The notes under the pieces were generated by a model that had not been told where the DNA came from, searched no databases, and saw only the letters and a list, made by a program, of their open reading frames with translations. Below are positions 1 to 64,000 of a stretch of 64,000 nucleotides of DNA, piece by piece. Numbering within the stretch: the first letter of the stretch is position 1; each line of letters begins with the position of its first letter. The stretch spans positions 2,282 to 66,281 of IMG/VR virus record IMGVR_UViG_3300009093_000008; one strand, written 5' to 3'. Position numbers and translations under genes: made by a program. Source of the DNA: a virus.

Positions 1-171
1 GTGCCGCACTTGCACATAGCGCATACGGTCTTGTGGGCTTCTGCTCTGCACAGGCCGCACACCGAGCAGATAGCGCCGAGGTCGCCGCCTTTGAAGACGG
101 GCGTACCTTCGTAGCGCCCGACTGCTGCGGGGGTGTAGAAGCCGTACGGATCGTTCGGCCAGAACAGGCCG

Positions 172-456
172 TTAGGAGGAGGCACGATGTTCCTTCCAGG
201 TGAAGTAGGCGGCGGTTCCGATGATGGCAGGAGCATAGCCCCACCACCCGAGCAGCGTCAACGAGGTGAAGAACACGGCCGAGATCACGCATACAGTGGT
301 GAAGTTGCGGATGATCTTCAGATACAGGGCGCGACGTTTCCACTTCCGCCGGTCCGCCGCTATGGCCGCGCGTAAACCCGGATCGTCAGGCCACCCGCGT
401 TCACGCTTCACGTCGGACCACTTGTAGGTCACTTCCTGTGCCGCGCTCTGTCCCAC
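172..456 (-). CDS. hypothetical membrane protein
   Basis: 94-aa ORF with two hydrophobic C-terminal segments; starts 40 nt downstream of the AAA ATPase gene on the same strand. Confidence 0.6.
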   Translation of the reverse strand: MGQSAAQEVTYKWSDVKRERGWPDDPGLRAAIAADRRKWKRRALYLKIIRNFTTVCVISAVFFTSLTLLGWWGYAPAIIGTAAYFTWKEHRASS

Positions 457-496
457 AGGATGAACGCGACGATCATAGCGGTGATGATGAGCAGGG

Positions 497-1714
497 TCAC
501 AGGTAGTGTCCGATCGCAGTCTCTGCTTCTTCGACGGTGTGCCCGCGAAGTTCGGTCTCGGTCTTCAGAGCATACAGCTCCGCAAGCGAGTGCGGTGACG
601 CGACGTCCTTCCCGAGCCACTTCGACGCCTGCTCGGCCGGAAGCTTGTCCACCTCGATCTTAGCCAGACACCGCCCGGGCCGGGACACGGCCGGGTGGAG
701 CTGCTGGATACGTTCGTTCGAGGTGATGAGGAACATCACACGCATGCCCTGCCCGAGGATCCCGTCCGCCATGTTCAACAGCCGCGCGAGAGACTGCCCC
801 GTCACGCCGCCCTCGCGGGCGCACAGCAGCTCGCCGGAGTCTTCCATGACGAGCACACGCCACGGCACCCTGGCGCCGCCCGGCCCGTTATAGTGATCAC
901 CCATGGCCAACTCGAACAGGTAGTTCGGGTCGCCCCACAGGTTCTCCGGATCCACAATGCAGTGGAAGGTGGACCAGTCTTTCCACGCGTGCGCCAGGCT
1001 GCGGATCATCGTGGTCTTCCCAGTTCCGGCCGGGCCGTGCAGCAGGATGATGCGAGGGCCGTTCGGGTCCGGGTGCTCGATCTTGTGCAGCTCGGCGAAC
1101 CGGGACTGTACTTCCGTGTCGTAGTTGTCGCTGATCTCTGACCAGTGCGGAACGACAATGTCACGATAGGACGGCTTCGGGCCCATGCTGGTTGCGCGCC
1201 AGAAGTAGAACGGCACCAGGTGTGACCGGTCTTCTTCCTTGCCCATGGGAAGCTCGCCGTCGAGCTTGAGGCGCAGTCCCTTCAGGATCTTGTCGGCGCG
1301 GGCCGAAGAGTCCGCCCACACGCTGATAGATCCGAGACACCGGTTGCCGTCAGAAAGTTCCACGCCGATGATCGCGCCCCAGTCATCGCCGAGGCGGCAG
1401 GATGAGAGAAGGCCGGGTACGGGGGCTTCATCGCCGGGATAAGCCCACGTAGCTACCTCGGTTCCCATCAGATTCCTGTGTGGTTTCACGAGACGCGAGA
1501 ACCCGTCCGGCTGCCAGCGGCGGAAGTGGCGGAACCGCTTGTATAGCTGCGCCATGAGGACCGTGGTCATGGACAGGTCGTCGCCGTTCAGCGCGATGTC
1601 CGGCGCTTCCAGGCCGATGCGACGCATAAGCTCGTCAAAAGCGTCGGGAAGGGGAATGACAATGGTCATGTTGTCGGGGATGTCAGTGGTCATGGTCATC
1701 GGCTGTCTGGTCAT
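497..1714 (-). CDS. AAA+ ATPase (BCS1/DUF5925-like)
   Basis: Walker A GPAGTGKT, Walker B VLVMED, LLNMADGILGQG and second region of homology PAVSRPGRC; start set at the ATGA overlap with the upstream stop (1711-1714). Confidence 0.85.
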   Translation of the reverse strand: MTRQPMTMTTDIPDNMTIVIPLPDAFDELMRRIGLEAPDIALNGDDLSMTTVLMAQLYKRFRHFRRWQPDGFSRLVKPHRNLMGTEVATWAYPGDEAPVPGLLSSCRLGDDWGAIIGVELSDGNRCLGSISVWADSSARADKILKGLRLKLDGELPMGKEEDRSHLVPFYFWRATSMGPKPSYRDIVVPHWSEISDNYDTEVQSRFAELHKIEHPDPNGPRIILLHGPAGTGKTTMIRSLAHAWKDWSTFHCIVDPENLWGDPNYLFELAMGDHYNGPGGARVPWRVLVMEDSGELLCAREGGVTGQSLARLLNMADGILGQGMRVMFLITSNERIQQLHPAVSRPGRCLAKIEVDKLPAEQASKWLGKDVASPHSLAELYALKTETELRGHTVEEAETAIGHYL

Positions 1715-2073
1715 CGGCTGTCCTCTTCCAGTTGATCCCAGTCGGTATCCGGATCCATCTTGTTCAGCAGGACGCGGGGGAGCACGATCACCCGTTCCCA
1801 TTCCCGAGTGTCGTACCCCGGTTCGGCGGGCTCGTTGAACCAGTACGCGCTACACGCATTGTAAGGGCTGTTCGGGGTCGCGTAGTTGAGGCGGTAGTAG
1901 CCCGGCTCGAACGGCGGTTCCTCCACGATCTCCTCGATCTCGGCTTCGTCGGGTACGTAGATGTTCCGCCCCGTGCTGTCGATCGCGTACTTATGGCGGG
2001 GTGTGGCGACCGACTGCACGAATCCCTCGTCGGTGGTTTCCATCTCGTAGGTGACCCGGAAACGCTTGCTCAT
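1711..2073 (-). CDS. hypothetical phage protein (paralogue of 61888-62235)
   Basis: MSKRFRVTYEME...PPFEPGYY; ATGA overlaps at both ends. Confidence 0.65.
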   Translation of the reverse strand: MSKRFRVTYEMETTDEGFVQSVATPRHKYAIDSTGRNIYVPDEAEIEEIVEEPPFEPGYYRLNYATPNSPYNACSAYWFNEPAEPGYDTREWERVIVLPRVLLNKMDPDTDWDQLEEDSR

Positions 2074-2366
2074 CGCACCTTCTCCCATCTGACGAACTTC
2101 GACTCCTTGCCGCACGTAGTGCACTCCCACGTAAACATCTCGCACGACTCGTCGAACATGTCGCGGTGCTCTTGGCAGGCGTAGCCGGGACTGGAGCAGT
2201 AGTGGGACATGACGCACGTCCACAAGGCGACCTTCGTACAAGGGTCCTCACAGAGATCACACATCGTGTCCCGGTCGGGGACCTCGAACTTGTACATCTC
2301 ATTGAGGATTGTGGTCTCGTACTCGCGGAGCGCGCGAGAGATGTGCTCGTAGGGGTCACCGATCAT
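2070..2366 (-). CDS. hypothetical Cys-rich (zinc-finger-like) protein
   Basis: CDLC, CQEH and CTTC motifs; coupled to neighbouring genes. Confidence 0.6.
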   Translation of the reverse strand: MIGDPYEHISRALREYETTILNEMYKFEVPDRDTMCDLCEDPCTKVALWTCVMSHYCSSPGYACQEHRDMFDESCEMFTWECTTCGKESKFVRWEKVR

Positions 2367-2586
2367 GGCTGGCTCTGAAGGCCGCACGCTTGAGATGGTC
2401 GGCGTACTCCCGAAGGGCCCGAGCCGTAGCCAGGCTGTTCCCGATGGCCGAATTCTGGGGGTCGTCCGGGTGCCGCTTGGACGCACCCCGGAAGGTTTCC
2501 CCCTGGGGCGGGATCACCTCCGCCACGGTGACGTCACCGACGCGGTAGATCTCGACGTTCAGCCAACCTTTGATGTCTGGTTTCAT
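2356..2586 (-). CDS. DUF1876 / Rv2632c-like dsRBD-fold protein
   Basis: Motif GASKRHPDD..N.AIG.SLA.ARAL typical of this actinobacterial family. Confidence 0.7.
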   Translation of the reverse strand: MKPDIKGWLNVEIYRVGDVTVAEVIPPQGETFRGASKRHPDDPQNSAIGNSLATARALREYADHLKRAAFRASHDR

Positions 2587-2807
2587 AGTGCTTCCCTTTC
2601 CTGGTTCTCTTCTTCTGCCGCCCTGGCCTCATCCGACCCGGCGTCTAGGTTGTCGGCGTGACGTAGGAACTCGGCCACCATCTGCGCGACGTCTCTGTTG
2701 TGCCACTCGCCATAGTCTTGCAGCGGAGTGCCGACGCGGAACCGGGTCACCTTCCAGCGGGACAGCACGCCGTTGACGATGATGGGTCGCACCTCATAGC
2801 CACTCAT
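2583..2807 (-). CDS. hypothetical protein
   Basis: MSGYEVRPII...; ATGA overlaps with flanking genes. Confidence 0.55.
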   Translation of the reverse strand: MSGYEVRPIIVNGVLSRWKVTRFRVGTPLQDYGEWHNRDVAQMVAEFLRHADNLDAGSDEARAAEEENQEREAL

Positions 2808-3091
2808 CTTCCAGCCGTTCCGTGGCGATGCTTCGCGACAAGCCTGATCAGGCTCTCCTCGTCCGTGGAGTTGAGCCACGCCAGGCACTCCGCACAGTTG
2901 TAATGCTGGGAGTGCTGGCGCCTCAGGTCCGCCAGCTCCTCGGCGGTGTCGCCGTGCAGCCCGGTAAGACACGTGTTGCACGAACCGTGGAACCGCTTGT
3001 CCCACCCCTCCGTGACGCGCGGCCCCGTCCCGTACACATGGCTGAAGTCGAGATCATCATCAGCGCCCGATCGGTTGTTCGGCAGGGGCAC
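2804..3091 (-). CDS. hypothetical protein
   Basis: 95-aa ORF with CNTC/CAEC; stop overlaps the next start. Confidence 0.5.
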   Translation of the reverse strand: MPLPNNRSGADDDLDFSHVYGTGPRVTEGWDKRFHGSCNTCLTGLHGDTAEELADLRRQHSQHYNCAECLAWLNSTDEESLIRLVAKHRHGTAGR

Positions 3092-3470
3092 GACGACTCC
3101 TTACCTTGCTCTGAAGCCACAGCGCCTCCACCAACAGCGTCTCGTAACACTCCAGCGTGTCCGCGTCGCCCTCCTCGTCGGCGAGCGCACGGGCGTACAG
3201 AGCCGCGTCCAGCGTCTCCTCAAGCGCGTCGCGGAGAAGGTCACGGCCGTTGTGCGACTGAAGGCCCGGAACGCCGTAGCGTTGCTCTCCGAGCTTCTGC
3301 CGCTCATCCAGCAGTTTCAGCAGGTCGTCGAAGTCCTGCGTCACGTGGACGTCGTCGATCTCCGAGCGACACCCCGCCAATTCCTCACGGATGAGATCTT
3401 GCACGTACGGCCGGTCGTTCTGTACGGGCAGTTGCTGGTCTTCCGGTCGTCCTACTCCGATTGGACTCAC
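3060..3470 (-). CDS. all-alpha NTP-pyrophosphohydrolase (MazG-like) phage protein, putative
   Basis: ERQKLGEQRYG..LQSHNGRD.LRDALEE.LD.ALY motif recurrent in phages; GTGA overlap start. Confidence 0.55.
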   Translation of the reverse strand: MSPIGVGRPEDQQLPVQNDRPYVQDLIREELAGCRSEIDDVHVTQDFDDLLKLLDERQKLGEQRYGVPGLQSHNGRDLLRDALEETLDAALYARALADEEGDADTLECYETLLVEALWLQSKVRSRRAPAEQPIGR

Positions 3471-3655
3471 TCCCTCTCGTCGTCCACGATTTCGTGGGTG
3501 CAGATCAGTTTGCCGTTCTCGTTCTTGTAGCGATGGGTCATGCCGACTGTCCAGCCCTCGGGAAAGGTCTGCCGGTTCCACGCGTTCAGCTCGTCCCAGT
3601 CCTTGAACGTCTTCGACCACGGCGTGATCGTGGAGCGCGTGATCAAGGTGAGCAT
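3467..3655 (-). CDS. hypothetical protein
   Basis: MLTLITRSTI...; purine-rich RBS upstream, coupled downstream. Confidence 0.5.
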   Translation of the reverse strand: MLTLITRSTITPWSKTFKDWDELNAWNRQTFPEGWTVGMTHRYKNENGKLICTHEIVDDERE

Positions 3656-4029
3656 CCTAATTCCTCTTCCACCTCGCTGAGGACCGGGCACGGCCACGGC
3701 GTATGCGATCCACAGCCAGCACACGTCGTCACGCCGTACTCTACACGCATCGGCCAGTGGACATAGAAGACGTCCAAACGCTCTTGGAAGTCCCCGGATC
3801 CCATCTCTCCACCCCGGAAGGAACGCCGCAGCGCCGCCCTGCCTCTCGCCCAGCGCCCCTGTGCCTCGGCCAGAGCTTCGAACTCGCTGCTGCTCGCCTC
3901 AGGGGCCCTGAGGCCAAACATCACCGCATCCAGCCATATCCCGCGACCGGCGGCACGGAACACCTCCCGCGTGCCCTCGTCCCCGAAGTCGTGAGGCTTG
4001 AAGTCGGCGAAGCGTTGCCTACCGCTCAT
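3643..4029 (-). CDS. hypothetical protein
   Basis: 128-aa ORF with C-terminal CAGC...PWPCP motif common in actinophages. Confidence 0.55.
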   Translation of the reverse strand: MSGRQRFADFKPHDFGDEGTREVFRAAGRGIWLDAVMFGLRAPEASSSEFEALAEAQGRWARGRAALRRSFRGGEMGSGDFQERLDVFYVHWPMRVEYGVTTCAGCGSHTPWPCPVLSEVEEELGCSP

Positions 4030-4795
4030 TCGGATACATCTCCCGGAGGTCTTCCGTCACCGCCTTGTGCGTCTGACCGCGCACAATAGCCAATACCGTA
4101 GGGTACGCCACGCCCATCTTCCTGGCCAGAGCCGTGGCCGAGATGCTGGGGTTCTCGTACGCGACCATGTAGATCTCTCGCACCCGGGAGGCTTCGATCT
4201 GGACGTTGCCGCGAATCGGCACGAACTCCTCAAGGATGTCCGCTATCCACTCCCGATGCCACCCGCCGCAGCAGATGTTCCGCACCGCCGACAGGGAGTA
4301 GCCCGTCAGCTCGGCGACCGTCCGCGCGTCCTTACCGTCCCGGCGGACCATGAGTGCGACCTCGCGGAACTCCTCGCGCGTAAGGCGCGGCTCCCGCAGC
4401 TTCATCGGAGCCTTAGCGATGTGCTGAAGATTCACACAGCGGTGATGGCCGCACGTGGGATTCAGCCGGGTAGGCTTCTTCAGGGTGGGGAAATACAGAT
4501 CGAGCAACAGCCGGGCAAGCGCACGCTGCGCCACCGGGGCACGGGAGCCGACAGGGCCTTTGACGCCCCTCGGGTAAGCGATGATCGGCCAAGAGATCTC
4601 GCTACGGGTGGAGAAGCTTGGGTCGCCATAGAACAGGCAGCCCTCCGGACTTACGGTGATCTCCTTCAGGACCGCCACCAGACGCTTGCGGCGCCGCTCG
4701 ATCAGCCCGACCGTCTCGCCCTTGATGACAGGCCTTGTGGTCTTCAGCCACTCAAGGAGTTCAAGCCCCCTCAGTTGCGCCGGAGTCTGAGCCAT
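4019..4795 (-). CDS. His-Me/HNH-like zinc-loop protein with tandem HTH domains
   Basis: PTCGHHRCVNLQHI resembles the homing-endonuclease Zn loop; two HTH-like segments (TVAELTGYSLSAV, ALARKMGVAYPTV). Confidence 0.6.
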   Translation of the reverse strand: MAQTPAQLRGLELLEWLKTTRPVIKGETVGLIERRRKRLVAVLKEITVSPEGCLFYGDPSFSTRSEISWPIIAYPRGVKGPVGSRAPVAQRALARLLLDLYFPTLKKPTRLNPTCGHHRCVNLQHIAKAPMKLREPRLTREEFREVALMVRRDGKDARTVAELTGYSLSAVRNICCGGWHREWIADILEEFVPIRGNVQIEASRVREIYMVAYENPSISATALARKMGVAYPTVLAIVRGQTHKAVTEDLREMYPNER

Positions 4796-5340
4796 GGGTG
4801 AGCCTTTCGATTACGTCATCGAGGGTGGCGTCAAAGTCATCCGACTGGATGAGTCCGACGAGATCGATGCTGCGTCGCGCGGAACCGAGTTCGTATCCAC
4901 AGTCCCTAACCAGCGACAAGCAGTCTAGTGGCTTGGAGTCGGGTTGTCCAAGGATGCCCAGGCGACGACATAGCGGGACAGCGAACACCGCAGAAGTCAG
5001 AGGGTGCACCATGCGGGCCCAGCCCACACCAGGGGCACAAGGACGACCGCAATGGGTGCACATGATTGACATGCGGCAATTATATCTTGCCGCCGGAAGC
5101 GAAGTGCACGACAACCCAGGTCAGAAACCCTGCCGTGAACACCTTGCTTGCCGTGGGATGCGGTGTGGTTGACGGGTGGAATCCCACACATGCGAACTGA
5201 GCGTCGAACCTTCCTCGGCGAGGTACAAGGTCACGGTTTCGAGGATGACACCGGCAACCGCCCAGGCCGCCCATGCCGCCGTGGCATGATGACGCTTCAC
5301 AACCTTACGGCGTACCTCTTCCACTGATCCCGTCATCGTT

Positions 5341-5589
5341 CTACTCCTCTTCAGGGAAAGGCAACAGGTCAGCGAACACGACCTCCTGCCATGGCCATTC
5401 CCCGTGAGGCCAGAACTCGACCTCACGTACCTTCGTCTCCGCCGACTCGTAGTACGCGATTCGCCGGACGCGCGGACACTCACGGGCGTGGTGGCCGCCG
5501 CAAAACACACACTGCGGTGTGTCTTCTACCAGCTTCCACGCGGCAGCCAACAGCTCCGGAGTCCACTCCGGTTCAGGCTTCTTCCGCAT
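5341..5589 (-). CDS. hypothetical zinc-knuckle-like protein
   Basis: CVFCGGHH..ECP; GGAGG RBS upstream of MRKKPEPEW. Confidence 0.55.
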   Translation of the reverse strand: MRKKPEPEWTPELLAAAWKLVEDTPQCVFCGGHHARECPRVRRIAYYESAETKVREVEFWPHGEWPWQEVVFADLLPFPEEE

Positions 5590-5802
5590 GGAACCCTCCG
5601 CACTTACACCCAACCGACTCACGTAGAAAGAACATTACGTAGGTGTCGCCTAGGGCGTTCGTTGAAATCTTCAACTCTTCGCCAGTGCAAACCCCGAAAA
5701 CCCTATCCCCGTGGGCAATCAGGGGATGGCCGCACTGGCACATCCGCGCGCCATCCCCGTTACCCCCAAAGAGCACGTACCCGTATGCGTGATCTTTGAT
5801 AC

Positions 5803-6036
5803 TCAGCGCGCCCGTAGAACGCTCGGCAGGCTCGCAGGGCGTCGCCCGCCACATACCCGGCCCTCCCCGAGCAGGCTCTTGGCGCCCTTGATGTACTGGT
5901 CCCACGTGTACGGACCGGCCTCCGGCCACACTTCTTCCTGATTCAGGTAGATTGGCTGGTTGATCTCCAGCGGGCCCAGAGAGCGCAGGAACTCCGCTGC
6001 ATGCTGGCGCCCCATCTGAAACGGGCCCATCATCAT
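5803..6036 (-). CDS. hypothetical protein
   Basis: ORF coupled to 6033-6260 by an overlap. Confidence 0.4.
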   Translation of the reverse strand: MMMGPFQMGRQHAAEFLRSLGPLEINQPIYLNQEEVWPEAGPYTWDQYIKGAKSLLGEGRVCGGRRPASLPSVLRAR

Positions 6037-6260
6037 CCCTTTCGGTACGGCTCATTCTCGGAATCCGGAGTGTAGGCCGAGAGCGGTTCTCTGCCGCCGC
6101 GAGCCTTGCGCACCATCCTGGCAACGCGGCGCCGGACGGACCGGCTGGCTTCCTTCTGCTCATCGATCACCGCCACGGTCGGACTCGGCTGCGAGTAGTT
6201 GCGCCAATCGACGGAGCCCGAGAAGAAGTGGTCCCGGTTCTGGTACTTGCGTGTCCCCAT
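6033..6260 (-). CDS. hypothetical protein
   Basis: 75-aa ORF, TGATG-coupled to the upstream gene. Confidence 0.5.
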   Translation of the reverse strand: MGTRKYQNRDHFFSGSVDWRNYSQPSPTVAVIDEQKEASRSVRRRVARMVRKARGGREPLSAYTPDSENEPYRKG

Positions 6261-6598
6261 CAGAGCTGAACGCTGGTCTCCGGAACCAGCCGCTCACTGG
6301 TTTCCGGGGCGTCCTTCTCCGGGGGGAGCTTGTCCGAGACGAGCCGGGCGTGCGAGCCGAGCAGGTACGCTTCGAGGTCCACGGCGAACCCGAACTTCGC
6401 GGTGTCGCTCTTGGCCTGCTGCGTCTGGAGGGCGGTCTGGATCGCCCAGATACGCGCCTGCCGGACGCCCATCTCTTCCTTCAGCTGGCCATTCTCTTCC
6501 TCCAGCTCGACGATGCGAGCGGCTGCGAGCTTGAGCGCCGCCTGCGTCTCTTCGAGCTGGGCCCAGCCATCGTCGTGCTTAACGTCAACGTCGGTCAT
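6260..6598 (-). CDS. hypothetical coiled-coil protein
   Basis: 112 aa with heptad-like segment; GAAAGG RBS. Confidence 0.6.
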   Translation of the reverse strand: MTDVDVKHDDGWAQLEETQAALKLAAARIVELEEENGQLKEEMGVRQARIWAIQTALQTQQAKSDTAKFGFAVDLEAYLLGSHARLVSDKLPPEKDAPETSERLVPETSVQL

Positions 6599-6676
6599 TA
6601 GGTTGCCTTTCAGGGGGGGGGACAGGGTCGAGAAAGTATCGCCAAGTGAGACTATCCCACGGGAGATGGCACGCGG

Positions 6677-6970
6677 TCAAGGTTTGCGGAGCGGGCGGAT
6701 GCGCTGTAGATATGTCTGCCGCTTACAGTGTCCGCACTGGAACGCACCAAAGTACTCGCGATCGATCGCGCGTACTCGCTCGGCGTGTGCGTCGCAGAGA
6801 AAAACGACCCGCTCGCCGCACACACAGGGCCTCTGCGAAAAGATGGGGCAGAACGTGACACGCCAGATCGCCGCCTGCGGGCAGTCGGTGACGAACGTCC
6901 CGCACGGTTCCTCGTGCGACTCGTCGGTGAAGGTGATGACGAGATCTTCCAGCGCAGTACTCATGGGCAT
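6677..6970 (-). CDS. hypothetical Cys-rich protein
   Basis: Multiple Cys/His pairs (CDAH, CGHC). Confidence 0.55.
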   Translation of the reverse strand: MPMSTALEDLVITFTDESHEEPCGTFVTDCPQAAIWRVTFCPIFSQRPCVCGERVVFLCDAHAERVRAIDREYFGAFQCGHCKRQTYLQRIRPLRKP

Positions 6971-7130
6971 CCCTTTAGACAGGAGGTGGGCGCCTTTAGC
7001 CTCGGGCGCCCTACGAGGAGATACGGATCACCCCCTGATCGGAGCGGCAACCTCTTCCATGATGGCTAACAGCTGCTTCATGGGCATCACTCCAATCAGA
7101 GAGGGACTGCATTACATACAGGGTAACGCA

Positions 7131-8657
7131 TCAGGTCGGAGCATGACAGAACGGGCAGGCCTTCGGATGGGACGCGAAAACGTACCCTCGCGCACAACGC
7201 TGACACGTTACCGTGCCGTACGCCGCCGCGTAGTCCATGGACTGTAGACCCTTCAGCTCCGTGATGGCCCAGACGAGGGCATCCAGACGGTCCGGGCTCT
7301 GCGACGAATGCGGAGTCCACCGCGTCATCTGAGTTTCCAGATCGGCGAACGTACCGTAGTGATGCACACGGCCTTGGTTGTAGAGCGACGCCACCGGCTC
7401 CGCGCGCAGGGCCTTACCCCGCGACGCCCGGACCGTCCGCACCGGAACGTTCTCGTCAACCGTGGCGATGAGGCTGGGGACCCAGTCGGCGCCGTGGTTC
7501 ACCTCGGCCACGATGCAATCTGCGTGCCACTCGTTGTAGGCCTTGATCAGCTGGTGACACGCCTGGTTCGGCGTGCCCTTCAGCGAGTAGTCCGCGAGTA
7601 TGTAGCCGTGGCCGTTGTAGTCCACGCCCGCGACGACGATACCGTGCTCGTCGGAATCCGGGTTGTCCGAACCGGCGGGGTCGTAGCCGACCACGACACG
7701 TTCGAGCGAGATCAAGTCCAAGTCGTCGTGCCAGGTGCCCGCAGTGTCGAGCCACTTGCCCTTCAGGCGCCCGGAAGAGATCATGTCGCGGGTCCACAGC
7801 GCACCCTCGATGTCTTCCAGCAGCTGACCCTCAAGCTCCTGAAGTCCAAGCCGCGTGCCCTCGTACCGGCGTTTCATCTCGGCCAGGGCGATGGCGGACA
7901 GGTTGTCCTGGTTCTCGAACGTCGTGCCTCGGGTGAGGTGAACCGTCCCGTCATCACGGCTCACCAGGTCGAGCATCAAGTCAGTAGGACGCGGGGTGGT
8001 GGTTACTACAATGCGCGGGTGCAGGCCCTTACGGACCGCCGGGACCAGCGCCGCATACCACGTCTCGCTATACCGCCAGGAACCCAGCTCGTCACACCAG
8101 GCGCCCGACAGGTTGTAGCCACGGACCTTCTCCGGGTTGTCGGCGGTGAACCCGTAGATGACGGAGCCGTTCGGAAGCGACAGCTCCAGCTCGTTCCGGC
8201 GGTAGCCGTAATCGATCTTGGCGTTCTTCAGGGCCGGGATGATGGCGTTTCCGAAACAGGTCTTCTGGCACGCGTTGAAGGTAGGGGCCAGAACGGCGTA
8301 CTCGCCGGGCTCCGTGATCGCACGGGACAGGATCCAGTTCGATCCGACGAACGTCTTCCCGATGCCACGACCGGCCATGAGAAGCCAGATCATCCAGTCG
8401 TCATCGACCCCGCTACAGCCACAGGAGAAGCCACGGGAGTCTTCCAGGTGGTGCGACGGATGCTCAGGCGGAAGCTGCTTCGGTCTGGCCAAGTCGAAGT
8501 AGGGAAGCGGCGCCTTGGCCTTGGCTTCCCACTCCAGCTTTGCTAGAAGCTTCTGTTTCGCGTCAAGCGGCCAGCTACGCCAGTCGTCATAGGACTGGAC
8601 AGGTGGAAGCTCCACCCGGTGGACGTTGACATTCGGGTCTTCCGGATCGAGTGCCAA
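7131..8657 (-). CDS. terL: terminase large subunit (Terminase_6-type ATPase + nuclease)
   Basis: Walker A AGRGIGKT, Walker B GAWCDE, TTTPR coupling motif, nuclease VVGYDPA...D, C-terminal SPDRLDALVWA. Confidence 0.95.
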   Translation of the reverse strand: MALDPEDPNVNVHRVELPPVQSYDDWRSWPLDAKQKLLAKLEWEAKAKAPLPYFDLARPKQLPPEHPSHHLEDSRGFSCGCSGVDDDWMIWLLMAGRGIGKTFVGSNWILSRAITEPGEYAVLAPTFNACQKTCFGNAIIPALKNAKIDYGYRRNELELSLPNGSVIYGFTADNPEKVRGYNLSGAWCDELGSWRYSETWYAALVPAVRKGLHPRIVVTTTPRPTDLMLDLVSRDDGTVHLTRGTTFENQDNLSAIALAEMKRRYEGTRLGLQELEGQLLEDIEGALWTRDMISSGRLKGKWLDTAGTWHDDLDLISLERVVVGYDPAGSDNPDSDEHGIVVAGVDYNGHGYILADYSLKGTPNQACHQLIKAYNEWHADCIVAEVNHGADWVPSLIATVDENVPVRTVRASRGKALRAEPVASLYNQGRVHHYGTFADLETQMTRWTPHSSQSPDRLDALVWAITELKGLQSMDYAAAYGTVTCQRCARGYVFASHPKACPFCHAPT

Positions 8658-8665
8658 TGACCCCC

Positions 8666-8851
8666 TTACAGGTCACGGCCGCGAGCGCGGAAGACTTCCC
8701 TTACCTCGCCGAGGTCCCAGATGCGGGCACACTTCAACTGAACAGGTTCCGGAAACCATGGCTTCTCTGTGAGCTGGAAGGCGCGCTGACGTGACACCCC
8801 CAACATTTGGGCGATTTCGAAGACGCCCCCCACGTCGAGCTTACTAGTCAT
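8666..8851 (-). CDS. AlpA/excisionase-like HTH DNA-binding protein
   Basis: MTSKLDVGGVFEIAQMLGVSRQRAFQL...FPEP....RIW; no RBS, TATAGT 7 nt upstream (leaderless). Confidence 0.8.
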   Translation of the reverse strand: MTSKLDVGGVFEIAQMLGVSRQRAFQLTEKPWFPEPVQLKCARIWDLGEVREVFRARGRDL

Positions 8852-8874
8852 GGAAGCAACTATACTAGACGTCA
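8851..8874. promoter_or_regulatory. bidirectional leaderless promoter (overlapping -10 hexamers), putative
   Basis: TATACT (+, 8861-8866) lies 7 nt before ATG 8874; TATAGT (-, 8864-8859) lies 7 nt before ATG 8851. Confidence 0.6.
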
Positions 8875-9335
8875 TGGGCAAACCAGACGAGGAACGGCTG
8901 ATACGTCGCCGGACAGACGCTCTCGCCATGAAAGCTGAGTCCGCCACCTACGAACAGATAGCCGATGCCCTGGGTTACAGCAACAAGAGCCACGCCTGGA
9001 AAGACGTACAGGCCGGGCTGGAGAAGCTGCGGCAGGAGGAGCGCGAGGAGGCCGAGCGGCTGCGCGTGTTGCAGCGCATACGCCTCGAAGCGCTGCTACA
9101 GGCGGTGTGGCCACAGGCCACCGGACAGGATCCCGCACGCCCCGGCGTCAACCTGCGACACGTCGAGGTGGCGCTGAAGATCATGGAACGACAGGCCAAG
9201 AACGAGGGCTCCGACGCCCCGGTGAAGACGGACCTGACGATCAGCACCAACGTAGACGCGCGGATCGTCGAGCTGATGGAACAGCTGGGCATAACACAAG
9301 CTCCCCGGACGATCGCCGGGGAGCTTGAGGACTAG
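8874..9335 (+). CDS. terminase small subunit-like HTH protein
   Basis: HTH TYEQIADALGYSNKSHAWKDV followed by RLEALL..VWP.A...ALKIMERQAK..G.DAP, an actinophage terS-type pattern; close to terL. Confidence 0.7.
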   Translation: MGKPDEERLIRRRTDALAMKAESATYEQIADALGYSNKSHAWKDVQAGLEKLRQEEREEAERLRVLQRIRLEALLQAVWPQATGQDPARPGVNLRHVEVALKIMERQAKNEGSDAPVKTDLTISTNVDARIVELMEQLGITQAPRTIAGELED

Positions 9336-9337
9336 GT

Positions 9338-9526
9338 CTACTGTCCGCCCTTTTGCACGAACTGCTTCACGAACTCCTCGGAGTTCTTTTCCAGGACGTC
9401 ATCGATCTCGTCGAGGAAATCTAGGGCTTCGTCGGCTGCGGGGGTTTCCGGGGTGACTGACTCGGCAGTCTCGGGCTGTTCTTCCTCTTGGGAGGACTTG
9501 CCAGGCTTCACGAGCTTCTGTCCCAT
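9338..9526 (-). CDS. pup: prokaryotic ubiquitin-like protein Pup
   Basis: 62 aa, acidic disordered N-terminus, C-terminus LDFLDEIDDVLEKNSEEFVKQFVQKGGQ matching the Pup consensus; strong RBS GAAAGGAGG just upstream. Confidence 0.93.
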   Translation of the reverse strand: MGQKLVKPGKSSQEEEQPETAESVTPETPAADEALDFLDEIDDVLEKNSEEFVKQFVQKGGQ

Positions 9527-9549
9527 GAAACCTCCTTTCGGCCATGCCC

Positions 9550-9801
9550 TCAGGATGCGCTCCACGTTGGCTCGCCGTCAACCGGCGTCTTGTCTCCACT
9601 GCACACGTTCATGTGCGAGACCAGCGCCGCCATGGCCTTCTCATAGTCACTTCCTGCGCTCCGCACGAGTCCGCAGGAGTGATAGATACGGAACGCCCGA
9701 TCATGGCGTGACCAGTGGATACAGTCCAGATCGTAGCAATCCACCTTGTGAGAGACGACCTTCTCCCGACGTCGGGATGCCTCGTTGTCCTGCGTGCTCA
9801 T
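9550..9801 (-). CDS. hypothetical protein
   Basis: 83-aa ORF with ATGA overlap to the upstream gene. Confidence 0.5.
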   Translation of the reverse strand: MSTQDNEASRRREKVVSHKVDCYDLDCIHWSRHDRAFRIYHSCGLVRSAGSDYEKAMAALVSHMNVCSGDKTPVDGEPTWSAS

Positions 9802-10805
9802 CGCCGCGTCTCTCTTCCCGTAGCCCGATAGAAGGTGCGACCGCTGACCTTCAGTCTCTCCATGATCTGCTTCTCGGACAGATCACCCCGGGTGAAGAGG
9901 ATCCGGGCCGCCTCGTCCCGCTCGGCGCGGGTGAACCCTTCGGGTCGCTTGCCCTCCATGAGCCGTTCGACAACCACCCGGTCAGGCTCATCGGATTCAC
10001 ACTCCGCAGCCATCACGACAGGCACGCCGGACCCCAGAGTGCCCGGGTCATCCCAGGAAGCAGGGGTACCCCAGCCCTCCCTCTCGGCCCGTCTCCGCGC
10101 CGAGGTGACGGCCGCCTTCTCCCGGTCACCAATCGGAGTCGGAGGCGTGTCGCCGATCTTGTCGTACAGCTCGGCCACAGCTACCGCCGTCTCCAGATAC
10201 ACGCGCTCCACCTGACCGTTGACTACCTTGTGCAAGGGGCCACCGCCGTTCAGCGGCCTACGCCCGATCATCTCAACCAAGGTATTGACCGGATAGCCAA
10301 GGGCAACCAGCGAACGGAGACGGTACCTGGTCAGGTCAGCCGGAACGTAATCCTGGCTATGCCGCTGCATTACCTCGTCCCCAGTGATTGCCAAGATGGC
10401 GTCGCCCGTTCGAGCCTGAACACGAGGAGGCGGAGGAATGCGTCCCGCCTCACCATCGCTGCGGCCGGTCAAGATTCGCAACAGGCTACGTACGTGGATA
10501 CCCGAAACCCGCGCCTGCGAAGGCAGCCCCATCCCCTTGACGTCCCGCAACCAAATCATATGCTCGCGGATCACGTCGCCGTCATGCATCGGACGCGAAC
10601 GCAACTTCGCGAGCTTGTGCGTCCTGTAGCGCTCCCGGTAGCAGCGAGCGCAGCGGCAACCCGCCGAATAGGTGGCGGAGAATCCGTGGCGCCGCCGGTA
10701 CACCCTGCCGTACTGGTCTGGTAGACGTATGTACGTCTCGTCATTCTCGACGGCGTCCGTGGGGATGCCGTTCTCGTCCCACGTTCGCTCACTCGGCTTC
10801 GTCAT
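9798..10805 (-). CDS. multi-HTH DNA-binding protein with HG..Y..GCRC..C motif
   Basis: CRC motif plus HTH-like segments and a C-terminal SEKQIMERLKVSGRTFYR HTH; common next to actinophage replication genes. Confidence 0.7.
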   Translation of the reverse strand: MTKPSERTWDENGIPTDAVENDETYIRLPDQYGRVYRRRHGFSATYSAGCRCARCYRERYRTHKLAKLRSRPMHDGDVIREHMIWLRDVKGMGLPSQARVSGIHVRSLLRILTGRSDGEAGRIPPPPRVQARTGDAILAITGDEVMQRHSQDYVPADLTRYRLRSLVALGYPVNTLVEMIGRRPLNGGGPLHKVVNGQVERVYLETAVAVAELYDKIGDTPPTPIGDREKAAVTSARRRAEREGWGTPASWDDPGTLGSGVPVVMAAECESDEPDRVVVERLMEGKRPEGFTRAERDEAARILFTRGDLSEKQIMERLKVSGRTFYRATGRETRR

Positions 10806-11241
10806 CTTCGCTCCTAGGCAGAACGGCTATACCGTCCGCATCCGCGAGCCGGTGGTTCGAATGCACGTGAACCGGGACTTCCCACGGAAACAGCCACGAA
10901 TGGACGAGCAGGCCATCCTCATAGGCTTCGGAGCGGTGCGACTCAACCCAGCCGTGACAGCCGGTCGTGCCAGTGCCGCACAGCAACAGCAGATTAGACA
11001 TGTCATTGATCCACGGGTTCTTAGTCCCGCCCATGCCGCGCGGCATCCGATGGTGGATCGAGAAGGCGCCACCGCCGACGATGTAAATTCCGCACCGCTC
11101 ACACTTGTCATCAGCCCGCGTCCACACATCTATGCGCGTCTCAACGGCAGGACCCGTGTTCTTCTTCTTCGGCTTGATTCGGTTTCGTTGGAGCCTGGTC
11201 TTACGCTGCATCGGGACCTTGCGCCTCCAGGGCTTGTCCAT
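10789..11241 (-). CDS. HNH endonuclease
   Basis: CERCG...HHR.PRGMGG...NLLLLCG.GTTGCHGWVE; AGGAGG RBS. Confidence 0.85.
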   Translation of the reverse strand: MDKPWRRKVPMQRKTRLQRNRIKPKKKNTGPAVETRIDVWTRADDKCERCGIYIVGGGAFSIHHRMPRGMGGTKNPWINDMSNLLLLCGTGTTGCHGWVESHRSEAYEDGLLVHSWLFPWEVPVHVHSNHRLADADGIAVLPRSEDDEAE

Positions 11242-11629
11242 CGTCCTCCTTGGCCAACTGCCGCCGTAGTCGTGGAGTGAACACCATACCACCGGCTACG
11301 CCACTGAAGGCCACATCTTGTTCTGCCCACCGGAAGCAGTTCGCCAGAACCGGGCAACGGCGACAGGATTCCAGAGCTTTCCCAATGGACTGCTCATCGT
11401 TGGTCACCCAAAAGACGGTGGTCTTGTCGCCGAGACACGCGGCCTCTTCATGCCAGTCCGGGTTGTCCGGGACGCTAAGCGGGGAATGCTCCCGCTTGTC
11501 TCCGCCGGGACACTCAGCCCCCTTAGCCTTATGGTACGGCAACACTGGGGTGGGTGACCGGAACCACCCGTCGCACCAGGCGCAACGCCTAGGCTGACGG
11601 GTGGGATACCGGGGAGGCTTACCGGCCAT
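11201..11629 (-). CDS. whiB: WhiB family transcription factor with N-terminal extension
   Basis: W.EEAAC...C..CPV...C...GVAGG: four-Cys WhiB pattern. Confidence 0.85.
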   Translation of the reverse strand: MAGKPPRYPTRQPRRCAWCDGWFRSPTPVLPYHKAKGAECPGGDKREHSPLSVPDNPDWHEEAACLGDKTTVFWVTNDEQSIGKALESCRRCPVLANCFRWAEQDVAFSGVAGGMVFTPRLRRQLAKEDDGQALEAQGPDAA

Positions 11630-11813
11630 GGCAGCAGCCGGGGCGCCAGCCGCCGGTCACCTTGTCGGATAGCCGACGCTTAGGCGGCCGGAACATCCCA
11701 AACGGAACGTCATCCACATCACAGGCCTGATACGGAGACTCAGGCTCGGGTGCGATGAACACCGTGGGCCCCGTTGGTGTCCCGTAGGTGGGTTCCGGCT
11801 TGAAGTACCTCAC
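11619..11813 (-). CDS. hypothetical protein
   Basis: 64-aa ORF overlapping both neighbours. Confidence 0.45.
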   Translation of the reverse strand: MRYFKPEPTYGTPTGPTVFIAPEPESPYQACDVDDVPFGMFRPPKRRLSDKVTGGWRPGCCHGR

Positions 11814-12337
11814 GATGAGCCCCCGAGTTCGTTCCAGACGCTGACCCGTTGCGGGTCCTCGTAGTCAGCCTGCTGAGACATCCGCTTGTGCTTCTGGAAG
11901 TCCTGGCCCTGAAGCCTGGCCATCCACTGCAACCGTGACTCGCCCTTGGACGAAACCCGATCGGGGTGACACGTCGGGCAGTGCTTCACGGCGCCGCCGT
12001 ACGAGAGCGGGAGGCCCTTCACCTCGATCATCCCGTGATCGCAGGGGGCTGTATGCGTACACGAACAGCTCGGGCGACCACAATGGTTCTCGACGTTGGG
12101 AGCGAACGACGGGGCGCTAGCCTGACGGCGGACCTTGATCTGCTCCATGACGACGCCGGGCGCCATCGTCGGGTAGTGCCACGCCGGAGCCACGTCGAGG
12201 AGGGCCGAGCGGACTTCGATGTAAGTGTTCTTCTTAAACACCTCAAGCCACATGTTCGTCATGGCGTTGGTGGGTACCTGGGTGGGACAGATCGCCGCGA
12301 CCATGCCGAGCAACTGCTCGGTTTCCCTGCGATTCAC
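11810..12337 (-). CDS. replicative helicase loader/inhibitor-like protein
   Basis: N-terminal MNRRETEQLL.MVAA...W...pattern; directly after the replication initiator (GTGA overlap). Confidence 0.55.
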   Translation of the reverse strand: MNRRETEQLLGMVAAICPTQVPTNAMTNMWLEVFKKNTYIEVRSALLDVAPAWHYPTMAPGVVMEQIKVRRQASAPSFAPNVENHCGRPSCSCTHTAPCDHGMIEVKGLPLSYGGAVKHCPTCHPDRVSSKGESRLQWMARLQGQDFQKHKRMSQQADYEDPQRVSVWNELGGSS

Positions 12338-13377
12338 TCCGGCTCCTCGTTCCCGAACCAGTCGGCTTCCCAAGCCTCCTGGGACATCCAGTCTGGTTTT
12401 CCTGTCGTCTTCCCCGCCGCCGTCGCCTGCTGCTTCTCACCTTCGAGGTCATCATCCCACGACCCGCGATTGATCCACGTGGCGGGGTGCGGAATGAACC
12501 TGACTTCACGGTTGGTAGCCTTGCAGAGGTCACCATAGCACACGGCCGCCTCCGAGAGTCGGCTAGGGCTGGCGCCAGCTCGGATGGCCTTCGTCCAGTT
12601 CCGCAGTGCGTCGGCCTTGCCGATCTTGCGAGGGTAGTTGATCCAGAACTGTTCGAACTCGGGGGGGTAGTTTCCATTCCCCTTCCTAGTTCCACTTCCC
12701 TTACCTTTCCCTTCCTCCTGGGAATAGTCTGGGAACAGTCCCGGACCGTTCTGGGAATTACCCGAACCAGCAGGTGGGGGGCTGTCACCCCTAGCCTTGT
12801 TACAGTGGATGTGCGCGGTTTTGATGTTTGACGGGTAGTCAGAACCTCCGCGTGAACGTGGGATGAGGTGGTCGGGTGACGGGTCGTTTTCCGGCTGCGG
12901 AGCGTCAGGGGCGTACTGCGGAGAGTCATGATCGTAGACGTTGCCAACTAGGGCGCGGCTTTCGTTGGTGGGGGCGCCGCAGATGTGACACATGTAGCCA
13001 TCTCGGCGAAAATACATCTCGCGGTTGTCCCGATTGCTCAAGGACGGGGGCGCCAGACGCCCCGGCTGGGGCTTGTCGATCCGCTGGTGCTTACGGAAGT
13101 TTACGATGTAGACGGCGCGCTCTTGAGCCCGCCCCGCACGGTAGGCGTGGACGAGTTCCGCTTTCTCCAGCGCCTCCATCCAGTCGGCCACTTGAGACAG
13201 CGTGTGGTCATCGTACACAAAGGCCTTGGCCTTCATGTACTCCGGAGTCCACCGCAACAACCCCTCGTCATCGGCCACGTTCCAGGCCGCTATGAACAGC
13301 AGCCGGGCCCCGAGAGGGAGGGCGCCTATCGTCTCGTCTTCCCAGAACTCCGGCTTGATGGTGCGGATTCGGCTCAT
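12334..13377 (-). CDS. phage replication initiator with internal HNH domain
   Basis: N-terminal RIRTIKPEFW.DE; internal RDGYMCHICG..DHLIPRSRGG...N...H..CN; C-terminal FEQFWINYPRKIGK...PHPATWIN. Confidence 0.8.
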   Translation of the reverse strand: MSRIRTIKPEFWEDETIGALPLGARLLFIAAWNVADDEGLLRWTPEYMKAKAFVYDDHTLSQVADWMEALEKAELVHAYRAGRAQERAVYIVNFRKHQRIDKPQPGRLAPPSLSNRDNREMYFRRDGYMCHICGAPTNESRALVGNVYDHDSPQYAPDAPQPENDPSPDHLIPRSRGGSDYPSNIKTAHIHCNKARGDSPPPAGSGNSQNGPGLFPDYSQEEGKGKGSGTRKGNGNYPPEFEQFWINYPRKIGKADALRNWTKAIRAGASPSRLSEAAVCYGDLCKATNREVRFIPHPATWINRGSWDDDLEGEKQQATAAGKTTGKPDWMSQEAWEADWFGNEEPE

Positions 13378-13414
13378 TCGCAGCTCCCTAGCGGAACGGT
13401 CTTGGAACTATCCC

Positions 13415-13424
13415 ATGCTACACT
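13415..13424. promoter_or_regulatory. divergent promoter pair between replication (-) and recombination (+) operons, putative
   Basis: TGC-TACACT (+, extended -10, hexamer 13419-13424) overlaps TAGCAT (-, 13420-13415) at the strand switch. Confidence 0.5.
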
Positions 13425-13449
13425 GACCGAACCACCGAAGGGAGCACAC

Positions 13450-13644
13450 ATGGAGAACACGCCCGTCACCGCAAAATGCGGTTGCGTCCTCATCATCGGC
13501 GAGGTCGGTGTGCCGCTGCACATCCGGGAAGACGGCACTACGGTCGGTACAGATGCCCTGGTCAGAGTGTCGTGGTGCAACGAACACGCCCCGGCAGATG
13601 AGAAGCTGCACAAGTACAGCGTCCAGCCGAAGGAACCGGCGTGA
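13450..13644 (+). CDS. hypothetical protein
   Basis: MENTPVTAKCGC...; GAAGGGAG RBS; GTGA-coupled to the SSAP gene. Confidence 0.65.
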   Translation: MENTPVTAKCGCVLIIGEVGVPLHIREDGTTVGTDALVRVSWCNEHAPADEKLHKYSVQPKEPA

Positions 13645-14327
13645 ACCGGCGCGCCCTCAGCCCGGCGCAGATGGAGCAGCTGCTCACCCCGATGCAGCGG
13701 GACCGCGTCCGGTTCCTGAAGAGTCAGGCCCATCTGGAGTCCTGGGACGTCCGTCGCTGGCTGATCCGAATCTTCGGGTTCGACGGGTGGGATTTCCGCA
13801 TCCTGGAAACAGCGCTCGTATATGAGCGCGTCACCTACGCCACGAAGGACAACGTCGAGAAGCCTCGCGCTACAGTGGTGTACCGTGTGACTGGTCAGCT
13901 CACGGTCAAGTTCGCTGATGGTAGTTTCGGGGTGTGGGAAGACGGCGCAGCCGGGGATGCGGTGAACCTGCCGAGCGTGGGATCCGCGCATGACTTCGCG
14001 CTCAAGACTGCCATGTCTCAGGCTCTCAAGCGTTGTGCAGTGAACCTCGGCGACCAGTTCGGTCTGTCGCTTTACAACAAGGGCAAGCCTTCGGAAGCCG
14101 TGGTGGTCCGGGTCATGAACAACGGCGCAGACAAGGAACCGATGCCGAAGGATCGGGCCGTTGTGGCGGGTGAGTTGGATCCGCCCGAGGTGGAAGACGT
14201 TGCGGCGGATCAGGATTTGGCCGCCGAGATGGCGCCCGCCGACCCTGCCGAGATCGAGGAACAGATCCGCAAACTACAGAAGGAATACAGTGCGGCGTAT
14301 AGCGAAGAGGAGAACAAGGATGTCTAA
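13641..14327 (+). CDS. Rad52/Rad22-family single-strand annealing protein
   Basis: IFGFDGW...A.K.A.SQALKRCAVNLGDQFGLSLY motif; acidic C-terminal tail. Confidence 0.9.
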   Translation: MNRRALSPAQMEQLLTPMQRDRVRFLKSQAHLESWDVRRWLIRIFGFDGWDFRILETALVYERVTYATKDNVEKPRATVVYRVTGQLTVKFADGSFGVWEDGAAGDAVNLPSVGSAHDFALKTAMSQALKRCAVNLGDQFGLSLYNKGKPSEAVVVRVMNNGADKEPMPKDRAVVAGELDPPEVEDVAADQDLAAEMAPADPAEIEEQIRKLQKEYSAAYSEEENKDV

Positions 14328-14547
14328 CGGAGTGCACACCCCCTACGAGCCGATCCCCTGTGCAGCACACAGGGACTACCACACGTGGCAACTGGAATGC
14401 TACCGCGCATGGCTGGCCTGGCTTGACGAGTACTGCGACCTTCGGCCCACCCCCGAACACCCGTACCTCGCCCCGACCGAAGCGCTCTGGCGCAAGTGGC
14501 ACCTGCACGTCGAGCAGCTCATGGCTAAGGAGATGGTGAATGGTTGA
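14320..14547 (+). CDS. hypothetical protein
   Basis: MSNGVHTPY...; overlaps both neighbours, AGGAG RBS. Confidence 0.55.
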   Translation: MSNGVHTPYEPIPCAAHRDYHTWQLECYRAWLAWLDEYCDLRPTPEHPYLAPTEALWRKWHLHVEQLMAKEMVNG

Positions 14548-15433
14548 ACCGCCGCTCATCTCCAGCCTGCTGCTGCTCGGAGATCAGGAACGTCCGCGCA
14601 GTAAGCAGGTAGCCCCCGGTCCCAGTGATCTCGGGGGCTGTCGGCGTCGGTTCGGGTACAAGGCTGCCGGGGTCGAGCCGTGCAACCCTACAAGCTCCAT
14701 CCAGGCCGCTATGGGTACGGCTATCCATGAGACGGTCGCGCGGACCGTGCAGAAGCTGAACAAGCCTGGGTGGCTCGTAGAGCAGAAGGTCACGCTTGCC
14801 GGGATCAGCGGCACCTTCGACCTGTATGTGCCGAGCACGGTCATCGACTGGAAGACCACCAACACCAACGGTGCGAAGACGATCGGGGTTCACGGGCCGT
14901 ATCTGAGCCAGCTCTGGCAAGTCCATCTCTACGGCGCGGCTGCCGTTGCGACGCTCGGCGTGCAGGTCGAGCGGGTGCGGTTGAACTACATCGTCCGGGA
15001 CTCCGGGGCCGAGGTCATCTACGATGCGGCCCTCGATTTGAATCTTGTGAGGGATGCGCTAAAGTGGGCGCATGACATCAAGATCATGGACCTTGACGAC
15101 CTACCCAGGGACTACGCGCCCGACTCGGTGTTCTGTAGGGGCTGCCCCTATGGTGGAGACGACGGCGGGATATGCTGGGACGGTGGAGTGCCGGACCGGG
15201 ATCCTCGTTCCGTGGAGTATCACGGCAATCTAGAGGAACTGGTCGAAGAACTCTACAACGTACGGCAGACCATTAAAACCCTGAGGGAACGAGAGGCGAA
15301 CTTGAAGGGTACGCTCTCGGCCGTAGAGCCGGACGACGATACGGTTATCGTTGCTGGTTCCCGTGCGATACAGTGGAAGGGTAGCAACAGGGCCCTGACG
15401 TTCGTTCCCCCACCCCAAGGACCCTCTTCCTAG
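14540..15433 (+). CDS. PD-(D/E)XK (Cas4/RecB-like) exonuclease
   Basis: GPSDLGGCRRR, GTAIHE, GTFDLY...VIDWKT, Q..LY and FC..CPY. Confidence 0.88.
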   Translation: MVEPPLISSLLLLGDQERPRSKQVAPGPSDLGGCRRRFGYKAAGVEPCNPTSSIQAAMGTAIHETVARTVQKLNKPGWLVEQKVTLAGISGTFDLYVPSTVIDWKTTNTNGAKTIGVHGPYLSQLWQVHLYGAAAVATLGVQVERVRLNYIVRDSGAEVIYDAALDLNLVRDALKWAHDIKIMDLDDLPRDYAPDSVFCRGCPYGGDDGGICWDGGVPDRDPRSVEYHGNLEELVEELYNVRQTIKTLREREANLKGTLSAVEPDDDTVIVAGSRAIQWKGSNRALTFVPPPQGPSS

Positions 15434-15503
15434 TAGGCCCGATCCCTCTTGCTAGGAAGAGGACAGAGCCCGCGCTGTAGGTGGCAGCGGCAGTGGCTCC
15501 GCG

Positions 15504-15534
15504 AAGCCCCCGACTTGACCAGTCGGGGGCTTAG
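15504..15534 (+). terminator. intrinsic terminator-like hairpin
   Basis: AAGCCCCCGACT-tgacc-AGTCGGGGGCTT, perfect 12-bp stem after the exonuclease gene. Confidence 0.65.
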
Positions 15535-15567
15535 TGTTGCCACGGCCTCTGTTGTGGACTACGGTTG

Positions 15568-15786
15568 ATGGGACGAAGCAAAATTCATGGGCTCCCTAGG
15601 GAGATGGTCCACATGAGCCCGAAGATGTACAAAGGCCGCCACGTCCGTCTGGAAGACGGAACGGGCGGTCTTGTGTTTTCTGCCGATCAGGTCGACGAGG
15701 TGGTCTTTCTGACCGTCGAGACTGCCGGGGGCGGCATGGTACGCGTCGAGATCGAGCACGCCGAGGTGATTACGCCGAACGGGTGA
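15568..15786 (+). CDS. hypothetical small protein
   Basis: About 72-aa ORF (start uncertain) with phage-like codon usage. Confidence 0.5.
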   Translation: MGRSKIHGLPREMVHMSPKMYKGRHVRLEDGTGGLVFSADQVDEVVFLTVETAGGGMVRVEIEHAEVITPNG

Positions 15787-15812
15787 ACTTGAGCGGGGTC
15801 CCCCTTGACCGC

Positions 15813-15840
15813 TTGACAACCCCCCACGATTTGGTATCTT
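15813..15840 (+). promoter_or_regulatory. SigA/HrdB-type promoter
   Basis: TTGACA (15813-15818), 16-nt spacer ending in TGG (extended -10), TATCTT (15835-15840). Confidence 0.75.
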
Positions 15841-15844
15841 AGAA

Positions 15845-16075
15845 GTAGAGGGAAACCCACCGGGGACTCGGAGCAAGTGGAGGCCGAGGAAGCGGAAAGG
15901 TCCCGAGGTCACCGGAAGCCTTGTCAACCGGGAAGCAAGATCCGAAAGGGATCTTGGAGAACCACCCCAAAGCCGCGTAGTGCAGGGTGAGCAACCGACC
16001 CCAGAGGCCGCGAGACAGAGAGCCATCCCGAAAGGGCCGTGAAACTGTCCCTCCCCCGCACTACGCTCCACTACA
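15845..16075 (+). ncRNA. candidate structured non-coding RNA / long 5' leader
   Basis: No convincing ORF; starts right after the promoter; several helices with GAAA tetraloops and 9-bp long-range pairing 15975-15983 / 16058-16066. Confidence 0.55.
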
Positions 16076-16095
16076 CAGCACCAAGAGGGGCAGTC

Positions 16096-16200
16096 ATGAC
16101 CAACAGGACCAGTAAGCACAGGGGCGAAAAGAAGGACATCCGCACCTCGGCGGCGATCGCCAGGATCATCGCCCGTAGCCACGAAGACGGAGGCAACTGA
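16096..16200 (+). CDS. small basic peptide (34 aa)
   Basis: MTNRTSKHRGEKKDIRTSAAIARIIARSHEDGGN; AAGAGGGG RBS. Confidence 0.45.
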   Translation: MTNRTSKHRGEKKDIRTSAAIARIIARSHEDGGN

Positions 16201-16236
16201 CAACTGAACGAAACGACCGGCCCTCGCGGGCCGCGT

Positions 16237-16305
16237 GGCACGTAGTATCCAGGATGACTAGCGGACACCCGCTGAAGCCGGGTTCGATTCCCGGTCGTGC
16301 CTCTA
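16237..16305 (+). ncRNA. tRNA-like element with abnormal anticodon arm
   Basis: GGCACG/CGTGCC acceptor-like stem; canonical T arm CCGGG-TTCGATT-CCCGG; AGCGG-acac-CCGCT arm with only a 4-nt loop. Confidence 0.55.
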
Positions 16306-16370
16306 CGACCTGGTCCGCTTACCAAGCGAACTGGAAGAAACGGAACCCTAGGTAAGGAAAGGAACATCTC

Positions 16371-16613
16371 ATGAACAACTACCGTGTCGAGTACAGTCAT
16401 AACCGGTCGGCTGCCGTGGGCCGGTCGGCTGCCGTGGGACGGGACGTCATCCACGTCAGCGCCACCACCCGCGAAGACGCCGTGTACGCCGCGTTCGACG
16501 CCGTCGCGGATCTGGGCCGCAAGGTCCACCACATCGGGGATGTCCTCATGCAGGATGGTGACCGTTGGGTCATGACCCACGACCACCGCGCGGTGTCTGC
16601 GATGGTGAAGTGA
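16371..16613 (+). CDS. hypothetical protein
   Basis: 80 aa; AAGGAAAGGAA RBS; contains an 18-nt tandem duplication (RSAAVG x2). Confidence 0.65.
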   Translation: MNNYRVEYSHNRSAAVGRSAAVGRDVIHVSATTREDAVYAAFDAVADLGRKVHHIGDVLMQDGDRWVMTHDHRAVSAMVK

Positions 16614-16619
16614 GGGATC

Positions 16620-16892
16620 ATGGACCAGAAGATCTGTAGTGCAGTCGAACAGCTCGGCTCCTACATAACCGGCGACCGGCTCTTGGTCACCGACCACACC
16701 AGTGGAAGCCACGTCTACGAAATGACCGTCACCCGCCCCCTGCACCGTTGCGACGGAGCGTTCGGGTCGTACGAGTCCAGCCGGATATCGGCACAGATCA
16801 GGATCGCTGGCTACGCCCGCGAGATCACCGCCGAGCAGATCGCCAGCGGACAGGTTGAGGTCAGCGTCTCAACCGGAGAGGACCAGCCGTGA
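16620..16892 (+). CDS. hypothetical protein
   Basis: 90-aa ORF with RBS in the plus-strand operon. Confidence 0.6.
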   Translation: MDQKICSAVEQLGSYITGDRLLVTDHTSGSHVYEMTVTRPLHRCDGAFGSYESSRISAQIRIAGYAREITAEQIASGQVEVSVSTGEDQP

Positions 16893-17068
16893 GCTTCAAC
16901 GCGGACGGCGTCTACGTCGGCCACACCCACGAAGACGACGAGTACACTAGCGACCACCACACCGAGCGGAGCGGCTGCGTCTACTGCGGCAGCCCCAATC
17001 ACGACGACTGCGGGGGCGGCCCGTCCGTCTACCTCGTCGGCGGCTCGAACGAGTACGACGACGACTAA
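16889..17068 (+). CDS. hypothetical acidic Cys/His protein (59 aa)
   Basis: GTGA overlap; CVYCGSPNH..C zinc-knuckle-like motif; below the ORF-track cutoff. Confidence 0.5.
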   Translation: MSFNADGVYVGHTHEDDEYTSDHHTERSGCVYCGSPNHDDCGGGPSVYLVGGSNEYDDD

Positions 17069-17077
17069 GAAGGGATC

Positions 17078-17536
17078 ATGAAAGACAACAAGACCATAGC
17101 CATCCTCGGCACTCTCGGGGCCGTCGTCTTTGCGACTGGCTTCGCCGCCCTCGTCGCCGAGCTGCCCAGCCACCACCACGCCGCGCCTACCACCGTAACG
17201 GCTTCTGAATCGGCCGCACAGACAGCCTCCCGGGTCGAGACCCAGATCTCGGCACACCTGCCCGGGGGTACCTGGTCGGAGCGCGGAGCGGACGTTACAG
17301 GGGCGTACGCGGTCGAGTCCTACCTCAACGCCGACAGCGTCCCCCCGGTCGTTGTCTCCCAGTACCGAGACCCGGCAGTCGCCGAGCAGGCAGTCACCTA
17401 CTACCAGAGCCTCGGCGAGTACAGCCCGGTGGTCGCAGACGGGTCGATCGTTATACTCGTCTCGAACACCGCCACCCCGGCGGAGGCCGCAGCCGTTCAG
17501 GCCGTGCTTCCCGCCGGAGCAGCACAGAACCACTAA
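17078..17536 (+). CDS. secreted or membrane-anchored protein
   Basis: N-terminal basic + hydrophobic signal/anchor followed by an Ala/Thr linker. Confidence 0.65.
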   Translation: MKDNKTIAILGTLGAVVFATGFAALVAELPSHHHAAPTTVTASESAAQTASRVETQISAHLPGGTWSERGADVTGAYAVESYLNADSVPPVVVSQYRDPAVAEQAVTYYQSLGEYSPVVADGSIVILVSNTATPAEAAAVQAVLPAGAAQNH

Positions 17537-17556
17537 GCAGAAAGGGATCAACCACC

Positions 17557-18576
17557 ATGGCTCACAACATCGACACCAGCACCGGATCCGCCGCCTTCTA
17601 CATGCACAAGAAGAACCCCGACGACGCGCCGTGGCACATGCTCGGCCAGTGGCAGGGCGAAGCCGCCACCGCCGACGAGGCTCTCCGCCTGGCCCATCTG
17701 GACTGGGGCGTCAAGCTCACCCCGGTTCTGGCCAACGTCGAGGAACTGATGACCATCGAAGTTCCCGGCAAGTTCGTCACCTACCGTGACGACACCTGCG
17801 AGCCGCTCGGCGTCGTCGGGAAGCAGTACCTCCCGACTCAGAATCTCGACGCGTTCGAGTGGGTGTCGGAGATCTCCGGGGAAGCCACCTTCGAAACCGC
17901 CGGGGCACTCGACGGCGGACGGCGGGTGTTCGTCTCGGCGAACCTGAACCGGGAAATCCTGATCGACCCGAACGGCGCCGCCGACAAGTCCGATCTGTAC
18001 CTGGTGTTCTACACCGCGCACGACGGAACCATGGAGAACGTCGGATTCATCACCTCGGTCCGGCCGGTCTGCCACAACACCGTCAGCTACGGCCTGAAGA
18101 ACGCCGAGCACAAGATCAGCCGGAAGCACACCCGCAACGGCATGCGGAACATGGCCAGCGACGCCCGGGGCATCCTCGGGATCGTGGACACCTACGCCGA
18201 GGCCTACCAACGCGAAGCGGAAGACCTGTTCCACCAGCACGCCCGCGTGGACCAGTTCTTCAAGGTCGCCAACCGGGTGCTCGGCCTGACCGCCACCATC
18301 GGTTCGGGCAAGACCCGGCAGGACAAGGTCCGGGACACCCTGGAAACCATCTGGGACGGCGAGACCTTGGACGGGATCCGCAACACCGCGTGGGGCGTCG
18401 AGCAGGCCCTCACCGAGTATGTCGATTGGTGGGCGCCGATCAACGGCTCCAAGGGCCTGTCCGACGCCGCCGTGAAGGTCATGCGCGCCGAGCGCGCCAT
18501 GGTCGGCGGGACCTCGGGCACCTCCGAGAAGAAGTCTGAGATCCACCGGGCCGTGCGTCAGCTGTTCCTGGTCTGA
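17557..18576 (+). CDS. DUF932 (LGT_TIGR03299-like) protein
   Basis: MAHNID...PWH.LG, ETAGALDGGRRVF, HDGT...RPVCHNT, TAWGV.QA.TEYVD. Confidence 0.9.
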   Translation: MAHNIDTSTGSAAFYMHKKNPDDAPWHMLGQWQGEAATADEALRLAHLDWGVKLTPVLANVEELMTIEVPGKFVTYRDDTCEPLGVVGKQYLPTQNLDAFEWVSEISGEATFETAGALDGGRRVFVSANLNREILIDPNGAADKSDLYLVFYTAHDGTMENVGFITSVRPVCHNTVSYGLKNAEHKISRKHTRNGMRNMASDARGILGIVDTYAEAYQREAEDLFHQHARVDQFFKVANRVLGLTATIGSGKTRQDKVRDTLETIWDGETLDGIRNTAWGVEQALTEYVDWWAPINGSKGLSDAAVKVMRAERAMVGGTSGTSEKKSEIHRAVRQLFLV

Positions 18577-18578
18577 GC

Positions 18579-18614
18579 AGAACCCCCCATCCCTTCGCGG
18601 GGTGGGGGGTTTTT
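18579..18614. terminator. bidirectional intrinsic terminator
   Basis: AACCCCCCATCCC-ttcgc-GGGGTGGGGGGTT followed by a T run, between convergent operons. Confidence 0.8.
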
Positions 18615-18619
18615 GCGTT

Positions 18620-19342
18620 CTAGGCCAGGGCCCGCGCCGAGGTGGTATCCAGCCTCGTGGCGCCCCGGTACCACTTGCCGCAGTTGAGGCACTGGAACCG
18701 CTGGAACTTAGACGAGGCGGTATAGGTGAAGCCGCGCCGCTCCGCCTTCATGCTGCCGCAGTTCGGGCAACCCTCGCGGAACCCGTCGAGCATGGGGACG
18801 CTCGGGTGCGGTTGGATCCACGGGAGCGCCTTGCGGTAGCACTTCTTCATGATCACCACGTCGTTGCGGTTGTACCGCTCCATGGTCTTCCAGGCCTTCG
18901 GATCATCATCCATGCAGTCGAGCCACAGCTGGAACCCGGGGTGTTTCGTCTTGCCGCCCACGCCGAGCTGCTGGGAAATCCAGTCCAGCTTGTTCGAAGC
19001 GTGCTTGAACCGCTTCCGCATCGTCTTCAGGAGATCGATCGAGGCATACGGCGCCGGTGGCTTGAGTCCCGCGTGAAGGAACTCGCGGTTCAGGTGGGGG
19101 ATGTCGAACCGGTCACCGTTGTACGTACACAGCGCGTCGGCCTCTGATAGGAGATCGTGGGCGGCCTGCACCATGCCGTCGCCTCGGAAGAACATCGTCT
19201 CCCGCGAGCCCTCCCAGGAAGCGGCGAAGCAGAGCAGGCCGCCGGGTTTTTCTATCTGCGTGATCCCGATGTTCTGGTCGAACAGCCCCCACGTGTAGGT
19301 GAGGTGGGGGGTGGTTTCGATATCCAGGTGCAAAAGCTTCAT
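18620..19342 (-). CDS. RNase H-like (DEDD) 3'-5' exonuclease with C-terminal zinc ribbon
   Basis: LDIET, TYNGDRFDIP, YN.NDV, then CPNCGS...CLNCG. Confidence 0.88.
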   Translation of the reverse strand: MKLLHLDIETTPHLTYTWGLFDQNIGITQIEKPGGLLCFAASWEGSRETMFFRGDGMVQAAHDLLSEADALCTYNGDRFDIPHLNREFLHAGLKPPAPYASIDLLKTMRKRFKHASNKLDWISQQLGVGGKTKHPGFQLWLDCMDDDPKAWKTMERYNRNDVVIMKKCYRKALPWIQPHPSVPMLDGFREGCPNCGSMKAERRGFTYTASSKFQRFQCLNCGKWYRGATRLDTTSARALA

Positions 19343-19395
19343 AGCCCGTGCCCTTCCTGCAAGGAAGCCCCCGACCGTGGCCGGGGGCTGCGCTC

Positions 19396-19617
19396 TTACT
19401 TTCCGGGCGGGTTGCTGGTGTAGGTCGTTTGAACCGCCTTCACCACGGCCAGAAGGCCAGTGACCAGGGCTGCGAGGATCGAGCCGTTCGCCGCGTTCGA
19501 CGTGTGCGAAAGGACCAGCGTAAGCTCGGCCCCAACGAACGTCAGGATCAGGTCCACGGAGTGGGCGGACAGGAACCGCGCCCGCAGCGCGGACCACAGC
19601 TTACCGAGCGTAGACAT
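19396..19617 (-). CDS. holin-like small membrane protein
   Basis: 73 aa, two hydrophobic segments, immediately after two lysins. Confidence 0.6.
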   Translation of the reverse strand: MSTLGKLWSALRARFLSAHSVDLILTFVGAELTLVLSHTSNAANGSILAALVTGLLAVVKAVQTTYTSNPPGK

Positions 19618-20223
19618 CTACGCACCCACCTTCAGTTTGATCGCGTCCAGCTCCAGCTTGAGAGCTGCGATCTGAGACGTGAGGGTCTTCACGGCCGCCA
19701 ACAGGGTGGCCGAGTTGTCGCGCGTCGTGAGCAGCGACTGGTGAACGTCCGGGGTGTCGGCGGGGCCGGTAGCGTCGCCGCCGTGGTAGGCCCAGATTGA
19801 CATGACGTCAGCTGAAGACAGGGACACGGTTCCTCCTGGGGGTTGCGTGAGAACGGCGAACTGGTTTTGAAACTGCGGGACAGTCCATCCGAGATAGGGT
19901 TTCCCCCACTTGGTGGCGATCTGGGTAGCCGCGACCAGAGACACGGTTCCGTTGCCGGAGATATCCGTACTCCAGATCAGGCCGCCGCCAGCGCTCAGCG
20001 CCACGTGACCCTGGCCGCCGCCCCAGAACTGAAGGGCTCCCGCCGGGGCGTTCGTGTCCCCGGGATGCCTCTGCGTCGAGGCGTTCCAGTGGTCGAGCGC
20101 CGTGTTGTAGCCGGAAGCCGTGAGCCCGTAGCATGCGGCAACGAAGTAGTCGCACATGTCCATGGGCCACGTCTTGTGAGACTGCGCAAACGCCAGGGCC
20201 TGCGCGGGTGTGTTCAGGGCCAT
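19618..20223 (-). CDS. endolysin, CHAP/NlpC-P60-like peptidase
   Basis: MC..FV...YG...GHVALS.GGG.IWSTD...YLGW; TAATG-coupled to the upstream lysin. Confidence 0.75.
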   Translation of the reverse strand: MALNTPAQALAFAQSHKTWPMDMCDYFVAACYGLTASGYNTALDHWNASTQRHPGDTNAPAGALQFWGGGQGHVALSAGGGLIWSTDISGNGTVSLVAATQIATKWGKPYLGWTVPQFQNQFAVLTQPPGGTVSLSSADVMSIWAYHGGDATGPADTPDVHQSLLTTRDNSATLLAAVKTLTSQIAALKLELDAIKLKVGA

Positions 20224-21011
20224 TAAGCCCCCAACTTGTTTTTGATCTTGCCCGCTTCGGTCTGCATGAGAGACACCAGGCCCGCAGCCTTCGCTACCGC
20301 AGCGATGAGCGCCGTGGTGTTGTCCCTCGTAGTCAGCAGGGACTGATGCGCGTCCGGCGAATCGCCGGGGCCCTTGTAGGCCCACACGGCCTGCACGTCC
20401 GCCGCCGACAGCGAACCACCGCCGGAGGGCGGAGGGATCGGCGGCCCGCCGACGAACCACTGGCCGAAGTCGGCCGTGACCGACTCGTTGTGGTCATAGG
20501 TGTTGTTGAACGGAGGGTAGATCTGCATGACGTTGAAGTCGCTCGGGACACCGGCGCCGCCGTTCCAGCCGGTTGACATGGTCCGCCACGTCCACTGAAC
20601 CAGCCCGGCCGCCTTCAGCGCCTTGCACACTCCAGTGGAAGCGTAGACGCCGGTCCGTCCCGCGCCGAGCACGGAGTTGATGCCCTGGAAGTATCCAGAG
20701 TTCACTACGGCCGTAGGGTCAGCGTCCATGTCAACTGAGAAGTAGATCGGACGCCCGGCGGGCATGCCGCAAGCGGTAGCCACGCGAAGGCCCGTATTGG
20801 CGTTCGTAACGCCCTGAGCGTGTCCGCCCTGCCAGTCCGTAGTGTAGTGCTCATAGTTCGAGACGATGGCGATACCGGCAGCGGTGAGCGCCTGCGCTTC
20901 GGACGGAGTCAGAGCCCACGACTGTTCGGACGTGTACCGGCTGATGAACGTACAGCCGAGAGCCTTAAGCGCCGAAACGCTCGAAGTTGTAGAGTCGGCT
21001 CCAGTAGCCAT
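20223..21011 (-). CDS. endolysin, DUF1906/Rv2525c-like glycoside hydrolase
   Basis: FISRY, LT.SEA..L..AG..IVSNYE, PIYFSVD.D, R.GVY motifs. Confidence 0.85.
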   Translation of the reverse strand: MATGADSTTSSVSALKALGCTFISRYTSEQSWALTPSEAQALTAAGIAIVSNYEHYTTDWQGGHAQGVTNANTGLRVATACGMPAGRPIYFSVDMDADPTAVVNSGYFQGINSVLGAGRTGVYASTGVCKALKAAGLVQWTWRTMSTGWNGGAGVPSDFNVMQIYPPFNNTYDHNESVTADFGQWFVGGPPIPPPSGGGSLSAADVQAVWAYKGPGDSPDAHQSLLTTRDNTTALIAAVAKAAGLVSLMQTEAGKIKNKLGA

Positions 21012-21037
21012 TAACCTCCAAAGGTCCGTCTTTCAGT

Positions 21038-22438
21038 TTACGCGTCGGCGAGTGCCACGACTAGGTAGTTCGCCGCCGAGGTCCCCACCGTGGTTCCGGA
21101 GGCCGTAGACATGATCCCGGCCTTGACGATGTCACCGCTGTTGAACGCCTGAACATCCGACACCACGCCGCCGCCGTTGCCGGAGACCGTGGGGCCGTCG
21201 TAGCCCCTGGATATCTCCGTGGTGACACCCGCGCGCGTACGAGTGATAGCCGTGTAGATACGGCCGTTGCTCGCCCCGAGCGATATGTGCTGTCCAGCGA
21301 TCACGCGCCACCGCGCCCCAGAGAACGGGATCGTGAAGCCGTTAGACGCTCCGGTCCACATGCTCTTGGGGTCGAAGTCCGCCGTATTCGTAGTCACGAG
21401 CTGGAGAGACGACGAGCCCGTGATCGACTGCGGCGCGTTCTGGTAGGCCCGGCCGAGGTAGCCGTTGATCCCGACCCGCTGCCAGGTTCCCGGCGAACCG
21501 GCGGCAGTGCAGATGAACAAACAACCCGACTGATCCACCGACCAGTCCCCCACGAAGTGACTCCCGGACGTCGGGGAACCGGACACCGTTCCGCCGACGT
21601 AGCCGGACAGCGCAGCCGAGCCGGTGAGCGCCGCCTGAATCCGGTTGGACACCAGAACCGGCACGCCGGTCGTAGAACCGTTGAGTAGATTGATGACCTG
21701 GTTCACGTCCGCCGATGCCGCCGCGTTGCCGGGGAACACCTGAGTCAAACCACCCACCCCGGGCGTCGAAGCCTTCAGGGAAATGCTGGACCAGGCGAAG
21801 TTGGTGGAGCTTACAGAAGACCATGTCGTCAAGACAGTAGCGACAGGCGAGCCTATAAAGGTCGCCACGCTGGCCATAACGCCCGCTCCCGCCGTGCCAG
21901 CCGAGTATGGGGCACCTACCATCTCCAGACTTCCCGTGCCGTCAGCGGGGTGCGTGAGGCTCTGCCCGCCGGTCGCCCCGAACAGGAAGACCGCATCCCC
22001 GTTCGTGGTGGTGGCGTTCGTAGCCGTGGCTAGAACCGCCGAGGTTGCCGTGCCGCCGTTGTTTACGTCGATCGGCGAGGCCGTGCACCCGGCAATCTCG
22101 ACGAACGACACCGTCACCTGTTTCAGGTTCGCGTTCGGCGTGACCTTGAACCACGTAGCCGACGAGGTAGACCCCACGGCCGCGAAGATCTGAGTGGCGA
22201 TGTGCCCGGAGCCGGATCCTGAACTCTGCGTCGAACCGGCCTGAGCCCACGTATTCGATGCCGAATCCACTACGCCGGTGACGTGGTTCGCCCCAGATGT
22301 CTGATTGCTGGCGATGAAAGCGAGCAGCGTGCTGCCAGCCGTGGTCGCGGGCACCGGGATCTGCTGGCTCTGCGCCGCAAGGTCGCTGATAGTCCAGCTC
22401 ACCGGGGCGCCGATGATCCGCAGACTTGAGCTTGTCAC
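21038..22438 (-). CDS. minor tail / tail fibre protein
   Basis: Gly/Ser/Thr-rich beta protein in the tail module; C-terminal C1q-like segment. Confidence 0.7.
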   Translation of the reverse strand: MTSSSLRIIGAPVSWTISDLAAQSQQIPVPATTAGSTLLAFIASNQTSGANHVTGVVDSASNTWAQAGSTQSSGSGSGHIATQIFAAVGSTSSATWFKVTPNANLKQVTVSFVEIAGCTASPIDVNNGGTATSAVLATATNATTTNGDAVFLFGATGGQSLTHPADGTGSLEMVGAPYSAGTAGAGVMASVATFIGSPVATVLTTWSSVSSTNFAWSSISLKASTPGVGGLTQVFPGNAAASADVNQVINLLNGSTTGVPVLVSNRIQAALTGSAALSGYVGGTVSGSPTSGSHFVGDWSVDQSGCLFICTAAGSPGTWQRVGINGYLGRAYQNAPQSITGSSSLQLVTTNTADFDPKSMWTGASNGFTIPFSGARWRVIAGQHISLGASNGRIYTAITRTRAGVTTEISRGYDGPTVSGNGGGVVSDVQAFNSGDIVKAGIMSTASGTTVGTSAANYLVVALADA

Positions 22439-22448
22439 TTTTGCTCCT

Positions 22449-23285
22449 TTAGATCGACAGGCTGGAGTACAGCATTTCGATCACCACATAGACCGTGAAG
22501 TCGTCCGGAAGCGGATCGTTCGCCGCCGTGCCGAGGATGGCCGTTCCAGTCAGCTGCACATAGGGCTGGATGAAATCGCCCTTACTGAGCTGGAGAACGT
22601 CTTCGCTGACCGATCCGCCGTCGCTCGGCGTGTAGTACGGATCATGCTGCGATATGTCTCCCGTGCTGACGATCGAGCCGTTCTTTATCCAGTTCAGCCT
22701 ATACCAGGAACTAACCAGAGTGGCCTTCATCGAGCAGGTCACCGAGTAGTAGCCGGTCGTCGGAACCAGGAAGCCGTTACTCGGTGCCGTCCCCACATAG
22801 TTGTACTGGATACCGCCGTAGTCCCATCCGGCGAAGTTCTGCGCAGGTCCAAGCGGAGCGCCCCCAACCGCGCCCCTGACGCCCGTCAGCAGGGTGGCGC
22901 GGGTCCGCTGCGCGTCGCCGCCCTTGCCCACGCTCGCCCACGGCGTTGTTCCGGACGTGTTTGCCGTAGCAATCCAGAACAGGCCCGCAGCGTCCGTGGC
23001 CAGGTCCCCAGCGGTCCACGTCGTACCCGCAGCGGGAGGCGCGGCCTTGACCGCCGAATCTTGCTGGCCGGAGTGGATGCGAGGCAGGCCGTTCTGTGCC
23101 TTATCGCCCGTCGTCTTCACGCCGCCGACGAGGGCACTCGATGCAGTAGAGCCGGGCATGGCGGCCTGGATCCGATTCGACACCAGAACCGGCGTATCGG
23201 TCGTTGTACCATTCAGCAGCAGCGGGAGTTGATCGACGTCCCCGCTGCTGCTTTTGTTGCCGGGTGCGATCTGCTGAAGCGTCAT
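22449..23285 (-). CDS. minor tail / receptor-binding protein
   Basis: Shares the PGN...DV.Q...LLNG.TT..PVLVSNRIQAA module with 21038-22438; C1q-like C-terminus. Confidence 0.7.
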   Translation of the reverse strand: MTLQQIAPGNKSSSGDVDQLPLLLNGTTTDTPVLVSNRIQAAMPGSTASSALVGGVKTTGDKAQNGLPRIHSGQQDSAVKAAPPAAGTTWTAGDLATDAAGLFWIATANTSGTTPWASVGKGGDAQRTRATLLTGVRGAVGGAPLGPAQNFAGWDYGGIQYNYVGTAPSNGFLVPTTGYYSVTCSMKATLVSSWYRLNWIKNGSIVSTGDISQHDPYYTPSDGGSVSEDVLQLSKGDFIQPYVQLTGTAILGTAANDPLPDDFTVYVVIEMLYSSLSI

Positions 23286-23497
23286 CGGTCCAGCAGGCGA
23301 GCGAGCGCCTGGATGGCTGGGTCGTCGGAGGCTTTCAGCAGCGCCAGGTCAGCCTCGCGCTTGACCCTTCTCTCCGTCTCCTTCGCCTTCGCGGCGGCGT
23401 GCGAATCGGAAGACACGCCCTTCTGGCGCAGCTCCTCCTCAGTCATCGGGCGGACGGTCTGTTCACCCGTCATGCAGTCGATGATCAGATGGTCCAT
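23282..23497 (-). CDS. tail fibre assembly/chaperone-like small protein
   Basis: IIDC.TGEQTVRPMTEEE motif typical of small proteins following phage fibres. Confidence 0.55.
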   Translation of the reverse strand: MDHLIIDCMTGEQTVRPMTEEELRQKGVSSDSHAAAKAKETERRVKREADLALLKASDDPAIQALARLLDR

Positions 23498-23498
23498 G

Positions 23499-24110
23499 TC
23501 ACTGACTCCCATACATAGAGAAGATGCAGGGCGCAGTTGCCCCGTCGTACTTGGCGAAGCCCGATGCGGCAAGAGTGATGGACGTGAAGTTCGTGCCGTT
23601 CACTCCGTAGATTCCGCTGCGGACCTCAACGCCTTGTTGGCCTGGGACTACGTCGGTCACCACCCCGGAGATGCTGACAATGCCCAGTGCGTTCTGGTTT
23701 ACGCCCAGGTTTGGTATTGCCGCGAACGCCCATCCCGTCATGTTAGCATCCATGGCTCCGGTACCCGGTATGTCGCCGAGGCTGAAGAAAGCGACGGTCT
23801 GCACCGAGGAAGCCAGCGGGGTGGTTCCGAACCCCGAGAACTCTTGGGCAAAGTAGTTGTTTGTGGTATCCCCGTTCACCGTCAACAGAACACTACCGGT
23901 TGTGGCGGCCTCCGTTGTCCGTGCCTCATAGGTGATGAGTAGGTTATTGTAGGAACCCAAATTATTGAACGTCACCTGAGCGGTGGTGTTATTGGTGATG
24001 GTCGTAGTGGCGATAAGCTTTATTGGGCTTACGAGAAGACCGGCGACTATAGAGGTGGCCTGCCCCATGTCGTAGGCGCTAGGCGTCCCTCCGTTGGGGA
24101 CGAAATACAT
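23499..24110 (-). CDS. minor tail protein (paralogue of 24110-24730)
   Basis: LIATTT...TFNN...Y..L...NMTGW.FA...GIYGVNG..FT.IT...F.MYGS. Confidence 0.7.
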   Translation of the reverse strand: MYFVPNGGTPSAYDMGQATSIVAGLLVSPIKLIATTTITNNTTAQVTFNNLGSYNNLLITYEARTTEAATTGSVLLTVNGDTTNNYFAQEFSGFGTTPLASSVQTVAFFSLGDIPGTGAMDANMTGWAFAAIPNLGVNQNALGIVSISGVVTDVVPGQQGVEVRSGIYGVNGTNFTSITLAASGFAKYDGATAPCIFSMYGSQ

Positions 24111-24730
24111 CACATGCTCCCGTACAGGGTGAAGATCGCAGGGCACACATTGCCAGCTATGTTGCCGCCTGCACAATAGGCCGTGATCTTCGTGAATGCG
24201 GCCCCGTTCACCCCGTAAATCCCAGAATAGATCCCTGCTATCATGCCACCGGCCCCGGTACCCTTAATGCACCCACCCATCGACACGAACCCAAGGGCGT
24301 TGGCATTTGCATTCCAGTTCAAGAATGTGGCAAATCCCCAACCGGTCATGTTGCTTGCGCTCGCGCTTGCACCGGCCACGTCGGAAACGTGGAGATGGTT
24401 GATAGCCTGCTCTGAGTCCACAATGGTAGTAGTGTTCGTACCCGCAAGGCGCTGGTTGAAGTAGTTCGTCGAGCTGTCGAAGTTGATCTGAACAGCTAGA
24501 ACGTCGGTCGCCGCAGCGACGGTGGACCGGACTTGCCAACTCAGATAGATGGTGTTGTACGGGGGAATGTTCGTGAAGGTTATGAAACCAATGCTAGTCG
24601 AGACGGTGGTGGTAGCTATCTGAAGCGTAGCCCCCGGGATCGCTACGGCAGTACCGTTCAACACCGAAATGACCTGGTTTACGTCATTAGCGCTCGATGC
24701 GTTCCCTTGTACCGGTGGTACCAGAGTCAT
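24110..24730 (-). CDS. minor tail protein
   Basis: QIATTT...ITFTNIP..Y...; paralogue of the next gene; N-terminal GN.SSANDVNQVI module. Confidence 0.7.
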   Translation of the reverse strand: MTLVPPVQGNASSANDVNQVISVLNGTAVAIPGATLQIATTTVSTSIGFITFTNIPPYNTIYLSWQVRSTVAAATDVLAVQINFDSSTNYFNQRLAGTNTTTIVDSEQAINHLHVSDVAGASASASNMTGWGFATFLNWNANANALGFVSMGGCIKGTGAGGMIAGIYSGIYGVNGAAFTKITAYCAGGNIAGNVCPAIFTLYGSM

Positions 24731-24738
24731 GGAATCTC

Positions 24739-25584
24739 CTACACGCTCGACAGGGTCAGTTGCACGGACAGGGTAGCAACTTCGGTGTTCGTCTTAACTG
24801 TAGCCGGAGTAAGCAACCCATGGTCGAACAAGATGCCGCCGTTGACGGTCGGGTTCGGCTGACCCGAACCGTTCGGGCCATACTCCACGCCAGTACCCAC
24901 GGCGTAGTTGGCGTTCGCCGTGAACGTCCCACCCCCCGGGGCGGAAATGCTGATAGTCGTGTCCCCGTTGTTTACTACGGCCGTAGTCTTGGCGTACTGG
25001 GTGGGGTTCACGTTGCCGTAGCCGATGCAGAAGAAACTACCGATGGGGATCGACGTGGGGTTGCCGTTGGCGTCGATGAGGAGCATGGGCTTAACGGCCA
25101 GTGACGTATAGGTCGAACCGTTCAGCAGGGACGAGGTGAGGGTGGTCAGGTTCGTGGTTCCGTACACGAACAGCCCCGCTTCCGTGATGGTTCCGTTTCC
25201 CTGGTTCGCCCCGAAGAAGCAGTCCACCTCCACCGACGTGGGCCCCGTGTTGGAAGCGTTCGTGATGATCGCACGCGCCACCTCGTTGCCTAGCGCTATG
25301 TCGGCGGCGTTCGGCGTTGCCGAAGAGGTCCCGATGGCTCCGAAACAGTCGCTGAGATCTCCGTACGCCAAAGGCAGCGGTGACCCCCACCCCGAATTTT
25401 GCCGGAAGGCCAGCGCGTATATGAACGCGTTGCCGATGTACCCGAGCCCCGCCGTGGTGATCAGGTTGCCGCCCTCGGCCTCCTCGTGGATCTGGCCGGT
25501 CTCGGCGTCGCGCGTGGTCAGCTTCAGGTGTCCTTCGATCGCCAGATCGCCCAGGTTTTGCAGATGCTTCATGATCAGCTCCAA
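24739..25584 (-). CDS. minor tail protein
   Basis: NLITTAG...AIGT....P.AAD.AL.NE..R...ITEAGLF pattern of phage tail/baseplate proteins. Confidence 0.7.
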   Translation of the reverse strand: MELIMKHLQNLGDLAIEGHLKLTTRDAETGQIHEEAEGGNLITTAGLGYIGNAFIYALAFRQNSGWGSPLPLAYGDLSDCFGAIGTSSATPNAADIALGNEVARAIITNASNTGPTSVEVDCFFGANQGNGTITEAGLFVYGTTNLTTLTSSLLNGSTYTSLAVKPMLLIDANGNPTSIPIGSFFCIGYGNVNPTQYAKTTAVVNNGDTTISISAPGGGTFTANANYAVGTGVEYGPNGSGQPNPTVNGGILFDHGLLTPATVKTNTEVATLSVQLTLSSV

Positions 25585-27074
25585 ACGAACGTGCCGTAGA
25601 GTATCCCAGTGTCCCAGCCCGAGTTACCAGGGGCCGGAAGAACGGGATACTGGAAGTAACCCCACTGTCCATACTTGGCAGGGATGTTACCGCCCGTGGC
25701 GGTGTAGGAAAGGCCGTATCCGGAACTGACGGGCACCTGCGCATTGGCCCCGTATCCTGCCCAGCTGTAATGATTGGCTACCTGCGTAGCGGTCAAAGAC
25801 CGATTGTAGATAGCTACTTCGCCCACCGTAAGACCGACAAGCGTATTACGCGAGGAGTTCGCTCCGATAACAACCGGGTTCGTGGTCACCGGCGGCGGGC
25901 TGAAGAATGACTGCGAAGACTTCACCGCACCGTTCACGTATCCCGTGATGCTGCGAATTCCGTACTGCCGCACCACCACGATATGTGACCACTGGTTCGT
26001 ACCCGCCAAGCTTCCCGCAGCGGCAACCACCAGCCCGGTATTGCCGTTCTGGCTAAAGACGACAGACCCATCTCCACGAATGTAGAGGGAGTATTCTGAC
26101 GTATCGTTGGTCTTGGCGATGATCCCATACGTATCCGTCACAAGCCCGGACAGCGCGACCGTAGGTTTAATCCAGGCCTCGATCGTCAAGTTGCTGGATA
26201 TCTGAAGCTGCGTAGAGTTCGGGATCGATATCTTGTCGTTCACCGTAGTGAACTTGCACGCCCCGCTAAAGGTACTACCGTCCGGGTTGTTGTACGGACC
26301 GCTCACACTCGGGATGATTCCAGGGTTAGTTGACGTTCCCGTGGCCGAGTTCTTTACGTAGCCAGTGACGCCCATGTACGCGCTGGAGTCGTACCCGAAT
26401 TGCGACAACTGCACGAGATCGAGATAGTAGATGTTCGTATTCGCCGAGTTCGTACACGTGACCGTGACCTTCAAGTAAAACGCATTCGACGGAGCCGCCC
26501 CGCCGAACGGAACCTGAGTCCACGCGTTCAGCGTGCCCGTGACCGTGGCCGAGGTCGTGGTGGATATCAAAGTAGCTGAAGAGTCATACCAAGATATGGC
26601 AGCGGTGAAGGTCTTCGAAGCAACAGTGCTGAAGACCCAGGCCGACCCCGCGTAGACGAGCCCCGGCAGCGTGGCGAAGTAGAACCCGGTCGTGGCCCCG
26701 GCGTTCGTCGTAGTCGCCGTCAGCCGCAACGAATGCGTACCGTCCTTTGCCTGCGTAGTGGACTGAGCGGCGGCGGCGTTGGACGCAACCCACGTTCCCA
26801 CGCCGGACTCGAAGCTCTGGTCCGCCGCCGACAAGACGTTGCCGAACTCGTTCAGGCGCCAGTATCCCACCGGCCCCGCATCCTGAATGATCGCCACGTC
26901 GTAAGGCGTCAACATCTGAGCCTGACTGAGCGCGAACTGGCTTTCGTGGACACCAGCGTTCGGGTTGTCTCCGAGGAAGACGGTGATGGCCTCGGTCGGC
27001 GACAGCGGGATGACCGGACCGGCGGCGTTGTTCAGCTGGTTTATGACGTCCGTAAGCGTAAGAACCCGAGGCAT
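25575..27074 (-). CDS. tail protein with carbohydrate-binding and LamG/ConA-like domains
   Basis: GYWRLNE, CBM4/9-like SFESG...W, TIEAWIKP...WSHIVVV...YVNG...EVAIYNRSLT. Confidence 0.8.
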   Translation of the reverse strand: MPRVLTLTDVINQLNNAAGPVIPLSPTEAITVFLGDNPNAGVHESQFALSQAQMLTPYDVAIIQDAGPVGYWRLNEFGNVLSAADQSFESGVGTWVASNAAAAQSTTQAKDGTHSLRLTATTTNAGATTGFYFATLPGLVYAGSAWVFSTVASKTFTAAISWYDSSATLISTTTSATVTGTLNAWTQVPFGGAAPSNAFYLKVTVTCTNSANTNIYYLDLVQLSQFGYDSSAYMGVTGYVKNSATGTSTNPGIIPSVSGPYNNPDGSTFSGACKFTTVNDKISIPNSTQLQISSNLTIEAWIKPTVALSGLVTDTYGIIAKTNDTSEYSLYIRGDGSVVFSQNGNTGLVVAAAGSLAGTNQWSHIVVVRQYGIRSITGYVNGAVKSSQSFFSPPPVTTNPVVIGANSSRNTLVGLTVGEVAIYNRSLTATQVANHYSWAGYGANAQVPVSSGYGLSYTATGGNIPAKYGQWGYFQYPVLPAPGNSGWDTGILYGTFVWS

Positions 27075-28453
27075 TAAGGCCCCCCTCCTGTCGCTATCCG
27101 GGCCGCCGTGATGTTGTACTGACGATATCCTACCAGGGTCCCCGTGACCTGGTTACTGACGACCAGGAAGGTATCCTCGATGCCCGGGAGGTAGCTGTTC
27201 TGGCTGTCCTGGACATACGTACTCTTCCAGGTGATGACGTCCCCGCTACGAATGTGTCCGCTGAAGGTCTCACTCGTAACGAACGATACCCGTTCTTCGG
27301 GCAGGGCAAAGGTGTGCAACTCCTGGCGCCCGCGAACCTGTGCCTGCCCGACGCTCTGAAAGTTGGAGTCCGCGATGTACTGGCCGAAGATGCCCTGATT
27401 GGGGAGGCCCGAAAACTGGCTTATCGACGTCGTGTCTTGGACCCTCGTCAACACGGGGGCGTCATAGTTGTACTGGAAGGTGATCAGCGCAGCGGCAGCC
27501 GGAGCGGTGTCGGAGTTGTTCGTCAGCGACCAGTTCCCTACGGCGTTCTTAACCATCAGCCACTGGGTGGTCGGGAGACCCAGCGTAGGATCGGCGATGG
27601 AAACGGTTTTGAAAACCCCTCCGATGACTAGTTCGGCATTGGGGTTTTGCGTGTCGGGGGTGAAGGTCATCGGCCACGTAGTCTGCGTTCCGTCCCCGAG
27701 CCATGCCTCTTGCTGCCGTGCCGTAAAAGAGGCTCCACGAAGTGTGATGGAGTTCCGGATCGACGAGGCATCCCACAGATACTGACAGTTCTTTTCATAC
27801 GTCCCGGTGAAGCCGGGAACGTAGTTTACGCCACTGACGTCTGACACATTGTCCGACAGGAAAGCGGTGGGAGCGCCCGCCTGCGTTTCGTTGTAGAAAT
27901 GAACGTCCCGATTCTCATCTATGAACCAGCCATATGTCGCAACGGTGCTTGCATAACCGCACACGGTCGTCAGGGCGCTACTCAAGTCGGAATAGACGAT
28001 CTGGAATCGCGGCAGCAGCGGGCCGGGGCTCACGTTGTTGGACGTCAACCCACAGTTGGCTTGAGAGACGATGGTTTTGACAACCTGATCAGCCGTTTGA
28101 TTGCTGAAGTCACCGAAGACGGTGGCGTGGTCCGCTAGGTAGGTCCAATCGGAACACTGGAGTTCCCACTCCTGAAGGGTTGAGCTGGTGACTAGGAAGT
28201 TCGGAACGGTCACTACGCCGGAGAATATGACCTCGTTCAAACCCAAATCTGTGAACACGATCGTGGAAAGGGGGGGAACCGATATGTTCACCCCCTGCTT
28301 TTCGAACCACAGGTAGAAAGTCGCGGTGGAAGACTGCCGCGTCCACTGTTGCGTGATCGTCCACGAAGCATCCTCAAGGTACGGCGACAGATCAACACCG
28401 TTGATCACGCACGAGTATTGAGGGTTGGAGATGTTATCGGCCGAGGCAACCAT
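27074..28453 (-). CDS. minor tail (hub/baseplate) protein
   Basis: Immediately downstream of the tape measure; beta-rich, WFIDENRDVHF. Confidence 0.7.
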   Translation of the reverse strand: MVASADNISNPQYSCVINGVDLSPYLEDASWTITQQWTRQSSTATFYLWFEKQGVNISVPPLSTIVFTDLGLNEVIFSGVVTVPNFLVTSSTLQEWELQCSDWTYLADHATVFGDFSNQTADQVVKTIVSQANCGLTSNNVSPGPLLPRFQIVYSDLSSALTTVCGYASTVATYGWFIDENRDVHFYNETQAGAPTAFLSDNVSDVSGVNYVPGFTGTYEKNCQYLWDASSIRNSITLRGASFTARQQEAWLGDGTQTTWPMTFTPDTQNPNAELVIGGVFKTVSIADPTLGLPTTQWLMVKNAVGNWSLTNNSDTAPAAAALITFQYNYDAPVLTRVQDTTSISQFSGLPNQGIFGQYIADSNFQSVGQAQVRGRQELHTFALPEERVSFVTSETFSGHIRSGDVITWKSTYVQDSQNSYLPGIEDTFLVVSNQVTGTLVGYRQYNITAARIATGGGP

Positions 28454-31400
28454 TAAGACCTCATGTTCACGCCAGCGGAACCGAGGTGCTTCTGAACGAA
28501 GTATTTGTCGATCTTATCCACGAAGGAACGCATACTACGATCGTCCATGATGGTGCAGCCGTCGAAGTTCCAGTGGTGATGGTGGTTGGTGATGTGGGTG
28601 TGCCCGCCGAAGCCACCGGAACGGATCGCCGACGCCGGACCCGCCGGGATGATCATCTCCCGGGGGTGGATCTCCGCCATGTGCGCCTGGTAGCCAGTGT
28701 CCCATGCCCCTACGGCGTAACCGCCGGGACGGGACGCGACAGCCGCGACAGAGCCATACCTGGCCAGGATGTACCGCACGGCCGCGACGATGTTGGCGAC
28801 CGGGTCATAGATGTTGCTCGACAGCTTCGGGTCCCGGTACGCCATGAACGTCGTCATGATGGTCTGCATCAGACCACGCGAGGGGTCGCCCGCCTTGGCG
28901 TTCGAGTCAGTCAGGTTGATCGCGTTCGGGTTACCGCCGGACTCGCGCATGATGATCGTGTTGATCGCGCTCGACCACGACGAGGGCCAGCCTTCCGCAG
29001 CCTCGGCGGCAGCGATCCAGGTAGCCACGTTGCCACCAGGGGCCGTCCCAGCGCCCGCGACACCACCCGGGCGGCGGATACCCATGAACGTGTTGCCAGG
29101 CAGTGAGAGCGGGTCGTAGCCGATCGGACGAGACGTGTTGTACGCGTCGAAGATCTTGCCAGGGCTCACGTAGAACCCGACGTGACCCGGGAGCCCGGCC
29201 GGAGCGCCCGACGTGCCCGGGTTGTAGAACGCCAAGTCGCCGGGGACGGCGGTGGACTCCGACACCGCGACGGAAGCGCCCCACTGCGCCGAGGACACGC
29301 GCGGCAGGCTCACGCCCTGAGCGGCGTAGGACTTCTGCACGATGCCGGAACAGTCGTTGTTACCCCAGGTGTACGGCAGCCCGGAGAAGTGAGAGATGGC
29401 GTACGCCAGTGCCGCCGCCTCCTGCGCGACCGACACCGAACCGGTAACACCGTTGCCGGAGGCTACGGGGGCGACGCCTAGTTCTTGGTCCTTCTGCGAG
29501 ATGAAACTGAAGATCCCGTTTACAGCCATGTTGGCCGCGCCCTTACCCGCAGCAGCGGCAAGCGGCGAGTCCGGGAGCGCACCCACGGCCGCCTTCAGCG
29601 GCGCCAGAGCCACCGAAGCGGCAGCGATCAGCGCACCCTGGATGAACACCTTGCCCAGGCCCGCCAGAGCCGACACGACCAGACCGGGGATGCCTGCCAC
29701 CGTCTTAGCTGCGCCAGCCACGGCGCCCGCAGCGGTAGCCACGGCGCCACCAATCTGCGAGGCGCCAGACGGCCCGCTCACGGGAGAAGCAGAGCCGTTT
29801 ACGTATGACGTAAGCGTGGCAGCATCGACGAAGTGCCCGCCGCTCGGGTTGGTGTCCTGGTAGGTGATGCCGTTTACGCTGTCCTTCCACGCACCGTGGA
29901 ACACGCCGCTGGACACGCCGCCGCTGACGATACCGCCCGCGTCGAAGTGCGGGATGCTCTCGACCACACCGCCTCGGGCAAAGCTCGCGTTGATAGCGTC
30001 GATAGCGGCCTTCCCGCCGATACCGCGCGTCGCCTGAGGGGTGAGGATGCCCTCGCCCGGAGACAGGTACGCGTGAACCGAGTCAACCCCCGGGCCGTAG
30101 CCCGGCAGCACACCGCCGGACGCGAAGCTGACGTTCGGGATGTGCGCGCCGTCGAGCGCATGCACGCCGACGATGTCCAGCACCTTCGCCGCACCGCCGG
30201 TGAAAGCGTTCACCACGTTGATCACGACGTTAATCGGATCCGCAACGACCTTCTTAACCGCATTCCACGCCGAACTAATGCCTGAAACGATCGCGTTCCA
30301 CATCGTGATGGCGGCCGAGTGGATGTTATCCCACACGCCCTGAATGACGTTCTGGATGCCAGTAAATACGATCTGGGCTGTCGCCTTAAGCGTATTCCAG
30401 ATCCCAGAAACCGTGTTGGATATCGCGTTCCACATCGTAGTGGCAGCGGCCTGGATGTTATTCCATATTCCTTGAATGGTGTTCTGCATCGTAGTGAATA
30501 TGAGTTTGGCTGCGTTGAGAAGCGCATTCCAGATCGTTTGGATAACGGTCGAGATGGTATTCCAAATTGCAGTTCCGACCGCCAAAAGCGTATTCCACAC
30601 GCCCTGGATTGTCTGCGAGATCGCATTCCAGATCGCCGACGCTGCGACCTGAAGAGCGTTCCAGATCGTTTGGATGGTCGTGGATATCGCATTCCAGGTA
30701 GAGGTGGCGATCACCAGAAGCGTATTCCACACGCCCGAGATGGTGGCCATGATGGCATTCCATGTCGCATTCGAAGCAGTCAGAAGCGCATTCCATACCG
30801 TCGTGATAACAGTCTGGATTTCACCGAATACCGTTGTGGCAAGGGCCTTTACCTGGCCCCAGTTCGTACCGAAGAAGCTGAATATCGCATTCCAGACCGC
30901 GACCGTTACGGACTGGATCGTATTCCACACATTCGTTATCGTCGCAGAGATCGCGTTCCAGACGGTTGTCGCGGCGGACCTCAACGCATTCCAGGTCGCC
31001 ATGATAGCCGTCGACATGCCGGAGAAAATTACATCCGCCGCTACCTTGAGGCCAGACCATATCTGCTTCAGGGCGTTACCGATGTTCGTCCATGCGGCAT
31101 TCCAGGTGGCGGGGATGGCATCCCAGGCATGCGAGAGCGCGTTAAAGACGTTCCCGAAGGCATGGCCGACGTTCTCGAAGGCGTGAACGACGTTTTCGAT
31201 GGCGTGCCCGACGTTCTCGAAGGCGTGCCCGACGTTCTCGGCGGCGTGCCCGAGCTGCTGGTGAAACAGGATGACGCCACCGATGACGGTACCCAGCGCC
31301 ACCATCACGGACGCTACCTTGATGATGGTCGATATGAGATGTTCGTGCGCCGCAGTGAACCCGACCAGAGGGTCGAGGATCTCCACAAGGAGCTTCATAA

Positions 31401-33444
31401 GCTCCGTCAGGACGGGGAGCAGCAGGTTGCCTACCACAACCTCGGCGTTCTTGAATGCCGCGCTCAGCTTCTCCTGGTTCCCCTTGAAGGTGTCGCTCGC
31501 CGCCGCCGCACCCTTGGCCGCCGAGCCCTGGGCATCCACGCTCTTGGTGTACTTGTCGAGCCCCGCCTGGCCACCCTCGATGACAGCCTGCATCTCCTTG
31601 GCGTTCTTGCCGAACAAGTCCGTCAGGATGGCCGAACGGCTGGAAGCACTACCGTTCTCATCAAGGCGCATGTTGTAGCCCTTGATGACCTTGTCCACCG
31701 CACCAGCGCTCTTGCCGAACGTATCCGTCAGGATGGTGTGATACTGGGTAGCGCTCGAAGCCCCTTCCAGCTGCTTAGTCAGCGCATCAAACTTCGGAAC
31801 GGCATCCGCCGCCGAACCGCCGAAGATGCCCACCGCAACGGAGGACTTGTATTGAGCCTGCGCAGCGGCGGTACTCGCCCCCGCCGTGCCGTCAATGTAG
31901 CCCTTGAGCTGCTGAAGCGCGGGGCCTACCCCGATGAACTGGCCTTGAGCGTTCTTGAACGACAGACCAGCGCCCTCAATCGCCGCCTGCGCCTTGCTGG
32001 TCGGCTCGACGAGGGACTGGAGATCGGAACCGATCGACATGATCGCCTTGCGACCACTACCGACCTTGTCTGTCAGGTCGAGGAACAGGCCGCCCATCTG
32101 CTGCACCGTAACGCCAGACCCCTGCAATGCGACACCGAGACGCATGATCGTGGATTGCAGCTGATCCAGGCCTACGCCGGACTTGTTCGACGCGTTGTAG
32201 AGCACGTCAGCAGCGCCAGCCGCGTCCTGCGTGTTCAGGTGGAAGATCTTCATGGTGTTGGCAAGGTCTTTGGTGGTCGAGTCCAAGTTGTTGCCGGACG
32301 CCTCCGCCAGGTCGGTCGCAGCGGACATGAACTGCATCGCGTCCTTGGTGCTCAGGGCATGCCCTGCCACCTCGGCCAGCTGACCTGACACCGGCCCGTA
32401 CGCGGCCATCATCTGCTGAGCAGAGAACTCAACCTGCCCGGCCGTGGCCAAGAACGCCGTACCGATGCTAGATGCGGCCTTAGACGAGATGTCCGCAGTG
32501 TTCTGCATCTGCTGCTGACTCTTCTGGAAAGCCTCGGCAGCAGGGGCGGTGATAGCGACGATACCGACCAGGGCGGCCCCAGCCGCCGCCAGACCCATCG
32601 CCAGCGGACCGGCTGCGGTGGAACCCGAGAGCATCCCCTGAGCCATGCCCGAGAGGCTGCCAACGGTGTTCTTCGCGGCGCCGTCCACATTCTTGACGGA
32701 ACCCGCTGCCTTTTCCGCAGCATCGCCAGCGGTCTTCGTAGAGGCCCCGGCCTTCTCCTGCGCGCCCCCGAAACCCAGCACCGACGCCGCAGCGTTGGCC
32801 ATGGTCCCCATCAGGCCCTTGGCCTTGGTGTCGGCCGCCTCGGTAGCCGTGGCGTCCTTCGCCGCCGATACGGCGGTCTTCTCGTGGGCGGTGCCCATGC
32901 CTCCGACAGCGGCGGCGGCGTTGGCCGCGTCCGCCGCAACGGTCTTAGCGGAGCTGCTGACCTTGCCCTCTGCCGTCGCGGCCGAGGTGGCAGCCGTGGC
33001 GGTCTTGGTGTGGGCAGACTCGACAGTCCCCAGCGCCCCGGCAAGGTTCGCGGAGTCGGTAGCGAGGGCCCCGGAACTCTTGGCCGCAGAGTCGAGACTT
33101 GCGGCGTTCCTAGTGGCCGAAGTCGAGGCCTTGTCGTGCGCGCCCGCAACAGCGGTCTGAGCGTTCGCCAGGTTCGCCGAGCTTGAAGTGAGCGCCTGAG
33201 ACTTCTGCGCGTCACCCTCAAGCGCCGTAGCGTGCTTCTGGGCTGCCACCGAGGAGTTGTTGAAGGACACCGCCGACTTGTCCATCTCGGCGCGCTGAGC
33301 CTGCAAAGCGGCGGTGGTTTCAGCCGCCGCCGCCTTGATCTTCGCTTCCATCTCGACAGCCTGAGCGCTGATCTGTTTGAAGGCAGCGGAGACGCCGGAG
33401 TCAAGGGCCTTGATCGTCAGAAGTAGCGCGACGTCGTCAGCCAT
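28453..33444 (-). CDS. tape measure protein with NlpC/P60 and lytic transglycosylase domains
   Basis: 1663 aa, Ala-rich; TP901-like core; 11-residue Trp repeats; YTWG..DCSG...HVG (NlpC/P60); RESGGNPNAIN..D.NA..G.PSRGLMQ (SLT). Confidence 0.93.
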   Translation of the reverse strand: MADDVALLLTIKALDSGVSAAFKQISAQAVEMEAKIKAAAAETTAALQAQRAEMDKSAVSFNNSSVAAQKHATALEGDAQKSQALTSSSANLANAQTAVAGAHDKASTSATRNAASLDSAAKSSGALATDSANLAGALGTVESAHTKTATAATSAATAEGKVSSSAKTVAADAANAAAAVGGMGTAHEKTAVSAAKDATATEAADTKAKGLMGTMANAAASVLGFGGAQEKAGASTKTAGDAAEKAAGSVKNVDGAAKNTVGSLSGMAQGMLSGSTAAGPLAMGLAAAGAALVGIVAITAPAAEAFQKSQQQMQNTADISSKAASSIGTAFLATAGQVEFSAQQMMAAYGPVSGQLAEVAGHALSTKDAMQFMSAATDLAEASGNNLDSTTKDLANTMKIFHLNTQDAAGAADVLYNASNKSGVGLDQLQSTIMRLGVALQGSGVTVQQMGGLFLDLTDKVGSGRKAIMSIGSDLQSLVEPTSKAQAAIEGAGLSFKNAQGQFIGVGPALQQLKGYIDGTAGASTAAAQAQYKSSVAVGIFGGSAADAVPKFDALTKQLEGASSATQYHTILTDTFGKSAGAVDKVIKGYNMRLDENGSASSRSAILTDLFGKNAKEMQAVIEGGQAGLDKYTKSVDAQGSAAKGAAAASDTFKGNQEKLSAAFKNAEVVVGNLLLPVLTELMKLLVEILDPLVGFTAAHEHLISTIIKVASVMVALGTVIGGVILFHQQLGHAAENVGHAFENVGHAIENVVHAFENVGHAFGNVFNALSHAWDAIPATWNAAWTNIGNALKQIWSGLKVAADVIFSGMSTAIMATWNALRSAATTVWNAISATITNVWNTIQSVTVAVWNAIFSFFGTNWGQVKALATTVFGEIQTVITTVWNALLTASNATWNAIMATISGVWNTLLVIATSTWNAISTTIQTIWNALQVAASAIWNAISQTIQGVWNTLLAVGTAIWNTISTVIQTIWNALLNAAKLIFTTMQNTIQGIWNNIQAAATTMWNAISNTVSGIWNTLKATAQIVFTGIQNVIQGVWDNIHSAAITMWNAIVSGISSAWNAVKKVVADPINVVINVVNAFTGGAAKVLDIVGVHALDGAHIPNVSFASGGVLPGYGPGVDSVHAYLSPGEGILTPQATRGIGGKAAIDAINASFARGGVVESIPHFDAGGIVSGGVSSGVFHGAWKDSVNGITYQDTNPSGGHFVDAATLTSYVNGSASPVSGPSGASQIGGAVATAAGAVAGAAKTVAGIPGLVVSALAGLGKVFIQGALIAAASVALAPLKAAVGALPDSPLAAAAGKGAANMAVNGIFSFISQKDQELGVAPVASGNGVTGSVSVAQEAAALAYAISHFSGLPYTWGNNDCSGIVQKSYAAQGVSLPRVSSAQWGASVAVSESTAVPGDLAFYNPGTSGAPAGLPGHVGFYVSPGKIFDAYNTSRPIGYDPLSLPGNTFMGIRRPGGVAGAGTAPGGNVATWIAAAEAAEGWPSSWSSAINTIIMRESGGNPNAINLTDSNAKAGDPSRGLMQTIMTTFMAYRDPKLSSNIYDPVANIVAAVRYILARYGSVAAVASRPGGYAVGAWDTGYQAHMAEIHPREMIIPAGPASAIRSGGFGGHTHITNHHHHWNFDGCTIMDDRSMRSFVDKIDKYFVQKHLGSAGVNMRS
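31147..31252 (-). repeat. 21-nt tandem repeat (about 5 copies) within the tape measure gene
   Basis: Encodes (G)HAFENV-like heptads: HAAENVG HAFENVG HAIENVV HAFENVG HAFGNVF. Confidence 0.8.
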
Positions 33445-33739
33445 TCATCCCCTCTCGTCGCTCCGCTGCCGCAGCGCTCATCATCTCGAAAGCTCTCTCT
33501 GTGTCGGCGTCTCGGCTGGGATCGGATCCACCACCGTCTTGCTCCGCCGCGAGCTTGCCTTCGAGAGTCATGATCTCCAGATAGTCACGGATCTTCGCCT
33601 GGGGCCAGAGATGCAGCTCCTCTAGACGAATACCGAACCTGGTCCAAAACGCCTCACGAAGCCGAAACTCCGTCACTATCGGGGGATGCTTCTCCGGATC
33701 CCCCGTCCGCTTCACCGCCATCAGCAGCTGCTCCGGGAA
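33437..33739 (-). CDS. tail assembly chaperone, frameshift extension (GT-like)
   Basis: ORF between chaperone and tape measure in the +1 frame, overlapping the chaperone 3' end; no obvious own RBS. Confidence 0.6.
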   Translation of the reverse strand, partial: FPEQLLMAVKRTGDPEKHPPIVTEFRLREAFWTRFGIRLEELHLWPQAKIRDYLEIMTLEGKLAAEQDGGGSDPSRDADTERAFEMMSAAAAERREGMNG

Positions 33740-34106
33740 AGTCGGCCTCACGGTCCGGAACGGCCTTGATGTGCGAGACGAACAGTTCGAGGATCTTCCG
33801 GGGAAGACGACCCATGGACTGCCGCTTCTCCTTGATGTTGCCGCACGGTAGCGGCTTGTCGTTGGCGTCGGTGAGGTTCCACGCGATGAGAGACTGAGCG
33901 CCCATCTCGATCAGGTACGCGCCCTGATCGAAGTTGCCCTCGGCCTTCACCTCGGCGGTAGCCGGATCCAGCACGGCGCGCATACTCACCAATGCGCGCT
34001 GCGCCGCCAGCTCCGAGTCAGAGTCGAGGTAGACCTTCAGCTCAGCCCAGTAGCCGTTGCCGAGATCTACCTTCGCGACCTCTTCATACTCGCTCAGAAA
34101 GCCCAT
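33654..34106 (-). CDS. tail assembly chaperone
   Basis: Between major tail and tape measure genes; LIAWNLTD motif. Confidence 0.75.
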   Translation of the reverse strand: MGFLSEYEEVAKVDLGNGYWAELKVYLDSDSELAAQRALVSMRAVLDPATAEVKAEGNFDQGAYLIEMGAQSLIAWNLTDANDKPLPCGNIKEKRQSMGRLPRKILELFVSHIKAVPDREADFPGAAADGGEADGGSGEASPDSDGVSAS

Positions 34107-34138
34107 GGGGCTGCGTTCCTTTCAGGGGGAAGGGTTGG

Positions 34139-35389
34139 TTAGTACGGAAGGTAGGTTGCGTTCACCATCGTTGCCGAGATGGTCTTGGCGGTCACCGGGT
34201 CGAACCCCATGTTGAAGTTCAACGTGGTCGTGACGATGTCCTTCATGGTGATCGTGTCGCTCAGCGTGTTGATGCGGACGTACGGCATGTTGAACGTGAT
34301 CGTCCCGCCGTTCGACGGGTGAACGAACGTCAGCACCATCGCGCCAAGCGAGGTGTTGTTCTTCATGAGGTTGAAGTAACCCCAGTCCGCGTCGTTCAGG
34401 TTGTGGAACACCACGTCTGCCTTGCCGCCGACCGTCAGGGCAAGCGGAGTGAGGAACTGGAGTTCGTGGCTGCCGTTGAGGGTGTAGGTGTCCTTCAGGC
34501 CGTTGTCGATGGTCAGATCGACACTGATCGCTTGCGCCACCAGCTGGCTGTTCAGGGTCAGAGAACCCTCGGCGAACACATACGGGAACTCCTGCACGTA
34601 CGAGGTAGCCGTGGGCGGGTCGAGGACGGTCGCCGTCTTGGCCATCATGTCAACCGTCTGGGAGACCTCGGAGTTCGTGGCCTGCACAGAAAGGCTGTAC
34701 TTGTTCACCTTGGCACCGGCGAACTGGATCGACTGCGTACCGCCGATGTTCTTCTCGACCGTCAGCGACGGGATGTTGTCCGACTGCACGATGGTGTGGG
34801 TGAACGGAGCCACCACCGTAGCCGCAGCCGCGCCGGTCAGGTGCGTGAAGTTGAACGGAGCGTCCACGGTGACCACGGAGCCGACCAGGTTCGAGACCTT
34901 CCGGACCTCGGACGTGGTCGCGGGCGGACCCGCGCCGTTGACGTCCACCTGGCAGATCTGGCCGATCGCCCAGCCGGTGGGGCTCGTCACGGTGAAGTTG
35001 CTGTCACCCGCGTTGATCGCACCCACCGTCGTGGTCGAGTGCGTAGGGGTTGAACCCGTGACACCAGCGCCACCGCCGGAAGCGGTCGGGCCAGAGCCGG
35101 TAGCCCCGCCGTCGCCGCCGATAGCCGCCGGGATCAGAAGCCCCGCCTGGGTCGGGAACAGAGGGCCATCGATGGAACCGGCGCTCTTACGCTGCCCCTG
35201 CAACGCGTAGATCTGGGCGTCTCGAACGCCCTGCATGATCGAGGGCCAGAACAGCCCCGGGTCGAGTTCCAGTTTGTTGCCCGTCATGGGCAGGAACGTG
35301 GTTGCCGCCACAGGAGTACCGAAGACGGTCTCCTTGGCGAGGCCTGTCGCCGACTTGACGCCGAATCGAGCTTGAACGGCTGTGGTCAC
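34139..35389 (-). CDS. major tail (tube) protein
   Basis: GLAKET.FGTPV...; SLTVEK...F.GAKVN...L; position in the tail module. Confidence 0.85.
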   Translation of the reverse strand: MTTAVQARFGVKSATGLAKETVFGTPVAATTFLPMTGNKLELDPGLFWPSIMQGVRDAQIYALQGQRKSAGSIDGPLFPTQAGLLIPAAIGGDGGATGSGPTASGGGAGVTGSTPTHSTTTVGAINAGDSNFTVTSPTGWAIGQICQVDVNGAGPPATTSEVRKVSNLVGSVVTVDAPFNFTHLTGAAAATVVAPFTHTIVQSDNIPSLTVEKNIGGTQSIQFAGAKVNKYSLSVQATNSEVSQTVDMMAKTATVLDPPTATSYVQEFPYVFAEGSLTLNSQLVAQAISVDLTIDNGLKDTYTLNGSHELQFLTPLALTVGGKADVVFHNLNDADWGYFNLMKNNTSLGAMVLTFVHPSNGGTITFNMPYVRINTLSDTITMKDIVTTTLNFNMGFDPVTAKTISATMVNATYLPY

Positions 35390-35419
35390 TAACCTCCGAG
35401 GGGGGCTTGCACGTGCGTC

Positions 35420-35623
35420 CTACTCGACGCTTTTGTCTTCTTTCAGCTTACTATCTGCCTTGTCCTTCGGCGATGCCTTCGGGACTACTTCCGTGAAGTC
35501 CCCGCGCTTCAGCAGGGTTTCCGCCACCGAATCGAGGTAGACCTTCTCTTCGTCCACCTTCACCAGGCCTACGTCCTGGAAGAACGTGTCCTGCTGGCCG
35601 TTGAACTTCAGTCGTTTCGTCAT
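35420..35623 (-). CDS. hypothetical small virion-associated protein
   Basis: 67 aa, ATGA-coupled within the head-tail module. Confidence 0.55.
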   Translation of the reverse strand: MTKRLKFNGQQDTFFQDVGLVKVDEEKVYLDSVAETLLKRGDFTEVVPKASPKDKADSKLKEDKSVE

Positions 35624-36093
35624 AGCGAAAACGCCTTTCTGAGTGCTTCCAAGTAGCTGGCTATCAGCTCAGTCCTGGTGTTTTCCAGGGCCCTTTGTGG
35701 GAAGTTATTCGGCTTCGTTCCCGGATGGTGAACCACCGCCGCAAAGAACTCGGTACCGCTCTTATCATGCCAGTGCAAAGCTTGCGCCGCAACGGGCTCG
35801 ATGATGTGCGGAGCGGTACCGTGAACCACATACGGCGCATAGGGAACGTTCGAATGGAACTGGAGTTCCACAAAGAGCGGGTCGGTCTGGCGCTGATAGC
35901 GCAGAGAATCCCGCAACCGACCAGTGCTAACGGGGGCTTCACGCCGCAGCTCGTCAGCGACCAGCGGCCCGGCGATGTCCGCCCACGCCACGGTTGCGGC
36001 CTTCCAGTACAACGGACTGCCCTCGAACCGCGTGATCATCTTCGCCATGCTGTCGCCGAAGAAAGATTCCAGCGAAATCACGCGTGTAGCCAT
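35620..36093 (-). CDS. HK97 gp10-like tail completion/neck protein
   Basis: APV.TGRLR.S...YAPYV..GT.PH.I...V.HPGTKPN.F. Confidence 0.8.
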   Translation of the reverse strand: MATRVISLESFFGDSMAKMITRFEGSPLYWKAATVAWADIAGPLVADELRREAPVSTGRLRDSLRYQRQTDPLFVELQFHSNVPYAPYVVHGTAPHIIEPVAAQALHWHDKSGTEFFAAVVHHPGTKPNNFPQRALENTRTELIASYLEALRKAFSL

Positions 36094-36590
36094 TCCTCGA
36101 ACTTGACCGTGATGCGCCCGTCGAACCGGGCAATGTCCGAACCCTCTTCAACGGCCCGGACCGGGGCATAGTCCCACGTCAGGTGTTGGCCGAAGTTGAG
36201 TAGATCACTTGTCCGGCCCGTCTCTGTATCAAGTAGCCCCTCAACCGGCTTCGGGGTCGAGCGCAGCTTCTGCATGACCGCTTCCAGCACAGACGGGAAC
36301 ACCGAATCCTGCCCGGCGAAATCGTTGATCGAGGCGAAGCAGGTGATCCATATGTCGAGCTTGTGCGTCACCTTCTTAAACGATGACGGACTCGGCATGG
36401 TCGAGGCATCCTCGTAGCCGGTCGATCCCCATATATAGGCGCGCGGAGTGGTGCGGTAGTCCACAACCGGCGGAGTGACCAGCGCGGTGAGGACATCGCC
36501 GCCAGCCCCGGCAGGACCACCCATGGCGACAGGAAGCGGCAGGCCATCCAGCAGGCCCTTAGCGTAGAGCTGAACAGAGTTGATCGACAT
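36078..36590 (-). CDS. tail terminator-like protein
   Basis: Size and position between adaptor and tail tube genes. Confidence 0.55.
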   Translation of the reverse strand: MSINSVQLYAKGLLDGLPLPVAMGGPAGAGGDVLTALVTPPVVDYRTTPRAYIWGSTGYEDASTMPSPSSFKKVTHKLDIWITCFASINDFAGQDSVFPSVLEAVMQKLRSTPKPVEGLLDTETGRTSDLLNFGQHLTWDYAPVRAVEEGSDIARFDGRITVKFEEWLHA

Positions 36591-36832
36591 TACGGCCGCC
36601 CGTGGTGCTCGGTAGTGCGGGCCGTCGCCGAGATCTTCGCGCGCACCTTCTCGGCCAGATGCTCGGCCTTGTGATGCCGCTTCTCGGCCAAGGCCCCAAC
36701 CATCCGCGTCCGTGCCACCTTGGCCAGATCACGAGAGACGTGGGCAGTGCGGAAAGCACGGTGAGACAACCCGGTCGAGTGCCGACCCGTGACCGTGCCG
36801 CCTCGGCGGCCGGAACCCCCGTGCCTGCCCAT
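36590..36832 (-). CDS. small Arg/His-rich basic protein
   Basis: TGATG and TAATG coupling on both sides. Confidence 0.5.
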   Translation of the reverse strand: MGRHGGSGRRGGTVTGRHSTGLSHRAFRTAHVSRDLAKVARTRMVGALAEKRHHKAEHLAEKVRAKISATARTTEHHGRP

Positions 36833-37794
36833 CACCACACCCGCTTATACGGATGGATGAGGACTTCCGCCTCATTCGCGAGATCGGCGCTGTTTATGCC
36901 CGCAGCACCACCACGGTTCGCGCCGCCGCCGAACGACTGGACCACCGTCGCCGTAGCTCCACGCTGAAGCGCCATCGACGAAGCCATCAGAATCGCCGCC
37001 TGCTGGACCGTGGCGGGCAGTGTGGTAAACAGGTCACCGGCCCTATGCGAGTACGCCAGCGGCGCCGTCAGGTGCAGTGTGCCCGGTCCTGCGATCATTC
37101 CCGCAGTCGCCGGAGTCACCGAAGCCACCACAGCGGCTTCCTGGATGGCGTCGTCGCCGCTATACAGCGTGCAGAATGCGCCAGCCCCGGTCAGCTGTGA
37201 AACCATGCCGGTGATGTCGTCTACCAGGATGTCCTGTGCACCCGCAGCGACGTTCGCGGTCAGCTGGGTGTGCGGATAGCCGTTCAGGTAGGTAATCACC
37301 ATCTCGGTACCCATGCGCCCACCCGCGTACGACAGATACCCGGGGGCGACGATCACCGCCTGCCCCACCTCGGCCACCGAACCCGGAGACACCGAACCGT
37401 AGATGCTCATCACCGGCTTCTCCGGCGCCATCATGTTCGCCGGGATCACGTTGCCCCCGACCTTGGGGAACTGGGCTGCGAGCCGCATCACACCCGAGAT
37501 CACCTCAACGACAGGCGGGCGGGAGAGCAGCAGGCGCGCCGTGCCGTCCCTGCGCAGCTGGCAACGCTCGTCACCGGGGCCGTAGACCGTCTCCGTGTTG
37601 ATCGTGGCCCGGAGGGGAAGTTCCAGATACGCGTCGATGGTCGAAGTTGCACGGGCACACAAGTTCAGCGCCTGCACCACCTGCTCGGCACCTGACGCGT
37701 TCAGACCAGGGATCGTATTCCACGAGACACCAGTGGGAGCGTTGATCAGCATGGCGGGAGTCACGTACGGCGCCCCGCTACTCAGAACCGCCAT
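36832..37794 (-). CDS. head-to-tail adaptor
   Basis: RATSTIDAY...ITY..GY...LPATVQQAAI pattern; downstream of the capsid gene. Confidence 0.7.
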   Translation of the reverse strand: MAVLSSGAPYVTPAMLINAPTGVSWNTIPGLNASGAEQVVQALNLCARATSTIDAYLELPLRATINTETVYGPGDERCQLRRDGTARLLLSRPPVVEVISGVMRLAAQFPKVGGNVIPANMMAPEKPVMSIYGSVSPGSVAEVGQAVIVAPGYLSYAGGRMGTEMVITYLNGYPHTQLTANVAAGAQDILVDDITGMVSQLTGAGAFCTLYSGDDAIQEAAVVASVTPATAGMIAGPGTLHLTAPLAYSHRAGDLFTTLPATVQQAAILMASSMALQRGATATVVQSFGGGANRGGAAGINSADLANEAEVLIHPYKRVW

Positions 37795-37976
37795 TAACCT
37801 CGCTTACCGGAGTGGCAACGACTGCACACCCACGCGCCACCTACATCGGACCACCGGACATGCTTCGAACAGACCGGCCCGTGGCACTCGGCACAGTCGC
37901 CGACGATGTCCGGTACAGATCTACGCCGCGCCGAACCACCGCAGCGGACACAAGCCGAGTGTCCACGTCCCATCGG

Positions 37977-38279
37977 CTAGCCCGCCTTGCGCTTGGTACC
38001 AGCCACCCGCTCGGCGACCAGCTCGCCCAGCGCCACACCAGCGGCAGCGGTGAGAGCCGCGCCCTTCTCCTGGTCGGCCTGCCGCTGCTCCTCTTCTTCC
38101 TCGGTCAGCGCAGCACCTTCGGGACGGTCGCCCCAGCCGGTGAAGTACTTGCGGATCGTCTCTTCACACGTCGCACACGTCACGGAGAGCCGTTCGCCCT
38201 TCTTCGCAGTGTGCGCCTTACCGCAGCCGCCCACGGCCAGATTCACGGCCGGAACAGACAGGGGAGCGTAAACCGTCAT
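37977..38279 (-). CDS. hypothetical protein (head module)
   Basis: 100 aa, GCG..H...C..CE; GAGAGG RBS. Confidence 0.6.
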   Translation of the reverse strand: MTVYAPLSVPAVNLAVGGCGKAHTAKKGERLSVTCATCEETIRKYFTGWGDRPEGAALTEEEEEQRQADQEKGAALTAAAGVALGELVAERVAGTKRKAG

Positions 38280-38281
38280 GA

Positions 38282-38566
38282 TTACCTCTCAGGGGGGTAG
38301 GTAGTGGTGTCCTCACCGCAGCGGGGACAAGTGTCAGACCATGCATTCCACATGCGCTTACAGGGGGAGCAGAGCTTGCCCTTCTTCGTTCCGAAAGACA
38401 ACCGGGCGTTGGTGTTCAGGACACCCGACCGGTTGTTCCAGGACTTGCCGATAGCCGAAGCTTGCGCATCGGTCACTTCGACAGGCTGCCCGGACTTACC
38501 ATCTACCTTAGAGCCATCCTCGAAGCTGAGGCCGTAACAACCTTCGGGCAGATTCACTTTCGGCAT
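38282..38566 (-). CDS. hypothetical zinc-ribbon protein (head module)
   Basis: CSPC...CPRCG; GAGG RBS. Confidence 0.65.
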   Translation of the reverse strand: MPKVNLPEGCYGLSFEDGSKVDGKSGQPVEVTDAQASAIGKSWNNRSGVLNTNARLSFGTKKGKLCSPCKRMWNAWSDTCPRCGEDTTTYPPER

Positions 38567-38586
38567 TCTTTGTCCTCACTCGGTAA

Positions 38587-38625
38587 GGTCGGTCCTGCGC
38601 CCCCCTGAAGTGCGCAGGACCGACC
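38587..38625 (-). terminator. hairpin downstream of the major capsid gene
   Basis: Perfect 14-bp inverted repeat GGTCGGTCCTGCGC / GCGCAGGACCGACC; weak U tail. Confidence 0.65.
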
Positions 38626-38633
38626 AGCTTGTG

Positions 38634-40502
38634 TTACGCCCAGGGAGTGGACGAACCGTTACCGTCCTTGGTCTGGAGACCCTGGAGCAGGCCGCAGTAC
38701 TGCGGCGCGTTGAACACGAGCGCCCCGTACATGAACATGCTGTACCGGAACGACGCGTCGATCACGGGCCACGAGATGGACAGGTAGTCCTGAACCACGA
38801 CCTTCTCGACGACGTTGGAGACGTTGCTCCACGCCATCGGCAGGGTGTAGGACATCAGCAGGGCGGTGCCCTGAGACATCCACGGGTGGACCATGAACTT
38901 GATGACCGAGCGGGTGATCGGGTTCTGGAACTCCGACACGGCCGCACCATCGCGGACGCTACCCACCTCGGACTGCTGGATGTTGATGCGGTAGGCGCCG
39001 TTGGAGCCCTTCGCGAGGATGTCGTCAGACACCCGCTGGATGTCGCTACCTTCAGCGATCAGCTCAGACGGGTCAGCCTTGAACGCCTGCATGCCGGTCG
39101 CGGCGTTGGTGCCGGACCACAGACCACCACACGCCGCGTTCAGGACGTTGCTGTTCAGCGTGTCCCCGACCGCGTTGTTGTAGTAGCCAGCACCCCAGTT
39201 CGTGGGGTACATGCTGCCGTCAGAAGCGTTGCCGGACAGAACCGAGATCAGGCCTTCCTGGTCGGTCGCGGCGTGCGTGCCCGTGTTCGAAGCGGGAGCC
39301 GCCCCGGTCGTGGGCAGAGCGCCCTGCACGGTGAACTTCACGCCACCCACACCACGCGCCTTCAGGAACAGGCCCGCAGCAGCCGGAGCCGAAGCGGCGC
39401 CCGCAGCGTACACGTTGAACGCGGTCGTACCGGAGGGAACCCCGGCAATGACAACGTCCGCGACCTGAGTACCGGTGGCGTAGGTGCCAGCGGCCTGAAC
39501 CACGTTGGAAATCGTGGTCTCGCCGTACGCGTTGGTAGCGGTGACCGCCACATACACGTTCGTACCGGAGCCGGTGATCGCCGTCTCACCCGCGCCCTTA
39601 GCCCGCAGCGTTGCCGAAACGACAACCGGAGAGGACGGAGCGTGAGAAGTCGCGAACAGGTCCGCGTACTCCTCGGCCAGCATGAACTCCTGAAGCAGGA
39701 TCAGGTTCGCCAGAGCCGACAGGTCTTCGAAGCCCTGCGACGCGAACTGAGACAGCCACGACAGCGCCTCGGTCATACCCCAGTACCGGTAGGGGACGTC
39801 GATGTTCTCGGAGATCTGCGTACCGGAACCCGGCAGGCTCAGAGGCCAGTTGCCCGAAAGGGAACCGCCCATCAGCTCGGTCTGGGTGATGCGCAGGGCC
39901 GGAGCCGCGTTCTGGCCGGAGCCGGAGATCGCGGTGACGACCTTCTCTTGCCGCGCGACACCCTGACCGGGCGTACGCGGGATCTTGTTCCGCAGCGGGC
40001 TGTAAACCGGGTACAGCAGGCGCGACGGAGACACCAGGTCGAACGGCACGAAGCCAGTCGCGTTCGGCGACGTCAGCGTGAAGTTCTTGCCGGAGATCTC
40101 GGACAGCGCGCCCTGGATCTCGCCGACGAGGGTGTTGATACCCTGCATCGAGGGGTGCTGAGTCATCAGCGACCCGAGCTGGTTCGAGAACTGCGGGTTC
40201 AGGCCCTTGTAGACACCGGTGGGGTCAGCCACACCGTTCTTCACGGCCTTGCGGAGGGCGTCCTCCGCCTTCATGCTGTCGCGCAGGATCTCTTCCGGGT
40301 CCTCGGTCGGGGCCAGCTTGCGCTTACCCGTGTCCTGGTCCCGGATCCCCGAGATGTAGCCCTTGCCCTTGACAGAGTTGGGCATCCGTGCGGAAAGCAT
40401 GCTGTCGGCGGAGCCGTAGCGGCCCGCCTCCGAAGCCACGGCGGCCTTGAAGATAGCCGCAGCTTCGCCCGCGTTCTGCGGGGTTGCAACGTCCGTTGCC
40501 AT
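38634..40502 (-). CDS. major capsid protein (with internal Ig-like insertion)
   Basis: Follows the protease/scaffold gene; strong GGGAGG RBS; PFDL..P...LYPV.SPLRNKIPR; highly biased codons. Confidence 0.8.
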   Translation of the reverse strand: MATDVATPQNAGEAAAIFKAAVASEAGRYGSADSMLSARMPNSVKGKGYISGIRDQDTGKRKLAPTEDPEEILRDSMKAEDALRKAVKNGVADPTGVYKGLNPQFSNQLGSLMTQHPSMQGINTLVGEIQGALSEISGKNFTLTSPNATGFVPFDLVSPSRLLYPVYSPLRNKIPRTPGQGVARQEKVVTAISGSGQNAAPALRITQTELMGGSLSGNWPLSLPGSGTQISENIDVPYRYWGMTEALSWLSQFASQGFEDLSALANLILLQEFMLAEEYADLFATSHAPSSPVVVSATLRAKGAGETAITGSGTNVYVAVTATNAYGETTISNVVQAAGTYATGTQVADVVIAGVPSGTTAFNVYAAGAASAPAAAGLFLKARGVGGVKFTVQGALPTTGAAPASNTGTHAATDQEGLISVLSGNASDGSMYPTNWGAGYYNNAVGDTLNSNVLNAACGGLWSGTNAATGMQAFKADPSELIAEGSDIQRVSDDILAKGSNGAYRINIQQSEVGSVRDGAAVSEFQNPITRSVIKFMVHPWMSQGTALLMSYTLPMAWSNVSNVVEKVVVQDYLSISWPVIDASFRYSMFMYGALVFNAPQYCGLLQGLQTKDGNGSSTPWA

Positions 40503-40523
40503 GTACCTCCCAGTACAGTTCGG

Positions 40524-42518
40524 TTAGTCTTCGTCAGACGGCTTGTGCCCGAGCTTTTCGAGCGTTTCGTATGCCATCTTTCGCCAAGCGGGATCACCGT
40601 CGTTGATCCGTGCCAGGGCATACGCCTTGAGACGGTCATCTTCGGTAGGCTCGCGCCGCTCCACAGACGAAGTCCGCTCCACCGGAGTGACTACCGTACT
40701 GTCTGCCGACTTCGCGACTACTCCCCGCACTGGGGCCAGAGCCGGATCGGGTTGGGCACCGAGTTCATCGATCGCAGCCTGCAACACTGCGATCTGGTCT
40801 TCCTGGCGTGCACTCTTCTCGACGAGTGCATCCATCTTCGCGAGGAATTCCTCGCTGAAGCCTGCGCCCTTCGGGGGCGTCACCGGAGTGAGCGTCGCAC
40901 CCGCATGCATATCTGCGGGGATCTCACTCTTCCTGTCCACGAGAGGGCACACCTCGGAACGAGTGTCCGTGATGTGATCGTGGAGATTCTGAAGCATGTT
41001 CCGGGTGAACGCGGCCGAACCGGCGGCGTACTCGGGAGAGATCCCGGAAGCACGCTTGTTACCCGGAGACGGGCGTTCCTGGCCGGAGGTCAGCGGGCCA
41101 CGGTTGAACTGTGACGCATCCACCCGCTGATTCGACGTCGGGATCCGAGCGCCGGAGTCAGAACCCGTAGCGTTCTCCCGCTGATGCCCCGAAGAGAGGT
41201 AGCCGCGCCGGAACTGGCCGGGAGACATGCTCGTCGGAGACACGTGGGCAGTCGGGTACATGTCCGCGAAAGCCTTGTGCAGCTGCGCGCGGGCGTCGGC
41301 CAGCATGTCCGGGTCTGCGGCCTTGAGGTCGGTCGCCAGCTCCCCAGCCTCGTCGCCGAGGAACGCACGGACAGCGTCCACGTTGATGGCGTCGTTCCAC
41401 GACTTCAGCGAAGCGTACTCGCGGGACACCGCACCATCGGAGTACACCGGGCACAGCACGTCGTGCAGGCGCTTCACCGTATACGGCATCTCGCCCTTCT
41501 TCTTCGCGTTGGCCTCGTCCTCGTCCTCGTCGTTGTCGCCGTCACCATCCGGGTCAGCCTGGTTGCCGCCACCGAACGGGGGCTTCTTCTGGTCGGGAGC
41601 AGGCTTCTTCGCCTTCTCCTCCTCAGGCTCCGCCACGGACTTGTCGGCGTGAGGCAGATCAGCGTCGCACTTCGCACAGTTGCGGAGCTTGCTGTCCCCG
41701 TCGTAGGACGCGCCGCAGCTCGGGCAGTCCTTCTGGCCCTTCTCGACCTCGGGCTCTACGGTCTTGCCTTCCCGCTTGGCCAGCCACGCGGTACGGGACT
41801 CGTCGGTGCCAGCGAAGTAGAGGTCCTTCTCGGACTTCCACGCACGCCACGCCTCGGGCTCCTCCACGTCGGGCATGTTGTTGACGAACCGGTCACGGTC
41901 CGCAGCCCACTCGGCCAACAGGTCGGCCGGGAACTCACCCTCGGCGGACTTCTCCACCACCGGCTCGGCGGTCTTCTCGGCCGCTTCCAGCGCTTCCTGA
42001 AGGTTGCCGAACATCTCCTCGGTGTCCACCGGGACACCATCCGCCGACTTCACGATCTTGAACCCGCAGTTCGCGTTGGCCGGACGGTCCACCAGGGAGA
42101 TCTCGGCGAGGGAACCGCCGACGATACGGCCGTTCTTCGCCGCCGAGTCATGAATCACCTTCGGCTGACTGATGCCGATGGAGAAGGCCTGAAGCACGCC
42201 AGCACGGCACAGCTTCTTCGCGTTGTCCTCAACGACAAGCGCCTTCACGTAGTGGCCATCGTCGCTGGTCTGGACCTCGATGCCCTTGCCCGCCGGGTAC
42301 AGGAACGGGGAATGCTGAACACGGACGTTCGCGCCCGACGTCAGCCAATCCTCGATCGCCTTGGCCGACCACTTCTGATCGACGATCTGCTCGTCGGAGT
42401 CGAGAGAGGCATCGGTAGCCTTCCCGAAAACTATCAGATCCCCTTCGGGCGTCTCATCCATCTTCAAGATGGGAAAAGACATCCGGAGCTGATCGGTAGG
42501 GCTGGTCGTATTGGCCAC
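40524..42518 (-). CDS. capsid maturation protease fused to scaffold
   Basis: N-terminal HK97-like protease (LDSDEQIV, VRVQH, FSIG, EISLVDRPAN) then acidic/coiled-coil scaffold region. Confidence 0.85.
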   Translation of the reverse strand: MANTTSPTDQLRMSFPILKMDETPEGDLIVFGKATDASLDSDEQIVDQKWSAKAIEDWLTSGANVRVQHSPFLYPAGKGIEVQTSDDGHYVKALVVEDNAKKLCRAGVLQAFSIGISQPKVIHDSAAKNGRIVGGSLAEISLVDRPANANCGFKIVKSADGVPVDTEEMFGNLQEALEAAEKTAEPVVEKSAEGEFPADLLAEWAADRDRFVNNMPDVEEPEAWRAWKSEKDLYFAGTDESRTAWLAKREGKTVEPEVEKGQKDCPSCGASYDGDSKLRNCAKCDADLPHADKSVAEPEEEKAKKPAPDQKKPPFGGGNQADPDGDGDNDEDEDEANAKKKGEMPYTVKRLHDVLCPVYSDGAVSREYASLKSWNDAINVDAVRAFLGDEAGELATDLKAADPDMLADARAQLHKAFADMYPTAHVSPTSMSPGQFRRGYLSSGHQRENATGSDSGARIPTSNQRVDASQFNRGPLTSGQERPSPGNKRASGISPEYAAGSAAFTRNMLQNLHDHITDTRSEVCPLVDRKSEIPADMHAGATLTPVTPPKGAGFSEEFLAKMDALVEKSARQEDQIAVLQAAIDELGAQPDPALAPVRGVVAKSADSTVVTPVERTSSVERREPTEDDRLKAYALARINDGDPAWRKMAYETLEKLGHKPSDED

Positions 42519-42597
42519 TAACCTCCATGAGTTAGGGGAAAGGGGCTCACATAGCCCACGGATCTATTCTAGTCTGACGCACGCACAACCGTGTTGT

Positions 42598-42996
42598 CTA
42601 TGCGCCATGTGCTTTCTTGTATCCTATGGCTTTCGGAGCCGGAGGATCATCCAGATACGCCGCTGCTTTTCGAAGCAGATCGGCATCGTCGCGTGCCGCC
42701 TTCAAGATCTCGCGGTTACAGCGCTTGCACAGCAACCCACGAACGTAACCGGTCTTGTGGTCGTGGTCCACGTCGAGGCGGTACGGCCGGTCACCGACAC
42801 AGATGGCACACTTCGCAGTTTGGGACACCAGCAGCCGCTCATAGTCGCCAGCATCCATCCCGTACGTACGCGACACCCTCAGGTTGTGAGCAGACTCGGA
42901 ACGCTTCTTCTTACGACACGAATGGCAGACCCTGCCGCGCTCGCTCACGTAGAACTTCTCGTCGCGGTTCTTGCCGCACGTAGCGCACTTCTTCAT
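42598..42996 (-). CDS. endonuclease VII-like protein
   Basis: YG...Y..L...Q..KCAIC...LDVDHDHKTG.VRGLLC..CN. Confidence 0.9.
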   Translation of the reverse strand: MKKCATCGKNRDEKFYVSERGRVCHSCRKKKRSESAHNLRVSRTYGMDAGDYERLLVSQTAKCAICVGDRPYRLDVDHDHKTGYVRGLLCKRCNREILKAARDDADLLRKAAAYLDDPPAPKAIGYKKAHGA

Positions 42997-42998
42997 GG

Positions 42999-44366
42999 CT
43001 AGATCTTGTACCATCCGCTAATGACCATGAAATCGCCGGTGGCGATCGCTTCCGGTGACGTATTCGTCAGAAGGGCGTCGTTGTCCACGCCAGAAGCCAA
43101 CGTGCCAGTCCGCGCCCAGGTGACAGTGCAGGTAGCAGTGCCAGACGACTGGGTGTACGCGTAAAGCGGGTGGTTCGAAAGAGCGGCAGACTTCCACGTG
43201 CCTTGCAGAATGGCGTACGTAGCCGCAGCAACAGGCAGCGTCAGGATCACGCCGGAAGAACCGAGGTTCGTACCGCTGCCGACAACAAGTTCCGCATGTA
43301 CCCAACAGAGGTTCCCGGCCCGCACGAAATAGCCACTCTGGGCACCACCGGCGCCAATGGCGAACCCAGTAGTGGCACTGAACGGGGTGAACGTTGAAGG
43401 CGCAACGACAGCCACGCCGCCAGCCCCGACAGACAGGCCCCCGTTCGTGGCAGGGGTAACCACCACCCCGCCAGAGCCAACCGCTATCCCGTTGCCAGCG
43501 GTAACCGATACCCCGCCAGCCGCGACCGTGATACCGCCGTTGGTGAGAGGAGCAACCGAGAAAGACCCCGACGTGTTGGTGATGCCGTTACCGGCGGTGT
43601 AGACACCCACGCCGTATACCTGAGTCCACGACAACGAGGTGGTGCCGGGGGTCACACCTCCCGTGATGTTCAGTGCCCACCCGGTACCGGCGTTGGTGGT
43701 GCCGCCCTCAACGTGGACCACCGCGCCGTTGTACTTCTGGAGACCCGTGTTCGTGACCGTGGCGGAATCCATGTCCGTCGAGCGCGTCAGCACATACTTT
43801 CCTGAAGCCGCGCCCTTGTTGGTAACGACGTAGATGCCGTTGCGCGAGGTGGTGGCCTCGTTCTTCACCAGGATCCGACAAGCCTGCCCTACCACGGTCC
43901 CACCCGACGAGTAGGTTCCGGTCGGTGCGTTGTTGACGATGACCGTAAAGCTAGTGGAGCTACCGGCAGTGTTGACCGTGAAGTTTCCGTTTGGGTTGTT
44001 CGTGGTGAACCCGGTAACCCCGGCGATGGTCACCGGCTGACCTACCGCCATGCCCGTAGTCGAAGCCACCGTGAATGTCACGGTTGTACCCGAGTTGGTG
44101 ACGTTCGTGATGGTCTGGGAGACGGCGGTCCAGGGAGTACCGCCGTCAAACGTCAAGATGCCGTTAGACGCCGCCGTGAGGGTGTCACCGACACCCCCGT
44201 TGCCCGCCGAAGCGTACACGGCAGGACCGAACGGCAGCGCCGCACCGGCGGTAGCGAACGAGCACGGCAGTTTGAAGTTCTCGCCGGACTGGAAGTCGTC
44301 CACGTACTGCTTCGAAGCGGCATCCGTGCTGTTCGCCGGATAAGCACCCAGTTGCTTAACGGCCAT
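42999..44366 (-). CDS. virion fibre/decoration protein
   Basis: DAASKQYVD motif, RILVKNE....NGIYVV, Gly/Thr-rich repeats; paralogue of 47707-48597. Confidence 0.7.
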   Translation of the reverse strand: MAVKQLGAYPANSTDAASKQYVDDFQSGENFKLPCSFATAGAALPFGPAVYASAGNGGVGDTLTAASNGILTFDGGTPWTAVSQTITNVTNSGTTVTFTVASTTGMAVGQPVTIAGVTGFTTNNPNGNFTVNTAGSSTSFTVIVNNAPTGTYSSGGTVVGQACRILVKNEATTSRNGIYVVTNKGAASGKYVLTRSTDMDSATVTNTGLQKYNGAVVHVEGGTTNAGTGWALNITGGVTPGTTSLSWTQVYGVGVYTAGNGITNTSGSFSVAPLTNGGITVAAGGVSVTAGNGIAVGSGGVVVTPATNGGLSVGAGGVAVVAPSTFTPFSATTGFAIGAGGAQSGYFVRAGNLCWVHAELVVGSGTNLGSSGVILTLPVAAATYAILQGTWKSAALSNHPLYAYTQSSGTATCTVTWARTGTLASGVDNDALLTNTSPEAIATGDFMVISGWYKI

Positions 44367-44630
44367 CTATTCGGCCTCGTCTTCCTCGAACACGATCTCC
44401 GCCGCCTGGTCGTCCACGCTAAGCCGCGTAGCCACAGCCAGGTCGAGATCGAAATCGGATGAATCCATAACCCCCGACTCAACCGCCTGCGTGATCTTGG
44501 CCATTCCCATGGCTACTATCTGCTCGTAAGCTCCGCTCTCCAAGAGGTCTAGAACATCTCGCGAGTCATCCTCGTACGCGACAGCCAGTTCACCGTATTC
44601 AACAGCCAGACGAAACGCCACGGCAATCAC
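44367..44630 (-). CDS. hypothetical acidic protein
   Basis: 87 aa with AGGAAGAGG RBS between portal and fibre genes. Confidence 0.55.
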   Translation of the reverse strand: MIAVAFRLAVEYGELAVAYEDDSRDVLDLLESGAYEQIVAMGMAKITQAVESGVMDSSDFDLDLAVATRLSVDDQAAEIVFEEDEAE

Positions 44631-44649
44631 CCTCTTCCTGATGTCCAGT

Positions 44650-47600
44650 CTACTGCCCGGAAGACAACCGGTCGCGTACGTCAGAGGCAGCTACATCCTC
44701 AGGCCAAGCCGTATAGCCCTGGTGTGCACCCATCTCCGTAGCGATTTGCTGCCGGGCATCATCCCGGGCCTGCGCATCCGCCTGCACACTCGACGGGAGA
44801 TTGTCCACGAACGTCTGCCGCAGATCGTTCACCTGCTGCATCCGTTCCTGCTGGTCAGATGCCAAAGCGGCACGTTCCGCAGCGTAACCATCCAGCTTGA
44901 TGCCATTCTCGGCAGTCACATCATCCCAGGACAGGTCGCAATTGCAGTTCGGCCCACCCTCGCACAACTCCCCGAAGAACCCGTCACCAGGCCAGCCGGG
45001 CAACGTCTCGATGGTGTACTGCTCACCATCCCGCTCAGCACACAGGGCACAATCCCCGCCGCTCCACGTGATCATCTGCTCGCCGGGCGCCAGGTCGGTA
45101 CCGTCGTCGAGGGTCACCCCATCGTCGCCGTTGCTGGAAGCCTCTACCTGTGCAGCCGCTACCCTGGTGATGCCGTAGGCCTGCTCATAGGACGACTGGG
45201 CCTGCTGCCCGTACAAGTCGAGCCTTCCAGCCATCCCAGCGAACGCGGCAGTGGTAGCGCCAGCCGCAGTCACATCCCGCATCAGCTTCTCAAGGAAGTG
45301 CCTACCATCCTGGGCTTGAGCCTCCGCCTGCTCATCCCAGTAGTCCCCCACCTGGTCATGGAGATCTTCGTAGTCGTCACTCTCGAAATCGACAGGCGGA
45401 GTCTTCCTCGGCGCGAACTTGACCAGCCGGTGAGAACCCGGGTGGCCAAGATCAGACATAGCGTGTGAAGCACCCAGCCGCATCGCCTTGGAAGTGCCAT
45501 CCGTCATAGCGGCAACTCCCCTGGAGATGAATTCCGGTCCACCGATCCTTCCGGTACGGAGGCCGTTAACGGCTTTTCCCAGTTCTGCCGCCACCGAATC
45601 CTTGATTGGCGCCAGTGCGGCCTCACGTCTGGATTGGGTAACCGACTGCCTAGCTTTCTCGACTACGTCGAGTGGATCCTCACCCATCTGCAACGCGTAG
45701 ACCATGGCGTCTAGCACACCGTGCTCGATCGCCCTGCACTCCCAGTCCTCGATCGACTTGCCCTGCTTCAACCGGCGCCGTAGGGCATCCAGCTCGGCAA
45801 GAGCAGCCTTCGTGACCATCGCCTCCAGCGCCTTCGCGCCCGCGCCCGTGGTCTTACCGCCGTTACCTTCCCCAGCGCCAGGCTTAGAGCCAACAGCACG
45901 GTCAGAAGCCGCAGCCCCGGCAGAAGCCCCGGACGCGCCGGGGTTCGGCTTCGGCTTGGGCTTAGCCGCCCCACCACCACTATCCGGCGGAGCCTCACCA
46001 GGCGGAGCTATCGAGCCTGCCTCGGCGTTCGGCTGCAACCCCTCCGGCTTGCCCGTACTCGGGTCGATCGAGCCGAGGGCCAGGTAGCCCATGCTCGTCG
46101 CCACCAGGGGTTCAGTCGTCATCGGCAGACCGAACGGCTGTTCGCCCAGCTCGTTCCGGCCCTCGTCGATCGTGAGCAGTCCAGCGTTGATCTTGGAAAC
46201 GAGGATGGAGACCTGAGTAGCCTCGTCCAGACCCTGCTCCATACCCTCCCACTGCCACTCCATGTCGGACTGGCCGCAGATGTCCTGAAGGATGTAGTCG
46301 AAGACAGCGGACTTCAGCCACATCAGAAGCGGCTTCAGCGCCTTACGCTCGATGATCGAGTTCGCTGCACGGGTCTGCATGTTCGACGTCGAGGAGGACT
46401 GCACCATGGACACGCGCGGCGTGATACCGATCTCCACCGGAAGCACGTTGAACGCCATACACACCGAGGACATCACGATCTCGTCGAACTGGTCGGCGAG
46501 CGCCGTGGGCTTCTGCGGATCCACCCGGGAACCGGGAGGGAGCACAACCACCCGATGCTTGTGCGCGGAGTCCCCGGCAAGAGCGTTCAGCGAATCCTGC
46601 AAACTGCGCATCTGGCCCACGGTCATGTTCGTGTCGCCGGGGGAGATGAACACGCCGGGGATGGATCCCTCGTTGAAGTAGTCCAGCTGGAACTGTTGCC
46701 GATACAGGCCAGTCATCACCGGGATGAGGGCACGCTCGACCGGCGGGAACCCGTACGGGGTCCACCGTCGAGGCACGTACGGCAGGTAGAGCAGCTGGTT
46801 GGAGCGGTACTCCGCGACCATCTCGATGTCGTCGAAGGTCTCCGGGTCCGGGGGTGTCATCAGGTCGGTACGCGGCACGCCATACAGGTATTGCTGGTAG
46901 GCCACGTTCGGGGGTTTCGGCCGTGCACCACGGACGTCGATCATCGGACGGATCGAGGTACCGTCGATCAGCTGAAGCTCCGCCAGATCAGAACCCAGCA
47001 GTCCCTTACCCTTCATGCGGGTAGGCGCCATATACAGCGACAGCGCATCCACCTGGAACACGTCGTACAGCAGAGCAGCCAACCACGTGGAGTGGTCGGC
47101 GTAGTCGGTGTCCGGGCGTTTCCAGAACCTCATCGCCTCGGCGCGGCGTTCCTGGAAGTCCTTGTGCGCGGCATGGTCAGACGCCATGTCCTTCTCGGCT
47201 TCCTTGGTGGGGACGATGTCCCACTCCAAACCACGGATCTCCGAGATGCGAGTATCGATACAGGCATTCGCCACCGAGTACATGTCGCAGATGCTGCGCA
47301 GGTTGTCGAACGAGGCCAGCTTGTAACCTTCAGATCCAGGAACACCATGCGGCAGGTTCCACGCGACCGGGTACTCATACCGGCGCGGATCCACCAGGCC
47401 ATCATCGTTGAGCTGATCCAGTCCGGGACCCACCATCGGCACACCAGGGCCGAACAGGGCATTCGCGAACGTGTTCGGGTCCCGCTGCAACCCAGCGGAA
47501 CCCATGTTGAACGACGCGTACTGGGGCTGCTGAGCGGTCCCCGGACCGTAGTTGGCGACACCCCCGGAACCGTACCCACCCTCGGCAGGATAGGATCCCT

Positions 47601-47652
47601 TGCGCTGACGCTGCGCCCGGCTTATCGAACGCGGATCGACTGGGAACGCCAA
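44650..47652 (-). CDS. portal protein fused to a C-terminal MuF-like minor head domain
   Basis: L..IDG.SIRP, YG.PPVE, YF.EG.IP, F.V.P.EIG, LTIDEGR.ELG; C-terminal W...C..C...G......P......C.GGPNC.C. Confidence 0.88.
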   Translation of the reverse strand: MAFPVDPRSISRAQRQRKGSYPAEGGYGSGGVANYGPGTAQQPQYASFNMGSAGLQRDPNTFANALFGPGVPMVGPGLDQLNDDGLVDPRRYEYPVAWNLPHGVPGSEGYKLASFDNLRSICDMYSVANACIDTRISEIRGLEWDIVPTKEAEKDMASDHAAHKDFQERRAEAMRFWKRPDTDYADHSTWLAALLYDVFQVDALSLYMAPTRMKGKGLLGSDLAELQLIDGTSIRPMIDVRGARPKPPNVAYQQYLYGVPRTDLMTPPDPETFDDIEMVAEYRSNQLLYLPYVPRRWTPYGFPPVERALIPVMTGLYRQQFQLDYFNEGSIPGVFISPGDTNMTVGQMRSLQDSLNALAGDSAHKHRVVVLPPGSRVDPQKPTALADQFDEIVMSSVCMAFNVLPVEIGITPRVSMVQSSSTSNMQTRAANSIIERKALKPLLMWLKSAVFDYILQDICGQSDMEWQWEGMEQGLDEATQVSILVSKINAGLLTIDEGRNELGEQPFGLPMTTEPLVATSMGYLALGSIDPSTGKPEGLQPNAEAGSIAPPGEAPPDSGGGAAKPKPKPNPGASGASAGAAASDRAVGSKPGAGEGNGGKTTGAGAKALEAMVTKAALAELDALRRRLKQGKSIEDWECRAIEHGVLDAMVYALQMGEDPLDVVEKARQSVTQSRREAALAPIKDSVAAELGKAVNGLRTGRIGGPEFISRGVAAMTDGTSKAMRLGASHAMSDLGHPGSHRLVKFAPRKTPPVDFESDDYEDLHDQVGDYWDEQAEAQAQDGRHFLEKLMRDVTAAGATTAAFAGMAGRLDLYGQQAQSSYEQAYGITRVAAAQVEASSNGDDGVTLDDGTDLAPGEQMITWSGGDCALCAERDGEQYTIETLPGWPGDGFFGELCEGGPNCNCDLSWDDVTAENGIKLDGYAAERAALASDQQERMQQVNDLRQTFVDNLPSSVQADAQARDDARQQIATEMGAHQGYTAWPEDVAASDVRDRLSSGQ

Positions 47653-47706
47653 GGAACCACCTTTTACTTAAGGTCTGTACGGGATCTGTGCTAGGTCTGT
47701 GTTGGA

Positions 47707-48597
47707 TTAGCCGTGGCAGACGACGCGGTACTGGTTCGTAGTCGGGGCCGTCGCGAACGTGATGATGTCGGTGTTCGTGGTGGCGTGCTGAATGTCCGGC
47801 TGCACCACGTTGCCGGTGGAAACCTCGAACACCTGCGTCACCACATCTGTGGTACCCAGGTTGTGGGTAACCGTGATCGCGGTCAGCGAGCCGTTGCCGA
47901 TCGAGGCGGCGAACTTACGCACCACCAGTGACGTGTCGATCTGGAGAGCGCCGGAGTTGAACGTCAGGCCAGTGCCGTTGTTGACGCTGACGACCGTACC
48001 GGAACCACCGGTCAGACCGTTGCCCAGCGCAGCCGAAGCGATACGCACACCAGACGAGGAGACGTCGATCGAGGTACCGTTCGGCAGAACCGAGAAGGTA
48101 GTCGAGGACAGCTGAAGGCCGTTACCGGCTGAGTAGGAAGTACCCGCACCGAACTGCGCGAACACGATGTTCGACACGCCGACGTTCGGATCGTTGGTGG
48201 TCTGGGTCCACGCCGTGTCAGCGTTGGCGGTGCCCTTGACGACCATCACCGTAGCCGACTGAAGGCCGGGGGTGGTGGATGCGTCGGCAGCGCGAGCGGG
48301 AGCACCCGACGCCGCGACGACGTAGATACCGTTCTCGGTCTGGGTGGTCTGGTTCTTCAGCAGGATCCGGTCACCGGTGACAAGCGTGTAGCCGTCCACG
48401 GTCTGACCGTTCGCGTACGCCGTAGCCAGCGTGCCGTTCGTGGTGGTCGCTACGACCACTTCCTGCTTCCACTCCAGTCCCGCAGCGAAGTTGTCCACGT
48501 ACGCTTTGGTTGCCGCGTCGCTCGAAGACGACGGGTCGGCGACATTGATGATCCGCTGTGACGCCGAGTCAATGCCATTGAGAAACTTAACCGCCAT
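47707..48597 (-). CDS. virion fibre/decoration protein
   Basis: RIINVADP....DAATKAYVD, GDRILLKNQT...ENGIYVV, VTHNLGT.DV. Confidence 0.75.
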   Translation of the reverse strand: MAVKFLNGIDSASQRIINVADPSSSSDAATKAYVDNFAAGLEWKQEVVVATTTNGTLATAYANGQTVDGYTLVTGDRILLKNQTTQTENGIYVVAASGAPARAADASTTPGLQSATVMVVKGTANADTAWTQTTNDPNVGVSNIVFAQFGAGTSYSAGNGLQLSSTTFSVLPNGTSIDVSSSGVRIASAALGNGLTGGSGTVVSVNNGTGLTFNSGALQIDTSLVVRKFAASIGNGSLTAITVTHNLGTTDVVTQVFEVSTGNVVQPDIQHATTNTDIITFATAPTTNQYRVVCHG

Positions 48598-48645
48598 GAA
48601 CTCCTTTTACGGGTTTAGCCGTGGACCATCGCGGTCCCTACTACG

Positions 48646-48975
48646 TCAAGAATATATGGCCTGGCCGGTTTGTGGCGTCGCGAAAACGATGGTCGTGGTA
48701 TTCGCGTCGCTGACAATCACATCCGCCATGACCTGAGCACCGGCGACGAACAGTTCCACCAACGGAGGGCGGCCGAGGTTGTGGACGAGGATCCACGTAG
48801 CCGCTGGGGAGGATTGCGTGAACACCCCCACACTGCCGGACCCGACAGGACCCCTAGGGCCGGGTGGTCCTTGTGGGCCAGCCGCAGCGGTGGTTACGGA
48901 CATCGTCTCCGGCTGCGTTACCCTCACCGCCACCGAACTAGCCTGCCGTACCGTCACCACAATCGGGTCAGACAT
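48646..48975 (-). CDS. small structural protein with short collagen-like segment
   Basis: GPQGPPGPRGPVG then FTQ..PAATW.L.HNLGR.P. Confidence 0.7.
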   Translation of the reverse strand: MSDPIVVTVRQASSVAVRVTQPETMSVTTAAAGPQGPPGPRGPVGSGSVGVFTQSSPAATWILVHNLGRPPLVELFVAGAQVMADVIVSDANTTTIVFATPQTGQAIYS

Positions 48976-48979
48976 CGGG

Positions 48980-49381
48980 CTACCACCCGATCCCGGGGTT
49001 CAGGAGTATCGGGCCCTCCAACAGCGGCGTAATGGTGCCGCTGGGGGACCTCACAAGGATGGAGTACACGCCTTCAGTCCACGGCTGGGCGGCCGAGGCG
49101 GTGGCGGTGAGGCCGATGGCCAGCGTCCCATCCGTAGTACCCACTACCAGTGAGGTACCGGTACCGCCGCCACTGACACTGTCGAAGCTGAGCAGCGGAG
49201 CTTTGTTGGACAGGTTGTCCACCACATGCATGCGGGCAGAATAGCCGGTCAGATCAACCGGCGTACCATCCGGGTTCTCCCAAGTAAGAACAAGAGAGAA
49301 TGTGGTGCCCGACTCAAGGGCAAGAGCAAACGAACCAACCGACACTGGATCACCTCTATTCGAGTGTACCGACTTCGGCAT
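48980..49381 (-). CDS. virion structural protein (Ig-like)
   Basis: G.TF...LTW....PVDLTGYSARMHV...LLEG pattern; start may be the GTG near 49345. Confidence 0.65.
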   Translation of the reverse strand: MPKSVHSNRGDPVSVGSFALALESGTTFSLVLTWENPDGTPVDLTGYSARMHVVDNLSNKAPLLSFDSVSGGGTGTSLVVGTTDGTLAIGLTATASAAQPWTEGVYSILVRSPSGTITPLLEGPILLNPGIGW

Positions 49382-49772
49382 CCAGCAGTCTCAGCAGGAT
49401 AGACGCTGCCAGCTGCTCACCAGGATCCCCCACTGTCTCGGCTCCACCGATGGCGTAGACGAGCCTCCCCCGCAGTTCCAACATCTCCTCGTCGTCGAGT
49501 TCGTGAGCGAGGAGCTTTTCGAGGAGTTCATCCCGGCGGGCATGCTCGGCGTGGGGATGGTGCAGGATCGTGGCTGCGTCTTTCATGAGACCAGTCCAGA
49601 ACACATCTGTCTTAACTTCAAGTGCGGTGATCCGGTTGCCCAGAGCGTCCACGGCATCCACCACTTCCTTGCGATGTTGTCTTGACGCGTTCCGCTCACT
49701 GAAGTACAAACCAAAAGCGCCTGTGACAGCAATGATAGCCGTCAACAAGACGCCGAGGTCTTCCGGGTTCAT
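49356..49772 (-). CDS. membrane-anchored coiled-coil protein
   Basis: MNPEDLGVLLTAIIAVTGAFGLYF single TM then RITALE coiled coil. Confidence 0.6.
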   Translation of the reverse strand: MNPEDLGVLLTAIIAVTGAFGLYFSERNASRQHRKEVVDAVDALGNRITALEVKTDVFWTGLMKDAATILHHPHAEHARRDELLEKLLAHELDDEEMLELRGRLVYAIGGAETVGDPGEQLAASILLRLLDAEVGTLE

Positions 49773-49774
49773 GG

Positions 49775-50353
49775 CTAGCGCCTTACCGCGAGCAGGCGCT
49801 GGAGTTCCTTTTTGATCTGCTTCACCCGCTGCACCCGGGCCACAGACAGGGCGGTGATCGGGGATGCCAGGGAGACGGCGCGGACTACACACGCAATCAC
49901 CAGAACAGAGATGATCACTTCCGAGATGACCGGATAGAGCACCGGGGTTCGAGCGGCAGTGGTGCCGACAGAGAAGTTGCTGTAGCCGTACCATCCGAAC
50001 GCGAAGGCGTAGATCCACATCCCGAAGATCTCCAGACGGCGCGTCTTCATCAGGTTGTAGTTGTGCATGCGGAACAGCGACCACAGCAGCGAGCAGCTGG
50101 CTACGAGCATGGACGAGGCCCAGATGTATAGTCCGGCGGCGCCATGGTAGTAGGCCAGCAGGGGCCGGTCTGTGCCGTGTTCGTGCCTGATGAGGAGCGA
50201 CACCGCATCCAGCAGCGCCAGGACGACGAGGAACACCTCGAACGGCTCGGCGATCAGGGACGAGGGTGTCTTGATGAACCCGTGGAAGAACAGCCGACGC
50301 CAAAAGCCGAGGCGATCGTCTGCCTCGGCTCTGCGCTTGAAAAACCTACCCAT
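49775..50353 (-). CDS. multi-pass membrane protein (holin-like?)
   Basis: Four hydrophobic segments, basic termini. Confidence 0.65.
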   Translation of the reverse strand: MGRFFKRRAEADDRLGFWRRLFFHGFIKTPSSLIAEPFEVFLVVLALLDAVSLLIRHEHGTDRPLLAYYHGAAGLYIWASSMLVASCSLLWSLFRMHNYNLMKTRRLEIFGMWIYAFAFGWYGYSNFSVGTTAARTPVLYPVISEVIISVLVIACVVRAVSLASPITALSVARVQRVKQIKKELQRLLAVRR

Positions 50354-50403
50354 GAAATCCCTTCCGAAGCTAGCACTACTAACTAGCTTATCGCGGGAAG
50401 GGA

Positions 50404-50568
50404 CTACTGAGGTCGGTTGTTCGCGATTGTAGTTTTCAGGGACTCCAGAATCATGATGAACGCCTGTTCCTCGGAGAACCCGGCTTCGACGAACGCACGA
50501 TACAGCTCGTGCATGCCGATGGCGCCAGCCGCCGTCGAGGTGAACGGGTCTTCAGGCTTGTCCGTCAT
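50404..50568 (-). CDS. hypothetical protein
   Basis: MHELYRAFVEAGFSEEQAF motif common in actinophages; GAAGGAG RBS. Confidence 0.6.
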   Translation of the reverse strand: MTDKPEDPFTSTAAGAIGMHELYRAFVEAGFSEEQAFIMILESLKTTIANNRPQ

Positions 50569-50730
50569 GCGTTCTCCTTCAGATGGCCTATCAGCCAATC
50601 ACGGGCTTCCGCCCAGGTCTTGAAGCTGGACAGGTGGTAGAAGGTCCCGATGTCCCACCTCAGCCACGAGGAAGGGGACCAAGAGCCTTCAACGCGGTAC
50701 ACGTCCCACCGGCGCCGCCAGTAGGTATCC

Positions 50731-51210
50731 TCAACCGCTTCGATCCGATACCGGCTCACGCTCGGCCCCTTCGGTCCTAGTCCACGAGGTACTGTCGTAC
50801 GGACGGAACTCCCCACCCCACACACCAGACGACCCCGACAGCTTACCCCACTCGCCACACTGAAGGCGAACCGGGCAGTTGTCGCAGATGGGCTTCCACG
50901 CCTGTCGGTTGATCTCACCCAGCCCGTTCGGGAAGAACAACACTTCCAGATCAGCCTCTGTCAGCAGGCGCCGTGACTTCGGGTCGGCAGGCTTGTTCTT
51001 GATATGGCAGGCAGCCAACTCCCACCATCCGGTTCTGCGCTTCGGCGCCTCAAACCCGGACCGCACTATGCGGCAGGTGTTGCAGTGGTTGTTGCTGTAC
51101 CGGCCGCGCTGCATCGAGAAGTAGGCCATGGTCTTGTGCTGTAGGCAGGTTTCACAGCGCACCTTCTCGGCGAGGAAGTTCACCGAGGCGGAGTGGTCAT
51201 CACTTGCCAT
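50731..51210 (-). CDS. whiB: WhiB family transcription factor (second copy) with N-terminal Cys-rich region
   Basis: WWELAAC...LFFP...ICDNCPVRLQC...GVWGG. Confidence 0.85.
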   Translation of the reverse strand: MASDDHSASVNFLAEKVRCETCLQHKTMAYFSMQRGRYSNNHCNTCRIVRSGFEAPKRRTGWWELAACHIKNKPADPKSRRLLTEADLEVLFFPNGLGEINRQAWKPICDNCPVRLQCGEWGKLSGSSGVWGGEFRPYDSTSWTRTEGAEREPVSDRSG

Positions 51211-51394
51211 TCTGAGTCGCCGCCTTGTAGAGATCGTCGAGGTCCCGCTGCATGGCGTCGTACTCGATCCAGATGCGGTTCCAGTAGTTGACTTTGTCCG
51301 CCGGGACGTCCAGCTCCACCATGCCCGTGTGCCGCCGGTCCCCGTATGGCGTGTAGTCCGGGTAACGCTCGTCTTTGTCGATGTAGATCTTCAT
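51200..51394 (-). CDS. hypothetical protein
   Basis: 64-aa ORF overlapping the whiB start. Confidence 0.55.
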   Translation of the reverse strand: MKIYIDKDERYPDYTPYGDRRHTGMVELDVPADKVNYWNRIWIEYDAMQRDLDDLYKAATQNGK

Positions 51395-51574
51395 GGTCGG
51401 GATCCTACCGTTCAGGTTGACGAGGGGTCAATACCAGGTCCGTCGCATAGGCGAGGCAGTCGATCCAAGGCAGGTCCGGATGGTTACGCTGGACATCCTC
51501 GGCGAGGTTCAGCACGCGGTTCTCTTCACGCTGCGAGGTCTTGTGGCAGTCACAGCTAGGACAGTGCAGACACA

Positions 51575-51961
51575 TCAGCTCAGACCTACTTCCTGTTCTA
51601 GGTGTGTGATCCACGAACGCGACACGTAGCCGCGCCGGGAGTTCTCCTCCCGAACCCTGGCCCACTCCGCAGCATGCTTGGGACACACAGGCACAAGACC
51701 GTTGCCCAACTCCCGCAGTGGGGCGGAGTCGGAAACGAACTCGTCACACACCGGGTCTCTCCTGCGCGTCCCTCCCCAGCGGCACAAGGAGGAGACGTAA
51801 AGCGGACCAGCTGAACGCCGCGACCAGAGGACAGTGGGCTTCCCACGTTGGTGGCGCATCACCCGATAGCGTACGTACCTCGGCAACCGACGACCGGCGG
51901 CGAACGACAGCACGTGCAACCAGCCGAGCAGCAGGACCCGGTACAGCCAGAAGCGTCTCAC
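51575..51961 (-). CDS. hypothetical protein
   Basis: GTGA-coupled ORF. Confidence 0.45.
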   Translation of the reverse strand: MRRFWLYRVLLLGWLHVLSFAAGRRLPRYVRYRVMRHQRGKPTVLWSRRSAGPLYVSSLCRWGGTRRRDPVCDEFVSDSAPLRELGNGLVPVCPKHAAEWARVREENSRRGYVSRSWITHLEQEVGLS

Positions 51962-52146
51962 CGCCGCCCACCCCCAGGCCTGCGCTTGCTCTTGCTGGCC
52001 TCCCGCGCCTCACGGAAAGCGGCTATCTCTGCCTCAGGGTCGGCCGGAGGAATAGAGGGTACGTCGATCGTTTCGATACGAATGGCGGTCTCCATGATTT
52101 CTTTGTCGGTCAGCTTCGCGCCCCGGAGGATATCCCAGAATTTCAT
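51958..52146 (-). CDS. hypothetical protein
   Basis: 62 aa, GGAGG RBS. Confidence 0.5.
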   Translation of the reverse strand: MKFWDILRGAKLTDKEIMETAIRIETIDVPSIPPADPEAEIAAFREAREASKSKRRPGGGRR

Positions 52147-52337
52147 CAGCTCTTACCTCCTCCCGGGCTGCGCTTGCACCACCACGCGTGATGGCCTTTG
52201 GAGTCGCACTCCAGACAGCGACCGGAAGCACCGGGCCCCAGGATACCCATCTTAGTCACCACGTCCGAATACCGTCAGAGAGAATATGAGTAGCGCCAGC
52301 ATTACTACAGGGAACCACCACGGGACACCAAGTATCA

Positions 52338-52832
52338 TCACCATCCACCCTTCCGGGGCTTGGTGCAGCCAGAGCAGCGGCACGGAGCCTTGCCCATCAG
52401 GCGCGGACCGATCTCACTGTGCATCTGCTTCACCGCCTTCAGGATCTCCTCGGTGTCCTCGAACGTCTTCGTTGCCCTGGCATCCGAGGCCGCGCCCTGA
52501 AGGTTCTGCCCCACCATGATGGCAGGAAGCAGCACCAGCTGAAGGAACGACTGGGCAATCCACGACACAAGCGCGATGATCGACACCCGCACCAGGGCAT
52601 CAGGGAAGGTGTGGGCGAACAGGTGGAACTGGGACAGGATCGCCGGGAGGGAACACAGCGCCAGTAGGCAGAACACCCATGCACAGGTCATGGTGCCGAC
52701 CTTGCTGGTGATCTTCTCTGCGGCGCGTTTGTTGAACCGCTGGTATGCGGTGTCGGTGCGGTGGTGGTCCATGCGGTGTCCGTGGACCGGGGTACCGGCG
52801 TTGGTGTAGCCGTGGGTGGGTTCGTGGGTCAT
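52338..52832 (-). CDS. DUF1003-like membrane protein
   Basis: A.KITSKVGTM..AWVF...SW.....LQLVLLP.IMVGQN. Confidence 0.75.
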   Translation of the reverse strand: MTHEPTHGYTNAGTPVHGHRMDHHRTDTAYQRFNKRAAEKITSKVGTMTCAWVFCLLALCSLPAILSQFHLFAHTFPDALVRVSIIALVSWIAQSFLQLVLLPAIMVGQNLQGAASDARATKTFEDTEEILKAVKQMHSEIGPRLMGKAPCRCSGCTKPRKGGW

Positions 52833-53104
52833 CGTGTTTCTCCTATCGCTCCGACGAGTGTACCGCCTACCTCGTCGGCGAACCGCTGGCAGGCTTCCTC
52901 GAACGGCAGTCCGGCCCATTCCGGTGAGAACGGGTTCTTCCTGATGCCGAAGCACCGTGAGCAGATCAGGTCGAGGCTGAAGCTGAAGACTGGCGCCACG
53001 TAGAGCAGGTGGTCACAGTCAGGCAACAGCGGGTTGACCACGATCAGGGGTGCGTCGGCGAAGATCTCCGCTGCATCCTCGAACGAGACAGTGGGGATCA
53101 TCAT
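52829..53104 (-). CDS. hypothetical protein
   Basis: ATGA-coupled ORF. Confidence 0.5.
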   Translation of the reverse strand: MMIPTVSFEDAAEIFADAPLIVVNPLLPDCDHLLYVAPVFSFSLDLICSRCFGIRKNPFSPEWAGLPFEEACQRFADEVGGTLVGAIGETR

Positions 53105-53286
53105 TCCTCGTTCAGCTTGTCGGCGATGCGCTGGAACAGCTCAGCATGTTCGGGCACGCTGCTGTCGGAGATGAACTCGTCATCGACGTACAGCTGCCAG
53201 TGCTTCACGGTGGTGAGCGTGAGTGTACGGCCGTAAACCTCGCCGGTTCTTTCTTCCCCGCCGTACGTCCGCACCTCGGCTTTCAC
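53101..53286 (-). CDS. hypothetical protein
   Basis: GTGA/ATGA-coupled ORF. Confidence 0.5.
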   Translation of the reverse strand: MKAEVRTYGGEERTGEVYGRTLTLTTVKHWQLYVDDEFISDSSVPEHAELFQRIADKLNEE

Positions 53287-54191
53287 TCGCCCTGCTCCCG
53301 CCGCTTCAACTCTGCCTCGTACTTCTTAATTGAGCGTTTCGTGCTGGCCTTGGCCACCTTGATTTCCACTAGGTTGCGCTTCAACCAGAGCAGGTTAGAC
53401 CTCACCTCGGTGTCGGTGAGCTTCCGTAGCCAGTCGTTTTCAGGGCTCGGGTCAGACATTACTCGCCCTCCTGGTAGTGCGGGTTCGGCTGGCCGATCAA
53501 GGGGATCAGCTCAAACGACACTGACCGCCACCGAGTACCGCCGCTGTTACGCCGGTCGATCTCGTACCGGTAGAAGCCCCACAGCCACTTCTGGCCCTCG
53601 AACGCGAACAGCCTGTCCTGGTCGAAGAAGTCGATGAGCGCGGGCAGGCGGATGATTTCCGGGTCGGTCACAGCACCCCCAGCGAAACCAACAGGATGGC
53701 GACGAGCCCCCACAGCATCAGGGCAACCGCCAAGGAGGTGGAGATAGCGCCTTCGGTCCTGAAGTACCAGCCTTCGTCTTTCTTGCTCATGCTTCGATCT
53801 CCAGATCTTTCACACGGTAGACGGCGGTGCGTTTCCGTTTCTTCGGGTACCGGTACCACGGCCACGGCAGCTCCACGCGGACGAGGCCGTAGCTGTAGTC
53901 CACGTCAAGGACGGTACCATGCTCGCCGGATGGGGTTCGCACCCGCACCTTGTCGCCGAGCATCGGGACGAACTGAAGCATGTCGTCGTCCTCGTCGTAG
54001 TCGGTGATGTCGTAGCCGGGGATACGGCGGGTCACAGTGCCACCCACCGGCCGTGTTCGTCCTTCACGAACCACTGGCCGTCACCGCGCCACTTGAGCCG
54101 GATGTAGTCCATGCCTCCGTGCAGCACCTTAAACAGGCGGTTACCGTCATGGAACGCTTCTTCAGACACGAGGAACATGCGTGCCAGCGGA

Positions 54192-54578
54192 TCAGCCATC
54201 GCCCCTCCTGTACTTGAGGTCTTCGTAGGTCTCGCGTAGCTCATCCTCTGCCTTGCGGGCGCCGCTGATAGCTTTCCGCAGACGCTGCGCCTCACTCTTC
54301 GGAATGATCGCCCACACGCCATCGTAGGACCACTCCGGCCGTCCCTTGTAGATCTCCATGTGGGGGCATTCGTACTCGCCGCCCTCACGGATCCACACAG
54401 CGGCCATGCCGTCAGGGGCATCCGGCTTCGGGGGTGCTACCGGCTTCGGACGCGGACCGGTCAGCGGGCGGCGCAGCGGCTGCCACAGCGGGACAGGCGT
54501 GTTCATCGTCTCGAACGCTCGTACCATCGCCATGGACAGGTCGAACGGATCGATCCCCTGTGGTTCATCGTTCGGCAT
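54192..54578 (-). CDS. hypothetical protein
   Basis: 128-aa ORF overlapping neighbours. Confidence 0.55.
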   Translation of the reverse strand: MPNDEPQGIDPFDLSMAMVRAFETMNTPVPLWQPLRRPLTGPRPKPVAPPKPDAPDGMAAVWIREGGEYECPHMEIYKGRPEWSYDGVWAIIPKSEAQRLRKAISGARKAEDELRETYEDLKYRRGDG

Positions 54579-54762
54579 GGGCAGTCTCCAAGTGTTCTTG
54601 GCCGGACCGTACGGCCGCAGCGTAGTCCCCCTCGATGTAGTCGCACCACTGCCCGCACAGACAGCACGTCCACATCCATGCGGTGTTGCCGACCATGTCG
54701 GTGTCGTGGCCGAGGTGTACGCCGTTGTCGCAGTTGGTGTTACATTCCGGCTTGTCCGGCAT
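54565..54762 (-). CDS. hypothetical Cys/His-rich protein
   Basis: 65 aa, WTCCLCG. Confidence 0.5.
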   Translation of the reverse strand: MPDKPECNTNCDNGVHLGHDTDMVGNTAWMWTCCLCGQWCDYIEGDYAAAVRSGQEHLETAHAER

Positions 54763-54922
54763 CCTCAGTCTCCTTCTGCACGTCGGGATTGGCCCACTGC
54801 CACGCCTTGATGGCGCAGCGGCGCGTACCGCGCGGGTTCTTCATGGTGGACTTCAGGCTGTCCCGCTGGATCTGCTTCTCGGCGTTGATCCAGAACGAGA
54901 GGTGCTCCGGGGAGAGGTTCAT
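54740..54922 (-). CDS. hypothetical protein (tandem paralogue B)
   Basis: LSFWINAEKQIQR...RRCAIKAWQWANP. Confidence 0.6.
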   Translation of the reverse strand: MNLSPEHLSFWINAEKQIQRDSLKSTMKNPRGTRRCAIKAWQWANPDVQKETEDAGQAGM

Positions 54923-55104
54923 CGCTTGCCTCCTATGCGGGTGGGGTTGGCGAAGATCCATGCTCTCACGGCGCAGCGGCGGCGATGCATGATGGACGCT
55001 GCGGTGAGCGGGGGTTCAGCGTGGTGGTCGAGGAGACGTTCCCGTTGGATCTGGCGTTCAGCGTTGAGCCAGAACGACAAGAAACCCGGGTCTTGCTCGG
55101 GCAT
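54919..55104 (-). CDS. hypothetical protein (tandem paralogue A)
   Basis: LSFWLNAERQIQR...RRCAVRAWIFANP. Confidence 0.6.
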   Translation of the reverse strand: MPEQDPGFLSFWLNAERQIQRERLLDHHAEPPLTAASIMHRRRCAVRAWIFANPTRIGGKR

Positions 55105-55246
55105 TAGTTCTCCACCTTACGGATGCGTACGACGAGCTTCCGGATCAGCCGCAGCGGATGCCGCCGGACGCACCGCCAGCAACCCGAGATAGGGCCCCAG
55201 TTGTCACAGTAGCGGCAGCCGGTTGCGTAAGCCCGCATGGTGTCTT

Positions 55247-55864
55247 TCATGATTCCTTCGCGTACTTCAGGATTGCGGTGAGGGTGTCCAGGTTGATGGA
55301 CGCCCAGCCGTCACGCCCATTGATCGAGAGGTACAGAGACGTGTTCAGGTCGGCGGCAGGATCCACCAGCTCTGCCATGTCCATCTCGGCTTCTTCCTTC
55401 TGCTTCTCCCACGCCCAGAGCTGCGCCGAGCGTTCCTCGCGCTGTATCGCCCGCTCTGCCCTCTCCGCGTCCGCTTTGGCCTTGACCTCATCCCACGGGC
55501 CGACGAGGTGGCGGTTGTTCACGAGTTCCAGGCGTGCACCTTCGGGTTGCAGGTCGTTCACGTACAGGCCCTCTTCGTCGATCATCTTGTCGAGGGCGCC
55601 GAACTCCATCTCGTCGTAGTACTTCTGTGCCTTCTCCGGGTCATGGAACAGCATCACCGGGTAGCCGTAGGTCGTTGAGTTGAAGCCCCGGTTCTGTCGC
55701 GGCTTGCAGCTGGCGTCCTGGCGCCGCAGCTTTATGCCGCCGCCGTAGGGGAAGTGGCGGGAGTAGCAGACGGTCGCCATGAGCACGACCGGTTGCGGGG
55801 TGCCGTAGCTGCTGCTCTGGTAGGCAAGCACACCCTTGCTGGTTTCGAGCTGTTTCTTGTTCAT
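55247..55864 (-). CDS. hypothetical protein
   Basis: 205 aa with phage-like codon usage and GAGGA RBS. Confidence 0.65.
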   Translation of the reverse strand: MNKKQLETSKGVLAYQSSSYGTPQPVVLMATVCYSRHFPYGGGIKLRRQDASCKPRQNRGFNSTTYGYPVMLFHDPEKAQKYYDEMEFGALDKMIDEEGLYVNDLQPEGARLELVNNRHLVGPWDEVKAKADAERAERAIQREERSAQLWAWEKQKEEAEMDMAELVDPAADLNTSLYLSINGRDGWASINLDTLTAILKYAKES

Positions 55865-55896
55865 GAATCATCCTCAGGTTTCATGCCGATGGGGTT

Positions 55897-56325
55897 TCAC
55901 TTCTTAAGCGCAACATACACGATGACTAGACCGCTGATCAACCCCATGAATTGGACGAGGTACACCCAAGATGCGGACTTTCCTGTGTTCTGGCCGGTCG
56001 TTTTGGCTGCGCCGTCTTTCAGTTCGTCGATCTTGTCGGACAACACATTGAGCCGTGCTTCGGCCTCACCGCGTGGCATGAACGTTGCCGCTTGATCGGA
56101 CAGCTGGGCCCGGAACTCGTTGACGGACTCGAACCGGCGCTCTGCGGCAAGCTCGGCCTTGGCTACGGCCTTCTCCGCTGCGGCGAGCGCTGCGGCTACG
56201 GCTTCCTGCTGGGCCCGGAGTGCGGCATCGACGGCCTTAGTCTGGGCGTCGTAGCGCTGCTGGTCGCGGAGATCTTTCTCCCGCAGTAGGGCGGTGAGGT
56301 ATTTCTTAAGCGGGATGTGGGACAT
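55897..56325 (-). CDS. coiled-coil protein with C-terminal membrane anchor
   Basis: AEKAVAKAE.A.ERRFESVNEFRAQL.DQ..TFMPR.E motif and a C-terminal TM. Confidence 0.75.
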   Translation of the reverse strand: MSHIPLKKYLTALLREKDLRDQQRYDAQTKAVDAALRAQQEAVAAALAAAEKAVAKAELAAERRFESVNEFRAQLSDQAATFMPRGEAEARLNVLSDKIDELKDGAAKTTGQNTGKSASWVYLVQFMGLISGLVIVYVALKK

Positions 56326-56467
56326 TGACCTCCCTGGTCAGCTCGGAACGCCCCAAGTCGATGGCCACGACCTGAGGCGTCCTGTTCGGCTTCGGATCCG
56401 AACGTTCCCAGCCTATCGCCGGGTTGACGGATAGGCAAGCGGCTGAAGAACCTCAAGACCAGGTCAA
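56325..56467 (-). ncRNA. candidate structured cis-regulatory leader RNA
   Basis: Three hairpins (one 15-bp with three G-U pairs in minus orientation) enclosed by a helix that covers the RBS of 55897-56325. Confidence 0.55.
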
Positions 56468-56520
56468 GACCATGATCACGCACCCTTCTTGGGGCGGATG
56501 ATCATGAGGATTAAGGAAAT

Positions 56521-56550
56521 TTGACGACCGTCAACCCCCCGGCTTAGAGT
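56521..56550 (+). promoter_or_regulatory. SigA/HrdB-type promoter
   Basis: TTGACG (56521-56526), 18-nt spacer, TAGAGT (56545-56550) upstream of an isolated plus-strand gene. Confidence 0.6.
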
Positions 56551-56611
56551 CGAAGCATCTCCTCCGGACCACGCGGGAGAACACAACACCAAAGAAGGAA
56601 CACCACCACTC

Positions 56612-56932
56612 ATGGCCAACGGCACCCCCGACAAGGTTTTCACCATCGTTCTGAACTTCGAGCTGGGACAGCACAAGACTTCCCGCAGCAGGCTGCGCGC
56701 CGCGTACGACGAGGCGGTTCAGTCGGCTGTCGAAGCGGTAGAGGCGGAGCTGCTGCCTGGCAGCATCGTGGAAGCTAAATCCACCATGGCGTACGACTAC
56801 CGGTTCATGGCTCGCACCGAGAGCCTGACCCAATACGTCGAGCAGGCCAACGCTGACGGCGGATCCGAGGAACGCAAGAGCAACGGGACCAGCTGGACCG
56901 AAGACGACGACGACTACGACGTGCGACCGTAG
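56612..56932 (+). CDS. hypothetical acidic protein, monocistronic
   Basis: 106 aa with own promoter, AGAAGGA RBS and terminator; strong GC3 bias. Confidence 0.75.
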   Translation: MANGTPDKVFTIVLNFELGQHKTSRSRLRAAYDEAVQSAVEAVEAELLPGSIVEAKSTMAYDYRFMARTESLTQYVEQANADGGSEERKSNGTSWTEDDDDYDVRP

Positions 56933-56947
56933 TCCGTCGAGCATGCA

Positions 56948-56983
56948 GAAAGCGGGACCCGTTCCAAGGGGTCCCGCTTTCCT
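56948..56983. terminator. bidirectional intrinsic terminator
   Basis: GAAAGCGGGACCC-gttccaag-GGGTCCCGCTTTC between convergent genes. Confidence 0.8.
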
Positions 56984-57074
56984 TACTTCTCCGTCCCGAG
57001 AAGCGTCAGGCCCATGTGGACCTGGCGGTCAGCCTACCACAGGCCAACGCGGGGGCCAGAGCACATCCTCATCG

Positions 57075-57929
57075 TCAGTCCGGGCTGTCATCGCTGAACC
57101 CCTCATCGACGAGGCGACGCATCCTCACCGGGTCGTGCAGCGCGGCCCGGTACTTCATGGCGAGGTCGTTGTTCTGACCGGCCGTGCCGCCCTTCCAGAA
57201 CCGCGTCACGTGGGTGTTCCCGCCGAAGCGCGGGTGCCACAGGTGATACACCGGGTTGTCGGTGGTGCGGTGTCGGCAGTACAGGGTGTCGAGGGCCCAC
57301 AGGAACGACACATCCTCACTGCCCCAGGAACGGAACCGAGGATCCATGCCACGCACCAGCTCGAACGCTCTACGCGGCATGATCGTGATCAGCGCGCCCC
57401 AGTGGTGGCCGGATGAGGTTCCGGTCCACACGTCCAGCTCCCACGACGGGGGCGGGTCTTCTAGGTGCACACGCCTGCGCGGGTTGCTCTCCAGCAGTTC
57501 CTCGGAGAACTCGGCACTGAGCCGGTAGAACCTGCGATAGGGCACATACCAGCGTCGGTGTCCTCGGCGCTCGGCGTCGCGGATGTTCTGCGCACACTCC
57601 ACGATCACGTCAGGATCGATCAGGCAGTCCGAGTCCATGATCACGAACACTTCGCCGGTCGCACGGCGGCAGCCGTCGTTGACCGCCATCGACTTCGAGA
57701 ACGGGTCGAACCCGTCGTCGGTGCCCATGACGATCTCGATGCCCGGGAGGTGGTGCGTGTAGTACTCCCGCAGCCATTCCCACGTGCGCTCGCGAATGTC
57801 GTTGTCCGGCCGGAACGGTACGACAACCGAGATACCATGCCCGCGCTGATGTCGCTTGCCCGGTCGGGTCTTCATGAGGTTGAGGCGACGCATCCACTCG
57901 AATGCGGCATCCCAAGGCTGTCGCACCAT
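57075..57929 (-). CDS. glycosyltransferase (GT2 / galactosyltransferase-like)
   Basis: ISVVVPFR, FSKSMAVN.G, DSD (DxD), GMDPRFRSWGSED, HLWH. Confidence 0.9.
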   Translation of the reverse strand: MVRQPWDAAFEWMRRLNLMKTRPGKRHQRGHGISVVVPFRPDNDIRERTWEWLREYYTHHLPGIEIVMGTDDGFDPFSKSMAVNDGCRRATGEVFVIMDSDCLIDPDVIVECAQNIRDAERRGHRRWYVPYRRFYRLSAEFSEELLESNPRRRVHLEDPPPSWELDVWTGTSSGHHWGALITIMPRRAFELVRGMDPRFRSWGSEDVSFLWALDTLYCRHRTTDNPVYHLWHPRFGGNTHVTRFWKGGTAGQNNDLAMKYRAALHDPVRMRRLVDEGFSDDSPD

Positions 57930-57932
57930 GGA

Positions 57933-58124
57933 TTACCTCTCGACCTTGCCGAACTCGGCTTCGAGCGCGGTGATGATGTCCTGAAGCTCAGCGACTAGCG
58001 CGGAGTTCTGGGACGCGCCGGTCACGAACGCATTCGCGTCGGCCTCGTTCTGGAAAGACGCAACCCATCTGCCATCCTTCAACACGTTGAAAGACGGGTG
58101 AGCCACCACTGTGTAGTCAGCCAC
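57933..58124 (-). CDS. hypothetical protein
   Basis: 63 aa with GGAGG RBS between the two glyco genes. Confidence 0.6.
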   Translation of the reverse strand: MADYTVVAHPSFNVLKDGRWVASFQNEADANAFVTGASQNSALVAELQDIITALEAEFGKVER

Positions 58125-58127
58125 TGG

Positions 58128-58886
58128 TTAACCTCCGGTTCGATCTCGGACCGACTTGCCGAACACCTCGAAGGCGTCGGCGAGCTGGTCTCGTATGTCG
58201 TTAATCTTATCGCGGTTCGCCAGCTGGAACTTCCCCACCTCGATGGGCATATCGATAGCGGCCGAATAGTCTTGCCATTTGAAACGGCCGCCCTCGTTCG
58301 GGTTGTCGAGGGTAGTGCTGTGAATCACGCGGCGGGGAATGCCGAAAGCGTCGGCCAAGATAGTCCCGTGCAGAGACGAGGTAACCACCCGGCGAGACTC
58401 CGCTATCGTCTGCGCCACCCACAGCGGATCCCGCCACGGATGGACCACGATCGAGTCGGGACCGGCGACGAACTCGCGCATCGTCTCCAGCTTGTGGTCA
58501 GTCAGGTGCGGAACGATCGCGGTACGCCAAACCTTCGTGGTGGGTGTGACGAGTTCTGGCGCGAGTAGGCCCGGGTCGCCTATGGCGTGTCCACCCTTGT
58601 AGCCCGGGGCCGTCAGCGGGCCGCGTAGCGCCAGCACGGTGGCATTCTGAAGTTGCGGGGTGAACGTGGGGTACAGGTTTCCGCATCCGAGTACCGTACC
58701 GGCGAAGTCCGGGGGTAGGTGATGCAGGATCGAGCCGATCACCGCCACGTCCGCGTCCTCCGGAGTAGAGAGGGCGCAATCGACGTTCGCGAAACGGTTC
58801 AACAGGTACGGGGCGAGCAGGTCGCCGAAGTTCTTCTTCTTCGTCCAGTAGTAGGCCTTGACTACAGGTCGCGGGCGTCGGCGCAT
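58128..58886 (-). CDS. polysaccharide pyruvyl transferase (ExoV-like)
   Basis: NFGDLL, IGSIL, ALRGPLT, GDPGLL, IVPH, TSSLHGTILADAFGIP, FKWQDY. Confidence 0.9.
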   Translation of the reverse strand: MRRRPRPVVKAYYWTKKKNFGDLLAPYLLNRFANVDCALSTPEDADVAVIGSILHHLPPDFAGTVLGCGNLYPTFTPQLQNATVLALRGPLTAPGYKGGHAIGDPGLLAPELVTPTTKVWRTAIVPHLTDHKLETMREFVAGPDSIVVHPWRDPLWVAQTIAESRRVVTSSLHGTILADAFGIPRRVIHSTTLDNPNEGGRFKWQDYSAAIDMPIEVGKFQLANRDKINDIRDQLADAFEVFGKSVRDRTGG

Positions 58887-59166
58887 GCAGCTCTCTTCAA
58901 GATGAAAGGCGGAAGTGTCCTTCCAGTGTATCTATTTGGAGCGGTGGCACCTAGCGACAAACCGGCCCCAACGCGCGGAACCCATAAGCCAAGCGAGCCC
59001 GCCGAAGATGATACGACACCACATTATGAGGCTCCCACCCCTGAGGGGCGATCAACAAAGAACGCCCAGCCATGCACGATCAGCTGTTGCGAAGCGAGCG
59101 CGGCGATCACTAGCACGATGAGTAGGGCGAACCCCACCATCCGGCGCAGCGCCACCTGTTGCCGGG

Positions 59167-59937
59167 TCAGTCCGAGGGCGGTTGCCGATCGAAGGCCAAA
59201 TGTCCTTTGAAGGCCAGTTCCCGTAAGAACGGCACGAAGCCCAGAGCGCACACGCCCAGGCAAGCGAGAGCTGCTGACCACCTTAGGAACCTGTCCTTCT
59301 TCTCTTTGTGGGCCTGGTCCCACCACCGCGACACGGCGGGGATTCGCAGGATAGCAAGTGGGAGGGTAGCCAGGATGTAGTCGCCGAAGAACCGCATCCT
59401 GAAGCCGAACAGCAGCAACAGGTGTATGGCGATAGACGCCCATACCACGTAGACGAGGCGGTGGACGATCCGCCAACGTTTGCCCAGCCACTTCAGCGCC
59501 CACTGGTTCGACGTCACCACCATCGGGAGCAGCAGCGCGAACGACAGCGACCCCAGAACCAGGAAGGTGTGGCCGAACAGCCGCGTCAGGAACCCGCCGG
59601 GGAACGTGTCAGACGTGGTGATAGCTGCCAGGGTGATATCGAGCGCGGCGATGGCGAACATAGCCCGTCCGGCGTCTCTGCGCAGGATCAGGTGCGTACG
59701 CCACCCGCCGGTGAGTGTCGCCAGCGGGGTGACCATGAGTAGGACGATGAACGCCGATACAGCGCCCGTCCCTCCCACGTCGGCCGTAGACGCCGAGAGG
59801 TCTTGGAAACTATGCGGCCAGCCCATTACGCCAGCCCAGATCTCCGGGGCCAGGAACACAAACGGGATCAGGAACAGCGCCCGGAACAGCCACACGAACC
59901 ATGGTTGACGTCCGGGTTTAGCGATAGCACCAGGCAA
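59167..59937 (-). CDS. ferric reductase-like transmembrane protein (MsrQ/YedZ-like)
   Basis: L.VTPL, RR..G, P..VTS......LG..W..VHRLVY......H; multi-TM. Confidence 0.8.
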   Translation of the reverse strand: MPGAIAKPGRQPWFVWLFRALFLIPFVFLAPEIWAGVMGWPHSFQDLSASTADVGGTGAVSAFIVLLMVTPLATLTGGWRTHLILRRDAGRAMFAIAALDITLAAITTSDTFPGGFLTRLFGHTFLVLGSLSFALLLPMVVTSNQWALKWLGKRWRIVHRLVYVVWASIAIHLLLLFGFRMRFFGDYILATLPLAILRIPAVSRWWDQAHKEKKDRFLRWSAALACLGVCALGFVPFLRELAFKGHLAFDRQPPSD

Positions 59938-59949
59938 CGCGGCTCTCTT

Positions 59950-60849
59950 TCAGAGGAAGGACTTCGTTAGCTCGACCACGGCGACGCCGTAGGCCGCGAG
60001 GAACCCCATGCCCATGGACCACTTCGCGAACCTTACCCCTTTGCGGGAGGGCGGCGCGGGTTCAGGATAGGCGGGGGCTTCGGGGATCTTGGATGCGGCG
60101 ATCCACTGATCCTTGATCCAGCTGGGCGCCTCCTGCTTCGGCGCGGGAGGCGGAACGGCGGCAGCCTCCTCAGCCACCAGCTGATCCAGGAGCGGCGTGT
60201 AGGTCGGCGGGGGCTCCGGGAAGACTTCACTCTCCAGAACCTTGTTCACCCATCGCTCGGCCTTGGCCGAATAGGTCATCTCCGGGATCATCCCGGGCTG
60301 CGGAGGAACCTCGGGTGTCTCAGCTACAGCCACAGCGCTTTCCACTGTCGCCACGCCGCCGTCAGCCTCTTCTCCTTTGACCGGCTCCGGCTCAACCGCC
60401 GGGACGTCCACGGGGGGATTCCAGCCAGCAAACGGAGGCAACGGCTCGGCGGTGGTGGGGGTGGTGATCTCGTCGAACCGCTCCCGAGCGGCTCGCAGGT
60501 GTCGTAGGGACTCTTCGCTGATCGCGTGTTCCGGCTCCGGCTTGGGCTCCGCCGCCGGTTCGGACAGCCGCTTCCGCAGCGCCACCAACTCCGGATCCGG
60601 CTCCGCGCCGTGGGAGTCGCTAGCGTCGCTTGAGACGTCGCCTACCGGGGGTTCCTCCGCCGCCTTCGGGCGCGAGGTGGGCTTGACCTCGAACGCCTTC
60701 AGCATCCGGTCGAGCGCGTCACGGGCCGCCCAGGCGGACGGGTAGCTGTCGATGTAGTACTGGGTGCCGTCCTCATGGGTGGAGTGGAGATCCCACTTGC
60801 CATCGGAGGTCACCATCGGGTCGTAATCGTACGAGATTCTGAAACGCAC
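59950..60849 (-). CDS. Pro/Glu-rich protein with C-terminal membrane anchor
   Basis: Low-complexity P/E/A linker and a hydrophobic C-terminus. Confidence 0.65.
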   Translation of the reverse strand: MRFRISYDYDPMVTSDGKWDLHSTHEDGTQYYIDSYPSAWAARDALDRMLKAFEVKPTSRPKAAEEPPVGDVSSDASDSHGAEPDPELVALRKRLSEPAAEPKPEPEHAISEESLRHLRAARERFDEITTPTTAEPLPPFAGWNPPVDVPAVEPEPVKGEEADGGVATVESAVAVAETPEVPPQPGMIPEMTYSAKAERWVNKVLESEVFPEPPPTYTPLLDQLVAEEAAAVPPPAPKQEAPSWIKDQWIAASKIPEAPAYPEPAPPSRKGVRFAKWSMGMGFLAAYGVAVVELTKSFL

Positions 60850-60948
60850 AGGTTCTCACTTCTTTTTGGTAGTGTGCCGCAACCAGGCGGCAGCTAGTGC
60901 CACGATCGTATACCAGGCGCCGAGGAACGTCCAGGTTTGCCAGGGCAT

Positions 60949-61152
60949 TCAGCGGCGGCGCTGTTTGAAGACGCGGTAGCCCGGGAACAGCATGGTGTTC
61001 GCTGCGGGATCGAGAGGCCAGAAGTCGCCGTCCGCCTCGATATGCATGACCTTGCCCTTATGGGTTTTCCAGAACAAGTAACCGCCCTCAACAGAGCAGT
61101 ACAGGTCCCCGTACGGCATCTCTTCGGCGCTGTTCACCACGCGCTTGCTCAT
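60949..61152 (-). CDS. hypothetical protein
   Basis: 67 aa directly after the protease gene. Confidence 0.55.
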   Translation of the reverse strand: MSKRVVNSAEEMPYGDLYCSVEGGYLFWKTHKGKVMHIEADGDFWPLDPAANTMLFPGYRVFKQRRR

Positions 61153-61153
61153 G

Positions 61154-61888
61154 TCACACCCCCGGAAGGTCGAGCTTCAGCGACGCGAGGTTCATCCCGC
61201 CCATGCCCTTGACGGCGGTCAGGTCGTTCTGCGGCAGGACGCACCACGCCTCGTCGCCGTAGACGTAGTACCAGTCCCACGCGACCTTTTGCACGCTGCC
61301 CCACGTCACCACGTACAGGTAGTTCGCGTCATAGCCCAGGGCGGGCACGGCGTGACCGCCGATGATCTTCTGAGTCTGCCAGCCCGTCACCAGAGACCAC
61401 GGCTGGCCGTGGTCGAACTGCGACATCGAGTTCTGCGGCAGCTGCATCCCGAGGAACGCGGCGCCGTAGAAGTTCACGGCCTGCTTCAGGTGCAGCTGGG
61501 ACGTCGGCTTCACCGGGGCATAGCCGAGGATGCGGTTGCCCCACAGGCCTGAGTGCATCCACGTGTTCAGGGTGTCGGACATCACGAGCCCGTTGTCCCT
61601 GCCGCCGGTGAGGGTGAAGTACTCCGACACCACCGCCTGCTCGGTAGGGACCGGGAGCTGCACGCCGGTCGTCGCGTCCCACGACTGGATCATGTGAGCG
61701 GCGGCAGCTGCCACACAGTCTCCGTACTGGTCGTTGCCGTCCATGGGCCAGGTCTTGACCAGCTGCTCGTGATGGACGGTGCTAGCCGGATACGGCAGGG
61801 CGCCCGAGTAGGTGCTGAAGTCGCGGAGACCTACCGGAAATCGGGGGGCGAGCTTACCGAACAGGCCACGCGTACGAACTTCCGACAT
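61154..61888 (-). CDS. papain-like cysteine peptidase
   Basis: GND.YGDCV.AA..H (catalytic Cys), GGHAV...GYD (His), VVTWG; TGATG-coupled start. Confidence 0.8.
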   Translation of the reverse strand: MSEVRTRGLFGKLAPRFPVGLRDFSTYSGALPYPASTVHHEQLVKTWPMDGNDQYGDCVAAAAAHMIQSWDATTGVQLPVPTEQAVVSEYFTLTGGRDNGLVMSDTLNTWMHSGLWGNRILGYAPVKPTSQLHLKQAVNFYGAAFLGMQLPQNSMSQFDHGQPWSLVTGWQTQKIIGGHAVPALGYDANYLYVVTWGSVQKVAWDWYYVYGDEAWCVLPQNDLTAVKGMGGMNLASLKLDLPGV

Positions 61889-62235
61889 CACATCTCCACT
61901 CGGTTGTGCGTCGATAGCCATGCGTCACCGACACGGAAGGCGGCTCCGATCGCTGTGGTGCCGTCGCCCTTGAGGTATAGGCGCGTCGCCCACCGGTCGG
62001 TGCCCTGAGGGTCCCGCTTGCCGTACTGATCGCACAAGTCCACCCAGAACAGCGCCCCGGTTTTCGGGCACTTGTACCAGCCCGGTTCGAACGGAGGCTT
62101 GATCTCGGTCACGGTGGCGTCGTGCGGGAAGCTGTGAATGTATTTCCCGCCGACAACCTGTATGTACGGACGCGAACAACCGTCGCCGGTCCGCAGCGTA
62201 CCCTCGATTTCGTACTCGACCTTGTATCGGGTCAT
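61888..62235 (-). CDS. hypothetical protein (paralogue of 1711-2073)
   Basis: MTRYKVEYEIEG...P.DA.V.EI.PPFEPGWY. Confidence 0.6.
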   Translation of the reverse strand: MTRYKVEYEIEGTLRTGDGCSRPYIQVVGGKYIHSFPHDATVTEIKPPFEPGWYKCPKTGALFWVDLCDQYGKRDPQGTDRWATRLYLKGDGTTAIGAAFRVGDAWLSTHNRVEM

Positions 62236-62656
62236 ACGAACTTCACCGCCAGCATCAGAAGTAGAACCATGAACGTCACCGCGAAGGCCAGGCCCACCAC
62301 GCAAATGATGACAGCGAAGATCTTAGCGAGCTGTTCCATCACGACACCACCCCGGCGAGCAGCAGGCAAGGTCCGAGCACCGCGTACACGTCGTCACTCA
62401 TGACACCACCTGTATGAGCAGCCCGGTCACCATGGCAGCCAAAGCCAGCCGGAACATGGTGCGGGGGATGGCCTTATGCCACGAGGTCTGATGCATCAGT
62501 CGTCCGTCCCGTCCTTGGTGAAGACGAACCCGACGAAGACGAGCCAGAACAGGATGTCTACGAACAGGCCGCCCTTAAGCTCGACGAGCACGAGCAATGT
62601 AGAGACCATGATCAGCTGCCGGGTGCGGTCATGCTTGGACAGTTCAGGAAGCTTCA

Positions 62657-62869
62657 TCAGTCCTCCACGCGGAGGATCGACACGACCATAGCCTGCGGGA
62701 ACAGCGCGACCGGGGCGTGATCGGACCCCTTGAACTCGATGTTGCCGTGGTCCGTCTCCTTGAAGTACGCGGCATCGAACACGAACGAATCGGTACCGTG
62801 CAGCACCGACACCTCGAACGTGTGATTGGACAGGTTGTCGGCGTGTTCACGGGGACTAGCCACGGTCAC
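62657..62869 (-). CDS. hypothetical protein
   Basis: 70 aa overlapping neighbours. Confidence 0.55.
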   Translation of the reverse strand: MTVASPREHADNLSNHTFEVSVLHGTDSFVFDAAYFKETDHGNIEFKGSDHAPVALFPQAMVVSILRVED

Positions 62870-63302
62870 TCCTCAGGTCGGGGAAGGAAAGGGAGGAGCG
62901 GCCGAGCGAGTAGGTGGTGACGCCGGTTACCGGGTCGGTCCAACTCGTCATCTGCTCCGGCGGAAGCTCGCCCGTGTCGGCGAGGTGCTTCAACTTCCGC
63001 AGCGCTTCGTCCTCGTCCAGTTCGTAGAACAGGTTCCGAGCTTCGACGTCGGACAGGCCGAGAAGGCGCTGAGCAGCGTCCGGGATGATATCGCCGCTCT
63101 CGGCGAGGACGTCGGCGTGGTTTTCCGGGAGGATCGTGTAGCCCTCCCACTCGAACTCCAGCCCTTCCAGGTGGCACGTCCACCCCGCGATGCACATCAC
63201 GGTGCCGCACGAGGTCTTCCGTGCCCAGTTGTTCTGGTCGTGTAGCTCCGGGTGTTCCAGGATCGCGTCCAGAACAGCCTTCACCTTCTCTTGGTTCGCC
63301 AT
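62856..63302 (-). CDS. hypothetical protein (tandem paralogue B)
   Basis: HPELHDQ..W....CGTVMCIAGWTC. Confidence 0.75.
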   Translation of the reverse strand: MANQEKVKAVLDAILEHPELHDQNNWARKTSCGTVMCIAGWTCHLEGLEFEWEGYTILPENHADVLAESGDIIPDAAQRLLGLSDVEARNLFYELDEDEALRKLKHLADTGELPPEQMTSWTDPVTGVTTYSLGRSSLSFPDLRSDRG

Positions 63303-63304
63303 GT

Positions 63305-63664
63305 TCAGTCCTCTTCAGTATCGTAGTGGTAGGTGAAGGAGGGGAGTTCGCCAGTGTCCGCGAAGTGCTTCAACCTGCGCAGCGCCTCGTCGTTGTCGAA
63401 GCAGAAGAACAGTTCCGGCCGGTCGTCTTCAGAGATCCCGAGCAGCTGACCCGCCAGACGCGGGGTGCTGAAGTTGGGGAGACCCCAGGCGTCTTCATCC
63501 ACAAACCGCTGCCACTCCTCTTGCCCAGCCAGTATGCACGTCCAACCCGCGATACAGGCGACGGTGCCACACTCGGCTTTGATGCCCCAGGTGGACTGGT
63601 CGTGTTCCTCGGGGTGAGCGAGGATGTGATCCAGCACCTTCTTCGCGAGTTCCTGATTAGCCAT
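63305..63664 (-). CDS. hypothetical protein (tandem paralogue A)
   Basis: HPEEHDQ..W....CGTVACIAGWTC; GAAGGAG RBS. Confidence 0.75.
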   Translation of the reverse strand: MANQELAKKVLDHILAHPEEHDQSTWGIKAECGTVACIAGWTCILAGQEEWQRFVDEDAWGLPNFSTPRLAGQLLGISEDDRPELFFCFDNDEALRRLKHFADTGELPSFTYHYDTEED

Positions 63665-63690
63665 GCTCGTTCTCCTTCAATCGCCGTGTT

Positions 63691-63999
63691 TCACTGCGGC
63701 AGGTTCATCTGCGCCCTGAACAAATACGTCTGATACGTGCTCCAGTCAGAGCCGTAGAAGTAGAGCGTGCTGCCCGTCGTACGCGGGTCGATCATCGGGG
63801 CGTACACAGTCCTGACGCTGTCCGGCAGGACCGTCACCGGCGCAGACCACGGCCCGGCCACGTGACTGGCGTAGCGGAGCACCGTATTGCCGCCAGGGTT
63901 CACGTCGTTGTTATACATCATGATCCACTTGCCGATGCTCGGCAGGTACTTAGCCGACATCTCACCAGCCGGACCAGCGGCGATCGGATGGGCGAACGC
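63691..63999 (-). CDS. DUF4185-like beta-propeller protein, C-terminal part (runs off the window edge)
   Basis: Frame open to the window end: GPAGEMS...GKWIMMY...LRYA....GPWS.P...YAPMI.P......LYF..S.W..Y. Confidence 0.7.
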   Translation of the reverse strand, partial: AFAHPIAAGPAGEMSAKYLPSIGKWIMMYNNDVNPGGNTVLRYASHVAGPWSAPVTVLPDSVRTVYAPMIDPRTTGSTLYFYGSDWSTYQTYLFRAQMNLPQ

Positions 64000-64000
64000 C

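What the first reader, a model, noticed from the sequence alone, without database searches (positions are those of the whole stretch)
9338..9526. Phage-encoded prokaryotic ubiquitin-like protein (Pup) with an intact GGQ tail
Seen: a 62-aa ORF with a strong RBS (GAAAGGAGG), MGQKLVKPGKSSQEEEQPETAESVTPETPAADEALDFLDEIDDVLEKNSEEFVKQFVQKGGQ. It sits among phage replication and packaging genes, convergent with the terS-like gene (2-bp gap). No dop, pafA, mpa/arc or prcBA lies in the window. Established: the actinobacterial Pup C-terminus (M. tuberculosis DDLLDEIDDVLEENAEDFVRAYVQKGGQ) is deamidated by Dop, ligated to target lysines by PafA and read by Mpa/ARC; host pup normally sits in the proteasome locus. 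Inference: the phage supplies its own modifier to the host pupylation machinery. It could boost or redirect degradation of host proteins (defence factors, nitrogen recycling) or act as a decoy that saturates Dop, PafA or Mpa. I do not know of a characterised phage Pup, but I could not check the literature.
Basis: partly seen in the sequence, partly recalled or inferred. Interest (0 to 1): 0.93.

Follow-up and report, generated by a model that had tools for sequence, protein, structure and literature searches.

The report
Phage Pup tag plus proteasome-docking ATPase
A complete soil phage genome carries its own copy of Pup, the bacterial counterpart of ubiquitin, without any of the enzymes that use it, and also a motor protein ending in the tail that docks on the bacterial proteasome, so the virus probably taps its host's protein-destruction system.

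Summary
The 62-aa ORF at 9338-9526 (-) is a genuine Pup: Pfam PF05639 62.1 bits (cut-off 27), NCBIfam TIGR03687 57 bits (cut-off 41.45), C-terminal GGQ. It lies in a complete 66,281-bp tailed-phage genome (123-bp terminal repeat verified). The record has no Dop/PafA, 20S proteasome or true Mpa. Cellular pup genes sat beside dop/prcBA/pafA in 67 of 67 genome loci; viral ones in 0 of 8.

A contig from a second sample spans the whole gene and its junction. At least 55 other IMG/VR contigs carry orphan Pup genes. This scan had already noted phage Pup on other DNA. My six paper searches for phage Pup found no paper describing it.

New here: the same phage encodes a DUF5925-type AAA ATPase (497-1801, -) ending in GHYL. 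Of 121 family members listed, 106 end G-x-Y-L, the motif with which Mpa and PafE open the proteasome. In a second, unrelated phage this ATPase and Pup share one five-gene array.

Best reading: host Dop and PafA conjugate the phage Pup, and the phage ATPase docks on the host 20S. This is inferred, not shown. A decoy role remains possible.

The parts
9338..9526 (-). Phage pup gene: 62 aa, ending ...FVQKGGQ (stop codon 9338-9340)
   Evidence: PF05639 62.1 bits against cut-off 27. TIGR03687 57 bits against 41.45. Residues 37-62 align without gaps to Pup chains of 3M9D, 7PX9, 7OXY and 4BJR. GC3 is 0.74, like the rest of the phage.
9531..9539 (-). Ribosome-binding site GAAAGGAGG, 4 nt upstream of the ATG
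   Evidence: Read directly from the sequence.
9550..9801 (-). 83-aa gene of unknown function, directly upstream of pup on the same strand (23-nt gap)
   Evidence: ORF with a coding GC3 signature. No Pfam or PHROG family.
9798..13377 (-). Leftward gene string that ends in pup: HNH endonuclease (12334-13377), 187-aa protein, 64-aa protein, WhiB (11201-11629), HNH (10789-11292) and a 335-aa HTH protein (9798-10805, phrog_1590)
   Evidence: Pfam WhiB 44.7 bits and HNH 27.7 bits. The second HNH (18.4 bits) and the HTH matches (about 18 bits) are below Pfam's cut-offs. phrog_1590 E 3.3e-29.
8850..9335 (+). 161-aa gene convergent with pup (2-bp gap); phrog_645; not shown to be terS
   Evidence: phrog_645 E 6.1e-23. 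In an independent sample's contig, 9 of its 11 differences fall on third codon positions of this frame.
7131..8657 (-). Large terminase, 680 bp downstream of pup on the same strand
   Evidence: Terminase_6N 66 bits and Terminase_6C 54.4 bits.
497..1801 (-). DUF5925-type classical AAA ATPase. The public gene call starts at 1714 (405 aa, P0158). The last four residues are G-H-Y-L (codons 500-511).
   Evidence: PF00004 42.3 bits; DUF5925 22.8 bits, below its cut-off of 27. Homologues carrying PF19347 match at E 2e-71 and weaker. 106 of the 121 listed end G-x-Y-L. In the AlphaFold2 model the AAA core is confident and the tail 396-405 is disordered.

Best explanation
The ORF is a functional, phage-encoded Pup. 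The phage has none of the enzymes, so the protein most likely enters the host's pathway. Host Dop would deamidate the terminal Gln to Glu. Host PafA would ligate it to lysines of target proteins. Tagged proteins would then be unfolded and fed to the host 20S proteasome. The likely pay-off is to keep or raise degradation flux (amino-acid recycling, removal of host proteins) after host gene expression falls.

In this phage the tag is paired with a second takeover part. This is a DUF5925-type AAA ATPase whose flexible C-terminal GHYL tail should dock into the 20S alpha-ring, as the GQYL tails of Mpa and PafE do.

Shown: family membership, intact C-terminus, absence of the enzymes, genome integrity, recurrence in many phages, and conservation of the ATPase tail. 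Inferred: every biochemical step, namely deamidation, ligation, docking and the benefit to the phage.
For: (1) Family membership and intact end. 19 of the 26 C-terminal residues equal M. tuberculosis Pup in solved complexes. This is the part that the ligase and depupylase grip as two short helices (review PMC8223512, passages read).

(2) The disordered N-terminal half is kept at full length, and its best matches among named genomes are Nocardioides Pups (47% over 38 columns). A pure enzyme blocker would not need it. The N-terminus is what Mpa engages (title of Striebel 2010, seen in the reference list).

(3) It is an orphan in a complete genome: CheckV 100% with terminal repeats, 123-bp repeat verified and flat GC. 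There is no PF03136, PF00227 or true Mpa.

(4) Cellular contrast: dop/prcB/prcA/pafA lie nearby in 67 of 67 genome loci and 27 of 28 metagenome loci that had at least 2.5 kb on both sides, against 0 of 8 viral loci.

(5) The candidate host clade has the machinery: 5 of 5 Nocardioides/Kribbella genomes have two Pup-ligase-family genes and two proteasome genes.

(6) Persistence: a 679-nt contig from another sample and study spans the gene and both junctions. It has 1 difference in pup (189 nt) against 11 in the neighbouring 447 nt. A groundwater contig covers 9349-9504 with 4 differences.

(7) Recurrence: 12 + 43 = 55 other IMG/VR contigs carry Pup, and 0 of 55 has PF03136. All 54 loci of the second scan pass a local Pup HMM, with 37 distinct C-terminal sequences.

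(8) Near-identical phage Pups differ by 4 synonymous changes and the terminal Q/E switch. That is the one residue that decides whether Dop is needed.

(9) ATPase: G-x-Y-L ends 106 of 121 listed family members. GQYL is essential for Mpa and PafE, and its Gln is dispensable (PMC12288473, passages read). Walker A, Walker B, sensor-1 and Arg-finger columns are invariant. All 4 genomes with a strong DUF5925 match have a proteasome.

(10) A second, unrelated phage has the ATPase (35% identical) and Pup in one five-gene array.
Against: - No biochemical or expression data exist. No RNA run holds the stretch.
- The host is not identified. Nocardioides is only a hint from Pup similarity.
- I found no close relative of this phage, so conservation within its lineage cannot be tested beyond the contigs.
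- The segment before the conserved helix is proline-rich. The last Pro lies 8 residues before the LDEID motif. The median is 21 in 77 genome loci and 16 in 129 representatives, and 12% of representatives are as short. This may shorten the long helix that Mpa binds, which fits a changed reader or weaker Mpa binding.
- Residue 47 is Lys where Pups have Glu, though a variant contig has Glu.
- The ATPase link is thin. Only 2 of 43 (DUF5925 HMM) plus 0 of 12 (protein search) other Pup contigs carry it, and those 2 are one phage type. Only 1 of 13 IMG/VR contigs with a strong match to the ATPase has Pup within 10 kb.
- Mycobacteriophage Myrna has the GQYL ATPase but no Pup.
- The one Nocardioides genome searched (G014) has no DUF5925 gene.
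- In the window's own protein the DUF5925 match is below Pfam's cut-off.
Confidence: 0.55

Rival explanations
1. Decoy or blocker. The phage makes free Pup in excess to occupy PafA, Dop or the Mpa coiled coils. The ATPase may cap the 20S unproductively. The host Pup-proteasome system is then shut down and phage proteins escape tagging and degradation.
For: - The binding determinants for PafA and Dop are intact.
- Free Pup-GGQ is reported not to be a proteasome substrate (abstract of PMC3769308, seen in the listing), so it could accumulate.
- Reviews raise the idea that actinophage proteins avoid lysines to escape pupylation (PMC13696103, passages read).
- The likely capsid protein (36832-37794) has 0.9% Lys.
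Against: - A blocker of PafA or Dop would not need the full-length disordered N-terminal half, which is kept.
- The proline-rich middle, if anything, weakens Mpa binding.
- 33 of the 54 viral Pups of the second scan end in ligation-ready GGE.
- The ATPase keeps all its motor motifs, which an inert cap would not need.
- Overall lysine content is 3.8%, unremarkable for a 62% GC genome.
Confidence: 0.25
2. The two parts are unrelated. Pup acts with host enzymes or as a decoy. The DUF5925 ATPase does something else, for example Bcs1- or YjoB-like chaperoning, and its tail is not used for the proteasome.
For: - The best whole-fold matches are YjoB and Bcs1, not proteasomal ATPases.
- Most Pup phages lack the ATPase, and most phages with the ATPase lack Pup.
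- 9 of the 13 IMG/VR contigs with a strong match to the ATPase end in V/I/L-G-F(x), not YL.
- The genes lie 7.6 kb apart in this window.
Against: - The G-x-Y-L end is kept in 106 of 121 listed members on a disordered tail. In the reviews read, that motif is reported only for proteasome activators.
- The same two rare genes sit in one array in an unrelated phage.
- All 4 genomes with a strong match have a proteasome.
Confidence: 0.15
3. Passenger or artefact. The gene is a recently captured host gene without function, or host DNA was mis-joined into the contig.
For: Phages do pick up host genes. Pup is short, so it could hitch-hike.
Against: - The best match among 1.84 billion representatives is 59% identical, so this is no recent capture.
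- The composition matches the phage.
- An independent assembly of the probable source run gives one 66,188-nt contig with 0 differences over 7000-11500. A contig from a different sample bridges both junctions.
- All residues invariant in the nine-sequence Pup alignment are kept.
- Dozens of unrelated phages carry the gene.
Confidence: 0.03

Closest known systems
Cellular Pup of Actinomycetota (M. tuberculosis Pup; PF05639, TIGR03687; structures 3M9D, 7PX9, 4BJR, 7OXY)
   Same: The size is similar (62 aa). It has an acidic, disordered N-terminal half, a conserved LDEIDDVLE...FVQKGGQ C-terminal half and a terminal GGQ. It scores above both curated cut-offs.
   Different: It is encoded by a virus and is an orphan: no dop, pafA, mpa or prcBA in the whole genome. 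It is at most 59% identical to any representative. The middle is proline-rich, and residue 47 is Lys where Pups have Glu.
Orphan Pup genes of other uncultured phages
   Same: The arrangement is the same: Pup alone among replication, nucleotide-metabolism or packaging genes, with no Pup ligase in 0 of 55 records.
   Different: The phages are unrelated. Apart from Pup, only a weak terminase match is shared. Only this phage and one other type also carry the G-x-Y-L ATPase.
Mpa/ARC and PafE/Bpa, the proteasome activators with a C-terminal GQYL
   Same: The phage ATPase is a classical-clade AAA with a flexible tail ending G-H-Y-L. The Gln of GQYL is reported to be dispensable.
   Different: It is not Mpa: TIGR03689 scores 23 bits against a cut-off of 504.75. 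It has one small beta-rich N-domain rather than the coiled coil and OB domains (Mpa's domain make-up is recalled). The overall fold is nearest YjoB and Bcs1.
Mycobacteriophage Myrna gp262 and its homologues in Phabba and ScoobyDoobyDoo (annotated only 'AAA-ATPase')
   Same: They belong to the same DUF5925-AAA family, 37-38% identical up to the last residue, and Myrna's copy ends AVGQYL.
   Different: Myrna has no Pup. I found no paper that mentions DUF5925.
Ubiquitin genes of eukaryotic viruses, such as baculovirus v-ubi (recalled, not checked here)
   Same: A virus carries the host's small protein modifier but relies on host conjugating enzymes.
   Different: The modifier, chemistry and domain of life all differ. 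Pup is unrelated to ubiquitin in sequence and structure.

Membership tests
Pup (prokaryotic ubiquitin-like protein) | Match to Pfam PF05639 above the gathering score | tested here: met
   62.1 bits against 27; residues 2-62 on profile positions 5-69 of 69.
Pup (prokaryotic ubiquitin-like protein) | Match to NCBIfam TIGR03687 (pupylate_cterm) above its cut-off | tested here: met
   57 bits against 41.45; residues 35-62.
Pup (prokaryotic ubiquitin-like protein) | The protein ends in Gly-Gly-Gln or Gly-Gly-Glu, directly followed by the stop codon | tested here: met
   ...QKGGQ followed by TAG at 9338-9340.
Pup (prokaryotic ubiquitin-like protein) | Gene lies in the dop-pup-prcB-prcA(-pafA) locus (the typical cellular context, not a property of the protein) | tested here: not met
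   None of these genes is in the 66-kb record. 67 of 67 cellular genome loci have them nearby.
Pup (prokaryotic ubiquitin-like protein) | Deamidated by Dop and ligated by PafA to substrate lysines | not testable with these tools
   Only sequence conservation of the enzyme-binding half is available: 19 of 26 residues equal M. tuberculosis Pup.
Pup (prokaryotic ubiquitin-like protein) | Binds the coiled coil of Mpa/ARC as one long helix | not testable with these tools
   The helix-forming core is conserved. The segment before it is proline-rich and shorter than in most Pups.
DUF5925-AAA ATPase family (PF19347 + PF00004) | AAA domain plus DUF5925 N-domain | tested here: inconclusive
   PF00004 scores 42.3 bits (met). 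PF19347 scores 22.8 bits, below its cut-off of 27. Homologues annotated with PF19347 match at E 2e-71 and 39% identity.
DUF5925-AAA ATPase family (PF19347 + PF00004) | C-terminal G-x-Y-L | tested here: met
   GHYL in the window. 106 of 121 listed members end G-x-Y-L, 3 have near variants (GQYI, SSYL, GAFV) and 12 lack the tail.
Mpa/ARC proteasomal ATPase (TIGR03689) | Equivalog-level match | tested here: not met
   23.3 bits against 504.75; 14 bits in the six-frame search.
Bacterial proteasome activator (functional class) | Binds the 20S alpha-ring and opens its gate through the C-terminal motif | not testable with these tools
   Inferred from the tail alone, with PMC12288473 for the role of GQYL.

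The most novel reading that the evidence does not exclude
Some actinophages carry a two-part kit to commandeer the host proteasome. One part is their own Pup tag, attached by host PafA. The other is their own ring ATPase of the DUF5925 family, which docks on the host 20S through its G-x-Y-L tail and acts as a virus-supplied alternative cap. That cap may read Pup-tagged proteins, so the virus would decide what the host proteasome destroys. This would be the first viral takeover of a bacterial proteasome. It would also make the DUF5925 family a fourth class of bacterial proteasome activator.
Probability: 0.3. Interest if true: 0.92.

Novelty: new variant of a known kind. Interest (0 to 1): 0.8.

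Why it matters
Pupylation is treated as a purely cellular system. The 2021 and 2025 reviews I searched do not contain the word 'phage'.

A virus-borne Pup would show that phages intervene in the bacterial counterpart of the ubiquitin-proteasome system, as eukaryotic viruses do with ubiquitin.

It also gives a direct handle on an open question raised in print: whether the Pup-proteasome system shapes actinophage infection (lysine-desert hypothesis, PMC13696103).

The companion ATPase points to an unstudied, widespread protein family as a candidate new proteasome activator. Cultured examples in mycobacteriophages Myrna, Phabba and ScoobyDoobyDoo, which grow on M. smegmatis, make this testable at once.

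Tried and rejected
- **Complex prediction.** Phage ATPase (alignment A2) with phage Pup (alignment A1): no answer, score 0.09 against a mark of 0.32. This counts neither for nor against binding.
- **RNA evidence.** No RNA holder is listed for 8600-10100, so nothing can be said about expression.
- **Cultured phages.** megablast of 7000-13500 against 50,697 phage records found no match. tblastn with the window Pup found 1 record, MT835496.1, a faecal metagenome phage, over residues 36-62 only. tblastn with a bacterial Pup (P0006) at E up to 1 found no match. tblastn is therefore insensitive for Pup, and the count of 1 is a lower bound.
- **PHROGs.** No family matches Pup.
- **Close relatives of this phage.** The single-protein scan with Pup found none. 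The 335-aa neighbour found none. The terminase found only 4 contigs at 42% identity. Conservation within the lineage therefore could not be tested.
- **Context of the nearest Pups (P0010, P0012, P0016).** The metagenome scan found nothing above 56% full-length identity, and 1 orphan (L161) among 28 usable loci, which I did not follow.
- **Lysine avoidance by the phage.** Lysine is 3.8% overall, so this is not informative.
- **tRNAs, promoters, terminators.** There are no tRNAs, no sigma-70-like promoter and no convincing terminator on the - strand near pup.
- **A tree of Pups.** I did not build one. With about 60 alignable columns I judged it would not resolve origins, so I used nearest-neighbour identities instead.
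- **Ideas rejected.** The ATPase is not Mpa. Residue Lys47 is not a fixed specialisation, because a variant contig has Glu. A 38-nt contig at 9383-9417 with 3 differences may come from another organism's pup, so I did not count it.
- **Supplementary files** of papers were not consulted.

Full report
**The observation.** GAAAGGAGG lies 4 nt before the ATG. It scores 62.1 bits on Pfam Pup (cut-off 27) and 57 bits on NCBIfam TIGR03687 (cut-off 41.45). Its residues 37-62 align without gaps to the Pup chains of solved Mpa, Dop and PafA complexes, and 19 of these 26 residues are identical to M. tuberculosis Pup. So it is a Pup beyond reasonable doubt.

**The genome.** The window is bases 2282-66281 of a 66,281-bp IMG/VR virus record that is classed as having direct terminal repeats and as 100% complete.
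- I fetched the missing head and confirmed a 123-bp terminal repeat. GC is flat at 0.61-0.635 across 5-14 kb.
- The genome is a tailed phage. It has a portal, a tail tube, a 1,663-aa tape measure with NlpC/P60 and SLT domains, a large terminase, a RecA-like protein, an exonuclease, WhiB and two HNH endonucleases.
- WhiB marks an actinobacterial host (recalled knowledge).
- pup is the last gene of a leftward string (HNH, WhiB, HNH, HTH protein, 83-aa protein). It lies 680 bp upstream of the terminase. Between pup and the terminase lie a convergent 161-aa gene (phrog_645, not demonstrably terS) and a small leftward ORF (8666-8851, not scanned).

**Assembly integrity.**
- An independent assembly (Logan) of the probable source run gives one 66,188-nt contig with no difference over 7000-11500.
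- A 679-nt contig from a different rhizosphere sample and study spans 8889-9567. That covers the whole pup gene and both junctions. It carries 12 differences: 11 in the neighbouring gene, 9 of them at third codon positions, and 1 in pup (Thr25 to Ala).
- A groundwater contig covers 9349-9504 with 4 differences, including Lys47 to Glu, which restores the usual LEEN motif.
- The chimera objection therefore fails. The gene persists, and changes little, in related phage populations.

**Missing machinery.** The whole record has no Pup-ligase family gene (Dop or PafA) and no proteasome subunit. The Mpa model gives only a 14-bit generic AAA match.
- Cellular pup genes look different. Among loci with at least 2.5 kb on both sides, dop/prcB/prcA/pafA lay nearby in 67 of 67 bacterial genome loci and 27 of 28 metagenome loci, but in 0 of 8 viral loci. 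12, 52 and 4 loci respectively were too short to judge.
- Five of five Nocardioides and Kribbella genomes carry two Pup-ligase-family genes and two proteasome genes.

**Origin.** The nearest protein among 1.84 billion representatives is 59% identical, so this is not a fresh capture. Among the named genomes, the variable N-terminal half finds Nocardioides Pups best: 47% over 38 columns, E about 2e-4 in a set of about 230 sequences. That is a weak hint to a Nocardioidaceae-like host.

**Recurrence.**
- Two scans of IMG/VR found 12 and then 54 contigs with Pup, 55 in all besides this record.
- All 54 loci of the second scan pass a local Pup HMM. 33 end GGE, 20 end GGQ and 1 ends SGQ. There are 37 distinct C-terminal sequences, and GC ranges from 0.43 to 0.71. 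One contig of the first scan has a GC of 0.38.
- None of the 55 records has a Pup ligase. None of the first 12 has a proteasome gene.
- The flanks I examined are phage modules: amidase and primase-polymerase; ribonucleotide reductase, RecA and ThyX; terminase and portal; SNF2 helicase and PD-(D/E)XK nuclease.
- These phages share nothing with the window but Pup and a weak terminase match.
- In one set of near-identical contigs the pup genes differ by four synonymous changes, the stop codon, and the terminal Gln/Glu.

**The second part.** The phage's gene at 497-1801 (-) is a classical-clade AAA ATPase (PF00004 42.3 bits; nearest solved sequences are AFG2, Cdc48 and Rpt).
- It ends in G-H-Y-L. 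I noticed this tail before I looked up earlier notes.
- Its family is the DUF5925-AAA proteins of Actinomycetota, with 609 homologues at E up to 1e-3.
- Of the 121 sequences listed, the window's two forms included, 106 end G-x-Y-L (52 of them GQYL). Three have near variants and 12 lack the tail.
- The Walker A, Walker B, sensor-1 and arginine-finger columns are invariant in a 44-sequence alignment. I drew that alignment mostly from tail-bearing members.
- AlphaFold2 gives mean pLDDT 77: a confident AAA core at 190-385, a beta-rich N-domain, and a disordered tail at 396-405.
- Foldseek puts YjoB and the heptameric Bcs1 first, followed by proteasomal Rpt/PAN and p97.
- A 2025 minireview states that GQYL is essential for Mpa and PafE to open the proteasome and that its Gln is dispensable. 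It lists only Mpa, PafE/Bpa and Cpa as activators (PMC12288473, passages read).
- No paper in the library mentions DUF5925.
- Seven of 151 sampled Actinomycetota genomes have the domain. The four strong matches all have a proteasome. Of the three weak, partial matches, the one I checked does not.
- Among cultured phages, only mycobacteriophages Myrna, Phabba and ScoobyDoobyDoo match to the last residue. Myrna gp262 ends AVGQYL, and Myrna has no Pup.

**Are the two parts linked?** Mostly they occur apart.
- 0 of 12 (protein search) and 2 of 43 (DUF5925 HMM) other Pup contigs carry the ATPase.
- Only 1 of 13 IMG/VR contigs with a strong match to the ATPase has Pup within 10 kb.
- The two positive contigs are one phage type, unrelated to the window. 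Its ATPase is 35% identical to the window's.
- In that phage the genes sit in one same-strand array: ATPase (409 aa, ending TGYL), RlaP-like nucleotidyltransferase, DUF6899, Pup (68.5 bits, GGE) and an RNase-H-like nuclease.
- Two very rare phage genes meeting in two unrelated phages, once in one array, is suggestive. I could not compute a proper statistic.
- A structure-based test of direct binding gave no answer.

**Mechanism.** Established steps, from review PMC8223512 (passages read):
- Dop deamidates a terminal Gln.
- PafA ligates Pup to lysines.
- Pup binds the enzymes as two short helices and binds Mpa as one long helix.
- The Pup-proteasome system is proposed to recycle amino acids under nitrogen starvation.

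My preferred reading is that the phage feeds a conjugatable tag into this pathway and, in this phage, adds its own 20S-docking motor. The reasons are the intact enzyme-binding half, the retained N-terminal half, the Q/E switch among phage alleles, and the intact motor motifs. A decoy or blocking role is the main rival. The proline-rich middle hints that Mpa may not be the preferred reader. All of this is inference.

**Prior knowledge.**
- Six searches aimed at phage Pup returned no paper describing one. I checked this from the listings, by reading passages of one hit, or because the search returned nothing.
- Two field reviews do not contain the word 'phage'.
- Subscription journals and supplementary files were not searchable.
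- This scan had already noted phage-borne Pup on at least five other genomes and the DUF5925 tail on one bacterial genome. I re-derived both points here.
- The pairing of the two in one phage does not appear in the summaries I saw.

Noticed in passing
P0009 (188 aa) and P0022 (157 aa): These two metagenomic proteins carry two or three tandem Pup-like repeats (each ...VQKGG followed by K or Q) behind a signal-peptide-like N-terminus. They could be a poly-Pup precursor or a secreted Pup-like protein.
   Followed up: no
L009, L010 and L011 (IMG/VR contigs): The pup genes of these contigs differ by four synonymous changes, the stop codon and the terminal codon (CAG Gln against GAG Glu). This is a natural switch between the Dop-dependent and the ligation-ready form.
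   Followed up: partly
L217:168-3602 (also L216 and L242): A second phage type has a compact same-strand array: DUF5925-AAA (ending TGYL), RlaP-like nucleotidyltransferase, DUF6899, Pup (GGE) and an RNase-H-like nuclease.
   Followed up: partly
L179:2638-3858 (Mycobacterium phage Myrna gp262): A cultured mycobacteriophage protein annotated only as 'ATPase' belongs to the DUF5925-AAA family and ends AVGQYL. It sits between a ribose-phosphate pyrophosphokinase gene and nadV.
   Followed up: partly
L236, L238, L239, L241, L243, L244, L246, L247, L248 (plus the weaker match L249): These phage homologues of the ATPase do not end in YL. Most have a conserved V/I/L-G-F at or within a few residues of the end; two (L243, L247) have a related G-F or G-I motif further in. 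This may be a second kind of C-terminal docking motif.
   Followed up: no
L007:7851-8081: This phage Pup (77 aa) has an internal duplication of the helix motif (...VLDKIDEEL... followed by ...LLDEIDELLE...).
   Followed up: no
window 36832-37794 (-): This 320-aa structural-region protein, a possible major capsid protein with no Pfam hit, has only 0.9% Lys and a lysine-free stretch covering 59% of its length.
   Followed up: no
window 28453-33444 (-): The 1,663-aa tape measure protein carries both an NlpC/P60 peptidase domain and an SLT transglycosylase domain near its C-terminus.
   Followed up: no
window 25575-27074 (-): This tail protein has a Laminin_G_3 lectin-like domain (84 bits). A clostridial receptor-binding-domain match is below its cut-off (19.6 bits against 23.8) and reflects the shared lectin fold.
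   Followed up: no
MT835496.1:43636-43716 (159-kb phage from faecal samples): This is the only record of 50,697 deposited phage genomes that tblastn matched with the window Pup: 74% identity over residues 36-62. The record has no annotation.
   Followed up: no
L161 (metagenome contig, 27,437 bp): This was the only one of 28 usable metagenome Pup loci without dop/prc/pafA nearby, so it may be another phage or mobile element.
   Followed up: no
L002 (174-kb IMG/VR contig, GC 0.38): A large, low-GC phage carries a full-length Pup ending GGE. This suggests hosts among low-GC lineages that pupylate.
   Followed up: no
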